A stretch of 64,000 bases of DNA from assembly GCA_025786725.1 (NCBI GenBank), contig JAHLTZ010000017.1:434001-498000 (forward strand). Reading direction: 5' to 3'. Below the pieces are notes generated by a model, which saw only the letters and a list, made by a program, of their open reading frames with translations, had not been told where the DNA came from and did no database searches. Source of the DNA: Syncephalis fuscata S228 (taxonomy: Eukaryota > Fungi > Zoopagomycota). The first letter of the stretch is position 1. Each line of letters begins with the position of its first letter. Below, one piece after another: positions 1 to 64,000 of the stretch. The position numbers and the translations under genes are program-made.

Positions 1-2016
1 TACTAGCTGGATTCTCGGCATAACGCTATTTAATCATTAGTATTGCATGAATAGATTGTATATTGTTTAATAGTTACCTGTAAGAATTGCGTAATATATA
101 AAGTAATGATGTTTGTTGTTTGTTGTGCAAATTGTTCTTGCAATGCTTGGACCAAATCAGTGGCTGCTTTACGACGTGTATCGTTTTCTATATCCCACTA
201 ATGTAAGTATTGATGTATATATATAGTATTTATATCCCTAATTACCTGTGCCTTCTAAGTCCTTGCGAATAAAAGCAATTGGCTCATCTTCAATTAACTC
301 TTCATCTGATTCTATTTGTAGTTATTGTGATGAGTATTCATAGTCATATTGTTACAAGTATTACGTTTAGTGACAGTTGATTTACAGATAGTTTAAATGA
401 CTACTTACCACGCATACTCATATTTTGAAGTACAAGTTTTTCACAAATCTTCTCCATGGTTTCTTCATTGCCAAACATTTCTCGTGTATCTCTCAATTTA
501 ACAACGGTGGCCAAAAACGATAATGCTTTGCACATCAACTAATATTCATCATTAATCTAAATGTCTTATATTCATTGCTTCTACTTATTAATAACAAATT
601 GCTTACAATATCATTCTTGGCATCCAATGAGAGTTTAGTCAACATGGTCCAGATGATGGTAATGAATTCTTGAAGCATCTTGAATTCTTCGGCATATCGT
701 TTGGCATATAGATCAACAATTTCACAAATGCTTGCCCGTAGTTTCTCCAATGGACCTGCTTCATCAACATCCTAAATATTAAATATCCATTTGTTAATGT
801 ACGTAATTGACTATGTCTAATCTTTAGTAATTTAATACAATTGGTACATACTTGAGTCTCTACAATTGGATTGGCGTATAACAGATATTTACGGAAGATG
901 GTCATAAATTCCGTCATGTGATCTTCAAAGAACTCGGGTAAATCTTGTGCATTCAAATTATAAAACACTTTGGCTGACAAAAACATCGATTCAAGCAATG
1001 TTTGAAGTGCTGCTGCATCATTTTCATTCTTATCAATCAATTGATCGGTATTCTATTATAAACATTAGCATTAGTATTGGTATATATACATCAATGATAA
1101 ATCAAATAAATGAATGAAAATATTAATATAATATACTTATTCATATATTACATACCAATACTAAATCAAGGAATGGCTGACCAAATACACCAATAACATA
1201 TTTGATCTCAGAAAAGATGGCATCTGATGCAAAAGCGTGTCGCCATCTAAATAATGAATGTTATGAATATTAATATACACGTTAATCATCACATCCACTT
1301 CTTACCCTTTGAATAACATATGAATTGTCTTAAGAATACCATTATTAATGGTGTAGTCTTGAGGATTAAGCTTTGCAACTAGATTCTAATAATATAATAA
1401 TTGAATTAATATAATATTGATTAGTTAATTGTTTGTCATGATGATTTGACCAGTAATAGGCCATTTACGCGATAAACTTACTGGCACCAAATCAGACCAG
1501 TCTGCTGGAAAGTCATTGTCGGCAATTGTAGCAATAATCTCGCCAATCTGAACCTGAATCCTTGGCACGACCTTGACTAGCACGTCAACAATATTGGCTT
1601 TGATAGCCTGGCGATCCTGTGGTGAAATAGAATCCTGTCCATCCGTCTAAGATGGTTTAAACCAATTAGTCAAGCAGTAACGCATTTAAAATAGCGCTAA
1701 TAGCACTTACTACGCTCCAGTAACGCTTAACGAAATTCTTAAGCAACAATGCAGCAGCAAAGCAAATATTAGGATCTGTGCCATCTTTGACGATCAGTGT
1801 CAAAGTAAGTAGCGGGAATCCAGCATTCTTTTCCACAGACTTTAGAAACTGCTCAGCTTTAGACGTTATAGAAACACGTCAGTTTATTTGCGTTAAGAAT
1901 GGCCAGGTTTGCGTGTTTTTGCTCGCTAGTAACTCACCTTCTCGACGTAGCGCAGGATCCAAGGTTTGGCCGAGGTATTGCGCAAGAACTTGCAGATTTT
2001 GCTCATTAACCTCCAT
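1..2016 (-). CDS. CSE1: Exportin-2 / importin-alpha re-exporter Cse1 (multi-exon, 3' part runs off the window start)
   Basis: ATG at 2016 (MEVNEQNLQVLAQYLGQTLDP), followed by exons encoding LLKNFVKRYW, IADNDFP, KVFYNLNAQDLPEFFEDHM, ICEIVDLYAKRYAEEF and FEDEPIAFIRKDLEG..DTRRKAATDL, all characteristic of Cse1/CAS; GT-AG introns. Confidence 0.93.
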
Positions 2017-2272
2017 GATCTAGACGGGTAAATACGACAAACAATCAAGTTGAAGCAATCAACAAGCGAGTAAGAAATCAAAGAACAGCCACGTACACAC
2101 ACACAGAGACGCACAGTAAAAGATAAAAAGCGACGTGTATCGACAATTATAAACAAAAATCCAAATATCACGTGGTTTTTGAGTAATCTTATTTATTATG
2201 TTGTTTCCTCCTGAATATTACAGTATTTGAACTACGCTAACATTTTCTATATTATAATAAGACAATTTAGAT

Positions 2273-2884
2273 TTATTGTATAATATATAATAATTTATTA
2301 TAATGGCATCTACCAGTTATTGTTTGTTGATAATCATAGTTTGATGGATTAAGCATTCGATCGATCATAAATATTGTGTTGTTTTTATGCCAAGAATTGG
2401 AAATAACCTTGGCGCAATTTACATACAAAGCTTTATCTTTTATATAAAGACGAAGTGGCATGTCCGCATAGTTATTAAAAAGTATATATTTGTCTGGAGA
2501 TAGAACGCTAGGGAAATCAGAATGATTGGCCATGTGATATCTTGCTTGGATATTGGTTATACTACCATGAAAAGCTTTATCCTCTGGTACAAAAGCTATA
2601 CCATTACGGGTATTTAATGGAAACGAGTCGTTGGAAGTGGTTTTAAGTATAATATTGGCAGCATTGAAAAACGAGCCATAACCTTGGTTTCTAGTCTCGT
2701 TGAGTGCTTTTCCTAACGAAAACGGATTATTTTCCCATGGGCCTTCAGAAAATGGAAAATTTCTTTGTTTTGAAGAGTGATCTATGGGCGATTCAGAGAC
2801 GTGCTCTTTAGACTTGGGTTCGGTAGGGACAGCTGTCACTACCGATAATAATAAAAATGCAAGAAATATAACGTGAAACAACAT
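2273..2884 (-). CDS. Small secreted protein with a single FAS1 (fasciclin)-like domain, copy 1 (203 aa, intronless)
   Basis: Signal peptide MLFHVIFLAFLLLSVVTA; FAS1-like motifs IAFVPEDKAF (H1), ARYHM, LYVNCAKVI, IFMIDRML (H2); paralogue at 5779-6366. Confidence 0.75.
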   Translation of the reverse strand: MLFHVIFLAFLLLSVVTAVPTEPKSKEHVSESPIDHSSKQRNFPFSEGPWENNPFSLGKALNETRNQGYGSFFNAANIILKTTSNDSFPLNTRNGIAFVPEDKAFHGSITNIQARYHMANHSDFPSVLSPDKYILFNNYADMPLRLYIKDKALYVNCAKVISNSWHKNNTIFMIDRMLNPSNYDYQQTITGRCHYNKLLYIIQ

Positions 2885-3701
2885 GCTTGAAATGCTAGTG
2901 TGTTATCACAAAAATGGTATATTCGATACAAACAGAATGTAGGTAATGTTTGAAAATACAGAAATGCTAAACAAGAAGGATGCAATAAAGTAAAATTATA
3001 TTGTTGACTTTTTACCATTCATTTATAGTTTTATGCAACTGATGATGTTCAATAATGTTCGTTTAGCCATTAAGCAAAGTCATACTGAGGTTGACAAACT
3101 ACGCCATTGTCTATTGTTGTATTTTGTACCTTTGTGCCTTTGTTGCTCTTCAAATAAATATTAAATGTATTTTCTTTATTTATTTAGCTAATAAATATTA
3201 AATAAAGCTTGTTATTTTAGTTTATATCAATAAATATACATTGTATAATAATTACAAATAACGTAGAAATGGTGTTGACATACAACTATCTAATCGAAAG
3301 GTTAAGATAGTTTCATCATGCGATATATTGTTGAATATTATACTTGTGCAACCATCATGTTGAATGTAAATCACATGCTTCATCATCCATTTCCAGACCT
3401 TCTTTGTTCTCGTATGCACACTTGCAAAATACGTGAGTTGTAACATGCAGTACAACCACATGAACATGGTTTGTTGCCATTCCCAGCAGAGTAGACCTTG
3501 AATACCACATGAACAAAAACAACATTTATTAGTGCAGTATTGCATGATGTATTTATCTAATCTGTTGCTCATTTTATTACTCTGTATTTGCACTCAACAC
3601 TCGTACTATTTGTAACTTTGTTTATTAGAGCTAGCAGGTCTGCTCTACTCTGTCACAATCAATCCGCATCACCAACTACTTACACTTATTACTCGATTAA
3701 C

Positions 3702-5309
3702 ATGCGTTTCCTAAATCCTTCGCATGAACCCACTTCACTTGTGCTATCCCGCGTACTATTCATAGTCATGGGAGTTATTGGACTATCTTTAATTATGAGC
3801 CGAGAAATATCCCACTTTGTTGAGCAAAAGAATGTTTATCAAGTGGAATATTATACCGAACCACTTGCCATGCCAGCCATACTATTTCGATCAATAGTAG
3901 CGCCTAAACTTATGGCTATATATAATATAGCTGTTACTAGTAATTCAGGAGATAGAATATACAGTATAGCTGAAGTCAGCGAACTAATCAAACCCATCAA
4001 ATGGAACAGTAATGTAACCGATTCAAGCTATTCAATTCAAGACTGGAAAATACTTAAAAACTCACAAGTATCTCCATCATTAAATAATTCGATACTTTAT
4101 ATGGCCATGCTAGATCCTAAGATTAGTCATACCTTTGTTCCAAAAACTCAAAATAATCCTGAGAGGGTTAGAATGAATGGCAACAATATTACTGAATTAC
4201 ATATGAGATTTGAAATACGAATTCCTTTAATCGATACGGTTATTACCAAACAACCCTCTGATTTTCAAGCTGAAATATTTGTCATTGACAATCCTGATTT
4301 GCTTAATTCAACAAAGCATGGCAAACCATTTGATTTGGCTACAGTTGATTCGGGATCTCGTTTTATTATGAAAAGTGGAACCAGAACTAAGATTGGTTTT
4401 TTTCAAAGCTACACCGAAAAAGATAATCAAATTGAAAGAATGTACGACGTTGGAGTTTATGAGCAGTGGGGAACGAATTCAACAGCGGTCGAGTTTACTA
4501 TTATTCCTCGCAACAAGCCATCTGCCAATAGAGATAGTTTCATAGTAAGAAAAGAGTTTGCGCAACGCCCCGTTAGTCTATTCCAAATAATTGGTGCTAT
4601 TGGCGGTGCTATATCACTTTTTATTATTATTTTCACTATACTTTTTGGCCAAGGTCGTCTCCGGCCATGGGGGATAATTCAGCAGTATTTTATGCGCAAC
4701 AAGATGCTTAATGTTTTACCACAATCCATGATTAGCATTAAATCTTATTACGATCCCAGATTTAATCATGAATTAGCCACTGATATGAAAGGTTTACATA
4801 TGCCAAATTCAGAACAATATAGCACAGCATTCCGGTCATCAAAGTCCACTGTCAACACATATCGACAAAAGCCACTAAATAATGACATATCACAACGTAT
4901 ACCATCTACACTTGCTAATGACGAGCAATCATATTTATCTACTGCTGATACTCGCGGTAGTGAGATTTGTGAACTCAAGGCAATGATAGTGGCACAAAAA
5001 GCGCAGATGGAAACTCAGAAAATAAGCATGGAAGCACAAATGGCAACTCAAATCAAGCAATTGGTAGTAATGTCCAATCGATTTGCAACACTTGAAGATG
5101 ATCCAGGCATAAACAACAGTACTACGGTTCCGAATAGCTTTGTTTTAGACGATACATGTTTACCAAATTTATCAATGACTCAACATAGTAAATCACCTGC
5201 TTTTACATCCGAAATGTCGTTGCTTCAAACTCGTATGGCAAGCATGGAGGCTTTCCAGTGTCGATTGAAGACATTTTACTTGTCATCTGATTTGTTTAAA
5301 GATGCTTAG
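3702..5309 (+). CDS. Two-transmembrane protein with large ectodomain and coiled-coil cytoplasmic tail, DEG/ENaC-like architecture, copy 1 (535 aa, intronless)
   Basis: First ATG at 3702 (the ORF track starts at an upstream TTG); TM1 VLFIVMGVIGLSLIM, post-TM1 LAMPAILF, TM2 FQIIGAIGGAISLFIIIFTILFG followed by RLRPWGIIQ; heptad-like ELKAMIVAQKAQME. The CDS is certain, the channel assignment is inferred. Confidence 0.8.
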   Translation: MRFLNPSHEPTSLVLSRVLFIVMGVIGLSLIMSREISHFVEQKNVYQVEYYTEPLAMPAILFRSIVAPKLMAIYNIAVTSNSGDRIYSIAEVSELIKPIKWNSNVTDSSYSIQDWKILKNSQVSPSLNNSILYMAMLDPKISHTFVPKTQNNPERVRMNGNNITELHMRFEIRIPLIDTVITKQPSDFQAEIFVIDNPDLLNSTKHGKPFDLATVDSGSRFIMKSGTRTKIGFFQSYTEKDNQIERMYDVGVYEQWGTNSTAVEFTIIPRNKPSANRDSFIVRKEFAQRPVSLFQIIGAIGGAISLFIIIFTILFGQGRLRPWGIIQQYFMRNKMLNVLPQSMISIKSYYDPRFNHELATDMKGLHMPNSEQYSTAFRSSKSTVNTYRQKPLNNDISQRIPSTLANDEQSYLSTADTRGSEICELKAMIVAQKAQMETQKISMEAQMATQIKQLVVMSNRFATLEDDPGINNSTTVPNSFVLDDTCLPNLSMTQHSKSPAFTSEMSLLQTRMASMEAFQCRLKTFYLSSDLFKDA

Positions 5310-5778
5310 TTTAATTACTATCTATAATAAATTATATAATAATATTATCTAACATTAAAATGATTACTAAGTAATAATAGTAGTAAATGTTGAAAATATT
5401 ATATTAAACTATTAATATGCAGAGACATAGAAGATACGGTATATGAGAAACAAATCAAAAAAGATCATTACAACAAAATAATACGGATAGTTATATCAGT
5501 TAAATGAACATTTATGCTCTGAATAATTAAATGTATTTTATTACGATGTTTTGACTTAAATGTTGTAATTACATTTATTCTAGCTTACAAATACATTTTT
5601 AGTATAAACATTTAGTCAAGTCAGAGTAGCATCAAGTTGAGTGCATTATTCACATTGGATCAGGTCTCTAGTGATGATTCTATTAGAAAATAATATAATG
5701 GATAGTGCTATTTGATATTCAATAAATAAAGCATGCCAATTCAAGTTTGTATATATTATATACAATATTTTATTATGA

Positions 5779-6366
5779 TCAACATTCTCCTTTGACTGCC
5801 CGACCATAATCATCGTCTCCTGGGCTAAGCATTCGGTCAATCAAAAATACTATATTGCTATTGTTCGGATTGATAATCGTATTAATAATTCTTGCACAAT
5901 TTACATACATAGATCCATTTTTTGGACGAATGTAAAGCTTCCAGCCTGCATAGCTTTCGACAGCACTATGGGTGCCTCGCTCCAAAGACATGGGAAAGCC
6001 ATTACGAGAGGTCATATAATATTTCGCATGTAGCTCGTCCAAAGTGCCGCTAAAAGTATTGTCCACTGGTACAAATGCAATGCTATTTTTGGAATACATA
6101 GTACGCTTTTTGTTAGACTCGTATAAAAATAAATCATGAATTATGCTATAAAACAGCGCGCCACCAAAAGAACTAGTTGATGCTATAGCGCTTCCAAAAG
6201 AAAATGGAATATCTATCCAATTTTTTTCGTATTTTGGATCTTGTATAAAAGCTGAATTCGTGTCAACAAAAGTTCGATCAGCGCGTTTTTCAAGTGTGGG
6301 TTTAATAGGCCCTGCTGCTACAACCAAAAATAAAACAAGTGCAAGAAATATAACATGCAATAACAT
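5779..6366 (-). CDS. Small secreted FAS1-like protein, copy 2 (195 aa, intronless)
   Basis: Signal peptide MLLHVIFLALVLFLVVAA, dibasic EKR site, IAFVPVDNTF, AKYYM, MYVNCARII, VFLIDRML. Confidence 0.75.
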   Translation of the reverse strand: MLLHVIFLALVLFLVVAAGPIKPTLEKRADRTFVDTNSAFIQDPKYEKNWIDIPFSFGSAIASTSSFGGALFYSIIHDLFLYESNKKRTMYSKNSIAFVPVDNTFSGTLDELHAKYYMTSRNGFPMSLERGTHSAVESYAGWKLYIRPKNGSMYVNCARIINTIINPNNSNIVFLIDRMLSPGDDDYGRAVKGEC

Positions 6367-7157
6367 GCTTGAAATGATGGAGTGCTATCACAATAAATGG
6401 TATGCTTGATATAAACAAAATGCAGATAATGCTTGAAAATACAAAAATGCTAAACAAGAAGGATGCAATGAAATGAATGCGAAGTGAAGAGCATACTACC
6501 AACTTTGTACCATTCGTTCGTAGCTTTATACAAAGGATGGTATTCAATAATAACTGCCTAACTATTGGTCAAAGTCCATAGTGAGATTGGCAAATACGTC
6601 ATTGCCTATTTATTGTGCCTTTGCACTTTTAATTGTTTTCATTTCAGTAGATATTAAATAAAGCTTGTTATTTTAGTTTATATCAATAAATATACATTGT
6701 ATAATAATTACAAATAACGTAGAAATGGTGTTGACATACAACTATCTAATCGAAAGGTTAAGATAGTTTCATCATGCGATATATTGTTGAATATTATACT
6801 TGTGCAACCATCATGTTGAATGTAAATCACATGCTTCATCATCCATTTCCAGACCTTCTTTGTTCTCGTATGCACACTTGCAAAATACGTGAGTTGTAAC
6901 ATGCAGTACAACCACATGAACATGGTTTGTTGCCATTCCCAGCAGAGTAGACCTTGAATACCACATGAACAAAAACAACATTTATTAGTGCAGTATTGCA
7001 TGATGTATTTATCTAATCTGTTGCTCATTTTATTACTCTGTATTTGCACTCAACACTCGTACTATTTGTAACTTTGTTTATTAGAGCTAGCAGGTCTGCT
7101 CTACTCTGTCACAATCAATCCGCATCACCAACTACTTACACTTATTACTCGATTAAC

Positions 7158-8741
7158 ATGCGTTTCCTAAATCCTTCGCATGAACCCACTTCACTTGTGC
7201 TATCCCGCGTACTATTCATAGTCATGGGAGTTATTGGACTATCTTTAATTATGAGCCGAGAAATATCCCACTTTGTTGAGCAAAAGAATGTTTATCAAGT
7301 GGAATATTATACCGAACCACTTGCCATGCCAGCCATACTATTTCGATCAATAGTAGCACCTGGATCTCTTGATATATATAGTGTAGCTGTTACCAGTAAT
7401 TCAGGATATAAGAGATATAGTGCGCGTAACATCAAAGAAATACTTAAACTTATCAAATGGAACAGCAATGTAACCGATTCAAGCTACCCAATCCAAGACT
7501 GGAAGTTTTTTAATAGTAGACAAGTATCTCCATCATTAAATAATTCGATACTTTATATGGCCATGCTAGATCCTAAGATTAGTCATACCTTTGTTCCAAA
7601 AACTCAAAATAATCCTGAGAGGGTTAGAATGAATGGCAACAATATTACTGAATTACATATGAGATTTGAAATACGAATTCCTTTAATCGATACGGTTATT
7701 ACCAAACAACCCTCTGATTTTCAAGCTGAAATATTTGTCATTGACAATCCTGATTTGCTTAATTCAACAAAGCATGGCAAACCATTTGATTTGGCTACAG
7801 TTGATTCGGGATCTCGTTTTATTATGAAAAGTGGAACCAGAACTAAGATTGGTTTTTTTCAAAGCTACACCGAAAAAGATAATCAAATTGAAAGAATGTA
7901 CGACGTTGGAGTTTATGAGCAGTGGGGAACGAATTCAACAGCGGTCGAGTTTACTATTATTCCTCGCAACAAGCCATCTGCCAATAGAGATAGTTTCATA
8001 GTAAGAAAAGAGATTGCACGATACCCTGTTAGTTTATTTCAAGCAATTGGTGCAGTTGGCGGTGCTATATCACTTTTTGCTGCTTTGTTTACTATTCTTT
8101 TTGGCCAACGTCGCCTTCGACCTTGGGGAATTATTCAACGGTACTTTGTACGTAACAGAATGCTTAGTCTTTTGCCGAAATCTATGGTCAGCATCAAATC
8201 TGACTACCAGCCTAAATTTAATCACGACTCAGTCACTGATATGACATTCTTAAATATGCCAAATCCAGAACAACGCGGTACAGCATCCTGGGTGCCAAAG
8301 CCAACCAGTAATTTAAATCAACAACAAGCATCAAATAATGACACATCCCAGTCTATGACGTCTGTATTGATTAACAGTGAACAGCAAAATTTACCTAATA
8401 TTCATCCTCGTGCTGATGAAATACGTGAGCTTAAAGCAATGATGATAACACAGAAGGCGCAAATGGAGGCGCAAATGAAGCAATTTACAATAGTTTCAAA
8501 CCGGCTTGCAACACTTGAAAATGATCCAGGAACAAACAACAATACTATGATTCTAGATAAGCTGGCTCCAGATAGCACATGTCTACCTAATACTTCAATG
8601 GCTCATCATAACAACTCATTTGTATCTTCACGCAGCGCAGCATCAGTTGAAACTCGCTTGTCAAACCTTGAATCTTTTCAGTATCGATTGGGAACATTTT
8701 ATCTGTCATCCGACTTGTTTAAAGACACTTCATTTAATTAA
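7158..8741 (+). CDS. Two-transmembrane DEG/ENaC-like protein, copy 2 (527 aa, intronless)
   Basis: Paralogue of 3702-5309 at offset 3456; TM2 FQAIGAVGGAISLFAALFTILFG-RRLRPWGIIQ. Confidence 0.8.
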   Translation: MRFLNPSHEPTSLVLSRVLFIVMGVIGLSLIMSREISHFVEQKNVYQVEYYTEPLAMPAILFRSIVAPGSLDIYSVAVTSNSGYKRYSARNIKEILKLIKWNSNVTDSSYPIQDWKFFNSRQVSPSLNNSILYMAMLDPKISHTFVPKTQNNPERVRMNGNNITELHMRFEIRIPLIDTVITKQPSDFQAEIFVIDNPDLLNSTKHGKPFDLATVDSGSRFIMKSGTRTKIGFFQSYTEKDNQIERMYDVGVYEQWGTNSTAVEFTIIPRNKPSANRDSFIVRKEIARYPVSLFQAIGAVGGAISLFAALFTILFGQRRLRPWGIIQRYFVRNRMLSLLPKSMVSIKSDYQPKFNHDSVTDMTFLNMPNPEQRGTASWVPKPTSNLNQQQASNNDTSQSMTSVLINSEQQNLPNIHPRADEIRELKAMMITQKAQMEAQMKQFTIVSNRLATLENDPGTNNNTMILDKLAPDSTCLPNTSMAHHNNSFVSSRSAASVETRLSNLESFQYRLGTFYLSSDLFKDTSFN

Positions 8742-9216
8742 TATTTACAATAAATTATTCAATTATATGTATCGTAATAACTGTGTATTGAAAATTTTAA
8801 AACATAATATTATAAATGATAAAATTATAATAGAGGTCATAGCATATGGTCAAAATACTTTATTCCATATAAGCAAAAACAAGACTTACAATTTAAAAGA
8901 GAAGAATGTTTATAGTTTTAGCTTACATTTAAGCATTTAGAATAATAAAAAAGTAGCATTAAAGATAATTATACACATTGTATATCCTATTGTGTTTCCA
9001 GTGACGACCATTTTACAATGTAGCAAAAATGGTTGGAATAGAAATCGAGGCATGCCCAGGTGTTATCAATGGCACTTCAATGTATCTAAAGGGGTTTACA
9101 AAGTCTATATTGCATGACAATTGACTGGGCGTATGTGTTAATAAAATAGCAGCAGAGACAATAACCATGACAGCCAACTGATATCTTTTTTCTTCGCGAA
9201 CAAACTATCTAGCAGT

Positions 9217-10644
9217 ATGACCATTCAAAGCAAAGAACACGGTATTGAAGAGCCGATCTGCCAATTCAGGCCACCTGAAGGACTTGAATTAAAGTCGGCC
9301 TATGTCACGCCGCTGGATATGATTATGCCGATGACGTATAATCGTCATATTTACTTTTATCGTAATCCAGATCCGACAACCGAGTTTATGCCTACAGAAC
9401 AACTGGCTGCTGGTCTCGAAAAAGCACTGACCTATTATCCAGTGCTCTATGCCGGTATTACAACACTGCCTGACCTTCAGCGTGTATTTGAGCCTACCGG
9501 AGCACCGATACCATTGTACGAGCAACAAGTTGACTATGGCTTTGAGAAATTTGAGCCACATTGGCGCCATAAAGATATACCGACTAAACTTGATGTACTA
9601 TCTGTGCGAGCAGATATTGCCAATGCACCAATGTTAGCCGCTCGTATTACACGACTACGCAATAATGAAGGCGTTGTTGTGACTATCGCTGTGCATCATG
9701 TCGTCGCGGACGGGTTCGGCGTGGAAATCTTCATGGAAACCTGGACGGCTTGTGTACGCGGTGAAGAGCCGTCACCGTTACCGTGCCACGAACGATCACT
9801 TATATCGCCGACGGGTCCACCATCCGAGGAGCATCCCGAATACTATTGGGTCAAACCAGAGTACGCTTCGTTTGAATATGCATTTACACCGTCTGAAGCG
9901 GCAGCCAATGCAGCTGGGGAAACTCCACCACCGCCAATGAAAACGGCAATCTTTCGTGTATCGGCAGAGCATCTTGCCCAGCTTAAACGAGAAGCGTTAC
10001 TTATGCCAGCCCCTGACGCTGACCTCGAGGATGTCTCGGACGTTGCATGGATATCAAGCGGCGATGCACTTACTGCACTTATTTGGCAGGCTATAACGCG
10101 CGCTGGCCATACATCGGGCCAGCTGCAGTCTAGCTTCCATATCGCGGCCAATTCACGCGCTCGTTTTGAGCCTCCATTGCCGTACAACTATTTTGGCAAC
10201 GCATCATTTCGCATCAATCCCGTTGCCATGACTGAAAAGCTAAAGCAAATGCCTCTTGGCTATTTGGCTCGGCTTATTCGCAAACGAAACAACGAAATGG
10301 ACGGCAATCGTTTACAATCGGCGGTTAATTGGCTTGCAGCACTTCCTGAGCACCAACGTCTACGCAGTCCAATTCAAGTCATGTTTGGCATTGATTTTGC
10401 ACTGGCCAATCTTGCTTTCCCGCAGATGTATGACGTGAATTTTGGTTATGGACGACCAGTACGTCGTCGCTTGCCTTATGACAATTGGAATGGCGGCGCT
10501 GTCATCTTTAGTCTGCCACCAAGCACAGCTGATGGCCCAGCCGGACAAGAAGGTGTTGAGTTTTACCTTGGTATGCTAGCCGAGAATTTTAATCAACTAT
10601 TAGCCGATGAGGAATTTATTCGATTTGCCGAATATATTGGCTAA
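9217..10644 (+). CDS. CoA-dependent acyltransferase, BAHD/'Transferase' family (Tri101-like), intronless
   Basis: Catalytic HxxxDG (HHVVADG), SSGDALTALIWQAI, NSRARFEPPLPYNYFGNA, and DFGWG-like DVNFGYG. Confidence 0.9.
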   Translation: MTIQSKEHGIEEPICQFRPPEGLELKSAYVTPLDMIMPMTYNRHIYFYRNPDPTTEFMPTEQLAAGLEKALTYYPVLYAGITTLPDLQRVFEPTGAPIPLYEQQVDYGFEKFEPHWRHKDIPTKLDVLSVRADIANAPMLAARITRLRNNEGVVVTIAVHHVVADGFGVEIFMETWTACVRGEEPSPLPCHERSLISPTGPPSEEHPEYYWVKPEYASFEYAFTPSEAAANAAGETPPPPMKTAIFRVSAEHLAQLKREALLMPAPDADLEDVSDVAWISSGDALTALIWQAITRAGHTSGQLQSSFHIAANSRARFEPPLPYNYFGNASFRINPVAMTEKLKQMPLGYLARLIRKRNNEMDGNRLQSAVNWLAALPEHQRLRSPIQVMFGIDFALANLAFPQMYDVNFGYGRPVRRRLPYDNWNGGAVIFSLPPSTADGPAGQEGVEFYLGMLAENFNQLLADEEFIRFAEYIG

Positions 10645-10999
10645 AGCAGCACCAATTACTATTGTATTATTTTCTTTATATCAATAAAGCTGTAAAGCAT
10701 CGTTTCAGCTTTATAATAATGGTTGTATTTAAAGATTATTTTGTAACATTATAGTTTTGTATACAACTTTACTGCATAGTAAGTACCAAGCCTTTACAAA
10801 CATTAAGTAATGATCTTTTAATGTAATGTAATGGTCAAATGGCTATTTTAAATAATATTCATACATTTAAACTACACATTTGTTCTAGTGAACATGGAAC
10901 TGGGCGGTGAGTAATACGAAAGATTAAATTACTCATTGTAATACTCATATCAGCATTGATAAAGTCTTCAGTCTTTATTCAACTAGTTAATAACTAATT

Positions 11000-11197
11000 T
11001 TATTCAGATTCCTTGCCAGAGGTATGCGTGAGTGCACCAATTACAACAGCAGTGTTAGCAACAACATTCGTCGGAACATGGACTGGTACTTGAACAAAAT
11101 TGCCTTGAGGAATTGGTGTTGGTCTGGCAGTAACTATAACCATATGGACAACCAATATACTGGCAAAAGCACAAATAAAAGTAATAGAGCTTTTCAT
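11000..11197 (-). CDS. 65-aa secreted chaplin-like (DUF320) protein
   Basis: ATG at 11197; signal peptide MKSSITFICAFASILVVHMVIVTA, then GNFVQVPVHVPTNVVANTAVVIGAL, matching the chaplin consensus GNxVQVPVHVPVNVCGNTVxVIGLL. Confidence 0.75.
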   Translation of the reverse strand: MKSSITFICAFASILVVHMVIVTARPTPIPQGNFVQVPVHVPTNVVANTAVVIGALTHTSGKESE

Positions 11198-11405
11198 ATT
11201 GATAGTAGTATAGTTGAACCGGAAACTGAAGCGTTTACTGTATATAACGAACAGTGTTTGACAGAACAAAGGTTATTTCGTAACAAATATATAGAAAGAG
11301 TGTCAGTACTCATTATAATCTAATCGAACATCAATAAATATTCTAATCAGCCATCTAAATAACATTTTTCTTTTGACTTTATTAATCTTTTATATAGTCA
11401 CTACA

Positions 11406-12694
11406 ATGAATATCGGCCACTTTGTTTCGCCTTCTGTAAGAAGTTTTGCGTGGCATTTAGCTTCACGGGCCACATTCCTTTCAGTGGGTCTGACCAGCAA
11501 AGCATTTCTTTCATTAGGCGTATATAGCCAACTATATGGTATGGATAGATTGCTACAACTACTTCATGATCCCCAGCGTAAACAGCCTATTATTACAGGC
11601 AAGTAAATGACGCGTCCATATCTATTCTATTTACTTATATCGATGTCTATGTAATAACTTTTGAATTAGTCGCCAATCATGCATCGACGTAGGTAGACCA
11701 TGACTGCCGCCCATACGACGACAATAGTTCTATCGACACGCGACTGACCGCCTAACACAACGACAATGACTACTATTACACTATATTCTCTTTCTTCTTT
11801 CTTTCTTTTATTCTAAACTTGTAGACTCGATGATCCGTTACTCTGGGGATTCTTGCCGGCGCGTACACTTGCTCAACCAAGATCTATTCGATGGTCACTA
11901 GGTGCCAAGGAAGTTTGTCATAAGAACAAGTAGGTCAATATACCAATCAATTTCTTGTCTATAATAACAACTTCTCTAGAATACTTGATCGGTTCTTTGA
12001 AGTTGGAAAAACATTACCAATTGTTCGTGGTGATGGTATTTATCAACCAGCTATGAATTTTGCATTGGATCGATTAAATAATAATGAATGGGCAAGTATT
12101 ACTGTGTATTAACTAGAATAATGAAGATGTCTATTGAAACAATTTAAATCTTACATTATTATTACTATCAATGTTTTCTATACCATTTCTATTGTAATAC
12201 CATAATATAGGTCCATATATTTCCAGAAGCACGGGTCAATCAGTTATCTGAAATGATACGCTTTAAATGGGGTGTAGCTCGACTTATTATGGAGTGTAAA
12301 ACTTTACCAATTGTACTACCATTGTGGCATCAAGGTAATACCAATAAAAGCACTATTACATTTAGTCTAATCTACAATATACCATCTACATATATACATA
12401 TATATAGGTATGGCAAATATTATGCCATTAAACTCAAAAATTCCTTTACCACGTCTAGGTAAACGTCTTGTATTAGCCATTGGTGATCCAATCCAACTTG
12501 ATGATTTATATGTAGCCAGTCGACCACTTGTTACTCGACAATATAATTCAATGCCGAACATGGCAAATAAGACAGGATCTATCTATAATATCTATAGCGA
12601 TGAACCAAAAGCCGTAGTTGATATGCGTATACGTATTATTGATCGGCTATATAGTGCACTTGCATCACTTCAGCAGCAATATAAAATATACTAA
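11406..12694 (+). CDS. TAZ1: Tafazzin (cardiolipin transacylase), 6 exons
   Basis: Spliced product contains [73 protein letters not shown]. Confidence 0.93.
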
Positions 12695-13061
12695 TTACTT
12701 ATTTACAATGTACATGTGTCATAATTAAAATTATAACTATTTGTAAAGGCAACTACAATCACATATTTATATCGACCATTAAAATGTCTATGATAACAGG
12801 CGATAAAGGAGAAGACGATGAACAACAGTAATAATATAAATTGATATTTATCCATAGATTAGTTCGAATAGACCCAAAAATAGATATGAACAATCCAGTA
12901 GAAAGATAAATAAATCCAATTATCCAGTGTTGTCGTTGTATTAGGATTAGCAGTAACAATAACAGTAGTGGTGGTGGTGGTGGAGTGGTAATGGTGGAGG
13001 TGGTAGTATTAAAGATCCAAATACTACAATAGTAAATGGTAGAACGGATGGAAAATACTTA

Positions 13062-15161
13062 TTATTTCTTGCCGAAAATCTTCTTTGTAGACCTGTACAG
13101 TTGTGGATAGACGCATGTGAATATGCGTGCAAGTTCAGAAATGTATATTTGTATTCATTATAGGAACCGCTTTGCACCTCGAACCCTGTATAATACAGAA
13201 GACAGAGAGAAAACAGAGCATAGACCGCGGTTCCATAACAAACAAGTGTGAACACCATAGTATAATCAAAAGTATAGATGCCATTACTGGATCTATTGCA
13301 CAATCCTCCCTTTCCTACTCTACTCTATTCCTTTTTCTTTTACTTGTATATTATTACTATTTCTCTCCTCTCACTACCCTTTACTCTATCATGTCTATTT
13401 CTTTTTATAATTCACTTACCCGTAGAGAAGATTACGCTGACCAAGTAGCGCATCCAGTTCGCGTTCTTCCTCGTTCATCATACGTTTCTGTTCCTCGAGT
13501 TCGGCCATAAGCTGTGTACGGCGTGAAATCAATTGCTCCTCACGTTCCCGTAGTGTAGCTTCCTTCTCACGAACCTTTTGTACAAAGGCACTTCGCATAT
13601 CTTCTTCTTTACGGAACATTTCATCAACCATGCTTTGCTTAGTAGCCTCAATACGTGTCTCATACGCATCATCACAGGCTAGAATCGACTCACGTCGTCC
13701 ACCGGCCCGCAATTGACCTGCACGGTAATTGGCATAATGATGCGTGTGTGTCGTCTCGATAAGATCGGCAAGACACGTATCCATAAGCATACGACGCAAA
13801 TGAATAAAATCGCAATGATTTTCATCATCCACTGATAAAATAGTCTATTAGCTATAGTGTTTGTTATATTCCCGATTACTTACCGGCTACTGTGCCCCAA
13901 CGATAAACACGACCACGCGTCTTTCGACCATTAACCTCGACAAGGCGGTCACTGCCAATAACCGAGAATGGAATATATTGCTACAGATAATGAGTAACCG
14001 TAGTATTATTAATAAATAGATTTATACTTACTTCAAGGTCTTGGATATGCTCCTTTTCATCAGTAAAGGCTGTTGGATACATAGGAATACTATGGCGTTC
14101 AATGTCACTTAAAATCTAATAATGCCATCGATATTAGTACTGTTAATACAATTGCAACCATTACTATTTACCGAACGTTTAAAGAAGGCACGTTCCGTTG
14201 GCGTCAGTGTATCAGCCTTAGCAATGACTGGAATGACATTAACCTTCTTTGACAAAGTCTTTAATACTTCAATATCTAATTCCTTTAATCTGTATTGCGT
14301 CAATTAGCGTATATTTAGTAGATACTCCTTTTTAACCTACTTGTGGCCCGTAGGCGTGACAAAGTAAAGTAGAGCATGGACACGTGTATCCGGAATGGCC
14401 ATACGAAAGTTTGGACTGCGTTCTGCTTTAAGATAAGCATCAAATTGCTCATCAATATACTCTACAATTGGGAATAGACTAGGAAATAGTGATGAGTTAC
14501 ACTAGTGTAATAAATTAAATACGATCTAGTTACTTTGATTCACGATTCAACTGGTCACCAAAGCCGGGCGTATCAATGACCGTAAGATTAAGCGTAACAC
14601 CGCTTTCACTGAGTTCTATTTATTGTGTATAAGTAATCTATGCATTTGACAGTGCATACAATGCCTTACCATAGTATTTTGGATCTATTTGAACGGTTTT
14701 TGTATCTTGCGGAGTTTTTGGCAATATTTCTTCGGTAAGATCGGTGTTGAATAGCGTGTTCATAAATGTCGTCTTGCCTAGACCCGTATCGCCTATAGCA
14801 TAGTAGGAGATTATTATATGCATGTTGGATGTTAGCAATCCGCCGTCGGACTATTAATAATAAATTGCCACTTACCGACTACCATAATATTAAAGACAAA
14901 TGGACGTCTACGTGTACGTTCATATGTTTGTTTTGGCAATGCTTCAATACCAATCTCGTCGGTCAATACTACATCCATAGATTTTGGTACCTTCCATGGT
15001 CCAGGATCTGGAAAGCGGCCACTGCATACAGCATTAATATAAGTGCGACTATGTGCTGAAGTAGCTTACCGATTTTGAAGGGCATATTCCTAGTATATGC
15101 ACCATTAATAGATTAGCTTGTGATAGAGCCATATTGACTATATGCTACTTACAAGAGGCAT
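13062..15161 (-). CDS. Septin GTPase with C-terminal coiled coil (multi-exon)
   Basis: [21 protein letters not shown] (P-loop), [44 protein letters not shown]; ATG at 15161; last exon 13062-13092 inferred (…[12 protein letters not shown]). Confidence 0.92.
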
Positions 15162-15547
15162 GATGAAGTAAAATCTTACTGAAGATACCGATTATTATTA
15201 ACACTCGCAAGTAAATAGTAGTATAGTGCTGTAATAAGCGGAAATAATAGAGTGTCACGCTGGTCAAATCCTAACCGGCAAAAACACTAGGTGATAAACA
15301 GTAGTAACAGCAATTACAGGAGGTAACCGCTGGTAATAAAGACAGGGAGGAGTGTTACGGGCAGTGCGTTGGTCAGTGTCCGTTTAGACGAGGGTTTTAG
15401 AATGAAAGGAGACGCGTGCTTGTGCAAGAGATGATGAAGCCACTTGAAAGAATAAGCAGATAAGCTGGATGGATAGGTGCAGCTCATGGCCATAGCCAAT
15501 CAGCGTGTGCTATTCTCTATCGGAGCTTGTAAGGATGCGTCGTAATT

Positions 15548-15567
15548 TGTGTGTGTGTGTGTGTGTG
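15548..15567. repeat. (GT)n microsatellite
   Basis: tgtgtgtgtgtgtgtgtgtg. Confidence 0.9.
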
Positions 15568-15803
15568 TAATGTACACATGTCACCACATGCATTCAATAA
15601 ATTGAGACTAATCAATCGTGTTCAAGGCAAGTTATAAAATCGTCGATAATTAACAAAATAGATTTGATTGATTAATTAAGAGTACACACATATATACATA
15701 CATATAGACATACATATAAATACATATAAATACATATATATATACACTTATATAATTCAAGGGTGTTACATTGAAGGACAAGTGTAATAATAGCTATTTT
15801 AAT

Positions 15804-16631
15804 CTAGGCACGAACCAACTCTTTGACTTCTCGTTTGGCCTGTTTATCAAATTTGATAAATGTTAGATTGGGTGGCAATTCTTCAACCTTCTCTTCAAAG
15901 AAACGTGCTACTGCATGATTAACACGGGCTGGTTGCGGTAGATGCATATTAGGTGTAGTGGCTATTGCTTGGTCATAAAGTGCTTGGGCCAAGTCACCGC
16001 CATTAACAACATTAGTAAGTGCACGGTTAGGCAAATGAATATGGCATGTCTCCATGGCTTGTACAATGACCTAATAATACATCAATATATAATTATTAAT
16101 TATTAATTAATTACTTTTATTAATATCTTACCTCGTATTTTAAACGTTGAGGTCGAAGTGGCACAGTCTGCCAATCTTGACCCACCTGTTCACTTGATCG
16201 ATGATGAGCAATAATGGCTGTTTTAACCGCTTGATTAATAGATTCAATATCTGTTTCGGACGATGTGGCATGCAATCTACATAGTATCATTTAGTAAATC
16301 TACTCATTATTAATAATGCCGTTACTTACTTTTCCATCCAGCCAGGTACTCTTGGTTCAGTATCTGATGTCCATGCAATATTGTCAATATCTGTAGTTGC
16401 TACATCTTTGGATGCTTGTTCAGTATCCGGTGTTACTGTTGCATTAACCGGTTCGTTTACTGTATCTGGCGGCGATTCTTCTGGTTTCTTCTCCTGATCT
16501 CCACGACGAAACCAACCGAAAATACCATCGCTTTTACTTGATTCATAACGTGTAGCTCCTACCGCCAGTACACGGCCTGGTCTTAATAAGCCGGTGGGCC
16601 GTGACATGGACGATAATAATACGCGATTCAT
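15804..16631 (-). CDS. Mitochondrial ribosomal protein mL50-like (3 exons)
   Basis: Arg/Ser-rich presequence MNRVLLSSMSRP..., then W....L.....KYEVIVQAMETCHIHLPNRALT and terminal LPPNLTF. Confidence 0.65.
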
Positions 16632-16911
16632 AATTGTATATAAACTGAATCTTAATAGCCTACACCAGTACAGCAAGATCCGCCTATCCACACAACTCAA
16701 CCTTTTTCTTCTTATTTGCAATTAAATGAACAAGAAAAGATCGATTAGTATTTGTGTGTGTGTATTTGTCTCGGTGTAAACGTGAATAAAATGTAATGAT
16801 CAAAAATCAAATGTAAATCATAGTACAAAAGTTGTAAATAAAAAAAAATAAAAAAATCACAGCTTACATCTTTTACGTTATTTCTTTTGTCGTTTATATA
16901 AACTTTACAAT

Positions 16912-19177
16912 ATGGTGAGCCAAGAGTTGAAACGGAAGCGCTCTGTAGCTGCTGTAAGTTATAGCTGGATATTAAGAGTTCTATTTATAAAGCTAACTAT
17001 AATGAATAGACGGGGAATTCAGATTATGCTGAATTGATTGAACAAGCACGCCAACTGGCCCAGCGTGTACGAGAAAGCAAGCGTAATCTTAATGATATTC
17101 TACAGTTGATTGAGTTTTGTCAGGTAGATAGATTCTATAGCTATTTCTATTTTACTTATTGTATTTATTGTATTTATAGCATAAATCATCTGAAGTTGTC
17201 CATGCTACCGTACAAACTACCGGCCGTTTATTTGCCGACCTATTAAAGCAGGGTGACTTACCCGTACTAAAAGAAACGGCCCCGGCCGATTCAGCCCAAG
17301 CAACGGTCGCCGACTGGCTTCTTGAACAATATGGACTATACATAGATCGACTTATTGCTTTATTGAACCATCGTCAAGTAGCACTACAGCTTGTATCACT
17401 CGATACACTACTACTGCTTGTACGAGTAGAGTCGGCCTATATGACAAGTCTAGAGGGCAGATATATATTTGCTGTTAAATTGTATGGACGTATTATTTCA
17501 ACTATTTTAAACACAACTTCATTAGATGAAAATTTATTACGAACATTTGAGGATAAATATCATTTGAAATATGATGACTTACGTTATCAAGGATTCTTAT
17601 TAATGACAGATATATTCAAGACTGCTTCAGGTGTACTAAGTGAACATGAAGCAGCTACTGCCAAGGTAATGCTATAAAGTATCCTATATTATATAGCAAC
17701 TATTAACCATTAACCATTATATTAGAAACGCCGTGTTGATGGATCACGGTCCAATCTACAAGTATTAGTTGATAATGGATTTCTTATACTTGAGCGTTTA
17801 CGTGCCTTCCCTTCAGATGATTCACGTATTAATACTTTCTGGACTGATGTTAGCCTTGCCGGTAATAACTATTGAATATTTTTAACTATTTAATCTAACC
17901 AATTGGTTACTATTATTATATATTATTAGAGGCAATGCATAAGGATGATGAAAAACGTCGTCATCAAATATTGCAATTAAAAACTCATCGAAAGGCATTT
18001 GAAGGTTGTTGGCTTGCCTATCTTAAATTGCCACTTACTTTAGAATTATATCGAAAGATTCTATTAATTATGCATAAACGATTAATTCCATTTATGGCAC
18101 AGCCAACTTTATTAATGGATTTCCTTACTGATTCATATAATGCAGGTATGTTACTAATACTATAATATTTATCGTAAAGCTAATTGTTACTATTATTATT
18201 ATTATAGGTGGTGCTATTAGTCTACTTGCTCTTAATGGTCTATTTACTTTAATACATAAACATAAACTGTAAGTTATTGTAGAGTAGCTTTTTACGATAT
18301 CTAATACTTTATTTTATTAGTGAATATCCTGATTTCTACAAGAAACTGTATGCTCTGTTTGATCGCAATCTTATGCATGTCAAGTATCGCGCTCGTTTCT
18401 TCCGTTTGGCCGCCATCTTTCTTGCCTCTACGTAAGTTTGATTCATTATATGATAATATCGTTAATTTACCCTTTATTTACTAGGCATCTTCCTGCTTAT
18501 TTGGCTGCAGCATTTATTAAAAGAATGGCTCGTTTAACGTTATCAGCTCCGCCTTCGGGTATTGCTATCATAATCCCATTTATATACAATCTACTTCGAC
18601 AACATCCATCGTGTATTGTGTTGATTCATCGTATACCTGGTCAAGATGAACAAGAAGGCAAGTATTTAATAGTATTTAATAGTATTTATATATTTATAAT
18701 ACTAACTGATATACTAGTGTCTACCATCAGTGGATTAGATGCTGATCCATATAATTACAATGAAGAAGATCCAGCTAAATGTCAAGCCATTCATAGTTCA
18801 TTATGGGAAATACAAGCAAGTATTTAATTAACCATTGTCCATGCACTTATTTACTAATGACTATCTATTAATATTTACCATTTAGGCATTGGATAATCAT
18901 TATTATGCCAATGTTGGTACATTAAGTCAAATATTCTCTCAACATTTCAACAAACCATCTTATGATTTAGAAGACTTTGTAGATCATACGTATTCAACGG
19001 TAAGTGGCCGTTTTAATAGAATATAAATAGAACGTTTATTTAATAATATAGCTATTTGATGCCGAGACAAATCGACGAATTAAAAAGACACCAGCTGTTG
19101 AGTATTACAACGAACCAAGTCTATTTGAAGATGATGCAGCATTACTACAAGACTGGAATATGAATCTATTCGAATGA
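16912..19177 (+). CDS. NOC4: Nucleolar complex protein 4 (CBF/Mak21 domain), multi-exon
   Basis: LMDFLTDSYNAGGAISLLALNGLF, YPDFYKKLYAL, HLPAYLAAAFIKRMARL, SSLWEI...HYY. Confidence 0.93.
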
Positions 19178-19319
19178 TTATCTTCTAACTATTAATAAAA
19201 TATTAAACAAAAAAGACACTGAAACGTTTAATCGTATTACTGATGACATACTGTTATGTTTATTATTAATATGTTGCTTGGTTGGCTTGCTTATTTGCAA
19301 GTCATCATATCTCCGTTTA

Positions 19320-21808
19320 TTATATGACTTCGCTAATGATGGTAAATGCACGATTATACACATCAAGCATACTTTGACAACGAGATCGTTCCGCAGCAAT
19401 GGCCTCATCTTCTTGCAGTAGCGTGTCAAATATATTTTCACGATACAACGCGGCTACAAGTCGATTCTGAACAGCATCGCGTGTTTGATCGACCAACAAG
19501 TGCATGATCGCTTTGGGTACCAAATCCTGAATGGATTTACGTACAATGTTGAAATACGATGTAATTAACGAGCCTAATAAATAGTATGTAACATGTGTTA
19601 ATATACAAATAGATAGCAAATGAATTTAATAATACTTACGAATAAGCTGGACTTCAGCCTCTTCACGATCTGTTAGTTGTGGTCCATCTTCCGAAATAGT
19701 TAGCGATTTCTATATCAATACGTTAGTCACTGGCATGTATATAATGGCTATGACATACCATTTCTGGCACAACCGATGGATCGTGTACTCTACCAGGCAT
19801 GACCATATCTTTGGCCACCATATCATGGGTAGAGCTTATTACATCGCTTGATCGGCCAGTGGGTCGGTTGCCGAAGAAGTAGTTCAAAAAGTCACCGCCT
19901 TGTTGGGTGCCACCGTGTGACTCAGCCATAGGTGTGGTGTGTGGTGGGTCACGAGTCCGTGTTTGACGGCGATCATCGCGGTCCTCCGAATCACTGCCCA
20001 GATGAGCAGATGCCGCCTCTAAGCTACTAATACCCGCTGGGAGTGTCTGTGCCTGCTATGTTGATTAGTGGTCAATTATAGACATGTCTACTATCGTATT
20101 AATGCCTAGTGGCTTACCCGTTTTGTGGACCGATCATTGCCACGTCGCTTTTTATCGCTACGTCTATCGTTTATTACCATTTGCTGGGTTGCAGAAATAA
20201 AGTCGGGATGATTGGTATTAATATACGCACGTTGAATTGAGATTAGACTTTCAACATATTCTGATGTAGGCGATAGTCGTTCACGTAATAGCGTTGTGAC
20301 CACTTCAATTAGCTTAGCTTGGAATTTGGGATAACGACGCAATTCGGCACGATTACCACATACATGGCAAATCTTGACTAGTTCTTCGTAGGCCAATTCG
20401 ACACAGCGTAAGCTAGGTGGCTCAAGTCGTCGGATTTGCGGCTTTACCAGTAGATCAAAGGCTATTTCTGGTACAAATAGCGAAGGACGTGGACCCGTTG
20501 AATTACGAATGGCTGTACGAATGTCGTGCGAAGTTAAATTGCCGCATGGTAGTAATGAATCCAATGCTGTGCCAAAAATGTTATTGAAAATGTAATAAAT
20601 ACGTGCACCGCCACATAGCTCAGTTGTTGTAATCTCTGAAGAAGTACCTTCAACTGATGAGCTGAAATCATTAGCGAATTTGGTGAGTAATCGTAGTACA
20701 AGTGTGCCTTTATGCTCTTGATCAATAAACTTGATATCGCCATAAGAAAGCAGCTCTTGTTGTGCAGCACTAATCAATGTATTCAATCGTGCTTTGATGT
20801 CCGGTAAACGTTCGCGGATATGCGAAATTAAAATCTGATTAAGCGTTTTGGTCAAATGCTCAGTACCGCATCGCTTTGAAATTGATCGGTAGGCAGGATG
20901 AGAGGCGAAAAAGTCGTGCTCATGACGTAGAGCAGCATCAATTGGCTTATTCGTTGTAATATCCTGTTGACTGCGATTAACAACGCCAATAAAGCCAAGA
21001 CGCAAATGATATACACGACCGGTTAGCATGTCAAGTGCATTTGTACCGGCATCCATTAAATCGACCTTGGTAAGTACACCAATCGTTCGCCGTCCTTCTG
21101 GATCAACTTCTTTGGCCAGTTTCAAACTTTCGGAGTTGACTAAATCGACATTGGCCGGGCTTACCGCAAGAATAACACTGTTTGGCTTGGAAATGAAATC
21201 AAGAACTAATGCACGTGTCTGCTTCTCAATATCTGTTGGCTGGTCACCAACTGGAATTTTTGTCAATCCAGGCAGATCAACAAGTGTCAAATTAACAACA
21301 TCCGATGAGAAGATTTTTAGATGAATTGGTTGACGGCCAATGCCTTTGTTACTGCCGGCTAGACGTGACGTTTCACGCTCAATTTCATCGCGTACATCGG
21401 AGAATCGCGTAAACTTTTGCCCTGGCATGTGTAGAAACTCGGCCCATTCCTCCACGCCTGGATTAGACTTTGTTTCCGTTGGAGTGGCAGTATCGAGCAT
21501 TGCCGGTCCAGGTAGATTGACCAATTGCAGCACTAATGGACGACGTGTAACAATACCACTACCGCGAGGCAGGAAATCACGGCCAACTATATTCTCCAAT
21601 ACTGAAGACTTGCCTGCAGATTGCGATCTACCAGGCGTTGTAGTAATAACAGGCACCATTTAGTACAATATACGTATTGATTCGTATCTTATCCATTATG
21701 TCGCGGTACTTACCCGACAACAACAATCTGAGGCAGATCAATCTGATCGCTACCGATCGTGTTGAACACATCCTGAAGCTTATTCACCACGGGAATCAGA
21801 TCGTCCAT
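19320..21808 (-). CDS. DNM1: Dynamin-related GTPase Dnm1/Drp1 (mitochondrial fission)
   Basis: [87 protein letters not shown]. Confidence 0.95.
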
Positions 21809-22357
21809 AATGGTGGCGAAAGAAAGGTAAGCAGCAGTTGCAAAGAAAAAAGAACGCTATCAACAGAGAAAAAGAGTAGAAATCAATAGACACGGCTATA
21901 GAATTAAAATTAATCAATCCACTCTACACATACAATGATCGATGTATACACACAAGGAACTATTTGTTTACACATATACACACACAGTACACACAAAGCA
22001 CCGATACATCCTTTTGTGCCGATGACACGATAGATTATGCATACTGATACGCGATAATATCTATTATACTATTGGTACAAAAAAGGGCTTATGATGTCAG
22101 GGGCAGTGAGTACGTGTAAGGCTTTATGTGTTTAGTAGAGGCCCATTAAATGGCTATTTACGTCATCCCACTCACTTTACACCCCTACAAGATTTAGTGT
22201 ATTCGCTTTAACTGCTTCATATCAACACTTCACACGCTTCGCTGTCTATTCTCGTTGCTTTCTATTCACCGCTTTACTCTCCACTGCTTGTTTATTCAAG
22301 TTACTGCACATTAACACTACCACTACTCCTATTGCTACTATTGCTACTATTGCTACC

Positions 22358-24004
22358 ATGACTAGTGATACTATCCGTTATCTACGCACACTTGGTGCGA
22401 TACGTGACCGCTGTCAAAAGATTTATACGCAAGCTCAAGCTGGCAAACTTGAACATCTCGAGCTACATGAGGACCGCATCCCATTAGCTGTTGCTCAAGT
22501 TACCGCACTTATTCGTGCCGACTACGCATCACCAAGCAACGTGCCACCTCATAGCCGCTTCCGTAGTTTTGAGGCCGGTGGCATTGACAGAATTGATGCT
22601 TTGCTTAAACGCTGGCCCGATGTTGATGCACTTGAACATGCACGTCGTCTACTTGATCTATGTGTTGTATCAGTGCTGGTTGATGCCGGTGCTGGCGACC
22701 AGTGGCGCTATCTTGAAAAGAGCACTGGCCAACGTATTGGTCGTACCGAAGGTCTTGGACTAGCTGCACTTGACATGTTTGAAGCTGGTGCATTCAGCAG
22801 CGATCCTAATCAGCCATATCAAGCTGATGGTAAGTTTGACATAAACAGCACTATTACTATATCGTCTAATTGTTAATTTATTATACTATTATATTCAGCT
22901 GCTGGATTACAACGTTTAACACAGCAACAACTTGAAGAAGGCTTCCAAGTCACAAATGAAAATCCATTGGTTGGTACTTCAGGTCGTCACCAATTACTAG
23001 TCCGACTAGGAGGTGCATTGGCTTTACATCCAGCCTACTTCACCGGTAATCATAGTGCAGTAAGTGGCTATCTTTTTTATTCGCACTGATGTTTATATAT
23101 ATATATATATATATGTATACATAACAGCCACGACCGGGTAACCTTGTTGGTAAGTAGTTGATAATAATCCACTATAATATACTAACACACTATCAAATTA
23201 TTATACACTAATAGACTATCTATTGGCCCATTCAACCACGCAGCATAACGATGGACACTCTATTGTAGCAGTGAACACGCTATGGGAAGCCATTATGAAT
23301 GGACTACAGGAAGTATGGCCAGCCACGCGTACCCGCCTTGATGGTCAATCCATGGGCGATGTATGGCCATGTGGTGTACTGGCTTCATTGGCAGCAAATA
23401 CATCACCCGATGAACAACTAGTGCCATTCCATAAACTATCACAATGGCTGACTTATTCATTGATGGAGCCAATGCAGAATCTGTGCCATATTAAATTCGA
23501 AGGCCAATCACAAATGACCGGTCTTCCTGAATATCGCAATGGTATGTAGCATGATCCTTTTAAAGTAAATATCATTAATAAGTCTACTATTAGGTGGTCT
23601 ATTGGTCGATCACGGCATTATAACACTTCGTGAGCCAAGTAGGGAGCGTGGTTTTGCTCGTGCCCTTGCGGCAAACCATTGCCTTGATGCCGATGGCAAG
23701 CCTACTGTGCCATATTTCTCGGCCGATGACCCGGCAATTGTTGAATGGCGTGCACTTACTATTTGTCTGCTTGATAAAGTAGCTAATGGTGTACGCGGTG
23801 AACTTGGCCTTTCTGAGGCCGAATTTCCTCTACCTATGGTGTTAGAGGGTGGTACTTGGAAGGTAAACAGCTTTGTATCATTATCACTATTGCTATTATT
23901 AAATTTATTTTGTTTATTAGGCTGGCCGTCGTATTGCTGCTGAGAAACGTCCCCAGACTTGTGGCCCACCCATTGCTATTGAATCAGATGGAACAGTATT
24001 CTAA
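22358..24004 (+). CDS. URC4: DUF1688 / Urc4 (Urg3) uracil catabolism protein, multi-exon
   Basis: VPPHSRFRSF, SVLVDAGAG, GRTEGLG, RPGNL, FHKLSQWLTYSL, TGLPEYRNGGL, IVEWRALT, LEGGTWKAGR, terminal SDGTVF*. Confidence 0.9.
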
Positions 24005-24249
24005 ATTGAATGCTATGGATTGTGTGTATTTGCCAAAGTATTTTGAATAAACATGCACATATTTCAGATGATTTAATTATAAATTTGAATAAATTATATG
24101 ACACTAAGTAAAAATAAAATGGAATTGAAAACTAGCGTTTTTATTGATACTGAATAAAGCTATAAAGTTATAATAAATACGGCTAATAACAAAGCTGATC
24201 GGAGTAATGATGATTAGCAAAATAAATTAAAATTAAAGTGATGTAAATA

Positions 24250-24500
24250 GTGTGTGTACCTAACTAGTAGTCAGTTAACTACTAACACTATCTAATTGGC
24301 ATATATGTAGTGTACAAGTATATGCAATGTATACATGTTATCAAGTGTAAAGAAAGAGAAAGGAAATGTGATGACGTAGATTGTGAGCTGTGAGCCTGTC
24401 AGTCAATATTTATAAACAGCCGAGTTTAATTGATTAAGAAATGCAATGTGAAATAATAAAAGTCTATCTACCCAACATGTCGGTACATCATAGAACAGAT
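24250..24500. repeat. ~250-bp diverged direct repeat, copy A (copy B at 28227-28478)
   Basis: Shared taactagtagtcagt(t/c)aactac..acactatcta…gtgtacaagtatat…aatgtatacatg…agaaagagaaa(a/g)ggaaatgtgatgacgtagattgtga…catagaacagat. Confidence 0.9.
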
Positions 24501-25504
24501 TGATAGTAAACACATTGAAGAATAAATGTCATTTTACCATGAAAAGCCACTCCTTATTATAAAACAGGTTTACAATATCAATTAATATAAATATTTCAAG
24601 CATATACATTGCTATTTATAGTGCTTTTTTGTTTGTTAAAACTTAATAAATCGCAAATCTGATAGGAATAAGCAATGCATTTTTGCTCAATATTACTAAT
24701 AACATTAATGTTTAGCTATCCGAATATTTTCTGTGTAAAATAGAGCTAGCATTACTTAAATTATCAGCAATTTTCTAGTATCTAAACAAGAATATTAATA
24801 CGATATAATTTTATTTTAGATAAGCAATTATAGTATAATTCAATATATGGCTAGCTATTATATATAAATATTATTAAAAGTAAACTGAAAACAAGCTTAT
24901 ACGTGTAGAACAGCCCATGGGTGGAAAGAGTAATAATGCGATATTAGCTTATTTGATACCATTTAACCTAACCAAATAAATCATTATAGCATATCGATGA
25001 TATACAAAGGCCTAAAAGGTGTAAAAAACGAAAAATCATGCACAATGGTCGGTACGTGGCTGTAGAACATAAACTTGCAAAGTTTAGGTACTAATGAGAA
25101 GCACAGTTGCAAAAAAACAAGATTGAGCTAGTTATTCCAGTATCCAGCTTAGATTTGCAAAAACTTAAGCATTATCGCCATTACAAACAATGGGTTTCCA
25201 ACCACTATTATAATCTACTATCGTTATTTATTCAAGTTTTAGTATTATTATGCAAATAAATATTTATGCAATATGGCTGATCATCATTATTTGTTCATTT
25301 GCCACGTTTAATGCGCCAACTTTCATGTGTACCACCATTGCCAGTATTATGCGCACCATTTATGGGTAACAAACGGGCTCTTTACATTTGCAAGGACTGA
25401 GCCTTTTTTATCAAGTTTAGTATAACATCACTAAAGCTTTGTATGCTTTAATAGCATTTTATTCGTTTAGTTTAATATTTATAGTCCCAATATATTTTTA
25501 CTAC

Positions 25505-27130
25505 ATGTTTCTATATAATGTTGAATAGCACAGGGACACTTGCACTATTACTGTGCTTTGTAATATCTGTCTTTGGTATGACCACATTTGTGTGGGTAAT
25601 CAAACATTTCAATATTACACACAAGATTTATTTAAAGTTAAAGTTATGCCGTATATAACTCGTGGTGTCTAGTAAGCGCTGTGTTCAATCAAAATGCAAC
25701 ATGCAAAATAGTGTTATCCGTTCTTGACACAGTTGATCTGCATTGAATAATGTAAAAATCTGATAATATCACAAGTGTAATTATTGTTATTGATGCAATA
25801 AAAGCCAAAAAATGCGGCTATACAACAATTGCCCATGTAAGCTATCATCACCAGCATTGCATTAATATGTTATAATTGTTTGTGTAACTAGACAGGAGTT
25901 GCAGTCTTTGAACTTGGACAGTATTTAAGCGACACAAGCGGCTTTTCTATTGATACAGCGCTTTACACATCTCATGCAAAGCTGGCCTTATTTTTGGTGC
26001 ATATCCCGTCATGCTTTATGCGACGCACAGGGTCAGTTTCTACGAAGGTGCATCATCAGTCAACATTGCATTGCTACCGTATGATAATCATCAGATTGTT
26101 GTAAATGCAAGCAATAAATTAGGTGCAGCAGTCATTGTAACAGTTGAAGAAGTTGGTTAAATCGTTTTAATATTGGCTATTATATTATGCACACTAGCTA
26201 ATGTATAGGCTGGTGTATTTGCAGAGCCAGGACCTTGAGATAATGTCTTTCTATCAACTGGCTATCGTGTATTTATATATTGCACGCTGACTGTATTTAT
26301 AAACATTATATTGTACAGTTTTATAGTTTTATATCGCTTGATTAGAACAAAATAATAATAATCACTAAGCAACAAGTTATAGTATATGTTTCTGCGTTGT
26401 GCGCTGCAATATGTAAGATGAGCTCAATATTATTAATATCAGCTAGAGTGCTAATCAGTTGGTTTTATATAATAGTATGTGCATCAGGATTCGCGCTTAG
26501 ACTAAACAGCCTGATTTATAAATGGATAAACCTTTTTCAAGAAGTTTTCATAAATACTGGATTTTATACATTGATACTACTATGGTATGTTGTATACTAT
26601 AATGAAATATTTATTAATTCTATCAATGCCTATTATTAACAATAATAATAAATAGGCACTCAATTGCAATCAGTGTGCAAACAAATCAAGAGAGACTGCA
26701 TTAGTAAGTGAAAACAGGAAATTAGCAATATTTACCACTAGCATGCTAGGTGACAAAACTATGTGCACTATTTCTATTAAGCTATTTTATGTTACTTGCC
26801 GCAGATATAATGAAATTTAGGGAAACTTGGCGCTATGGCCCTGAAACCAAACCTACTTGCGTAGTTTTAGTTAAACTATCATATATTGTACGCACTGGTG
26901 CGCTTCTTTTTATTATTGCTTTACGTCCAAAGTCTAATGTCCAGTGCAAAGATAAAGTAGCCATTAAAATAAACAACAACAAAAAATACTACAGTCTTGG
27001 TGCAAAATACACATGATAACTATACAGTCTATGCCAGTGCACTTATGTCATCGAACGTCGATTCAGATGCAGACCCGATATATGATGACAGCACGTATTA
27101 CAACACGACTATTATATACAACTAAACAAT
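25505..27130 (+). pseudogene. Decayed gene for a signal-peptide + extracellular domain + multi-pass (7TM-like) membrane protein
   Basis: Fragments in order: LALLLCFVISVFG (signal), GNQTFQYYTQDLF, AKKCGYTTIAH, intron, VIVTVEE, intron, AEPGP*DNVFLSTGYRVFIYCTLTVF, FINTGFYTLILLW, TKLCALFLLSYF, LSYIVRTGALLFIIALRP; interrupted by several stops and frameshifts. Confidence 0.65.
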
Positions 27131-27479
27131 AATAACGCAGTAAGGTAAAAATGAATACATTATTAAGAAATAACTAGTAATGTGTACATTTATATCAAGT
27201 ACATACTACCTTGTGTTATGAATATAAAAGCCATGTATACCTTTAAAATATACAACTATTTGAATTTTCAGCTTCAACTCACAATATTATATTTACGCAG
27301 TATTTATATAGTTTATTACCAATTCAAGCGCTGTACAATAAAACTAGTCGATAGTAATATAGATGATTTGTTTTGATATAATGAAATAATTGTTATTTAG
27401 TATTTACGCTTAAATATAAATACCATAAAAGCAACGCTATCTTTACAGTATGCACGTGTTAGCTCTACTGGACCACTAT

Positions 27480-28220
27480 CACAGATTTGACTTGGAATAA
27501 ATACTAAACATTGTACAGCTAATTTATAAACTAAAACGACTACAAAAATGGCAATTGAGCAAATGACAGATAGTCAAATACAAAAAGTAAAGAATTTATT
27601 GCGTAACAGTGTTAATTATTGGTGCTATTGTACATATCTAAACAAAAAAGATGGCAGTTTATTCGCTAATGAGAGTCGAAAAAAGCTTTTAAAACTTATG
27701 CTATGAATGTTTACAACAATTTGTATGCTCATTTCTGTGCTTGTTTGACAATTCATAAAATGTCGCGTCTAAAGTATAAATAAATAGGATACATAGCGAA
27801 AATAATATTTCACAACAATCCATCACAACACTGGATTAGGAAAAGTGGTGTAAAAATGAAAAGATCAATACCACATTACAAATTATAATGCTTACAAAGA
27901 AGTATTAACGGGCAAGATTGTTCAAATGGCAGAACAAAAAAGACAATAGGTAGAAAAGTAGTAATGAATATAGTTAATTTCACTTTATACTTTGGTTTAC
28001 TATGCCATCATAGATCATGCTAGCAATAGCTTTGCAGTAGAAATCCATAGTAAAAACAAAGTATACAGCGGGATCTTTGTAGTATACACTCAACACAACA
28101 TAAAAACAAGTTAGAAATGTGCCTATCGTGTCAATAAAGCTGCCAAAAGCAATGATCGAAGTGATGAAAGTGATTTGCAAAAAGAGGCCAGATTACAAAA
28201 GAGCAATGCAAGTACATAGT
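27480..28220 (-). pseudogene. Highly decayed hydrophobic/membrane-protein gene fragment
   Basis: ORF 27980-28180 is almost all hydrophobic helices, and further hydrophobic fragments with stops lie downstream; it starts just beyond direct repeat copy B, and its first ~40 bp are echoed at 24190-24225. Confidence 0.35.
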
Positions 28221-28226
28221 GTAGAG

Positions 28227-28478
28227 GTGTTTGTACATAACTAGTAGTCAGTCAACTACGGACACTATCTATGTGGCTTATATGAAGTGTACAAGTATAT
28301 AGAATGTATACATGCTATCGAGTGTGAAGAAAGAGAAAGGGAAATGTGATGACGTAGATTGTGATCTGTTCAGTTAATAGCTATAAAGATGCAAGTTACA
28401 AATATTGACAAGGCAATAAATGGAATATGAATAATAAAAGTCAATCTACACAACAAGTCAATGTACCATAGAACAGAT
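28227..28478. repeat. ~250-bp diverged direct repeat, copy B
   Basis: Homologous to 24250-24500. Confidence 0.9.
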
Positions 28479-28489
28479 CAAAAGTAAAA

Positions 28490-28665
28490 TAATGTTACTT
28501 GGCCCTAAAAAATTACTCATTATTATAGAATGTATTTTCAGTATAATAATAAGGGCATAATAAAAAGAATAAAGGTCATTTGACCCCCAAAACTACTCAT
28601 TATCATAGAACGCATATTCAGTATAGTAGCGAATGTATCAAAAGAATAAAAGCCATTTGACATTA
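28490..28665. repeat. Degenerate ~80-bp tandem repeat (~2 copies)
   Basis: ccc.aaaa.tactcattat.atagaa.g.at.ttcagtata at ~28503 and ~28584; aaaagaataaa.g.catttgac at ~28563 and ~28640. Confidence 0.75.
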
Positions 28666-28769
28666 AAAAGAATATTTTATACCAAATACTATATATAACA
28701 TACCATTTACATTGTAATAAACTTTAACTGTACTAAATAAATATACACACCACTACAAAAACAGTATTA

Positions 28770-28870
28770 AATTAAATCGGAGTTATGCAAGTTAAAGCAG
28801 CATTCCATAAAAAAGTATGGCTTCGCATCTATAACATAGCTACTCCAATTTATACAACTCCGATTTAATT
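28770..28870. repeat. Imperfect inverted repeat (32-bp arms), MITE-like/hairpin, followed by (ATT)n
   Basis: aattaaatcggagtt (28770-28784) is the exact reverse complement of aactccgatttaatt (28856-28870); arms extend imperfectly to 32 bp. Confidence 0.75.
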
Positions 28871-29473
28871 ATTATTATTATTATTATTATTATTACAGCC
28901 TGTATGTATACCAATTAAATATAAGTCTATGTATCCATCAAGCCAATAGTGATAAGTAGTGTTTTATTAATTGGTATCCATCAAATTAAAAGCAGAGGCC
29001 CAGCGTGCTAAACAGGTGTATTAGAAACGTAGTGTGCAACAAACACACGCACATAGCCTAAAGCGTTATCAGCACACGCTATAACACGCATGAATAAAAA
29101 CGACAGCATGCCCTGGCATACGAACTTACTTTTACCACCTTGTGTTTTGTTCTCCTTGAACTTGTAGGCGGGTGCGTGAACAACATTAACACAGTTTTTA
29201 TTGTTGTCGCCATTATTTTTGTTGTTGTTATTTCTAGCGTGGTATGGGCACTGTTTTATCGTTGTTTCCAGTTTGAGTGCCACTGATACTTGCATTGCTT
29301 TTGCTTTATTGTCAACACCACGGGCGCAGTCTCCTTTCTTTTACATTTTCGGCACTTGATGATCAGTTTGGTTCATCTACTCTCTTCTTTCGTATATATT
29401 CATTGCTACTAGCCTATTATTGTTTGCACGCCATTCTTGCCACAACGACAACAGCTACTACGACTACTTAGCG

Positions 29474-31214
29474 ATGAACACTATTCGGAGACATATTCAT
29501 CGGTTATCGGGCGGTCATCATGACCCGCACGGCCAGTCGCCGTCGACTAATACGCCCTCGTCTACTTCTACCTCTGCTTCAGTGCCACCGATCGTGCAGG
29601 AAGAGTATGAAGATGGCAGAAGTGCTCAAATGCAACATAAACACTCGGCAACATCATCTAGCAATGCTATGCCTAGTCAAATAGGCATTGGACGGTCTTC
29701 ATCACCAAGCCAGCCATTTTCACCAGGACTAGTGTCACCAGGAAGCCAAGCGGGACAGCAACAGTATAGCTATACTGTACTTGAACAGCAGCAGCATGAT
29801 ATGAATCGAAATACTGAAGCACTCTCGCAAATGTCATTAAATCAAATGCAGCGCTCTGGTTCGTCAGATTCTAGAGCAATGGGCCATTCGCCGGTCACAA
29901 GATCGCACGGACGACGACCTTCAACCCAATCCCGCCGCTCTTATCAATATGAACAACACCCGGATAATACAGCGCATACTAATGCAAATATGACATTTAA
30001 TAACTGGGAAGGTGACGTTGTTTCATCAGCAAGATCACCACCCACTTCAGCCAATGCATCACATCCACAATCAAGATCACCAGTTGTTGGTGCGATACCT
30101 ATAACTAAAATGGCATCATCACCAGCCACTTACGCAGTACAGCATCAACGACAGCTTTCAAACAATTCAGCCATTTCACAGCAATCACGCCAATCGATGG
30201 ATCGTCGATCACCATCACCTGCAGCACGTCAACCACCACAATCACTGCCTAATGATGCATTACAGAAACGGCCATCATTAGCACGAATTGATACATCACC
30301 CAGTGGTCTTTCACCTCGTGGCAGTTTTGACCGTAAGCCATTGTCAGCATCGGCAGTGATGGATGGATCACCATCGCGTGATCGTCATTTTGAGAATCAA
30401 AATCACTTGACAGTTGCATCGGCTCAATCGCCTATAGGTATACCGGCTTCCCAGGTACTGCTAGGTCGTAAACCATCAAAAAATAATGTGGGTGGTAGTG
30501 GCGGTGATGCTGGTGGTGGCGCTGGTCGTCGTCGCGATAACGACGATAAAGATATGACGGTAGATGAACGACTTGTTCAAGAAGGTATACAATATCATGA
30601 GCAAAATGAACTTGAAAAGGCTACCGATTGCTTTAAACGTGCTGCTGAACTATCAAATCCTAATGGCATGTTCCTTTACGGTATTTCATTGCGACATGGA
30701 TGGGTAAGTGTATTATTAATAAAAATTATAGACTAGATAACTAATAAATTAACTATTTATTTATTTACTTGTTTATTAATAGGGATGCGAAACACAACCA
30801 ACAGCTGCATTTAAATATTTACAAAAGGCTGCTGAATCGGCTGTGGTAGATATTAGTAATGGCAAGATTGCACCGGGTGTGGATGCATTAAATTCATCAT
30901 CTGCATCGGGTCCTAAGGCCGTGGTCGCTAAAAAGGAACTTGTATTGGCTATTCATGAACTTGGTGTTTGTTTCCGTCATGGCTGGGGCGTGCCAAAGAA
31001 CAAGCAAACTGCCGTATACTATTTTGAACTGGCAGCCAATATGGGCGATCCAGATGCACAAAACGATCTAGGCTTTTGTTACTATCATGGCGAAGGTGTT
31101 AAACGGGACCTATATAAGGCGGCCAAATACTATCGTCTTGCTCATAAGCAAGGAGTTACTGTTATGGGCAATTCTTGGATATTTAAAAAGAAATACGATA
31201 ATTGTGGTGCATAA
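29474..31214 (+). CDS. Sel1-repeat (HCP-like) protein with long Ser/Pro/Gln-rich N-terminus, Dsf2/Nif1-like (2 exons)
   Basis: GIQYHEQNELEKA, GMFLYGISLRHGWGC, AIHELGVCFRHGWGV, AANMGDPDAQNDLGFCY.HGEG, GNSWIFK. Confidence 0.85.
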
Positions 31215-31929
31215 ATAAGCACTACAATATTTTTATAATCATTTAATTACTAATTACTAATCATTAATCATTAATATTTTGTTTGTTGCGGCGGTTATTA
31301 CCTCTTTCTCTCTCGCTCTCACTCTTCTTTTTCATCAATTATCGGTATTCATTTTATTTACATTTACTATCACTGCTGTCAACACATTTGTCTATATTTT
31401 ACTCAAAGGACGATGTTATGTTTAAATTCGTTTATTTAAAATTATTATTATTATTATTTAACCATTGAACCATTAAGAATGTATAAATCATTACATGTTA
31501 TCCAATTCAATTTATATATATATAATCACTAATGTTAATATGCAAACAAACAAGGATAGCATTAATCCAGCTATTTATGCTAATTTATAATGCTAATAAT
31601 ATGTATGACTAAAAACAAATAAAACACGATTGGCATTGCCATTAATATTGCTACAATTAACTTAACTACGTAAATAAACAAAGTTTTAAATTAAAATTGT
31701 TGCATTTATTATAAAATTCAAACTTTTGCTATAAGTTGAAACCCTTTGATACTAATACTATTTTTATTAAATCAAAAGCAAATCAAGCTTTGTAATAAGA
31801 AATAACAGCACTTATTAGGCTATCACAATTGCTAGTGTATATTAAATAATTAAATATGCACTTAATGTTTTTACTTGTACATATTTTGGTTTTATATTTA
31901 AGAATGTAGCAACACCATTTGTAATAGCT

Positions 31930-32218
31930 TTAGTAATAAATTTAATAGTATTATTGCTAGAATCGTATAAACAACCATTAAAATGTTTAATATTGCACTG
32001 GCTAATTTTTACTAGTCAGTTTTCTGCTTTCTGGCAGTCAAAACAAACCGACATTTGTTGCTGGAACTGTTTTCATGAGGACAGATAAGCTGCACTCTTG
32101 TTGAATCACTATTTTTCTTCTTAAAACTGCAGCTGTTAACAAATTTAAACTTATAAACAGCGGCCCTTAGTCCTTCAATACTATTAACTATAGCTTCTTT
32201 AAATAGTTCTGTAGACAT
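31930..32218 (-). mobile_element. Relic of a MuDR/MULE transposase N-terminal DNA-binding (zinc-finger) domain
   Basis: LRAAVYKF...CSFKKKNSDSTRVQLIC.......CRFVLTARK, then after a frameshift VKISQCNIKHFNGC; no catalytic domain or TIRs seen. Confidence 0.55.
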
Positions 32219-33087
32219 TTGGTAGATTTTTCAAAACAGTGTATTTAATAAATAAAATTTAAAAACGGTATATTTTATTTAACAAACCGTCAATCAGTTT
32301 TTACTACTAAAAAGTGTTATTTGTTGTAATGTCACATTAACTTCAATTGAATTAATCCGAGTCAATTAATCTGCACTATTTCCAATGTCCGATATCAATG
32401 TTAACAAAGGTTAAATAGTATTTTATGCTACTTACAATAAAATGTTATGATTTAATTATGATGTTAATCTATATTGTTGTTGCTATAAAGTACTTAAAGC
32501 ATTACAATTTGATGATTTAATATAACTTACCATTCAGTCCCATGTTTAGTAGAACAATAAACGTGTAGTTCAATCAAGTAAAAGCTGTCAGCTTTGGTCT
32601 TTTGACCCTGAATTACATGAGTCTACTAATAAATTATTTACATTAGTGAGCTATTTTACTTTGGCTTTTACATTTTTATTTATCCATTTCACCCTCTCAA
32701 CACTTTTAGACACAATTAAACACTTATTCATCACTATTACATGTATAATATTATATCCAACATTAGTTAATTCATGTGTAATTATCGGTACAATAATGTA
32801 ATTAATTAGTTATTTTTATTATTGCTTTAATATATATATTGTCATTTATGATATTAATTGTTCAACTACCATTTATTTAGTCAGATTAGTTATAGGAAAA
32901 GTGGCTGTTTAATAAACAACATTTATAATAATTATATTAATATTGATCTTACATCACAAATATGCTAAAATCAATAGTATAAGACTAGAAAATAGAAGAA
33001 ACCATCTAAATGCAGGAATCCACACTGTACGTAGATATAACAACAACAAATGCGGAAGCATATGGAATTGCAATCATATGGCTTCTA

Positions 33088-33186
33088 TTGATATTCGATC
33101 AGTCTTTCTACACATGGCCAACAACAACAATTGGCCTCGTGAATTCCAAATAAATCAAATAGTATATTACATTGTTTATTTAAATG
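33088..33186 (+). repeat. ~100-bp dispersed intergenic repeat, copy 1 (copy 2 inverted at 45415-45515)
   Basis: atattcgatca.tctttcta.acatggccaacaacaacaat…aaatcaaatagtat..tacatt.tttatttaaat shared with the reverse complement of 45415-45515. Confidence 0.8.
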
Positions 33187-33691
33187 CTTAATATTATTAC
33201 TGATGCAATGTTCTGTTGCATTTAATTCTATTCTATTTTATGGAAATGACAATATACACAAACTAACAATACCACAAAATATGCATTGATTAGTTTGTTA
33301 TAAACTTGATGCTGCTTATGTTGTATTAACAGTAAATAGTCATATTTTACTTAATGTAATACGTTTGAAATTGTACACGAATTAATTAAATATAATTAAC
33401 TGTGTTTAATGTACATCTAATTTATTAATGTTATTCCATGGTAATCATACTACAAACTCGCTATAAAATAGCTAGTTATCCTCCTAATTGAAATGCAAAC
33501 TACAGTAAATAGCATGGCATTCTATATCCAATCATTAGTATATTATTTTCTTCTTTATACTATTTGTTATAATTAACCAGTTATTAGTAGGTACTTTGAA
33601 TCTATAATCATTTTTTGAGAATCTGTTTATTACTGTTGAATCCAGTTCCTATTAGTAAATAACAACACTCATACAGCAACAAAGCAGTAGT

Positions 33692-35729
<2,038 letters not shown>

Positions 35730-36226
35730 GGTGCGTAAAAGTAGTAGTAACAGTAGTGGTAGTCAATATTCAACAAGAAGAAAAGAAAAAAGACAAAGAG
35801 CGAATACGTAAGTGTACTGTCATCGGACTCTTTAAATAGAAACAAAGCGCTACAGGTTGGGGCCAACATCGACGTCATCCATTGCCCCCAACAGGACCTT
35901 GTAAGTTCCATTAACGGTTTTTTCTAACAATTAGTATATCCACGTGGACATGGACATGACATATCTAGCAGTGGAATAGGCACAGCACCACGTGTTGGAG
36001 ATAGATTATGATGCAATTACTGATTTATGAGATCTTGTACTGAGAAACAATGGAAAATGGCCATCTATTTCGGACTGTATAATGTTTTATTTGTAAAGAC
36101 CCATGAATCATGGTGTGGGAATACTAAAAATCATCTTGATTGAATAATATTATTACTATTATTGCTATTATTCTACACTTTTTGCTTTATCAATTGATTT
36201 GATTTTATTAACAAGTATAAATACGA

Positions 36227-37404
36227 ATGGCATCGTGTTTATATTGGCGCACTAGTCTATTGCCTCGATGGTCGGGCAGCAGTGGCTCGTTATTAATGCC
36301 ACAGCTATCTACTACTACTGCCACTCGTACGTTCACACTGTCTCACCACCGGCTATATCATGGCCGTGGCTACAATCGTTACTCAACAGTGGCCACGGAT
36401 AGTCCAGTCGAGACGGTACCACTGGCCTACGAGCGGTATATGCCTACGCAAGCGCCAGAACCTACGCCTTTAGTCATTCTTCACGGCTTATTTGGCTCTA
36501 AACAAAACTGGCGATCATTGGCACGCGGACTAGCGCAGCGATTGTCAGTGCCAATCTATGCACTGGACCTGCGTAATCATGGCGACAGTCCACACTCTGC
36601 CTCTATGAACTATAGAGCTATGGCTGCCGATGTTGAACGCTTTATAGACGAGCAGAAACTAAAGCGAGTAACACTTATGGGCCATTCTATGTAAGTAATT
36701 CGTATCAGCATAACAAATAGTTGCTAACCAGTATATCTTAATATAGGGGCGCTCATGTTGTTATGACACTGGCACTAAGTGCACGCGTACAAGATAGACC
36801 ATCTTATCTTGAGCGAGTTATTCTAGTTGATAAAGCACCGCGAGATATGGCACTGGACCGTGCTTTCTCCAAGTATGTACATGGTATGCAATTGGTAGAT
36901 CAGGCAGGCGTTGAACGACAATCTGATGCCGATACACTTCTTGCACCATATGTGCCGGTAAGTCAGTAATTAATGAATTGCATAACAGCTTTATTAATAA
37001 AAATATCAAAGGATTTGTCAATACGCCATTTTTATTAACTAATCTAAAACGAGATACTACAAATGATGAGTCTCGTCAATATCGATTCCGCGTACCATTA
37101 AATGTTATTCAAGAAGCTTTACCATCTCTTGGACAAATGCAACTGCCACAAGACTGCAGCCATTTCAACAGTCCACTTTATTCGTTGCTGGTTCAAAATC
37201 TAACTATGTAAGGCCACAGGATCATTTAGGCATACGTGCACTATTTCCCAAAGCCGATATTGAGTATCTAGAGACGGGCCATTGGGGTAAGCAGATATTA
37301 GTAGCTACATGTAATCAGTAGTGTCTAATCAGTGTTTAGTACAAGCGGAGAAACCGATGGATTTTATGCAGCTAGTTACCAATTTTTATAAACAAAAATA
37401 CTAA
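36227..37404 (+). CDS. Mitochondrial alpha/beta hydrolase, ABHD11/Imo32-like (two apparent 1-nt frameshifts at ~37028 and ~37175)
   Basis: LHGLFGSKQNW, DLRNHGDSPH, GHSMG nucleophile elbow, FLLTNL, ETGHWVQAEKP. Confidence 0.88.
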
Positions 37405-37487
37405 TCATGAAAATAAAATATTAAATATTGATTTGCCACTGAATAATAGCTCTTTTCTTTCTATCTTTTATCGTTAATACATTTCCC

Positions 37488-39566
37488 ATGTCGTCTATTA
37501 CGTCCATTCGAGTTGGTAAGTAGTGCCCATTTCAGTAGAGAGGGAATTCAACGAATAGAAAGGGTCTATTACGTGATTATAAACAATATACGTGTGCTAT
37601 TACTGTTTTTAACACTGTAATCTGGTAGATAAGAGCCAGAAAAAGTTTGCGCCAACTATTGCTCCGCGTGGGCCACGTCGGCCACGTCGCAGCTCTACCG
37701 CAGCCTCAACGTCTAACACCAGTACAACACCAGTCCCGGGTATTACAGAAAAGTTGGATGAAAGCGCGGATGTCTATATATCCAATGACCATAATAGTAA
37801 CGGTGAAGATACACAAGTGAACCAGCCAGCGATACCCACCTCTAACCATGGTCATACAGATAGTTCAGTGGCTTATAAGCTTGATAATAATGATAATGGC
37901 GACGACAATTATGTTAAAGAAGCAACTCCTGAAAGAACAACCTTTACTCTCGGTGTACCAGTGTCTTCCTTGTCATTACCACCACCGCAAATGACATCGA
38001 TGTATAGTAAGTATTTAATTACAATACAAACCAATAATTACTTATTTAACTGTTTGTATATTTAATTATAAAGATCCACCTTCACCACCGCCCACTCAAT
38101 TATCTTTATCGGAACTGTCTCAATCACCACGTCGACGTGGTGTATCTATTTCACGTCCAGGACAAGCAATTATACCAGGCCAATCTAGCAACAATAGTAG
38201 CAACAATGCAACGCCCATTACAGTATCTACTCCTACTACAATTAATAGTAATACTAGTGGTGGTAGGCGTCTATCGGCCACAGTACGTCCTAAATACAGT
38301 ACTAGAGAAAGCAGCCGATTTGGAACAGCGATTAATCAGCCGGGTGACCGACGTAGATCGACAACAAGTCCTGCCGAATACATAAGGGATCGATCAGTAT
38401 CTGCAGTAATTCAACGTGCTGACCAAGAAAAGCAGCTACTTGTAAATGACCCAACCATTCAAGGACCACTATTAGCCACCAATGATCCAACCCAAGTAGC
38501 TAGATGGATTGCCGATGGTCTTATTGCTCCATGCCGAGCTGTTGATGAACTATTAGCACGAGAAGATATTGATCTTACTCAAATGCCTATGCACTTTTTC
38601 TGTAGAGATATTGCTCGTGGAAAGCCAAGTGATTCAGCTATTGAAGAAATGCAGGAACGCCAAAAACGTAAACGACAACATAAAATGGATGATGCAACCA
38701 ATGAGGATATGACAGATGCCATGGAAATACAACAGCATAAAACTGAAATAGCCAATATTAAACAACATGAAACATCATCATATAGCAAATCAGTAATTGA
38801 TATGAAGTTAGAATCAAATTCAAAGCTAGAAAAGCCACCAGTAGCCATGAATATGCTTGAAAGGTAAGTAAAAGCTGTAATAATGTTGAAAAAATGCTAA
38901 AAAGTATTAATCAACTTGACACTAGTCATTCAGGCCCCAAATGAAATTAGTAGATGGTAAAATGGTACTAGATGAAGAATCTTTAGTCGTTCAACATGCC
39001 GATCTTCATGGAGGGGCAATTGTTCCATTGGAACGAGTTGAAGAATCTCAACATTTACGCTATGTTACATGTGCTACTTATAGTAAACGAAATCCTACTG
39101 TAAAATGGAGTGAAGAAAAGACACAGCTATTCTATGAGGTAAATTAAACGATACCAATAATACACAGCAATGCTAATACTAATATTCATATTAGGGGTTA
39201 GCAAAATATGGCACTGATTTTGAAATGATTGCCTCTTTATTCCCCGACCGTAATCGACGTCATATAAAGAACAAGTACAAAAGAGAAGACGCAGAACATC
39301 CAGAACGTATCAATGACGCGCTACTTCATCGACGAAGCAAGCCACTTGTTCTATCTCAACCACCAACATTTGATATTACTGGTTTATTAGGACCCACACC
39401 TATTTATACAGATACTTCATCCACAACGACTACTACAGCGACTACAGTTAATAATACAGGTAGTAACACGCCTATTGAACAACCATCACCACCAGTATCA
39501 CAAGAGAACGATGAAGAAGATGAAATGGAAGAACAAGAACAAGAAGATAATGGAGAAACAGATTAG
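37488..39566 (+). CDS. BDP1: TFIIIB B'' subunit Bdp1 (SANT/Myb domain), multi-exon
   Basis: PQMKLVDGKMVLDEESL and KWSEEKTQLFYEGLAKYGTDFEMIASLFPDRNRRHIKNKYKRED. Confidence 0.88.
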
Positions 39567-39732
39567 GCAGTGGTAGATGGATGATGGTTAGAACTCAACT
39601 AACAAGCTGAGTGTGCGTGTGTGTTGATTAGCTTATTGTTTTTTTTAGTAAAAATGTAACTTTTTCTCGTCTCATTTATCTGCTATTTGTGTGTCATATT
39701 CTAACGGTTGTACTTTTATAAACTTTAACCTA

Positions 39733-42700
39733 ATGACTACACAAAAGGTATTATTGTATAGAATGACGGTCATTATAGAGAGTATGAGTCTAATAAATAG
39801 TATAGAGAAAACAACCACGCAAAAGTAGTAATACTGACAAGACTGATGACCATACGAATGAATTGCTACCTAACTCGACTCATAATGACAATTCCTGTGT
39901 ACTAGTTAAAGACACCACTATATTAGCTATGGACACTAAAGAAAAGCCGAGTAGTTCAGTATCAACTCGTTCGTCTCATTCAAAAAAGTTACGACCTGTC
40001 ACTCAGGTATTTATTATGGATATATAGTATATTTAATAGACTGTATTTTTTAATTATTAATGTTGTAGCGTCGATGGATCATGCCTGACTTTGATGATAA
40101 TGATGATAACAGAAATAGTCATAGTGGCCAACATCAAGATGTACCGGAGAATGATAAGAATGAAGAAGAAGAAGAAAATGACAGTACATGGTTCAGTAGT
40201 TCATCAAATATACGACGACGTAGAAATAAACGGAAATTGAATAGCACATCTATGAATATATCTGCACTACAATCAGCATTTCGACCTCTTGATACTACAA
40301 TGGCTAGTTCATTGGCTGCAACACCGACTACACCATCAGATCTACTATGGGTTGATAAATATGCACCAACTACAGTGGTGAGAGTGATTAAGCTGTTATA
40401 TAGTATATACTAATAGAGTGAATAGTCTGAATTGGCTATTCATAAGCGTAAAGTTGCTAGTGTGCGCCAATGGTTAGAAGCAGCTTATGATCCACGATCA
40501 AGTAGACAACAAGTAAATAAACGGTTGATGTTACGATAGAGATGGACTAATCTATTTATTTGTACGTAGAAATTACTTGTGTTAACTGGTCCATGTGGCA
40601 GTGGAAAGACAGCAACTGTACGGGCATTAGCACATGAAATGAATATTACTATTAATGAGTGGATTACACCCATTATTTCTACTAATCTACGTCATCACAG
40701 TCAATTATTAACACAAGGTAACTAATTAATTAACTATTGATTACAACTGTTTAATGTTAATAAACATGGATAGATGTCAATAATGATTATACATCATTAA
40801 CTCAAAGATTTAGTGAATTTATGATGAGTGCTGATAAATATACACCATTGGCATTACCCAGTTTAGCTAGTGGATCATTACCATTGTCATCTACTCGGAC
40901 ATCAGAGACTACGTCCAATGCAAAGACACTATTGCTTATTGAAGATTTACCTAATCTTAGACATGAAACTACATCACAAACATTTGAACAAATTCTACTA
41001 CGGTTTATAAATGGAAGGATGTGTGGTAAACCAGCGATTATTATCCTATCCGATGTATCTGATAAACAAGATGCTGACGAAGTTGCTGAACATTACGGAA
41101 GAGTACGGACTGCATTGGCTGGTCGGCCATCTCTACCTATTAGTATTACTAATTCACCTCAATGCCAAGAGATTAGGTAATACTACATACTATATACTGT
41201 ATTCAATGGTATACTCATAGTCTATGACATGCTAGATTTAATCCAATTGCGCCTACTTTTCTCAATAAGGCTCTCTATCGTATAGTGAATCGAGAACGGC
41301 CACAGCTGATTGAACAAGCTTCAGCATTATCGGCGCTACTGCAATCGATTGTCTCCAATGTGAACGGAGATATACGCGCTGCTATTAATAAACTGCAATT
41401 CCAGATTATTAGTGAACCTACGGGCCGCTTATCATCCTCTACAATCATTACGTCACAACAAGACGAAACGCTCTCTTATTTCCATGCGCTGGGTAAAATT
41501 CTGTACAATAAACGTAAGTAGAAAGCGATAGAAAGCGATAGAATTTCTGTCCCGGGCGAGCATTAATGCAGTATGCATATGCAGGTAAACCACAACATGA
41601 TTTAAAAAATACTGGTTTGGCCGATGGTGGCCGTAACAAGTCTAACTACAAGGATGGTGAAAGTATGGTCGAACCAGAGGTAGCGTCATATTGCATATTG
41701 CTATAACATCTCTACTGATTACTTTGTCTATATACGTAGCGAGTGGTTACTGCAGCTGGATTGGACCGCGAACAATTTATGCTATTTCTACATCAGAACT
41801 ATGCACTGTTTACCGACGATATCGAGACATGTAGCGCAGCGATAGCACGGCAAAGTATGGCCGACACCATGCTTGGTCATTGGTCGGTAAGTAAACAATG
41901 CCGTTCAACATGAACATTAAGGCCTTGTAAGTCTACACGCGTTTTTACCACTTACTGATCGCCATGGCATGACATATAGACGCGAGCACAAATGCTGCCC
42001 TATGCAACATTGGCATCACTACGTGGATATATGTGGGAAACCCGTAACAGAAAGCCGTCGTCTGGTTTTCAACCATTGTACAAACCGGATCTATGGAGCG
42101 TGCGACGTGCTCAGCAAAGTTATGCTACTAAATTGGCACCCGTCATTGTCGAGTTAAATGCAACGACCCCGACTTTGCGTGCAGGAGGTAAGGCGACATC
42201 GATAATGACAACGAGGACGTGTTTAACTGTCAGTTCATATCATTTGTTCCAATAGATTCTACGGTTAGTGGTAATTACAATTTGGATGTACTGCCTTATC
42301 TACGTCAACGAAAACGAACAATGACACGAAATAAACAAACTGGGTTAAGAACCTATGGTGAAGAGACATACTGGGTGCATCCAACTGCAGCGAAAATGCT
42401 TAGCGAAGGTGAGTCAGTCAGTAACATGACCATGAACGTGATTATTATGCTGTGATGATGGACACTAATATTGCCATTCACTACCCCGCATTATGTAGAT
42501 GCGCTAGCATTTCTGGCATCATCATCGATATTTCAAAAAATACGGCCTTCCCCAAGTATGCTATCAAGTACGGAAAATATAGACGTGGATGGAGATGAAC
42601 CGGCCAAGGCAGATGCAACAATGACGCCAGCTTGTGATAAAGTAATCTCTAATATTTGTCATCAAGATAGAAGTAGTCATCGTAGTGATCACAATGGTAG

Positions 42701-42743
42701 TAGCATGGATGTAATAGATCCAGTAGAAAACTGGAATTTTTAA
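39733..42743 (+). CDS. RAD17: Checkpoint clamp loader Rad17/Rad24, multi-exon (start and 3' exon structure uncertain)
   Basis: LWVDKYAP, LAIHKRKV, Walker A LTGPCGSGKT, LLIEDLPN, FNPIAPT, GDIRAAIN.LQF, FHALGKILYNKR, LFLHQNY. Confidence 0.9.
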
Positions 42744-43017
42744 TAAAACACGTGCGCAACATTTCGTAGTTTCCACAAAAGTCTTCCATCATTCTAAAAA
42801 GTGACATGTATGATATCATTTGATTGAGATACAACACTATTAACAAATGATATTTATGACTATGCCAAACATGATTGGTCAATATCTAAACTTGGCCGAT
42901 GTTTTCGGGCCGATCAGCAAATAGCGCTGATTCGTTTATAAAAGCTATTTTATAGATAAAGAAAACAACTTTAGATTCATTATCGACAAAAGATAATATA
43001 TGTGCTTTGCTTTATCC

Positions 43018-44732
43018 ATGAACCGTTTTGCTAGTTTACCTTATGACATTCTGTGCCGTATTGCATTGGCCGCTAGACCAGCGGATGTTATGCAATTGGC
43101 AGCTACATCTCGTGAGTTATTTTTTCGGTTGGCTTGCGACGAAACATTTTGGCGGATTTTACTTCATTACCATTTCCCTTCCAGTCCTCTGGAGGACGAA
43201 TGGGCGTTGTGGTGCCTATTTGAGCCAATGAAAGACAGCTCAACCTTGTATTTTAAACACAGCTCAGGCCAATCAGACCAAGTTGGTGTTGATTTAGATG
43301 CATTACACACCTTTAGTCGACGCTATTGTCTAGATCAGCATTGGCGACACGGGCGCTATCGGGTCGTGGACATCTTGTACGCAGATCCAGCTCAAGAAAG
43401 CCGCCGGATTGGATGCAGCACCAGCAATGGCAGCAGTCAAACAGTCAGTATCAGGGATGAAGGCGGTAGTCATCGAAGCCATTTAGCAATGATTCAGCAA
43501 ACGACCGGCTACACATTGCTGTATGACTTTGCTCGTCGACAGCTTTTAATGATGACGCATCGTATACCCAAACAACAAGGACCAAATGACGTGACGGTTT
43601 CTAGAACCTTTCCTGAAATTATGAATTTACCTAAAGGACTTATTCCTTATCCGTATGCTACGGATGCGCGACTAAACGCTTTTTTTATTGCTCTACGCTG
43701 TCAGCGCGTTGTCGAAATGACCGTGCATCTTGTGCTGTATCAGCGTGCCTCTCTTACTCATTTTTACTCGCGTATATTACCTGTTGATTCAAAACTTTGT
43801 GAACTGTGTGACGTTGGCTGTTGACCCGTGATGGTAGACGCGCCACTAATTGGTCTTTGTATGATTTGATGGTAAACGATGAGCCCAATGTTTGGAATTG
43901 GTGTCATACCCAAAGTCATTGTCATCTCCAGATTTCTCGAACATGGCCACGTAAACTGAACAATAGTCCAAGCGAAAAAGTAGCGCTTGTACCATCAAAA
44001 AATGCCACAAACATTTCCACAGAAATAATATCTAAGCTAAACCATTTGGCAATTTTTCGCGTTTATCGCGCAAATCCAGAATGCGCCCTTATAAAATGGG
44101 AGCTTTTACGGCTACGTGCCGGTCATTTAGAGACAAAGCTGCGTAGCGGTGAGTTTCAACCAGAAAATGCTACCGGATTCCGGCGCAAGTTAAAATCCAT
44201 TTGGCTGGGAAATCAAAATGTGTTGCTGCAAAGCGGAGCCAGCGGTAGTAAAGTGAACTGGCTAGCCTTGCTATCGCTATCCCAAGCGAGACTAGTATGG
44301 GAGTACTCAAACCCAGGTGAACTTGTGTTAAATTTTGCTGAATACGGATTTTTAGCCCAAGGGATGAATGCACGGCAGGTGCAGTCCGTGCCATTTGAAA
44401 CGCCACCGGCAGCTTCGACGGCTCGAGCCACAAGCATTGTCGAGCTACGCCTTATTAGCATTACAAATGGCACGGTACTTCGTCGTTTTTCATGCCATTG
44501 GTGCTATCATCCAATTCGTATTATCGGTACGCTATGCCTAATAGGTACAGTCAATCCCGATGGCCAGCATAATAGTAACTGTGTCGTTGACTTGGCCAGT
44601 GGCCGAATTCTTTGTGTTCTCGACGTGCCTCGAAATAGTATAGGGGCCATTAAAACGACCGTAGTTACTGGCTGTGTAGGATTTAACGATTCTGGCTGCA
44701 TGCGGCTATTTTCGTTTGATTACCAAGATTAA
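43018..44732 (+). CDS. F-box protein with beta-rich C-terminal region, intronless, split by an apparent 1-nt frameshift at ~43810
   Basis: F-box FASLPYDILCRIA...DVMQLAATSRELF...FWRIL..HFP and LDQHWRHGRY; ORFs 43000-43824 and 43821-44732 abut in different frames. Confidence 0.7.
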
Positions 44733-45414
44733 TACTGGCCATTGTGGTAGTTGGTCAACCTATAGCATCATTGTTAGCTTAAGTGTAAGTAACTTTAGTG
44801 AAATTGACATTATTTACTTTTAGTGAACCATAAATATCAATAATGAATATTATTATTATTATTAAGTAATATATAATGATTATAACATTAAGGCCGTTAT
44901 GCGCAATATGAATCGACCATAGCAACATTGATATACAACCTATTTAATAGAAAATGAATAATCAAATAGTATATTTAATTATTACTTTAAGCAAGCATAT
45001 TAGCATCAATCAATTAGAAACAACAATTTTATATACAATATAGATCAGCAATTATAAATAAGCAATAATATCGATACATTAGCAACATATAATTATTAAG
45101 CAATGGAAATTCAACAACATTGTATACATAGCAAAATTTAAATAATTTATTACTACCAATTAGACATTACAATTATAGCACTAGCTACATATCTTATCAA
45201 TAGCGACTTTAAAAATTTAGATACGATATGAACAAATCACATCAAATATTCAAACGATCAAATTACAATTGTACTACTTGGCTCATAACAAAATCAATAG
45301 AAATATAAATTAAATTCTACTGAGTCCTAATGAAAATTCCATCCTAGTTGGAGTTGCGTGGTTATACACATTACAATTATAATATTTCATAATAAAAACG
45401 ATATTAATAAATTG

Positions 45415-45515
45415 ATTTAAATAAAAGAATGTAGCATACTATTTGATTTCATTGAAACATTTGAGGTTGATCATTGTTGTTGTTGGCCATGTATAGAAAG
45501 ATTGATCGAATATTG
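45415..45515 (-). repeat. ~100-bp dispersed intergenic repeat, copy 2
   Basis: Reverse-complement match to 33088-33186. Confidence 0.8.
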
Positions 45516-46488
45516 ACATATTACAATGCGTTACATTTACTACCATTACAACTATACTAGCTACTTTAGCAATGATGTTGGTAATTATTTAGTTAATTGT
45601 TTTATTTGATTGTGTCCATGTTGTTGCACCAATGTATACATGCTATGTACCATTTCATTTTTAACTTTTAATTTTAATTCTTGTTAAATAAAGTATATCA
45701 TTATATAAAATATTGTGTGTCATTTAACATTATATACAATTTAATTAAATTTATTAACCATTTATTGTTTATTTGGTGGTCAAATGACCATTTTAATAAC
45801 ATCCATTCTATTGAACATGATGATGGGCGGCGAGTGACGTCAATCATCAAAATACTCATCATTGTAAATTTAGTATCAAGCTTAGTCATTCAACATCAGA
45901 TTAAACTAAATGACTAATAAATTGTTTAATGTACAAAAATAGTTGCCATTATTTAATTAATAAATAATGTAATATATACAATCCATAATCGAGTAAAATT
46001 GTACATATAAAGACTATGAACAAATTGAAATACAATTGGAAGAGTTGTTCAAATGATAAAGTAAAACAAAGAATAAAAATTAATCGTATAAAACCAAGTA
46101 TGTTTATAGAACAATGCCATCAGTAAAGTAATGGCAGCATTAACAAAAAAGTATTCTGTTTATTTATATAACTAGTACTGCATAATATTTTTGCTAACAT
46201 ACATAAAATGCGACATACTGTGCATTCAGAAAGATAATATAATGTCCTACTAGTTATATAGATAAACAGAATATATCTATTTTAACAAGTATGGATTTAT
46301 TACAATTGTGTGCACACGCTATTTGAAATCCACTAAAGCAAATAGACATGTACAACAAAAACGCAAACAATCAATATCTGTATATGAATGACAGATCTAC
46401 AAGTCATTGAAATCAAAAGTGCCAACAATGTACACATTAATATCATTGTATTACTAAGTGTTACAGCTCTTCTTTCTGCCTTTTCAGT

Positions 46489-47221
46489 ATGTCAATGGCC
46501 AGCCGTTTTTTACGGTATGGCCGGCAAGCCGCTTTTGCACTGCAGTTTGGCTGCTTTGCTCATTTCGTCAATGAGTATGTAGCCGGCATTAGTAACGTAA
46601 CTATACCTATTTTTACATAGATTCAACCAACTAACTGAATTCAAGTGCTCTGGCCCGTCTATGCTACCCACGCTAAACAATGACGGCGACGTTATTGCTA
46701 TTGAAAAAGTAACAACGCGTATTATGCAGTCGAACGAATCTAGTTCGGTAGCGCCAAAGGGAATTGGTCTTGGTGACATTGTCATTAGTGTATCGCCACT
46801 CGATCCACATAAACACGTTTGCAAACGAGTACTCGGTCTAGTAAGTTACCCATTTATTATTCAATAATTGCATGTAACGCTGAAAGCTGAACTAGCCTGG
46901 CGATAGCGTGTGCATCGATCCAACCAAAGACCCAACACGTTTTGTTACCGTAAGTAACACGCCATTACTCTTCCTATCATCATATTCATTGATGATAGGT
47001 ACCACGCGGCCATGTATGGCTACAAGGCGACAATATGGAAATTCAACCGACTCTAGACAATATGGACCAGTACCATTGGCCATGTTGCGTGGACGGGTCA
47101 TTGCACGGGTAAGTATACTGCATTTATCATGGCTATTATCATTTAATAGGCGTATTACAACTAGGTATGGCCCGATCCATGCTGGATCACTAATGGACTA
47201 CAAGTCATTAATAACAACTAG
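46489..47221 (+). CDS. IMP1: Mitochondrial inner membrane peptidase subunit 1 (S26), 5 exons, apparent frameshift at ~47040
   Basis: GPSMLPTL (catalytic Ser), VCKRVLGLPGD (Lys), VPRGHVWLQGDN, NSTDSRQYGPVP. Confidence 0.88.
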
Positions 47222-47270
47222 ACACTTTGTATTTAATTTAATAAAATCAAGGTTTATTTAAATCGCATAG

Positions 47271-48293
47271 CTAATCCTTCAAAGTCATGTCTTCAAGCAC
47301 ATTACCGTTATCTGATTCGGGCTCATCCTCTGTTTCAGGGATCATTTCATTAGCCTCGGACTGTGACTTAACGCTTAGTGCATTCATTAGAATGGTGCCA
47401 GCATTCGAGACGCCCAATGATGTCATTTGATTATGCATAGGTATTTGCACGCCAATAGCATTGGGCAGCATATGGAATGGCATGTACAAATTGCTAGAAG
47501 CAACAAATAACGCAAACTTCTCTGGCAACTCTCCTAATGGACGATCAGCCGGCCAATTGTACCACCAAAATCCATTATGCATTTGTCCTTTTCGTTGTTC
47601 TTTGTTGGCAACTGACTTCCTTAGCTTATTAGGTGGCAAAGCAATGATCGGTGTAAGGCCGTGTTGTTTTGTGTATTCAATAAATTCGTAAACATTGCCT
47701 TCTTTGTAGGGACAGTCAAACACAGCATCGTGTGATACACGTTGAGCAGTGTCGTTGTAAATATCGCAATTACGTCGCATTAAATAGGCACCGTCCCAAT
47801 TGAAGGCTTGAACTGCCCGAATAAGCAATGCAAACTGCTCTTCATCGTTTACGCCCTGTAATGCCAGTATACGTTTTGGATTGTCGCCTATTTTCGTTAT
47901 TGGCAAATCAACTTCTGCCCATAGCTCGTGTGGGTCTGGACGAGCTTTACTGCCAAACATACGGCGAACAACATCGACATTGACGGCAATATATTTGTCG
48001 GCTTCATAATGATCCCATGGTGCTTCTAATAACTCGCTACTAGGTGCAAATGTCGGTTTACGGACACGAGGGTCAACCGTTAGACCAAGTGTACGTATTT
48101 TAACACCTTTATCGACAAGTTTATCTATTGTTTTCTTTGTCATTACTACAACGCGGCCCTCTTGGCGCCGTAGTAGCTTTTTCTCGCGCAATGAAACCAA
48201 TTTACTAATGAATTGATCTTGTGGCGACCGAATAAATCGTAAGCCTTTTGGAAATGTCCGAAGGACTTCATCTTTCATCCAAATAAGCACCAT
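47271..48293 (-). CDS. SpoU/TrmH-family (SPOUT) RNA methyltransferase-like protein with degenerate motifs, intronless
   Basis: N-terminal IRSPQDQFISKLVSLREKK..RRQEGRVVV; motif-1-like ILALQGVNDEEQFALLIRAVQAFNWDG; motif-3-like VQIPMHNQMTSLGVSNAGTILM. Confidence 0.7.
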   Translation of the reverse strand: MVLIWMKDEVLRTFPKGLRFIRSPQDQFISKLVSLREKKLLRRQEGRVVVMTKKTIDKLVDKGVKIRTLGLTVDPRVRKPTFAPSSELLEAPWDHYEADKYIAVNVDVVRRMFGSKARPDPHELWAEVDLPITKIGDNPKRILALQGVNDEEQFALLIRAVQAFNWDGAYLMRRNCDIYNDTAQRVSHDAVFDCPYKEGNVYEFIEYTKQHGLTPIIALPPNKLRKSVANKEQRKGQMHNGFWWYNWPADRPLGELPEKFALFVASSNLYMPFHMLPNAIGVQIPMHNQMTSLGVSNAGTILMNALSVKSQSEANEMIPETEDEPESDNGNVLEDMTLKD

Positions 48294-48526
48294 ATTGACA
48301 GATTCACGAGTAGCCTCACCAATATAAATAGCGAGAGGTCACTTGTTTCTTTTCGTTAAGTGATTCAAATGAAAAGTGTTGTTGTAAATGTATAAGCTGC
48401 TTAAAAATAAAAAATAAAAAAATAAATTCATGTTTAATAACAACGATTCATAAAGTTAATTATTTCTAAGAGTACAACATTTGCATTATCTTTCTATTTT
48501 ATTGCTGTTACTCGTTTATTTTCACC

Positions 48527-49375
48527 ATGACGACCGCACATCGTCCAACATTCGATCCGGCTCGTGGTAAAGATAATAAAGCACCAACGCTAAGCGTGAG
48601 TTCTCATGCACTTCCATCGCATACCAAGTTGAAGTACCGGTAAGCAAAACTAGTATGAGAGAGGCGATTAGTTTATACAGATGAATGTAGCGAAGGTGCT
48701 GGCCCTATCAATGAAAAGGCTGCCTTAAGAGAAGAATTGCTACGTGCTGAACGCAAGCACTATGGCAAGGCCCTTGATGATGAAGGCATTGAAGAAGAGA
48801 TCTCGATTAAATATATCCAAGATGCCCAAGCAATTGCAAGTAGTGGCATTACTACACTTGATGATGAACAGCGACAACAAATGCTCGAAAAGGCACGCCA
48901 ATTAGATGCCGATGAAGACGACGATAGTGATGGTCACGATAAGCATAGTGACAAGGATAGTCAGAGTAGTGATGAATCTAGCGATGATGATGAAGAGGAT
49001 GACGACGACGATGACGATGCCGAGGAATTACTTCGAGAGCTGGAGAAGATAAAACGAGAACGGGCTGAAGAAAAGGCACGTCAAGAGGCTGAAGCAGCCG
49101 AGGAAGAAGAAAGAGAACGAGGAGAGCAGGTATTAACAGGCAATCCATTATTAAATGTTGGAGCGCGCGACTTTACTGTAAAGCGTCGGTAAGTAACACT
49201 GTTAAGCCATTTAGTTAACACTATTAACACACTATTCATTAATACTAGATGGGATGATGACGTGGTATTTAAAAATCAAGCAAAAGGTGTCGATGATAAG
49301 CCAAAGAGACGATTTGTTAATGATTTAATTCGATCTGATTTCCATCGTAAATTTATGGATAAATACGTCAAATAA
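48527..49375 (+). CDS. CWC15: Pre-mRNA splicing factor Cwc15 (3 exons)
   Basis: [67 protein letters not shown]. Confidence 0.97.
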
Positions 49376-49522
49376 TGCGTTCTCTTTACTTTATCTTTTC
49401 GTTCAATACAATAGCATTCATTTATCAACTATATGAATATTTCTAGGCGACTAGAACCATATGTGTAAATAGTGCTCAATGACACTGATAATAGTGCGAG
49501 TGGCTATAATAATAGTAGAATG

Positions 49523-50558
49523 TTAGTTACGAAGTGCCTCCAAACGTGCTTGCATCGCTTCAAATTCCGGTTCATCCTCTTCAACAGCTTCAATAGGTAC
49601 TGTAGCCACTGATTCAGATGACATCTAAATAAATAATATATGTTATTATTATTATAATAATACAATATATAGTATATGATAATTACCTCAATGGTTGCTG
49701 GTACAGTACTTGCTTCGCCCAGTTTGCCTAATATTAATAGCAGGTCATTAATATTAGCTATATTGAAAGCACGTATTCTAATAGCTTACCATCTGTAACT
49801 TCAAACAAAATCTTTTCAACTTCTTCGTCAGCCTCATCTTCCAACTCTTCATCGTCTATCATATCCATAGTATCCTCCATCATCTCACCAATAACTCCCG
49901 CCTATATAGAATAGCAATATTTATTACATCTATTAATATAATAGCACAAATAAAATTTACCTTCATCATTTCCATTGACATAGTTTGCATTTGGGCCGAT
50001 AGTTCTGGCACACGTACAAGTCGATTGACGGCTTTCATTACTTCAGTACTTTGCTTAAGCGTACCAGACATTTTAAGCATGGCTATTGAGATTATTAAAT
50101 ATTAGTCATACATATACACACACATATATATATTCTATATACCATACTTACCCAATTGATGCTGTAATTGCATGTTGATCGAGTTTAAATGTGCCTTATT
50201 TGTGTGTAAACGTGTTTTCTGTCGTTGTGAACGAACGAGTTCTTTGGCAAGCATTCGACAACTGGCCGTATCTTTTCTACCGGCTGCTTGTTTTATTGTA
50301 CGTTTGACTTTAAGCTCTTCTGCCTCGATACTGCGTATTTGTCGCTCAAGTTGACGTTCCTGTGCACGAATACCCTGGCGCCACTCTCTTACCTACATAC
50401 TATCTCGTTAGTGGTCTAATCGGTAACTGTACTGTTGGCCAATATTAATTCATACTCATCTAATAGGAGCAGTATTATAATCTAACGTATTTTCTATTGT
50501 TTACATACCAACTCATCGGTTTTTTAGTTCGGAAAATAAAGCGCGATACTGTCTCCAT
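49523..50558 (-). CDS. VPS24: ESCRT-III subunit Vps24/CHMP3, multi-exon
   Basis: VREWRQGIRAQERQLERQIR, LAKELVRS, KAHLNSI.MQL, STEVMKAVNRLVRVPE, EMMKAGVIGEM, EADEEVEKILFEVT, MQARLEALR. Confidence 0.93.
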
Positions 50559-50891
50559 AGTGTAATTACTGAATTGCCAGAATAGCGATGAAAGAATAAA
50601 GGAATCACGGACAAGTTAAATATATCACAAGATTAATTGTCACGCTGTTATTTACTTGTAATTGTTGTTATGGCTATTGTTATGGCAATGACTAACATTG
50701 TGCACACAGCGTAAACAACACACCCATAACATCTACCCTTTATACTATTGATGGTTGACAGTTTAAAGTATTCAATTCAGTCTAAGTGCCATCAACTAAT
50801 ATATGCACACATATACATATGAATAGTTAAAGGGTATAGATACGTATATAATATTTTAATATAAACGCAATAATATAGAATGCAACAGTAT

Positions 50892-51811
50892 CTAAACATG
50901 GTCGTTTTCCAACTTTTTGTTACTTGTCGCATGGCCTGACATAAAGTCAGACTTATTGGATCCAGCATCGGCTAGCTTCATTGATTTAAATCCTGAACCA
51001 TAGCTAATTGTCTGGCCCATAATAATGAAATCAACTGTCAACTGGAAAATACCACAAAGTAAAAATTGTAATGGTGCTTCTGTTGTGTAATAATAGGCGG
51101 TTTTGAATAAATCACCTCCCAACCAACTTAATAATACAATGGGGCTATGTGCACCATATATATGTTATTATTAATACATGTCATTATATATATATCCATT
51201 TACCTAAAGCCATCAACAGATTTACGCTGATAGTTTGTAATTGCTTGGGGTACCGGTAACATTGCTTCCGTACCGACTGCCAAGTAACCAATTACATCGA
51301 TATACCATTCCTTTCGTCCGAGTAACAACTGCAGCACACCTAGACCGACCGCTATTTGGCCAAGGAAGCTAAGATAGTCGGTAAAGCGTGGCCAGCGCCA
51401 TAGTCCTCGTTCATGTTGCCACGCACCGCCCGGCTCGTCAAACGACCGACAGCGTAGACAGAGATGAAGTAGTGCAATTTGCGCTATAATCATCAACAAA
51501 CTCTGCCAGAGGAGTGTGTCATCAAAACGACGACCAAACCTACATATGGTTAGTTGTGCCAGAATCCTTATTTGAAGCGAATAGCTTACCAAAAGAATAT
51601 ACGTAGTAGACTTTAAAAGCCAGTAACTTATTAGACACGAAGGGCCGCTGATACTATAAATGGTCGCTACTTACTTGCCAACCAGCAATAAACCACAGAT
51701 GGCCGTGGAGAAGCCACGTCCCGAGCCAGTACGACGCATTGTATTATATTGATCGATATAAGCGGCCGGTGGGCCGAATATCATAGCCAGTTGAAAAGCA
51801 ATACCAAACAT
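50892..51811 (-). CDS. PQ-loop membrane protein (PQLC1/Any1-like), 4 exons
   Basis: AYIDQY, GFSTAIC, LRIFFWFGRRFD..LLWQS, EAMLPVPQAITN, GGDLFKTAYY...APLQF. Confidence 0.85.
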
Positions 51812-53166
51812 GATTTAGGAATAAACAGCAACAACAACAGCAAGTGTAAAGATGGTAACAATGGCAAATAGAAATAGAAATAAGAATGAATTTATTAGTC
51901 ATTGTTGTCGTCATCTTAATATTTGATTCACGTCACATCCACTCATACAACCACAGATAGACAGATAAATGTACATTATTCTTTAGTCAGTTTTGTTGTA
52001 GAAATTCCTACTAAACATATAATTACTGCGTTATACTATATTGTAGAAAAAGCGTATAAAACTGTTAAAAAGTGATGCCAGAATTATATCATTTACATGA
52101 ATGAATGTTTCTTTATTCTTGGGTTTAGTTGGCTTCATTATTATGACTTGAATATACGTAATGATGCCATGTATGTATAATTATATTTATGTCTATACTA
52201 GAGATATAAAATAAAGCAAAGTAGTATTAAGTTGAGGGCATATCTAGATTAAGCCAGATTTTATTTAATGATCACATTATAATATAATAACATTAATATT
52301 ATAATCTGTGCGTAGAAGACTTTGTATGGTATATACTACAAACAAGGCATTAACCAACATGCAACTGCCTAATGGATTATAGGCGGGTTGGCACTCGTAA
52401 ATGAGAATTATCACCAATTAATATGCTATGCATTGTTACAGATTATTCAAACTGATTGCATTTACAAAAATTACCTTATAGATGTATTTCAGTATTTGTA
52501 CACTGTGTAGTATACGGTCTAGTCAATTGTGTGCTTTTAAGGCTAAACAGTCAGTTAAATCGATGTTTAAGCATAACATTCTTTTCTAAAACTAAATAAT
52601 TGCAACATTTATCAATTGACATCGGCATTCAATAAAAATAGGTTTTGTATAAGCAGTTAGTTTTTATGCATTATTTTCTGAATACTTTTTATTAATAGTC
52701 GGTAAGCGACATTGTATATTGATTAATTACACGCTAATCGCATGTTACGCATTTACGACTTTAATAGCGCGTATTTATAGTTTGTAAGTGACATTTTATA
52801 TCAAGTATCTATTTGCTAATTACAGTCATAAATTGTATGCGCCTAATAATATATATATTGATTTATAATTTGATTATGTAAGAATGTTGACAACAGATAC
52901 ATATAATTATGATGTATTGCTATCAATATGAATCAGCGTATGTTTAGTAAAATTGCCGTTCAAGTAACAATTTATTATCTAGAAATCATGACTATACACG
53001 CTGTCAGTTTAATCATTTGCATCCATTTGTAACTATGTTGTGAATAGCACCAAAATTATCAGCACTATACAGTCAGCTTGATCTCATATTAGGATATGGT
53101 TGTCATGATAGTTGAATAAATACAAGATGTGTCTTTTAACTAAACTGTTGGATATTTTATTATCAA

Positions 53167-54931
53167 TTAAGCAATATAAAGTGCATCAATAAATCCCTTG
53201 GCTACTTCTCCAATCAATGACTTATCAGGAATGGTTGCCGCCATACCGTAGATGGCCGCCTGTCCCTTCTTATTAAGCGATGGGTCGGCCCGTACCTCGT
53301 CGACAGCCGATTGCAGATCTTTACAAAACTCATCGGTGCGCTTAGCCGTCAGTAATGTGCAGGAGATGTGGACAGCATCAGGGCTTTGTAGCGAGCTAAG
53401 GTGCCAGCCACGACGAGTCATAGCATCGTTTACTGCATGCACATTAAGTGGCGCATCAGCGCCAAATGACAAGGCTGACATAACAGGATTGCCAAGAACA
53501 TGTAGACCTGGAATACGTGAAATGCCCGTCGCAATACGATGCGCACATTCAACAATTTCGCGTGTTGACTCGACATAGCCAGCCTCGCCAATCGACATTA
53601 GTGCCGTCCAGCACGAGGCAATAAGCGCACCAGGACGAGAGCCAGCAACTGAAGGCGAAGCATAGACGCCACCTACCCAGGTTGGCGTAACAAAGTACTG
53701 GTAGGCACGTAGCTCTTTTGTGCGATACATAATGACTGAAGTACCCTTTGGAGCAAATCCGTATTTATGCGTATCGCATGAAATCGACGTAACACCTTCA
53801 ACTCGGAAATCAAATGGAGGCATATGGAAGCCGGCCTTTTCCATAAATGGCGCAATAAATCCACCTAGACAGCAATCGACATGCATGCCAATATTGTATC
53901 TCTTGGCTAGCTTGCCCAGTGCTGTGATATCATCGATTGTGCCGTAAGGGAAGTTGGGTGCAGATCCAGCAAGCATAATAGTATTACGATTGATAGCACG
54001 ACGTACTTTACGTAAATCGACCTGGAATGTCGTTTGGTCGACAGGTATGTGTACCAAACGAATACCGAAATAACTTGCTGCTTTATCGAATGCTGCATGG
54101 ATTGAGGCTGGTACAATCATCTCTGGCTCGGTGATGCCCTTCGTTTCACGGGCCCAGTCGCGATATGCTTTGCAGGCCATAAGTAAACTTTCTGTACCAC
54201 CACTTGTCATAACACCGCCAGCCGATTTAGGTGCATGATACATGTGCAATACCATAGCCACTGCTTCTGCCTCCATCTTACGTACTCCCGGGAATACTTC
54301 GGGATGTAGCGGATTGCTTACGTTGAATAGACGATAAGCCTCGGTACATAGATCTGATAGTTTTTCACCGCCATGATATACAGCACCTGAAATACGGCCA
54401 TCCCTCCAATCTACCTTAGATAGATGGTGGTATCTGATTAATTGCATGATTAGCATTATAATTACTACATCAATCCATCTATTAAATTGCTCACTTTTGA
54501 AGTTCTGCACGGACCTGCTCATCAGTAAAGCCTTGTTTCGGCAATGAAAGATAGCGAGTCTCGCCAGGCTGCATTGGCGCAACATCCTCTTGTATCTTAT
54601 GAATCACTTTATCGAGTTCAGCCTGGATTTTGCCTTGAACGCCAGGCAACTTCTTTGCTTTATTAAGCACCACCTAAATCGATAAGTGCCAGTCAGTACA
54701 TGGATAATAATAAAGCTAGTATATCAACGCCACTACCTTAATAACTGCTTGTTTCCATTCAAGCAATAGACCAATAGGGCCACGTAAGCGAAGTAAATAG
54801 AAGAAACGTGACAAGAAACGATAGACCACGACAAGCAACAGTACATTCTTGGCCAGTTCAACTCGTGGCGACTGCAACAACTGCTGCACAACCAACCAGG
54901 ATATTGCTAGTCGAGATTGTACATTGGCCAT
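53167..54931 (-). CDS. DPL1: Sphingosine-1-phosphate lyase (PLP-dependent), 3 exons
   Basis: GRISGAVYHG, SNPLHPEVFPG, TSGGTES, HVDCCLGGF, SCDTHKYGFAPKG, AGSRPG, AIYGMA. Confidence 0.96.
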
Positions 54932-55570
54932 GATAGTCGAAGCAATAACAAGACAAGAAGAATAACTAAAGAGGAAGAGGAGGAAAAAGAGAGGTTTAAG
55001 AAAATAAGGCGGCTTAAACCAAGAACATGGCAGATAAAGTCGTGCCGATGAGTGGGGTAGTGCAGTCTTGATCGTAATGTTCGGCAATGAAATGACCGAC
55101 CAATTCCAAAAGCACGTCACTTAAGAATGGTTTCTCTTCTTTAGTCAGGCCTTTTTGGCCAATGCTTAATACAAAATAACTGTATTAAATGCCAGACAAG
55201 GCACAAGTATCAGATGGTTGGCAGGTGATCAGGGCCGCGTGAATTCATCATGGAGCCTATAGCTGCTCTTTACACAAATACAATAGTTTGTAGCCAGTTA
55301 TAGAAATAAGATCTATTTACAAGTTGCCAATAGCATCCCATTGTACCTATTATGAATAGTAAATTGGTGTAATTGAAGACAACTATGTATATATCAATAG
55401 CTAGTATTCTTACTAATAATTGTATGATTGTTTAAATGGATACAAAATATAGATGTTACAAGTAAATTATAAGTTAATTGATTAGCTATTGTCATCATCA
55501 CAAAACAAGTGTACTGTAAATTGGCAATGAAAAGTATCTTTTCCCGTTAGCGTTTCTTTTTCACTTGAAG

Positions 55571-56026
55571 ATGTTTGGCCGTCATTCCTATGCTATACCA
55601 ACACGACTACTTGGAAATCGTGTAGTGTCTGTTGGTATGCATAGTTGGTCGGCAGGTAGAAGTAGTGGTCGTCCACGAGGTCGGCTTAATCAGTTGGCAC
55701 GACGCCACCCGATACTACTTTTTGGATTTCCATTTTGCTCTTTAATGGTTGCCGGGTCTTTTCTATTGACGGAACTGACACAAACACGCTATGATTTACG
55801 GGCCCGTACAGTTAGCAAGGTTAATCAGGAAACACGTCTACGTATAGAGTCAGGTAAACGCGCATTATCATTACAAGAAGAGTACTGGGTAAGATAGTTC
55901 GATAACTAAACAATAGTCCTTTAATATTAACTATTGCTGTTTTGTTAGCGTTTAACTCAAGAGGATGACGAGGCTGATGCTTGGGAAGTGGCACGAATTG
56001 AACGGCCAGCTGATGAGCCACAGTAA
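55571..56026 (+). CDS. COX16: Cytochrome c oxidase assembly protein Cox16 (2 exons)
   Basis: HPILLFGFPFCSLMVAGSFLLTELTQTRYD, SLQEEYWRL, WEVARIERP. Confidence 0.88.
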
Positions 56027-56242
56027 TACGTTTATGTACATCATCGTTCATTATAATAAAGTCGTTTATTGAACATGTTAATACCATTGAAATGATCTAC
56101 ATCATTTGTAAATATAAACTAACCATTGAATTAAATTAAATTTAAAATTCTAGATAAATGTTTTAAATAAAAGTTACGAGCAATAACAAAATAAAAGATC
56201 TGTGTAATTTTAATACTAATGTCATAGCTAAACAATCGCCTA

Positions 56243-56697
56243 TTATCCGCTAAAGAGTCGGCTCCATAGACTGGGACGAACATTGGGATTTTTTTGAACA
56301 CGCTCTAATTCGCGCATCAATTTCGTGTAATAATTTGGATTACCGGCTGGACTTAGCATACGCTCAGATAACGGATTCTAAGTATTAAAGAAACGTAGAT
56401 TAGTATCATTGGTATTAACAATATAAGTAGTAGCTTTTTTTTACTTACTTCTTGCTTATATTGATTGTTTAATAATTGTTCCAACGCTCTGATATGCTCA
56501 TTTAGTTCCCGTCTACGCCATGTCGCCTTTTCACCAGTTGCTTGTTCTTCGAATTTACTACGAATAGCCTGCCGAAGTGCTACAGGAAAGTTAGCGTTGG
56601 GCCGTAGTGGATCGTCAGGCCAACGGTAGGCCAGTCGTAGTAATTGGCGGTATAGACTGCGTGCCGACGCAGCACTCGTTACATTAACACCACTCAT
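56243..56697 (-). CDS. CBP6: Complex III assembly factor Cbp6/UQCC2-like (2 exons)
   Basis: LYRQLLRLAYRWPDDPLRP, ALEQLLNNQYK, PLSERMLSPAGNPNYYTKL. Confidence 0.8.
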
Positions 56698-56973
56698 AGC
56701 AACACTGAGTAATAGATAGTGTTCCTATAACAATTATACGTATGATCTCCAGTAAATACGGTCTACTATTGAAACCAAAGCAATATAGTCAAGTGTCGTA
56801 AAGTGTTGGTCAAGTTTGCTAACAATTTAAAAGAAAAAATCAATCAAATAATAGTTACCGCTATTAATTTCATTTATGATTTGTTTACACTTTGCAATTT
56901 CTACCTTTTTCATTTATAGTTGATAAACGTTTATTGTATTTACACTGGTGCAAGCATTTCAACTAACTACAGA

Positions 56974-58123
56974 ATGGCTGACTCTAAACAGTTGTTTGAT
57001 GACCCGGAAGATTTGACGATGGACGATTCCGAGTGGGATGTAGAGTCTGACGCGTCAGCTTTGATTACGCACGCGAGAAAGCGCTCTGCAACTGAAGCGC
57101 TTGACTTTGAGAAGTACATGGACAATAATGAAGGATTTTTAGTAGAGGATCCAAATATGTCTTCATATAACTATGAAGATTCAATGATATCTGATTCTTT
57201 TAACAAAGAGGCAGACGGCGATATCGACAATAATAATCATAACAACAGCGGCGATAACAACAACAATAACGACGACGACGACGACGACGACAATAATAAT
57301 AATACTAATAATAATAATAACGACGATATTAAGGATAGTGCAGCTGAAGAAGATGCAACACTAGGTGAATATCAGAAATTAAAAAATGAATTAGCCACAA
57401 TACAAAGTATGACAAGCGCAATTGAGAAGATTACTGCAAATTTTAAAGTATCACAACAAGGAATGATTGTATGTAATAATTAGCAAATAGTATATAATAG
57501 CATATTAATTAGTGTAATGAATAGCAATTTACCGAGACTATAATCCGAACAGATCAATTATTAGACACTTGGATCCGTCTTTTATCCCAAGCAGAATATA
57601 CGAAATCATTGCTGCAAAATGAACAGTGGCACGGTGTTTCAATGGTAAGTTTTAAGAGCCGACAATCGCACAAATACCGACAATTCCCTCTAGGATATTG
57701 CAAATGAACAGCGTGAAGAAGAAGGACGCCAACTAGCACTTGAACAAGAACGTATAAAAGGTAGATTACTTATAGTATGGTATTAATTGTTTATCTAACT
57801 TAAATCTAGCGGAACAAGCTGCTGCTTTGGCTCAAGCAATGGCCAAACAATCGGCTACTAGTAAAACTGATCGTGGTAATGGCGAATCATCATCCTTGTC
57901 AACAACAAGAGGACGTGGTCGTGGTCGTGGTCGTGGTGTTAGAGGTCGTGGCCGTGGTGTTAGTGCTACAAGTACAAGTTCAACGAGAGCAACAACAGCA
58001 CCTTCCAGTACTTCAACGTCAAAAATACCCAAAACACAAACTAGATTAGCATCAACGACACAATCTCGATATCAAAGTTCATTAAGAACAAGGAGTGTTA
58101 GTCGTAATAGTAATAATAACTAA
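56974..58123 (+). CDS. DUO1: DASH/Dam1 complex subunit Duo1 (4 exons)
   Basis: LKNELATIQSMTSAIE...TDQLLDTWIRLLSQAEYTKSLLQNEQWHG; acidic N/D-rich N-terminus and basic RG-rich tail. Confidence 0.82.
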
Positions 58124-58459
58124 CTTTTAACTATTTCAATATTATTAAATAAATATTAAAAAGTGTATTTGAATTGATATTTATTTTAATAATTGTATTA
58201 ATCAATAGGTATCGAATTAATTATTACCGATTTGACATGTTCAGAGCACAGTAAAATGGCCAATGTATCTACAGCTCAGTCTTGGATATGACATCTAGTT
58301 ATTGCTGAAAGACTACAAAGAATGCTTGTTTCAAAACAGAGCCAACAATAAGCTGATTACCAAATTAGATTGGAGGACTTTGAACGTTCATTGTTATGTG
58401 CAACTGAGCGGTAAAAAGAATGACAGACGCAACACTTGTTACTTGCACTCAGTAAGAAG

Positions 58460-58580
58460 TATACACCCACCCACATACACACATACACACATACACACAT
58501 ACGCACACCCACACCCACACACATGCACGCATTCGTCTATCCACATTGGAAGTAGTCCAAACATACACACACACACACAC
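58460..58580. repeat. Degenerate (CA)n-rich microsatellite region
   Basis: cacatacacacatacacacatacacacat…cacacacacacacacac. Confidence 0.8.
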
Positions 58581-59497
58581 TTTCTTTCTTCGCACGCTTA
58601 CACTTTCATCATCTCGCCACCGCCATAGCTTTTCGTTTATCTACTACTTGCTACGGCATTGTGGTTTACTACTCTATTCTATTTGCCGTCTCGTTTCGTA
58701 CCTTCTGTTGTTGGTAGCGCACGCACACACGCACGCACGCACACCCCGCCGCCGTCCTACCATATTACTTCTCCACTACCTCCGCCATCGCCACTCTTCT
58801 GTTCTGACTATCTCAGCGTTGTTATTTATCGTTTACTAGGATTGCTGCTTGGTCTTAGTTGTGGGTAGGTAGTCTTTAATGCAGGATGCTACAGTACATC
58901 TCTATTATAAAGGTGGACAGGCTCACAGTCACTGCATCGATTCATCATTGGTGCATATATACTACATCTAGTCACCTCACAGTCAAATGGGTGGTTAATT
59001 AGAAGATGGGCAAAGGACTTGCCTGTCACCGTGCTTGCCAAGGCGAGTCTGCGGTTGCAGGACATGGTTGCTTCTAAAGCCATATGAAGCTATCAATCTA
59101 GCAATACTAATACTGTTGCTGTGTCCATCTATCGTAGACTTTTGGAATTCCAGTCGCATTTAACTTTTCGCAAAGACGGGTGTAGCACGCCACGCTTTTA
59201 TTTAGAGCAGGTAGATCATTGTGTGGAATCATTATAACAGCAACAGCAACAGCAAGAATAGCAATAGTAACAGTAGTTGAATTGCCACGAAGGTAAGCTA
59301 GATCTAAATACAGTAGCATAAATACAGTACAAATGCTACTATTAGCAACTTTTATGGTGATATATCTGTACTTACGTCAATTATAACGATAGTTATCGTT
59401 GTTACTATTATTGTAGTAGTTGTAGTAGTTGTAGTAGTTGCGGCTATTCCTGCTGTAGTAAACAGTCGGCAGTGGGACTACTTTGAATAACACTAGC

Positions 59498-62400
59498 ATG
59501 CCGACAGATACGACTGTTGCGACAAGCAACAAACAATTTGCCGAATCAACGCCAAATATCGGCAGCAATGGCGCTCGTGTCAATGTGCCTAATCGGCCAA
59601 CCTCTGTTGTAACGCATGAGTTAGATACTAGCAATATGGTCTCACCTCTTGGATCGCCTGTACAGCGTCATAGCGGAACAGTCATTCAAATGAATAAACG
59701 CAGCGACAGCGAGAATGCCACGATGGATATGCTGGAGCAATCGGCGGAAAGTCCTATCGACTTGGACGAAGACGCACAAACCACAACTTGTCGTCGTTGT
59801 CAAATTGTTATCGCTGAAGGGCAGTTAGTACGAGCATTGGGCGGATCTTATCATATGGAATGTTTCCGCTGTATTGTAAGTTACACCCAAATTACTATAA
59901 TTAATATTGGTGTAATATTTACGTATCATTACGTATTATTTAAATTTAGGACTGCAATGAAATTGTTGCCAACAAGTTCTTCCCCATCACTGATGCTGAT
60001 GGTAACCAACATCCTACATGCGAGCGCGACTATTTCCGTCGTCTTAACCTTATTTGCGATCAGTGTAAGGATCCATTACGTGGCTCTTACATCACGGCAT
60101 TAGGTCGTAAATTTCACATGGATCATTTCTCCTGCTCGGCATGTAACACGGTATTTGGTCCACAAGATTCTTATTACGAACACGATAGCAAAGTTTATTG
60201 CCACTATCACTACTCGATTCGCTTTGCCGGTAAATGTGCCGGTTGTCGATACGCAATTATGAAACAGTTTGTTGAAATCAGCAAAGTTAATGCTGATGAG
60301 CATTGGCATCCAGAGTGCTATATGATTAATAAGGTATTTGACTTGATCATATCAACTAGTAATAGCTTTATAACCAATGTATTTAGTTTTGGAATGTCCG
60401 ATTGGCCAATACGTTACGATCCGACGAAGCTACCGAATTATCAGGTAATTAGCTTGTAAATTGGCTATAATGCATGCTAAATGATGCTACAATAGACGAT
60501 ATGCATCCACAGACCACAAAACGACTCAAGTACGAGCAGGAACAGATGGAAGAGAAAGTCTATCAAATATGGACGGCTCTATCGGCATTTGAAGAATCGT
60601 CGGCTGCATGTATTTCAGAAATGCTTCTACACGTTTCAAATGGTGCCTATCTAGACGGTGTACGTATGGCAGGTGCATTTATTCTTCACGTCGAAGTTTT
60701 ATTTGCAAGCATCGACTATTTAGAAGAGAAAATGGCCGAACATCATGACAATACAGGTGAGAAAGCATTGATGCAGCCATTAGTGATAGCAAGTATTAAT
60801 TAATATTACGGTTTCTAATGGCAATCGTCTAGGTCTTATTCATACCAAGGAGCCAAAGCTGCTTTGTAAAAAGATCATTAGCTTCTTTACCATCCTATCA
60901 CACACACAAGAAGTAGGCGTGCAAATGGTGGGCGTTACACAAGAGTTGCTGCAATTAGTAACGCGCTTGGCACACTTTTTAAAAAATCTGATTCGAATTG
61001 CACTGACGGGCGCACTACGTTTGGTAACTATGCACGATTAACTTTATTGTACGGATTGGAGACTGACTCGTCGCGAATAGGAACACCAATATGGCAGTAC
61101 CATGGCGGTCTACGATTTTCTTAACAAAATTACCGAGCTAGCGGGACACTCACATGCTAATCCGGTCGATTTAGACCTTGAACCTACATCGGATCAGTGC
61201 CGGCTCTGTCACGTTACTCTTGAAGAGCCATGTATACGCAATGGAAGCTCACGCTGGCATCTAGGCTGTCTACGCTGCAACCGATGTGATCGTTTACTAA
61301 ACGATGACCTTGATGCACTACGACTAAGTGAACAAGACCAAATACTATGGTGCATTACTTGTGCCAGTTCGACCAATGTTGTTGTTATTGATGGATTCAG
61401 AAGGATAACGCAACTTGAACAGTACACATTCCTACTTCGTGTGGCCCAACAACGACTAACTGGTCTATTGAAGATGAAGGGTGCCAAATTGACTATGGCC
61501 ACCGATCGACACGGTGTTAACGATATGGGTGCACCAACAGGGATGGCCGGCGATGATCCATCTGGTCCATTTGCCGCACTGCAACGTGCATCACAACTTG
61601 ACAAACGACTAAGTAATTCGACTTATCTTGCCCGACGTCAAACACTTGTTAGACATCATGATGAGCCGGCCCATCACACACTAGTCGATGTCGGTACCGG
61701 TGCCAAGGTGGCCCGTCGTGAAGATTCGGTTTCTATTAAGAATGCCCATTCACCGGTAAACGATGACATGAAAGGAGCCAGCGGCCATCTCCACTCTGGT
61801 CAACCACGTGAATCGCGCCAATACTTGTCGGAACTATCAGCACTACACTCATTTATTGTACGCCATATTGCCGTCATGCTTATGGCTCCTCTAGTACAGG
61901 AGTACTTTACACTGGATGATTTACTTGAATTAGTTGATCCACAAAAGAATACGCTATGGTCACGATTTAAAACATCATTAAAGCAAGGTAAAAAGCCTGC
62001 TAAAGGTAAGCAATTAATTACTAAAGCTTTACATCAATATTGATTAACTAATCATTTGCTTATTAATTAATATTAATGTAATGTAATTAATTAGAGGGTA
62101 CATTCTGTGTTCCACTTGAATTGTTGGTCGAGAAAAGTGGTGTTGATTCTACTTTGGGTGTAGGCCCAGGTATTGTACGTATTCCTGAATTTGTAGATCG
62201 ATGCATTACTGCCATACGTCATATGGGTAAGTTAAAAGACGGATGAATAGGATGTGTATATTAATTCATCAATACAACCACTAGATGTTACTGTCGAGGG
62301 TATATTCCGAAAGAATGGCAATATTCGACGAATGAGTGAACAAATTGAAGCAATTAACCGCAATCCAGCATCAGTTAAATTGATTGATGAGAATCCAGTT

Positions 62401-63417
62401 CAATTGGCAGCCTTGCTAAAACGTTTTCTTCGAGAGTTGCCTGAACCACTTCTTACATTTAAGTTGCATCGCATGTTTACCGTATCTCAACGTAAGTTAC
62501 TTAATATAAATATAAATATATACACACATACATATATGATTAGTTAATTAACCCTATTTTATTATTATGACTATTATGACTATTATGACTATTATTAGGT
62601 ATTGATGATGCAGAGACACGTAAAAAAGTATTGCATTATGCATGCTGTATTCTACCTGAAGAGAACCGTGAATTAATGGAAGTGCTATTTATCTTTTTCA
62701 ACTGGATTTCATCGCATGCTTATATCGATGAAATGACTGGCAATAAGATGGATCTTAGTAATATGGCCACAGTTATTACACCAAGTATTTTATATTCAAA
62801 ATCAAAGGATCCATCGAAAGACGATTCATTCTTAGCCAACGAAGCAGTACATAGTTTATTACATGACTTGGAAGAATTTGCACTGGTAAGTACCACTAAT
62901 TGAATAATATATCTATCTATTTATTGATCTATTTATTTATTAATCTATCTATTTATTTATTAATCTATTTATTTATTAATAGGTACCTGATGAAATAGCA
63001 GATATTCTATACGAGGATTTCAATGATATTAATACGAGTCTATCAAGCAAAGACATTCTTAAAAAGTGTGAGAATCTAGTAAGATCACGTCGCAATCCTG
63101 CACGTCGTCGTGTCCCTCCATCTCATAATGGAGGTGGGGCACGTGCACCTATCGATGTAGGATTGGCCAGTGGTACAGCGACTACATCCAATTCAGTATC
63201 AGTATTAAAATCACCATCCTCACCACCACCCTACAGTAATAACAGTAATAGTAGTGGTAACAATAATAACAACGCATCCCATTCCACTATAGCCAGTGCA
63301 ATCACTTCTACCACTAATAATGCGACAGCAGTGACGGCACTACCACACGCTTCATCATCGGCACCTCCTCCGACAGGTGATCGTGTACCGTTACCGGCAG
63401 CAGTGGATCATTGCTAA
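59498..63417 (+). CDS. LRG1: LIM-domain Rho GTPase-activating protein (Lrg1/Rga1-like), multi-exon; start uncertain
   Basis: Tandem LIM domains (CRRC…YHMECFRC, CERDYFRRLNLIC, YCHYHYS, WHPECY), WTALSAFEESSAACISEML, RhoGAP VEGIFRKNGNIRR, QLAALLKRFLRELPEPLLTFKL, GNKMDLSNMATVITP. Confidence 0.88.
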
Positions 63418-63663
63418 TTAATTAGTTATTTCTATTACTTCTATTTCTATTACTATCCCTACTATTAACAATAACAACACCAACAACCTATCACACATTA
63501 CATTACATTACATCCAGCTACATCAACAACCATCAACCAGCATATTGTCTGTGTCGTTTCATCTCCTTATACTCGATGTGTCTATATCGGTATACGGTGA
63601 GCGTGATTCTTACTTTGTCTGTGTCGTGAATAAGTCGACGCTTGTTGTCCTTTTGTTTTCTCT

Positions 63664-63692
63664 ACATACATACATACATACATACATACATA
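63664..63692. repeat. (CATA)n microsatellite
   Basis: acatacatacatacatacatacatacata. Confidence 0.9.
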
Positions 63693-63783
63693 CAGACACA
63701 GGCGCACATTTCATCTGTGTCGTTTATTATTCATTTTAAAAAGAGTGTACGCCTTGTTGCATTATTCATTTATTTGCTTTCAT

Positions 63784-64000
63784 TTAATTGTATCGAAATA
63801 CCAATGCTACGCCGTCATCGGCACCTGTTACTAGTGTCTTTTTATCACATGAAATGGCAAAGTCAAGAATAGTTTCTTGATGGCCATGCCATTCTTTTAA
63901 GCATTGGCCGGTTAGACCGTCCCAAATACGAACAGTGCAATCAGCTGAACACGTAATAAGCCAGGTAGTGGATGGCACCCATCGAGTACGAATAACGGCA
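63784..64000 (-). CDS. C-terminal part of a WD40 protein, Sqt1/AAMP-like (5' part beyond the window)
   Basis: LITCSADCTVRIWDGLTGQC.....GHQETILDF......LVTGADDGVALVF. Confidence 0.7.
   Translation of the reverse strand, partial: AVIRTRWVPSTTWLITCSADCTVRIWDGLTGQCLKEWHGHQETILDFAISCDKKTLVTGADDGVALVFRYN

Follow-up and report, generated by a model that had tools for sequence, protein, structure and literature searches.

A recurrent head-to-head gene pair in Syncephalis links a secreted FAS1-like protein to a membrane protein with a predicted PAC/DEG-ENaC channel fold

Channels of the DEG/ENaC superfamily are usually regarded as belonging to animals, with a handful of protist exceptions. In animals, extracellular peptides or proteins, protons, or mechanical force gate or tune them, and their hallmarks include a Cys-rich ectodomain with conserved disulfides, a G/S-x-S selectivity motif in the second transmembrane helix (TM2), and an HG motif before the first (TM1). 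PAC (ASOR/TMEM206) is known from vertebrates and, to our knowledge, has no co-encoded partner. Within fungi, the P/R mating-type loci of basidiomycetes combine a lipopeptide ligand with a 7-TM GPCR as receptor, whereas sexP/sexM and trisporoids control mating in zygomycetes. [quoted passage not shown] DEG/ENaC candidates were limited to holozoans, one alveolate, and one stramenopile in a 2023 survey whose BLAST searches covered Fungi as well (PMC10507113).

The stretch of DNA analyzed here (the window; 64,000 nucleotides of Syncephalis fuscata S228) carries two divergently transcribed gene pairs, each with a gene for a secreted FAS1-like protein on the reverse strand and a gene for a protein with two transmembrane helices (2-TM) on the forward strand (Table 1). 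The start codons within a pair are 817 bp (unit 1) and 791 bp (unit 2) apart. The original prediction described these pairs as duplicated together, with all four genes intact and intronless, and our results agree: the units form a tandem repeat with a 3456-bp period, none of the four ORFs is interrupted, and no introns were seen, as contigs of run X1 (probable RNA, its RNA nature being the tool's guess) lie on the genes without joints.

Table 1. Features of the two FAS1/2-TM units, in window positions.
Feature	Position	Strand	Length	Remarks
S. fuscata FAS1-like gene 1	2273..2884	-	203 aa	Based on ORF
Shared intergenic region, unit 1	2885..3701		817 bp	Putative bidirectional promoter
2-TM gene 1	3702..5309	+	535 aa	From first ATG
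Variable ectodomain patch, 2-TM gene 1	3906..4064	+		aa 69-121; copy-2 counterpart 7362-7520
FAS1-like gene 2	5779..6366	-	195 aa	Based on ORF
Shared intergenic region, unit 2	6367..7157		791 bp	
2-TM gene 2	7158..8741	+	527 aa	From first ATG; paralogue of gene 1
Putative gene-conversion tract	3192..3905			Equals 6648-7361; 100% identical
Second near-identical tract	4065-4556			Counterpart 7521-8012

The product of FAS1-like gene 1 has a signal-peptide-like N-terminus, a variable pro/N segment of ~40 aa, a single FAS1 domain, and two conserved cysteines (157 and 193). Pfam Fasciclin (PF02469) matched copy 2 at 23.7 bits, above the cut-off of 22, and copy 1 at 19.5 bits, while a profile of the family matched the FAS1 domains of TGFBIp and periostin (E 4e-7 to 4e-6). 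A FAS1 fold was also predicted by AF2 for the product of gene 2 (pLDDT 69; 82-92 per 10-residue block over aa 111-160, and lower toward the C-terminus), and Foldseek matched this model to FAS1 domains of TGFBIp, periostin, stabilin-2, Fsc1, and MPT70 (target TM up to 0.67). The Syncephalis protein thus resembles TGFBIp, periostin, Schizosaccharomyces pombe Fsc1, and MPT70 in its single FAS1 fold and in the conserved motifs of its C-terminal half. It differs from known FAS1 proteins in being very short (one domain) and always adjoining a 2-TM gene, as well as in its conserved Cys pair and hypervariable pro/N segment, which often contains a dibasic site. The family was not found outside Syncephalis at the search sensitivity used. 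As originally predicted, the secreted partners differ strongly, with the paralogues of the two window units being 34% identical.

The membrane partner was initially labeled DEG/ENaC-like from its topology, a label that fold and profile searches uphold. In the product of 2-TM gene 1, a short N-terminus with an HEP motif is followed by TM1 (aa 11-40), a beta-rich, Cys-free ectodomain with five N-glycosylation sequons (NxS/T), TM2 (aa 293-315), and a tail; hydropathy peaks lie at aa 10-37 and 290-320, and the AF2 helices at 11-40 and 293-315. This is the topology of DEG/ENaC channels, with two helices flanking a large extracellular domain and a short N-terminus inside. Foldseek matched the AF2 model of aa 1-343 (pLDDT 81) best to PAC/TMEM206 (E 6e-12 to 1e-8; target TM up to 0.54) and next to PDPNaC1 and ASIC (E 3e-8 to 1e-6). 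A VIA wide search, independent of Foldseek, placed only PAC, ENaC, ASIC, FaNaC, BRTNaC1, and PDPNaC1 in PDB ranks 1-11 (Z 10.1-12.8). Its top match was PAC (Z 12.8 over 240 aligned residues), and scores for the DEG/ENaC members fell within Z 10-11.7 (ENaC 11.6-11.7, ASIC 11.6, FaNaC 11.2, BRTNaC1 10.7, PDPNaC1 10.7), compared with Z 8 at most for unrelated helical matches. Both searches place the model in the DEG/ENaC and PAC/TMEM206 fold, and the 2-TM protein is predicted to have a PAC/DEG-ENaC channel fold. It may form trimers and conduct ions. Channel activity is uncertain, however, because three DEG/ENaC hallmarks are missing: TM2 has a GG motif but no GxS filter ~8 residues further, neither window copy has a cysteine between TM1 and TM2, and a conserved H-E-P takes the place of HG before TM1. 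A compact ectodomain of similar size that lacks large Cys-rich domains is a further likeness to PAC. Unlike animal channels, the fungal protein carries a conserved LFG....PWG motif after TM2 and then a tail of ~190 aa that includes a Gln-rich, apparently coiled-coil stretch (judged by eye) and ends in an FYLSSDLF motif.

Sequence searches tie the protein to DEG/ENaC indirectly. Pfam ASC (PF00858) matched neither window 2-TM protein at E values up to 1, and the window family's own profile did not find the solved channels among PDB sequences. A full-length alignment connected the Syncephalis family to a wider fungal 2-TM family (hhalign probability 99.9, E 1.5e-34) that occurs in Glomeromycotina, Mucorales, Mortierella, and a chytrid. 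The profile of this wider family matched solved DEG/ENaC channels (BRTNaC1, 2e-7; FaNaC, 8.5e-5; PDPNaC1, 2.6e-3). Its best alignments (HMMER; BRTNaC1 and PDPNaC1) extend from TM1, with the Pro motif directly after it, through the GG motif at the start of TM2, both of which are shared with DEG/ENaC. Moreover, ASC was the sole recurrent subthreshold Pfam family among wider-family members (6/95, best E 9e-4). PAC, the best structural match, has no counterpart at the sequence level: Pfam TMEM206 (PF15122) matched neither the window proteins nor wider-family members, no PAC chain appeared in PDB-sequence searches with either family profile, and the profile link leads to DEG/ENaC instead. Homology to DEG/ENaC is hence transitive, given that the window proteins match neither Pfam family and their own profile finds no solved channel, and the 2-TM protein is a divergent member of an uncharacterized family of early-diverging fungi with probable distant homology to these channels. 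A large unannotated family, spanning Zoopagales as well as the groups just named and tied to the superfamily by fold and profile, would shift the question of where the superfamily originated. The Syncephalis members, which are simple, Cys-free, and intronless, could also be useful for biophysics.

The original prediction allowed that the linkage might be a by-product of one segmental duplication, with homologues unlinked elsewhere. Instead, all of the ~10 FAS1 copies in the S. fuscata genome are head-to-head with a 2-TM gene, which argues against a duplication by-product, and the pair recurs in two other Syncephalis-type genomes (S. plumigaleata and an environmental contig) with orientation and ~0.8-kb spacing retained. 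In S. plumigaleata, with amino-acid identities of 27% (FAS1) and 37% (2-TM), it is a single-copy locus flanked by housekeeping genes. The FAS1-linked 2-TM genes form one clade (support 100/99). In S. fuscata, S. plumigaleata, and Thamnocephalis, 2-TM genes of a sister clade are followed by a gene for a secreted CAP protein. Several 2-TM genes, both inside the FAS1 clade and elsewhere, have no secreted neighbor, so the membrane protein is not strictly dependent on a linked partner.

By sequence identity, conservation of the intergenic region exceeds that of both coding regions: paralogous units share 77-96% of it, compared with 55-66% for FAS1 and ectodomain coding sequence (80-81% in the closest pair), and short blocks of it are kept in S. 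plumigaleata too. The 2-TM-proximal 500 bp of the unit 2 region are 100% identical to unit 1. In unit 1, the region contains no conserved ORF and had no Rfam match. Contigs of the probable RNA run lie on each of the four genes and leave out the intergenic DNA; for example, contigs lie over 2437-2972 (FAS1 gene 1) and 5786-6388 (FAS1 gene 2), none lies over 3150-3549 in the unit 1 intergenic region, and one matches the patch specific to 2-TM gene 2 with 0 mismatches (7332-7549). The ~0.8 kb between the genes is thus a putative shared bidirectional promoter.

The claim that the membrane partners differ in one discrete patch was partly right. Overall amino-acid identity of the two window paralogues is 76%; residues 1-68 are identical and residues 122-285 nearly so, and the patch at aa 69-121 holds 23 of the 39 differences within aa 1-345. 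However, the paralogues also diverge strongly from TM2 onward (60-76% nucleotide identity, tail dS about 0.87). Positive selection protecting the patch is not supported, as dN/dS there is 0.34-0.61 (0.59, with dS 0.35, over aa 67-140). More plausibly, the patch was left untouched when gene conversion recently homogenized the two tandem copies around it. The putative conversion tract upstream of it spans the promoter-proximal half, 5' UTR, N-terminus, TM1, and first strands; dS in the tracts is 0 to 0.02 between window copies, whereas the same regions in two copies on contig C42 are not homogenized (dS 0.13-0.58), and the patch keeps an allelic relationship to the C42 copies. Weighing against a partnership, two FAS1 proteins on contig C79 that are only 34% identical face ectodomains whose differences are limited to aa 69-121; cognate-specific binding, should it exist, would have to be determined by that stretch.

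Variation was further compared in three collinear, haplotig-like contig pairs from one assembly (C42/C79, C239/C223, and C128/C79), the allelic status of the small contigs being putative. Each of the three loci has two versions whose divergence is confined to extracellular parts. Flanks and promoters are 96-100% identical, while identity over ectodomain and partner gene is only 66-86%; by 200-250-bp window it falls to 69-91% in the ectodomain, and the partner gene's variable half is at 66-82%. Values of dS are 0.36-0.62 for the ectodomain and 0.04-0.19 for the tail, with dN/dS below 1 (0.3-0.6), and a neighboring 2-TM gene without a partner is 100% identical between two copies. Both versions were found in the probable RNA run. 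Instead of being haplotypes, the second copies could have arisen by recent segmental duplication. Sharp divergence of ectodomain and partner amid near-identical surroundings is what would be expected if the two formed a recognition pair at the cell surface.

The explanation we tentatively favor, at slightly less than an even chance, is that the units are a conserved two-gene surface module in which the channel-like protein has the FAS1 protein as its extracellular partner, the two acting jointly in contact sensing. Each unit would be transcribed both ways from the shared ~0.8-kb promoter. The FAS1 protein may bind the 2-TM protein physically as a ligand, auxiliary subunit, or tether, and together they may sense when the cell touches the host mould or another hypha, whether self or non-self. 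The module would spread via tandem and segmental duplication, gene conversion would homogenize promoters and 5' parts, and old, highly diverged variants of the extracellular parts of both partners would be maintained. S. fuscata is a haustorial mycoparasite of moulds, and we know of no recognition genes described in this group, for which the pairing and its localized hypervariability provide a concrete, testable contact-recognition candidate. A complex prediction of the trimeric ectodomain with the FAS1 protein, the only partner scored, gave 0.00, which the tool classes as "no verdict" and which counts neither way.

Among described systems, the module resembles cwr-1/cwr-2 in the tight linkage of a secreted and a membrane gene and in the confinement of divergence between versions to extracellular parts. 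There is no relation between the proteins themselves: CWR-1 belongs to the AA11 chitin monooxygenases, CWR-2 combines PF11915 domains with eight TM regions, and neither Pfam AA11 nor PF11915 matched window proteins. The Syncephalis modules are also multi-copy, with only two versions seen in one assembly, and we know of no fusion phenotype in Syncephalis. Basidiomycete P/R loci likewise combine linked secreted and membrane genes, tandem sub-loci, old allele divergence, and conserved flanks, although no mating role is indicated for the Syncephalis pair. A stronger version of the proposal, which we consider unlikely, is that these are polymorphic ligand-gated channels of DEG/ENaC type, each opened or tuned by its co-encoded, co-diversifying FAS1 or CAP protein or by a hypervariable propeptide released from that protein, with allele-specific matching used at cell contact to distinguish self from non-self hyphae or to identify those of the host. 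If true, this would be the first functional DEG/ENaC-type signaling beyond animals and unicellular organisms related to them, and fungal recognition would gain a new molecular basis.

Somewhat less likely than the favored explanation is that the two genes are co-regulated and their products do not interact. Both would be used at a shared stage (germination, host contact, or haustorium formation) and varied by host pressure, with FAS1 serving generally in adhesion or in the wall and the 2-TM protein acting alone. The conserved promoter and the probable RNA coverage of all four genes fit such an arrangement, as do the many family members without a secreted neighbor and a wider fungal family without a known partner. 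Contact sensing by interacting partners is better matched by the stable linkage of two unrelated secreted folds (FAS1 and CAP), each to its own 2-TM clade across species, and by hypervariability in both genes of the linked pair that spares the unpartnered 2-TM neighbor.

We consider it very unlikely that the 2-TM protein is an ER-Golgi escort or cargo receptor that exports the co-encoded secreted protein. The ERV41/ERGIC-like topology of two TM helices around a beta-rich lumenal domain is shared, and an ESM Atlas search returned ERGIC/ERV (PF07970) clusters at TM 0.48-0.51, similar to TMEM206 (0.48). However, ERV41-type structures were absent among the top PDB matches, whose ranks 1-11 are filled by PAC and DEG/ENaC, the wider-family profile matches DEG/ENaC rather than ERV sequences, Pfam COPIIcoated_ERV had no match, and ERV41/46 proteins are not known to have a long conserved cytosolic tail like the one seen here.

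The original prediction had offered a ligand/receptor or an effector/immunity system. The former gains from the recurrent linkage, the CAP analogue, the conserved promoter, the probable RNA coverage, and the co-hypervariable extracellular parts. An effector/immunity or toxin-antidote function, where non-kin or host cells would be harmed by the secreted protein and the producer shielded by its membrane partner, is highly improbable despite the tight linkage and co-variation of the two proteins. Neither resembles a toxin, FAS1 and CAP being adhesion or lipid-binding folds and the membrane protein having a predicted channel fold unlike known immunity proteins, and selfish-element signs are absent. 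Finally, a functionless, accidental juxtaposition copied by segmental duplication is scarcely credible: the S. fuscata copies belong to a single clade and so could share one ancestral unit, but orientation and spacing persist in two other genomes despite the low protein identity in S. plumigaleata, conservation is higher in the promoter than in the coding sequence, and the sister clade has a parallel linkage to CAP.

Self-comparison of the window resolved two units repeated in tandem every 3456 bp, each consisting of a gene for a secreted FAS1-like protein and, head to head with it, a gene for a protein with two transmembrane segments (2-TM), with 817 bp (copy 1) and 791 bp (copy 2) between their start codons. 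Hence, the divergent pair of the original prediction, in two copies with about 800 bp between start codons and duplicated as a unit, is real. The genome (29.4 Mb assembly, 33% G+C) is that of Syncephalis fuscata, a zoopagalean that parasitises other moulds.

Genes of the tandem units, related paired loci (C, contigs of the S. fuscata assembly; L, extracted loci) and small contigs collinear with larger ones
Feature	Location	Strand or orientation	Description
FAS1-like gene 1	window 2273-2884	-	ORF, 203 aa
2-TM gene 1	window 3702-5309	+	ORF from first ATG, 535 aa
FAS1-like gene 2	window 5779-6366	-	ORF, 195 aa
2-TM gene 2	window 7158-8741	+	ORF from first ATG, 527 aa
FAS1-like + 2-TM loci	C79 (two), C42 (two), C85, C239, C223, C116, C279 (two)	head-to-head	
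2-TM + CAP loci	C79:56000-63300 (L037, L033), C128 (L020, L032), C2 (L036), C24 (L041)	same strand	
2-TM + CAP loci, other genomes	S. plumigaleata (L045), Thamnocephalis (L044)		
Small contig C42	window 569-23637		23.4 kb, collinear
Small contig C239	C223:367243-376607		9.3 kb, collinear
Small contig C128	C79:53768-69353		15.6 kb, collinear

All four genes were covered by Logan contigs of the only public sequencing run that holds the stretch (classed as RNA by the tool's guess), including copy-specific contigs with zero mismatches at 4527-5081 (copy 1) and 7332-7549 (copy 2). Coverage was zero at 3150-3549, 5350-5749 and 6550-7149, and the contigs contained no joints over the four genes. These uninterrupted contigs, for which no spliced models were needed, bear out the earlier description of the genes as intact and intronless, and the pattern fits four intronless, expressed genes with a silent shared promoter. 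Among paralogous units, the intergenic region was 77–96% identical, and the FAS1 and ectodomain coding sequences of the same unit pairs were 55–66% identical (80–81% in the closest pair). Short intergenic blocks persist in S. plumigaleata and in an environmental contig, and comparison of the paralogous units showed no conserved ORF in this region. A 113-aa Cys-rich ORF with a GTG start (3252-3593 and 6708-7049, minus strand) was considered as a hidden gene or RNA and rejected: the intergenic region has no Rfam match, and since a 2-bp indel interrupts the ORF in paralogues and the run leaves it uncovered, it is probably not a gene.

Head-to-head linkage, whose recurrence had been proposed as a check, was found well beyond the window. 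The 2-TM family had at least 50 matches in the genome and the FAS1-like family 11, and all FAS1-like copies, some of them decayed, lie head to head with a 2-TM gene. Many family members are located on very small contigs (9–23 kb) or at contig ends (C85, C116, C67, C239, C128 and C42); being repeated or heterozygous, these loci are hard to assemble. S. plumigaleata carries an orthologous pair at a single-copy locus with housekeeping genes on either side, in the same orientation and with a 788 bp spacer (2-TM 37% identical to the window copies; FAS1 27%, hhalign probability 99.5), and the same arrangement occurs on the environmental contig. In the gene tree, FAS1-linked 2-TM genes, including that of S. 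plumigaleata, form one clade (support 100/99). Genes of a sister 2-TM clade are followed in S. fuscata by a small CAP-domain gene (Pfam CAP, E 4.5e-9), which encodes a secreted, CAP/PR-1-like product of 152–155 aa; S. plumigaleata (CAP E 2e-22) and Thamnocephalis (CAP E 7e-7) show the same linkage. Because FAS1 and CAP, two unrelated folds, are each tied to their own 2-TM clade, gene order speaks for a functional link of the membrane protein with a secreted partner, without proving contact.

Hydropathy and an AF2 model of the 2-TM protein (residues 1-343, pLDDT 81) indicate a 10-residue N-terminus, TM1 at 11-40, a beta-rich ectodomain with five N-glycosylation sequons and no cysteines, and TM2 at 293-315. 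A Foldseek search of the PDB with this model placed PAC/ASOR/TMEM206 at the top (E 6e-12 to 1e-8), followed by PDPNaC1 and ASIC (3e-8 to 1e-6), with P2X far weaker. A Foldseek-independent search of 48,161 representatives returned PAC, ENaC, ASIC, FaNaC, BRTNaC1 and PDPNaC1 at ranks 1-11 (Z 10.1–12.8), with unrelated helical proteins next (Z 8 or less). Cys-rich domains, a GxS filter and an HG motif are hallmarks of DEG/ENaC channels. The 2-TM protein, in contrast, has none of these and possesses in addition a conserved juxtamembrane motif and a tail of about 190 aa, with a Gln-rich, apparently coiled-coil stretch and FYLSSDLF at its end; its ectodomain is compact and PAC-sized.

The window 2-TM proteins matched no Pfam family, their family's own profile found no channel and nothing relevant among solved structures, and a search of 5.8 billion proteins gave matches in Syncephalis only. 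Searching 1.84 billion representatives with a profile yielded 260 proteins with an E-value of 0.001 or below. Among hits whose source was looked up, full-length matches came from Syncephalis, Thamnocephalis and metagenome contigs; most of the remainder, whose similarity was strongest near TM2 and the conserved LFG....PWG motif behind it, came from Glomeromycotina, Mucorales, Mortierella and a chytrid, all annotated as hypothetical. The Syncephalis-type set joins this wider set over almost its whole length (hhalign probability 99.9, E 1.5e-34). Against the PDB, the wider-set profile matched BRTNaC1 (2e-7), FaNaC (8.5e-5) and PDPNaC1 (2.6e-3), and more weakly a pickpocket-type channel (0.03) and ENaC alpha (0.11); the best alignments, with BRTNaC1 and PDPNaC1, extend from TM1 and the following Pro motif as far as the strand before TM2 and the GG motif of that helix. 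Pfam ASC was matched in six of 95 wider-family members (best E 9e-4) and was the only Pfam family matched in more than one. In the ESM Atlas, Mucoromycota clusters of about 66–190 proteins share the 2-TM fold (TM 0.55–0.67). We take the 2-TM protein to represent a divergent, fungal branch within the DEG/ENaC superfamily, presumably trimeric and a putative channel. The DEG/ENaC-like label of the original prediction is thus upheld by fold and profile searches, and is widened to a whole fungal family. No description of fungal DEG/ENaC or PAC homologues was found in the literature searched, which lay mostly outside subscription journals, and a 2023 phylogenetic study whose BLAST searches covered Fungi as well reported candidates from holozoans, a single alveolate and a single stramenopile only (PMC10507113). 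One of the Atlas clusters (193 members) comprises Mucoromycota proteins of about 1000 aa in which the 2-TM fold is fused to Kelch/galactose-oxidase-type beta-propellers, indicating that the ectodomain family has multi-domain relatives.

The small partner is a secreted protein with a single FAS1 domain. Pfam Fasciclin matched copy 2 at 23.7 bits (cut-off 22) and copy 1 at 19.5 bits, a profile from nine FAS1-like members matched the FAS1 domains of TGFBIp and periostin (E 4e-7 to 4e-6), and the AF2 model (pLDDT 69; 82–92 per 10-residue block across aa 111-160) resembles FAS1 domains of TGFBIp, periostin, stabilin-2, S. pombe Fsc1 and MPT70. Every copy starts with a hydrophobic, signal-like leader, followed by about 40 aa of disordered, poorly conserved sequence that in many cases includes a dibasic site; the family alignment shows two invariant cysteines in the domain, and no C-terminal anchor signal is visible in the sequences. 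The dibasic KR/RR lies about 10 residues upstream of a conserved Trp in most copies (alignment, aa 20-50), also in S. plumigaleata and the environmental contig, which suggests that a hypervariable propeptide may be removed there by kexin-type cleavage. The C42 version of FAS1-like gene 1 (L046 1737-2471, minus strand) carries large insertions compared with the window copy, as well as a frameshift within the part that encodes the signal peptide, and so represents a pseudogene or else an error of assembly.

From end to end, three small contigs align collinearly with segments inside large contigs. Between the two versions, flanking genes and intergenic promoters are 96–100% identical (92–94% beside FAS1-1), the ectodomain-coding part of the 2-TM gene is 69–91% identical and the partner gene (FAS1 or CAP), in its variable half, 66–82% (both per 200–250 bp window). 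dS is 0.36–0.62 in ectodomains, 0.04–0.19 in tails and about 0.01 in flanks, with dN/dS of 0.3–0.6; the pro/N segment of FAS1 is the most variable part (dN/dS 0.95 and 1.6, about 120 sites). The extracellular parts of both partners diverge together at the three loci, and the conserved pair is thus also co-variable. On C128 versus C79, the CAP-linked pair is hypervariable, whereas the adjoining second 2-TM gene, which has no partner of its own, is 100% identical. High dS beside almost identical non-coding DNA makes recent mutation impossible as the source; the variants must be old, and either balancing selection has maintained them or conversion has brought them in. A generally diploid assembly was rejected as an explanation, since a 2 kb control (window 40000-42000) occurs once, and second copies are thus restricted to these loci, which would be expected had the assembly collapsed all but its most divergent haplotype segments. 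The nine variant letters found in the public run all agree with the C42 version, so that both versions, be they alleles or recent segmental duplicates, occur in one sample.

Within the window, the two units are 100% identical from 3192 to about 3905, diverge over the codons for aa 69-121, return to near-identity up to aa 285 and are 60–76% identical from TM2 on. The single ectodomain patch previously described is therefore present, but the membrane partners also differ from TM2 onward; the secreted partners, at just 34% protein identity, are as different as had been claimed. The tandem 2-TM copies on C79 are identical in the N-terminus, in TM1 and over most of the ectodomain (dS 0 to 0.02), whereas the same parts differ on C42 (dS 0.13–0.58), which indicates recent gene conversion on one haplotype. 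Measured over aa 67-140, with amino-acid differences confined to 69-121, the C79 patches have dN of 0.10–0.14 against their C42 counterparts and 0.20 against the tandem neighbour. Pairwise Nei-Gojobori dN/dS was 0.34–0.61, never above 1, and a protected patch under diversifying selection was rejected accordingly; its omission from a recent conversion between the tandem copies accounts for the patch better. DEG/ENaC channels have a variable 'finger' region just past the first two strands, and, going by topology, the patch would occupy this place in chain order.

Ligand-receptor function is a well-motivated hypothesis for the pair. We tentatively favour, at close to even weight, a co-expressed surface pair in which the FAS1 protein would be secreted as the extracellular partner of a trimeric, channel-like 2-TM receptor and the two would serve contact recognition. 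Its main rival, under which the partners share regulation and exposure and do not interact physically, is possible though less probable. Complex prediction with three ectodomains (aa 30-305) and one FAS1 domain (aa 50-195) gave 0.00 in both runs, which lacked controls and family alignments, and counts neither way. A dedicated ER-Golgi escort is unlikely: ERV41/ERGIC-like matches appear at TM about 0.5, but in the ESM Atlas list only, and this reading was set aside. An effector with its immunity protein seems more improbable still, and chance linkage, as a mere by-product of one duplication, is scarcely credible given that the pairing recurs across genomes. The closest known systems to the membrane protein are DEG/ENaC and PAC channels. 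In genetic architecture, basidiomycete pheromone/receptor loci are among the closest. Another such counterpart is the Neurospora cwr-1/cwr-2 allorecognition locus (PMC9550227).

Directly downstream of the second unit lies an intact gene for a BAHD/Transferase-family acyltransferase (9217-10644, plus strand, 475 aa; Pfam Transferase, E 1.5e-39), with about 50% G+C versus about 33% in the surrounding region and a C42 copy that is 98–100% identical. In addition, window 26000-28000 contains another multi-copy family, with at least 20 copies at 68–83% identity on many contigs.

What the first reader, a model, noticed from the sequence alone, without database searches (positions are those of the whole stretch)
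11000..11197. Streptomyces-type chaplin (functional amyloid) gene in a fungal genome
Seen: 65-aa intronless ORF, a signal peptide plus RPTPIPQ-GNFVQVPVHVPTNVVANTAVVIGALTHTSGKESE. Established: actinobacterial chaplins (DUF320/PF03777; consensus ~SPGVLSGNxVQVPVHVPVNVCGNTVxVIGLLNPAFGNxC) form the hydrophobic amyloid coat of aerial hyphae and spores, the job hydrophobins do in Dikarya. The match is near residue-for-residue over ~25 aa; both Cys are absent, as in ChpE. The codons are AT-rich like the host, so it is not contamination. Inference: an old bacterial-to-fungal transfer giving a hydrophobin substitute or an adhesion/surfactant amyloid. Gene callers could easily miss it.
Basis: partly seen in the sequence, partly recalled or inferred. 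Interest (0 to 1): 0.8.

Follow-up and report, generated by a model that had tools for sequence, protein, structure and literature searches.

The report
Chaplin-family gene in Syncephalis fungus
A mould-parasitising fungus (Syncephalis) carries a small, host-adapted gene for a secreted peptide that truly belongs to the bacterial chaplin amyloid family. Similar genes are already annotated in a few other fungi, and nothing yet shows that this one is expressed or what it does.

Summary
Window 11000-11197 (-) is an intact 65-aa ORF: a signal-peptide-like N-terminus followed by a 41-aa peptide. Residues 32-64 match Pfam PF03777 (chaplin) at 36.5 bits against a cut-off of 21 (E 4.5e-9). Shuffled versions score at most 14 bits.

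The gene lies in a eukaryotic contig. A neighbouring Dnm1 exon is 94% identical to Syncephalis plumigaleata, and the adjacent gene has an intron. GC3 is 0.26, like the host genes. The "second copy" on contig C42 is an allelic haplotig, so this is one locus. The coding sequence differs between haplotypes at 1 of 198 sites, against 18 of 564 in the flanking spacers.

It is not the first fungal chaplin. Conidiobolus coronatus has a tandem array of 10 single-domain genes, annotated "DUF320-domain-containing". Two Panaeolus species also have one. I found no paper that discusses these.

The Syncephalis peptide is the most divergent of them. It has no Cys, the SPG and NPxFGN motifs are lost, and it sits on a long branch. 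The data do not reject a shared origin with the other fungal genes (AU p 0.72), nor do they show one.

No sequencing run was listed, so expression is untested. Secretion, amyloid or surfactant behaviour, and transfer from bacteria are all inferences. The scan's notes held no earlier record of this on other DNA. Verdict: new member of a known kind, moderate interest.

The parts
11000..11197 (-). Complete intronless coding sequence: 65 codons plus stop TAA at 11000-11002
   Evidence: Intact in both haplotypes, with a single V20A difference.
11126..11197 (-). Predicted signal peptide, residues 1-24: Lys at position 2, a hydrophobic stretch at 5-22, and V-T-A before the proposed cleavage site
   Evidence: Read from the sequence. 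AlphaFold2 models residues 3-22 as the only helix. No dedicated signal-peptide predictor was available, so a signal anchor is not excluded.
11003..11125 (-). Predicted mature peptide, 41 residues (25-65), about 4.3 kDa, pI about 6.9. The core 32-56 has GRAVY 1.10.
11006..11104 (-). Chaplin domain core, residues 32-64 on PF03777 profile positions 23-55. It holds the two hydrophobic segments (34-41 and 49-56) and the invariant G32, Q36, P38, P42, N44, V52 and I53.
10974..11004 (-). Two AATAAA polyadenylation-signal motifs. One overlaps the stop codon (10999-11004). The other is 21 nt downstream (10974-10979).
   Evidence: Read from the minus strand. This is a motif match only, with no transcript evidence.
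11241..11246 (-). TATA-like hexamer 44-49 nt upstream of the ATG. The ATG has A at -3.
   Evidence: Read. Motif only.

Best explanation
This is a real, single-copy gene of a Syncephalis species (Zoopagomycota). It is integrated in the host genome and encodes a short, Cys-less, single-domain member of the chaplin family.

Shown:
- homology to PF03777;
- location in a eukaryotic chromosome;
- host-like composition;
- an intact frame in both haplotypes, with fewer differences than the flanking spacers.

Inferred mechanism:
- The 24-residue N-terminus directs the peptide into the secretory pathway.
- The released peptide of about 41 residues is disordered as a monomer.
- Its two hydrophobic beta-prone segments (FVQVPVHV and TAVVIGAL) are separated by the conserved P-x-N turn. 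As in bacterial chaplins, they drive assembly into a beta-sheet, amyloid-like film at air-water or hydrophobic surfaces.
- In an obligate mycoparasite without detectable hydrophobins, such a film would lower surface tension, coat aerial sporophores or spores, or stick the fungus to its host hyphae.

Inferred origin: descent from an actinobacterial chaplin by an old transfer. That transfer may be the same one that gave Conidiobolus its chaplin array.
For: - Family match: Pfam 36.5 bits against cut-off 21. The genome-wide six-frame hit has E 2.3e-7. Shuffles reach at most 14.2 bits against 29.3 for the real peptide.
- phmmer against 1.84 billion proteins returned 89 hits. Almost all are actinobacterial chaplins, and one is a Conidiobolus coronatus DUF320 protein.
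- All 7 columns that are invariant in a 30-sequence alignment are kept.
- Eukaryotic context: the Dnm1 exon is 94% identical to S. plumigaleata. Window 11822-21818 is collinear with S. plumigaleata. The adjacent tafazzin-like gene is split by an intron.
- GC3 is 0.26, against 0.29-0.41 in host ORFs.
- The two haplotypes differ at 1 of 198 CDS sites and at 18 of 564 flanking intergenic sites. A Poisson test gives p of about 0.013 (my own arithmetic).
- TATA-like and AATAAA motifs are in the expected places.
- Chaplins without Cys still form amyloid fibrils and are surface active (PMC3079736). The region that paper predicts to be most aggregation-prone corresponds to residues 48-58 here.
- No hydrophobin domain was found in the genome.
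Against: - No transcript evidence: no sequencing run was listed.
- No orthologue was found among annotated proteins or metagenome contigs.
- None was seen in the 1.7 kb of S. plumigaleata next to the syntenic tafazzin gene. That stretch is occupied by a repeat, so this test is inconclusive.
- The domain is eroded: the SPG motif, G47, the N-P of NPxFGN and both Cys are lost.
- The mature peptide as a whole (GRAVY 0.02) is less hydrophobic than the S. coelicolor chaplins (0.16-0.60).
- There is one gene only. Long anchoring chaplins and rodlins are absent, so a Streptomyces-like coat system is not present.
- The long branch (1.69) could mean relaxed constraint.
- The AlphaFold2 model is uninformative (pLDDT 52).
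Confidence: 0.6

Rival explanations
1. It is a decaying relic: a chaplin-derived ORF that is still open by chance or only recently lost its function, and is weakly expressed or silent.
For: - Several near-invariant motifs are lost and the branch is long.
- It is a single copy, with no partner genes.
- No relatives were found in the protein and metagenome collections.
- There is no RNA evidence.
Against: - The frame, the ATG with A at -3 and the signal peptide are intact in both haplotypes.
- The CDS is about six times less divergent than the flanking spacers.
- All seven invariant core residues are retained.
- Codon composition is fully host-like, so the gene has been resident for a long time without being disrupted.
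Confidence: 0.22
2. It is functional but is not a self-coat. It could be a secreted mycoparasitism factor that acts on the host mould's surface or membrane. Alternatively, the hydrophobic N-terminus could be a signal anchor that tethers the chaplin core to the parasite's own surface.
For: - Syncephalis is an obligate parasite of other moulds (general knowledge; genus assignment).
- The gene lies at the edge of a block of intronless genes for secreted and membrane proteins (window 2200-11300; scan note s1-625171, not tested here).
- The hydrophobic stretch is 18 residues long, which is long for a signal peptide.
- Chaplins also mediate attachment to surfaces (PMC4255298).
Against: Nothing in the sequence points to a host target. 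The V-T-A motif after the hydrophobic stretch fits signal-peptidase cleavage. This rival overlaps the adhesion variant of the main explanation.
Confidence: 0.12
3. It is a chance resemblance of a Val/Pro-rich peptide, or bacterial contamination of the assembly.
For: The peptide is short and its composition is biased.
Against: - The score is 15 bits above the Pfam cut-off. Composition-matched shuffles reach at most 14.2 bits, against 29.3 for the real peptide.
- The contig carries intron-bearing fungal genes that are collinear with S. plumigaleata.
- Both haplotypes carry the gene.
- GC3 is 0.26. The actinobacterial chaplin loci fetched here have 65-77% GC.
Confidence: 0.02

Closest known systems
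Short chaplins ChpD-H of Streptomyces coelicolor, especially the Cys-less ChpE (Pfam PF03777 / DUF320)
   Same: - A signal peptide followed by one chaplin domain.
- The core pattern GN-x-x-Q-x-P-x-x-x-P-x-N ... N-x-x-x-V-I-G is kept, with up to 65% identity over 31 residues.
- No cysteines, as in ChpE.
- A hydrophobic, aggregation-prone segment in the same place.
   Different: - Eukaryotic host and AT-rich codons.
- The mature peptide is shorter: about 41 residues against 50-60.
- The SPG..SGN lead-in is replaced by a Pro-rich RPTPIPQ.
- G47 is Ala, and the NPxFGN tail is replaced by a polar, charged tail.
- The genome has no long sortase-anchored chaplins, no rodlins and no sortase.
Fungal chaplin-domain genes: Conidiobolus coronatus NRRL 28638 'DUF320-domain-containing proteins' (for example KXN67275.1), and Panaeolus cyanescens and P. 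papilionaceus 'chaplin domain / small secreted domain' proteins
   Same: - They are fungal, AT-rich and mostly intronless.
- Each has a eukaryotic-type signal peptide plus one chaplin domain.
- Many Conidiobolus copies also lack Cys.
- Conidiobolus belongs to the same phylum, Zoopagomycota.
   Different: - Those genes keep the full domain, including the P-I-D-A-T-G-A-S lead-in, SPG..SGN and NPxFGN.
- They form one clade (SH-aLRT 89).
- In Conidiobolus they stand in tandem arrays of 6-10 genes.
- The Syncephalis gene is single, at most 52% identical to them in the core, and falls outside their clade in the free tree. A joint clade is not rejected.
Fungal hydrophobins (PF01185, PF06766)
   Same: The proposed job is the same: a small secreted protein that self-assembles into an amphipathic, amyloid-like layer on aerial structures (PMC3364958).
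   Different: There is no sequence or fold relationship and no eight-Cys pattern. No hydrophobin domain was detected in this genome.

Membership tests
Chaplin family (Pfam PF03777, ChpA-C / DUF320) | Match to the family profile above its curated gathering score | tested here: met
   36.5 bits against cut-off 21, E 4.5e-9. 35.8 bits in the six-frame genome scan.
Chaplin family (Pfam PF03777, ChpA-C / DUF320) | N-terminal secretion signal directly before the domain | tested here: inconclusive
   The N-terminus has a Lys, an 18-residue hydrophobic stretch and V-T-A. It is modelled as a helix at 3-22. No signal-peptide predictor was available, so signal anchor and cleaved signal cannot be told apart.
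Chaplin family (Pfam PF03777, ChpA-C / DUF320) | Conserved core residues of the roughly 40-residue hydrophobic domain | tested here: met
   All 7 invariant columns are kept (G32, Q36, P38, P42, N44, V52, I53). Of the near-invariant ones, N33, N48, G54 and G61 are kept. SPG, G47, N57, P58 and F60 are lost.
Chaplin family (Pfam PF03777, ChpA-C / DUF320) | Two conserved cysteines that form a disulphide | tested here: not met
   The mature peptide has no Cys. This is not universal in the family: ChpE, other bacterial chaplins and most Conidiobolus copies lack them too.
Chaplin family (Pfam PF03777, ChpA-C / DUF320) | Assembly into cross-beta fibrils, and surface activity | not testable with these tools
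   The monomer model has low confidence (pLDDT 52). No solved structure of a chaplin exists to compare with.
Streptomyces-type chaplin coat system (short and long chaplins, rodlins, sortase) | Co-occurring long, wall-anchored chaplins with two or more domains | tested here: not met
   The genome matches PF03777 or this peptide at only one locus, present as two haplotypes.
Fungal chaplin clade (Conidiobolus / Panaeolus type) | Grouping with that clade in a tree, and the shared lead-in motif before SPG | tested here: inconclusive
   The free tree places it outside that clade, on a long branch. The AU test does not reject a joint clade (p 0.72). The lead-in motif is absent.

The most novel reading that the evidence does not exclude
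Chaplins, not hydrophobins, build the rodlet or hydrophobic coats of the hydrophobin-less Zoopagomycota. In this reading one ancient actinobacterial gene entered the ancestor of the phylum. It expanded into tandem arrays in Conidiobolus, whose spores are reported to carry a rodlet layer (Latge et al. 1986, as cited in PMC3364958). It survives in Syncephalis as this single, divergent, Cys-less gene.
Probability: 0.2. Interest if true: 0.8.

Novelty: new member of a known kind. Interest (0 to 1): 0.5.

Why it matters
Chaplins are treated in the literature as an actinobacterial invention, and hydrophobins as the fungal answer to the same physical problem.

A chaplin gene resident in a second subphylum of Zoopagomycota, alongside the unpublished arrays in Conidiobolus and the genes in Panaeolus, makes a simple question testable. 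What coats the aerial structures of fungi that have no hydrophobins, and was the solution borrowed from bacteria?

The peptide is only 41 residues long, so it can be synthesised and tested directly for fibril formation and surface activity.

The value of this single locus is limited. It has no expression data, its domain is eroded, and the better material for the question is the Conidiobolus array.

Tried and rejected
- The word-index protein search with the 65-aa peptide found nothing. Exact look-ups found no record. The ESM Atlas gave no usable hit.
- Sequencing runs: none was listed. Read laying could therefore not be used, and expression remains untested.
- A metagenome scan with the single peptide gave no relative. 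With alignment A1 it returned 80 loci, all 65-77% GC except one bacterial contig at 42% GC. None was closer to the window than the known chaplins.
- The third PF03777 hit in the genome (C124, 19 bits, below cut-off) lies in an unrelated ORF and was rejected.
- The weak hits to the peptide's signal region elsewhere in the genome (E 0.04-1) were rejected.
- The antisense ORF at 11024-11323 has no family match. There is no Rfam match in 9000-13000.
- NCBIfam gave no hit.
- The 'paralogue' reading of C42 was rejected. The whole 23.4 kb contig is collinear with window 569-23637 at 92-99% identity.
- S. plumigaleata: the 1.7 kb beyond the tafazzin-like gene holds a 1.2 kb repeat and no chaplin. Walking further along that contig needed the exact spliced product of a neighbouring gene.
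- The AlphaFold2 model has too low a confidence for a fold search. A PDB profile search found nothing.
- Capstick et al. 2011 (PMC3116418) is not held in the library.

Full report
**1. What is in the sequence**

The minus strand of window 11000-11197 carries an ATG-started ORF of 65 codons ending in TAA.

- Residues 1-24 form a Lys-containing N-terminus, an 18-residue hydrophobic stretch and V-T-A.
- Residues 25-65 form a 41-residue peptide with a Pro-rich start, a very hydrophobic core (residues 32-56, GRAVY 1.10) and a polar, charged tail.
- On the coding strand there is a TATATA 44-49 nt upstream of the ATG and an A at -3.
- There are two AATAAA motifs, one overlapping the stop codon and one 21 nt downstream. 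These are motif matches only.
- The antisense ORF has no family match, and no Rfam family matches the region.

**2. Is the chaplin match real?**

Yes.

- Pfam PF03777 (ChpA-C) matches residues 32-64 at 36.5 bits. The curated cut-off is 21 and E is 4.5e-9.
- The same hit appears in a six-frame scan of the whole 29.4 Mb assembly at E 2.3e-7.
- I built an HMM from 109 short chaplins. The real peptide scores 29.3 bits against it, and 5000 composition-preserving shuffles reach at most 14.2 bits.
- An exhaustive phmmer search of 1.84 billion representative proteins returned 89 hits at E below 1e-3. Nearly all are multi-domain actinobacterial chaplins with LAxTG sorting signals.
- In a 30-sequence alignment the peptide keeps all seven invariant columns (G32, Q36, P38, P42, N44, V52, I53).
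- It has lost the near-invariant SPG, G47, the N-P and F of the NPxFGN tail, and both cysteines.
- Lack of cysteines is also the state of ChpE, which still forms cross-beta fibrils (PMC3079736).

**3. Whose gene is it?**

- A Dnm1 exon 9 kb away is 94% identical to Dnm1 of Syncephalis plumigaleata. The next best hits are about 70%. The genome is therefore a Syncephalis species.
- Window 11822-21818 is collinear with S. plumigaleata contig JAIXMF010000004.1.
- The gene next to the chaplin ORF is a tafazzin-like acyltransferase interrupted by an intron. Its ATG is 209 bp away on the opposite strand.
- The ORF has GC3 0.26, against 0.29-0.41 for ten other ORFs in the window. Of the 80 chaplin loci fetched from metagenomes, 79 have 65-77% GC.
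- Contamination is excluded, and any transfer is old enough for full amelioration.

**4. Copy number and constraint**

The only other hit in the genome is on contig C42. It differs by one residue, V20A in the signal region.

All 23.4 kb of C42 is collinear with window 569-23637 at 92-99% identity. It is therefore the other haplotype, or a redundant haplotig, and not a paralogue.

Differences between the two haplotypes:

| Region | Differences | Rate |
|---|---|---|
| Chaplin CDS | 1 of 198 | 0.5% |
| Two flanking intergenic spacers | 18 of 564 | 3.2% |
| Neighbouring BAHD acyltransferase CDS | 16 of 1428 | 1.1% |

At the spacer rate about 6.3 differences would be expected in the CDS, which gives Poisson p of about 0.013 by my own arithmetic. 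This is modest evidence for purifying constraint.

**5. Relatives in other fungi**

The one eukaryote-looking phmmer hit is KXN67275.1 of Conidiobolus coronatus NRRL 28638, annotated "DUF320-domain-containing protein". Using it as a query gave the following.

- More C. coronatus proteins.
- A Panaeolus cyanescens "chaplin domain-containing protein".
- A Panaeolus papilionaceus "small secreted domain-containing protein".
- Many unnamed 71-73-aa proteins from a JGI sample.

The C. coronatus contig holds ten intronless single-domain chaplin ORFs within about 14 kb of 17%-GC DNA. Several deposited gene models fuse neighbouring genes: a second signal peptide sits in the middle of the product.

Two JGI contigs (sample 3300042649) hold six such genes each.

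The P. papilionaceus gene lies in a 1.08 Mb contig beside a CBM1-GH5 gene.

Fungal chaplin genes are therefore already in public databases. Full-text searches for chaplin with fungal terms, DUF320, PF03777, "chaplin-like" and Conidiobolus found no paper that discusses them.

**6. Where the Syncephalis gene fits**

- Over the 31-residue core it is up to 65% identical to Streptomyces-type domains, but at most 52% identical to the Conidiobolus/Panaeolus group.
- In a 95-row tree the other fungal sequences form one clade (SH-aLRT 89) among Streptomyces-like domains. The Syncephalis peptide sits outside that clade on a long branch (1.69) with no starred support.
- Only 52 columns are available. An AU test does not reject a tree that unites it with the fungal clade (p 0.72). 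That constrained tree even had the higher likelihood, because the quick free search was incomplete.
- One transfer into early Zoopagomycota and separate transfers are therefore both open.
- Transfer from bacteria to fungi is inferred from distribution only. Chater and Chandra suggest that actinobacteria themselves acquired chaplins horizontally (PMC4255298), so even the direction is not formally settled.

**7. Orthologue in S. plumigaleata**

This is undecided. The 1.7 kb beyond the tafazzin-like gene contains no chaplin by tBLASTn.

That stretch is largely a 1.2 kb repeat, which is also present in inverted orientation elsewhere in the same locus. The true syntenic position may therefore lie beyond the DNA I could fetch.

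Going further needed the exact spliced product of a neighbouring gene.

**8. Function**

Nothing here tests function.

- No sequencing run was listed for the stretch.
- The AlphaFold2 monomer is disordered apart from the signal helix (pLDDT 52).
- No chaplin structure exists in the PDB.
- The proposed mechanism is secretion followed by interfacial self-assembly into a beta-sheet film through the two hydrophobic segments. It rests on homology to experimentally studied chaplins (PMC3079736, PMC5618241, PMC6173799).
- No hydrophobin domain was found in the genome. That search had no positive control.
- Against a classical coat role: there is only one gene, there are no anchoring long chaplins or rodlins, the motifs are eroded, and the whole mature peptide is less hydrophobic than the S. 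coelicolor chaplins.

**9. Verdict**

- It is a new, divergent member of a known family in a new host lineage.
- Interest is moderate for this locus alone.
- The wider pattern is the more promising lead: chaplin arrays in hydrophobin-less Conidiobolus, whose spores are reported to carry rodlets (PMC3364958).

Noticed in passing
window 569-23637 against G000 contig C42 (L004, L006, L005): The whole 23.4 kb contig C42 is collinear with the window at 92-99% identity, so the assembly holds both haplotypes or redundant haplotigs. Other weak hits also came in pairs of contigs (C24/C351, C1/C112). Copy counts in this genome need care.
   Followed up: partly
L009 1466-15779 (Conidiobolus coronatus KQ964647.1): Ten intronless single-domain chaplin ORFs of 71-73 aa lie in about 14 kb of 17%-GC DNA. 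Some have the Cys pair and most do not. Several deposited gene models (P0038, P0090, P0091, P0092) fuse two neighbouring genes, which leaves a second signal peptide inside the product.
   Followed up: partly
L010 and L011 (JGI sample 3300042649): Two AT-rich contigs (23-24% GC) each carry six tandem Conidiobolus-type chaplin genes. They probably come from another entomophthoralean fungus in that sample.
   Followed up: no
L023 5001-5371 (Panaeolus papilionaceus JADNRZ010000019.1): A chaplin-domain gene with introns lies in a 1.08 Mb basidiomycete contig near a CBM1-GH5 gene. It is close in sequence to the Conidiobolus type, which suggests either fungus-to-fungus spread or a shared donor.
   Followed up: no
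L055 1824-2135: This is a 42%-GC bacterial contig, unlike the 65-77% GC of all the other hits. It encodes a chaplin domain behind a long leader that resembles a double-glycine bacteriocin leader. An HlyD-like secretion protein lies directly upstream. This could be a non-actinobacterial chaplin exported by a type I system.
   Followed up: no
L012 (S. plumigaleata) against window 11822-44350: L012 1-9300 matches window 37131-44350 in forward orientation, while L012 9991-20518 matches window 21818-11822 in reverse. The two species therefore differ by a rearrangement with a breakpoint just upstream of Dnm1. A 1.2 kb repeat (L012 20899-22125, inverted copy at 1007-2132) abuts the tafazzin-like gene.
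   Followed up: partly
Literature: PMC3364958: Conidiobolus obscurus spores are reported to carry a rodlet layer, which is attributed by default to hydrophobins. The chaplin arrays in Conidiobolus offer another candidate material.
   Followed up: no
window 2385-8480 against C42: The duplicated block of secreted FAS1-like and 2-TM genes is much more divergent between the haplotypes (92.5%, with 84-86% cross-matches between the duplicates) than the rest of the region (97-99%).
   Followed up: no
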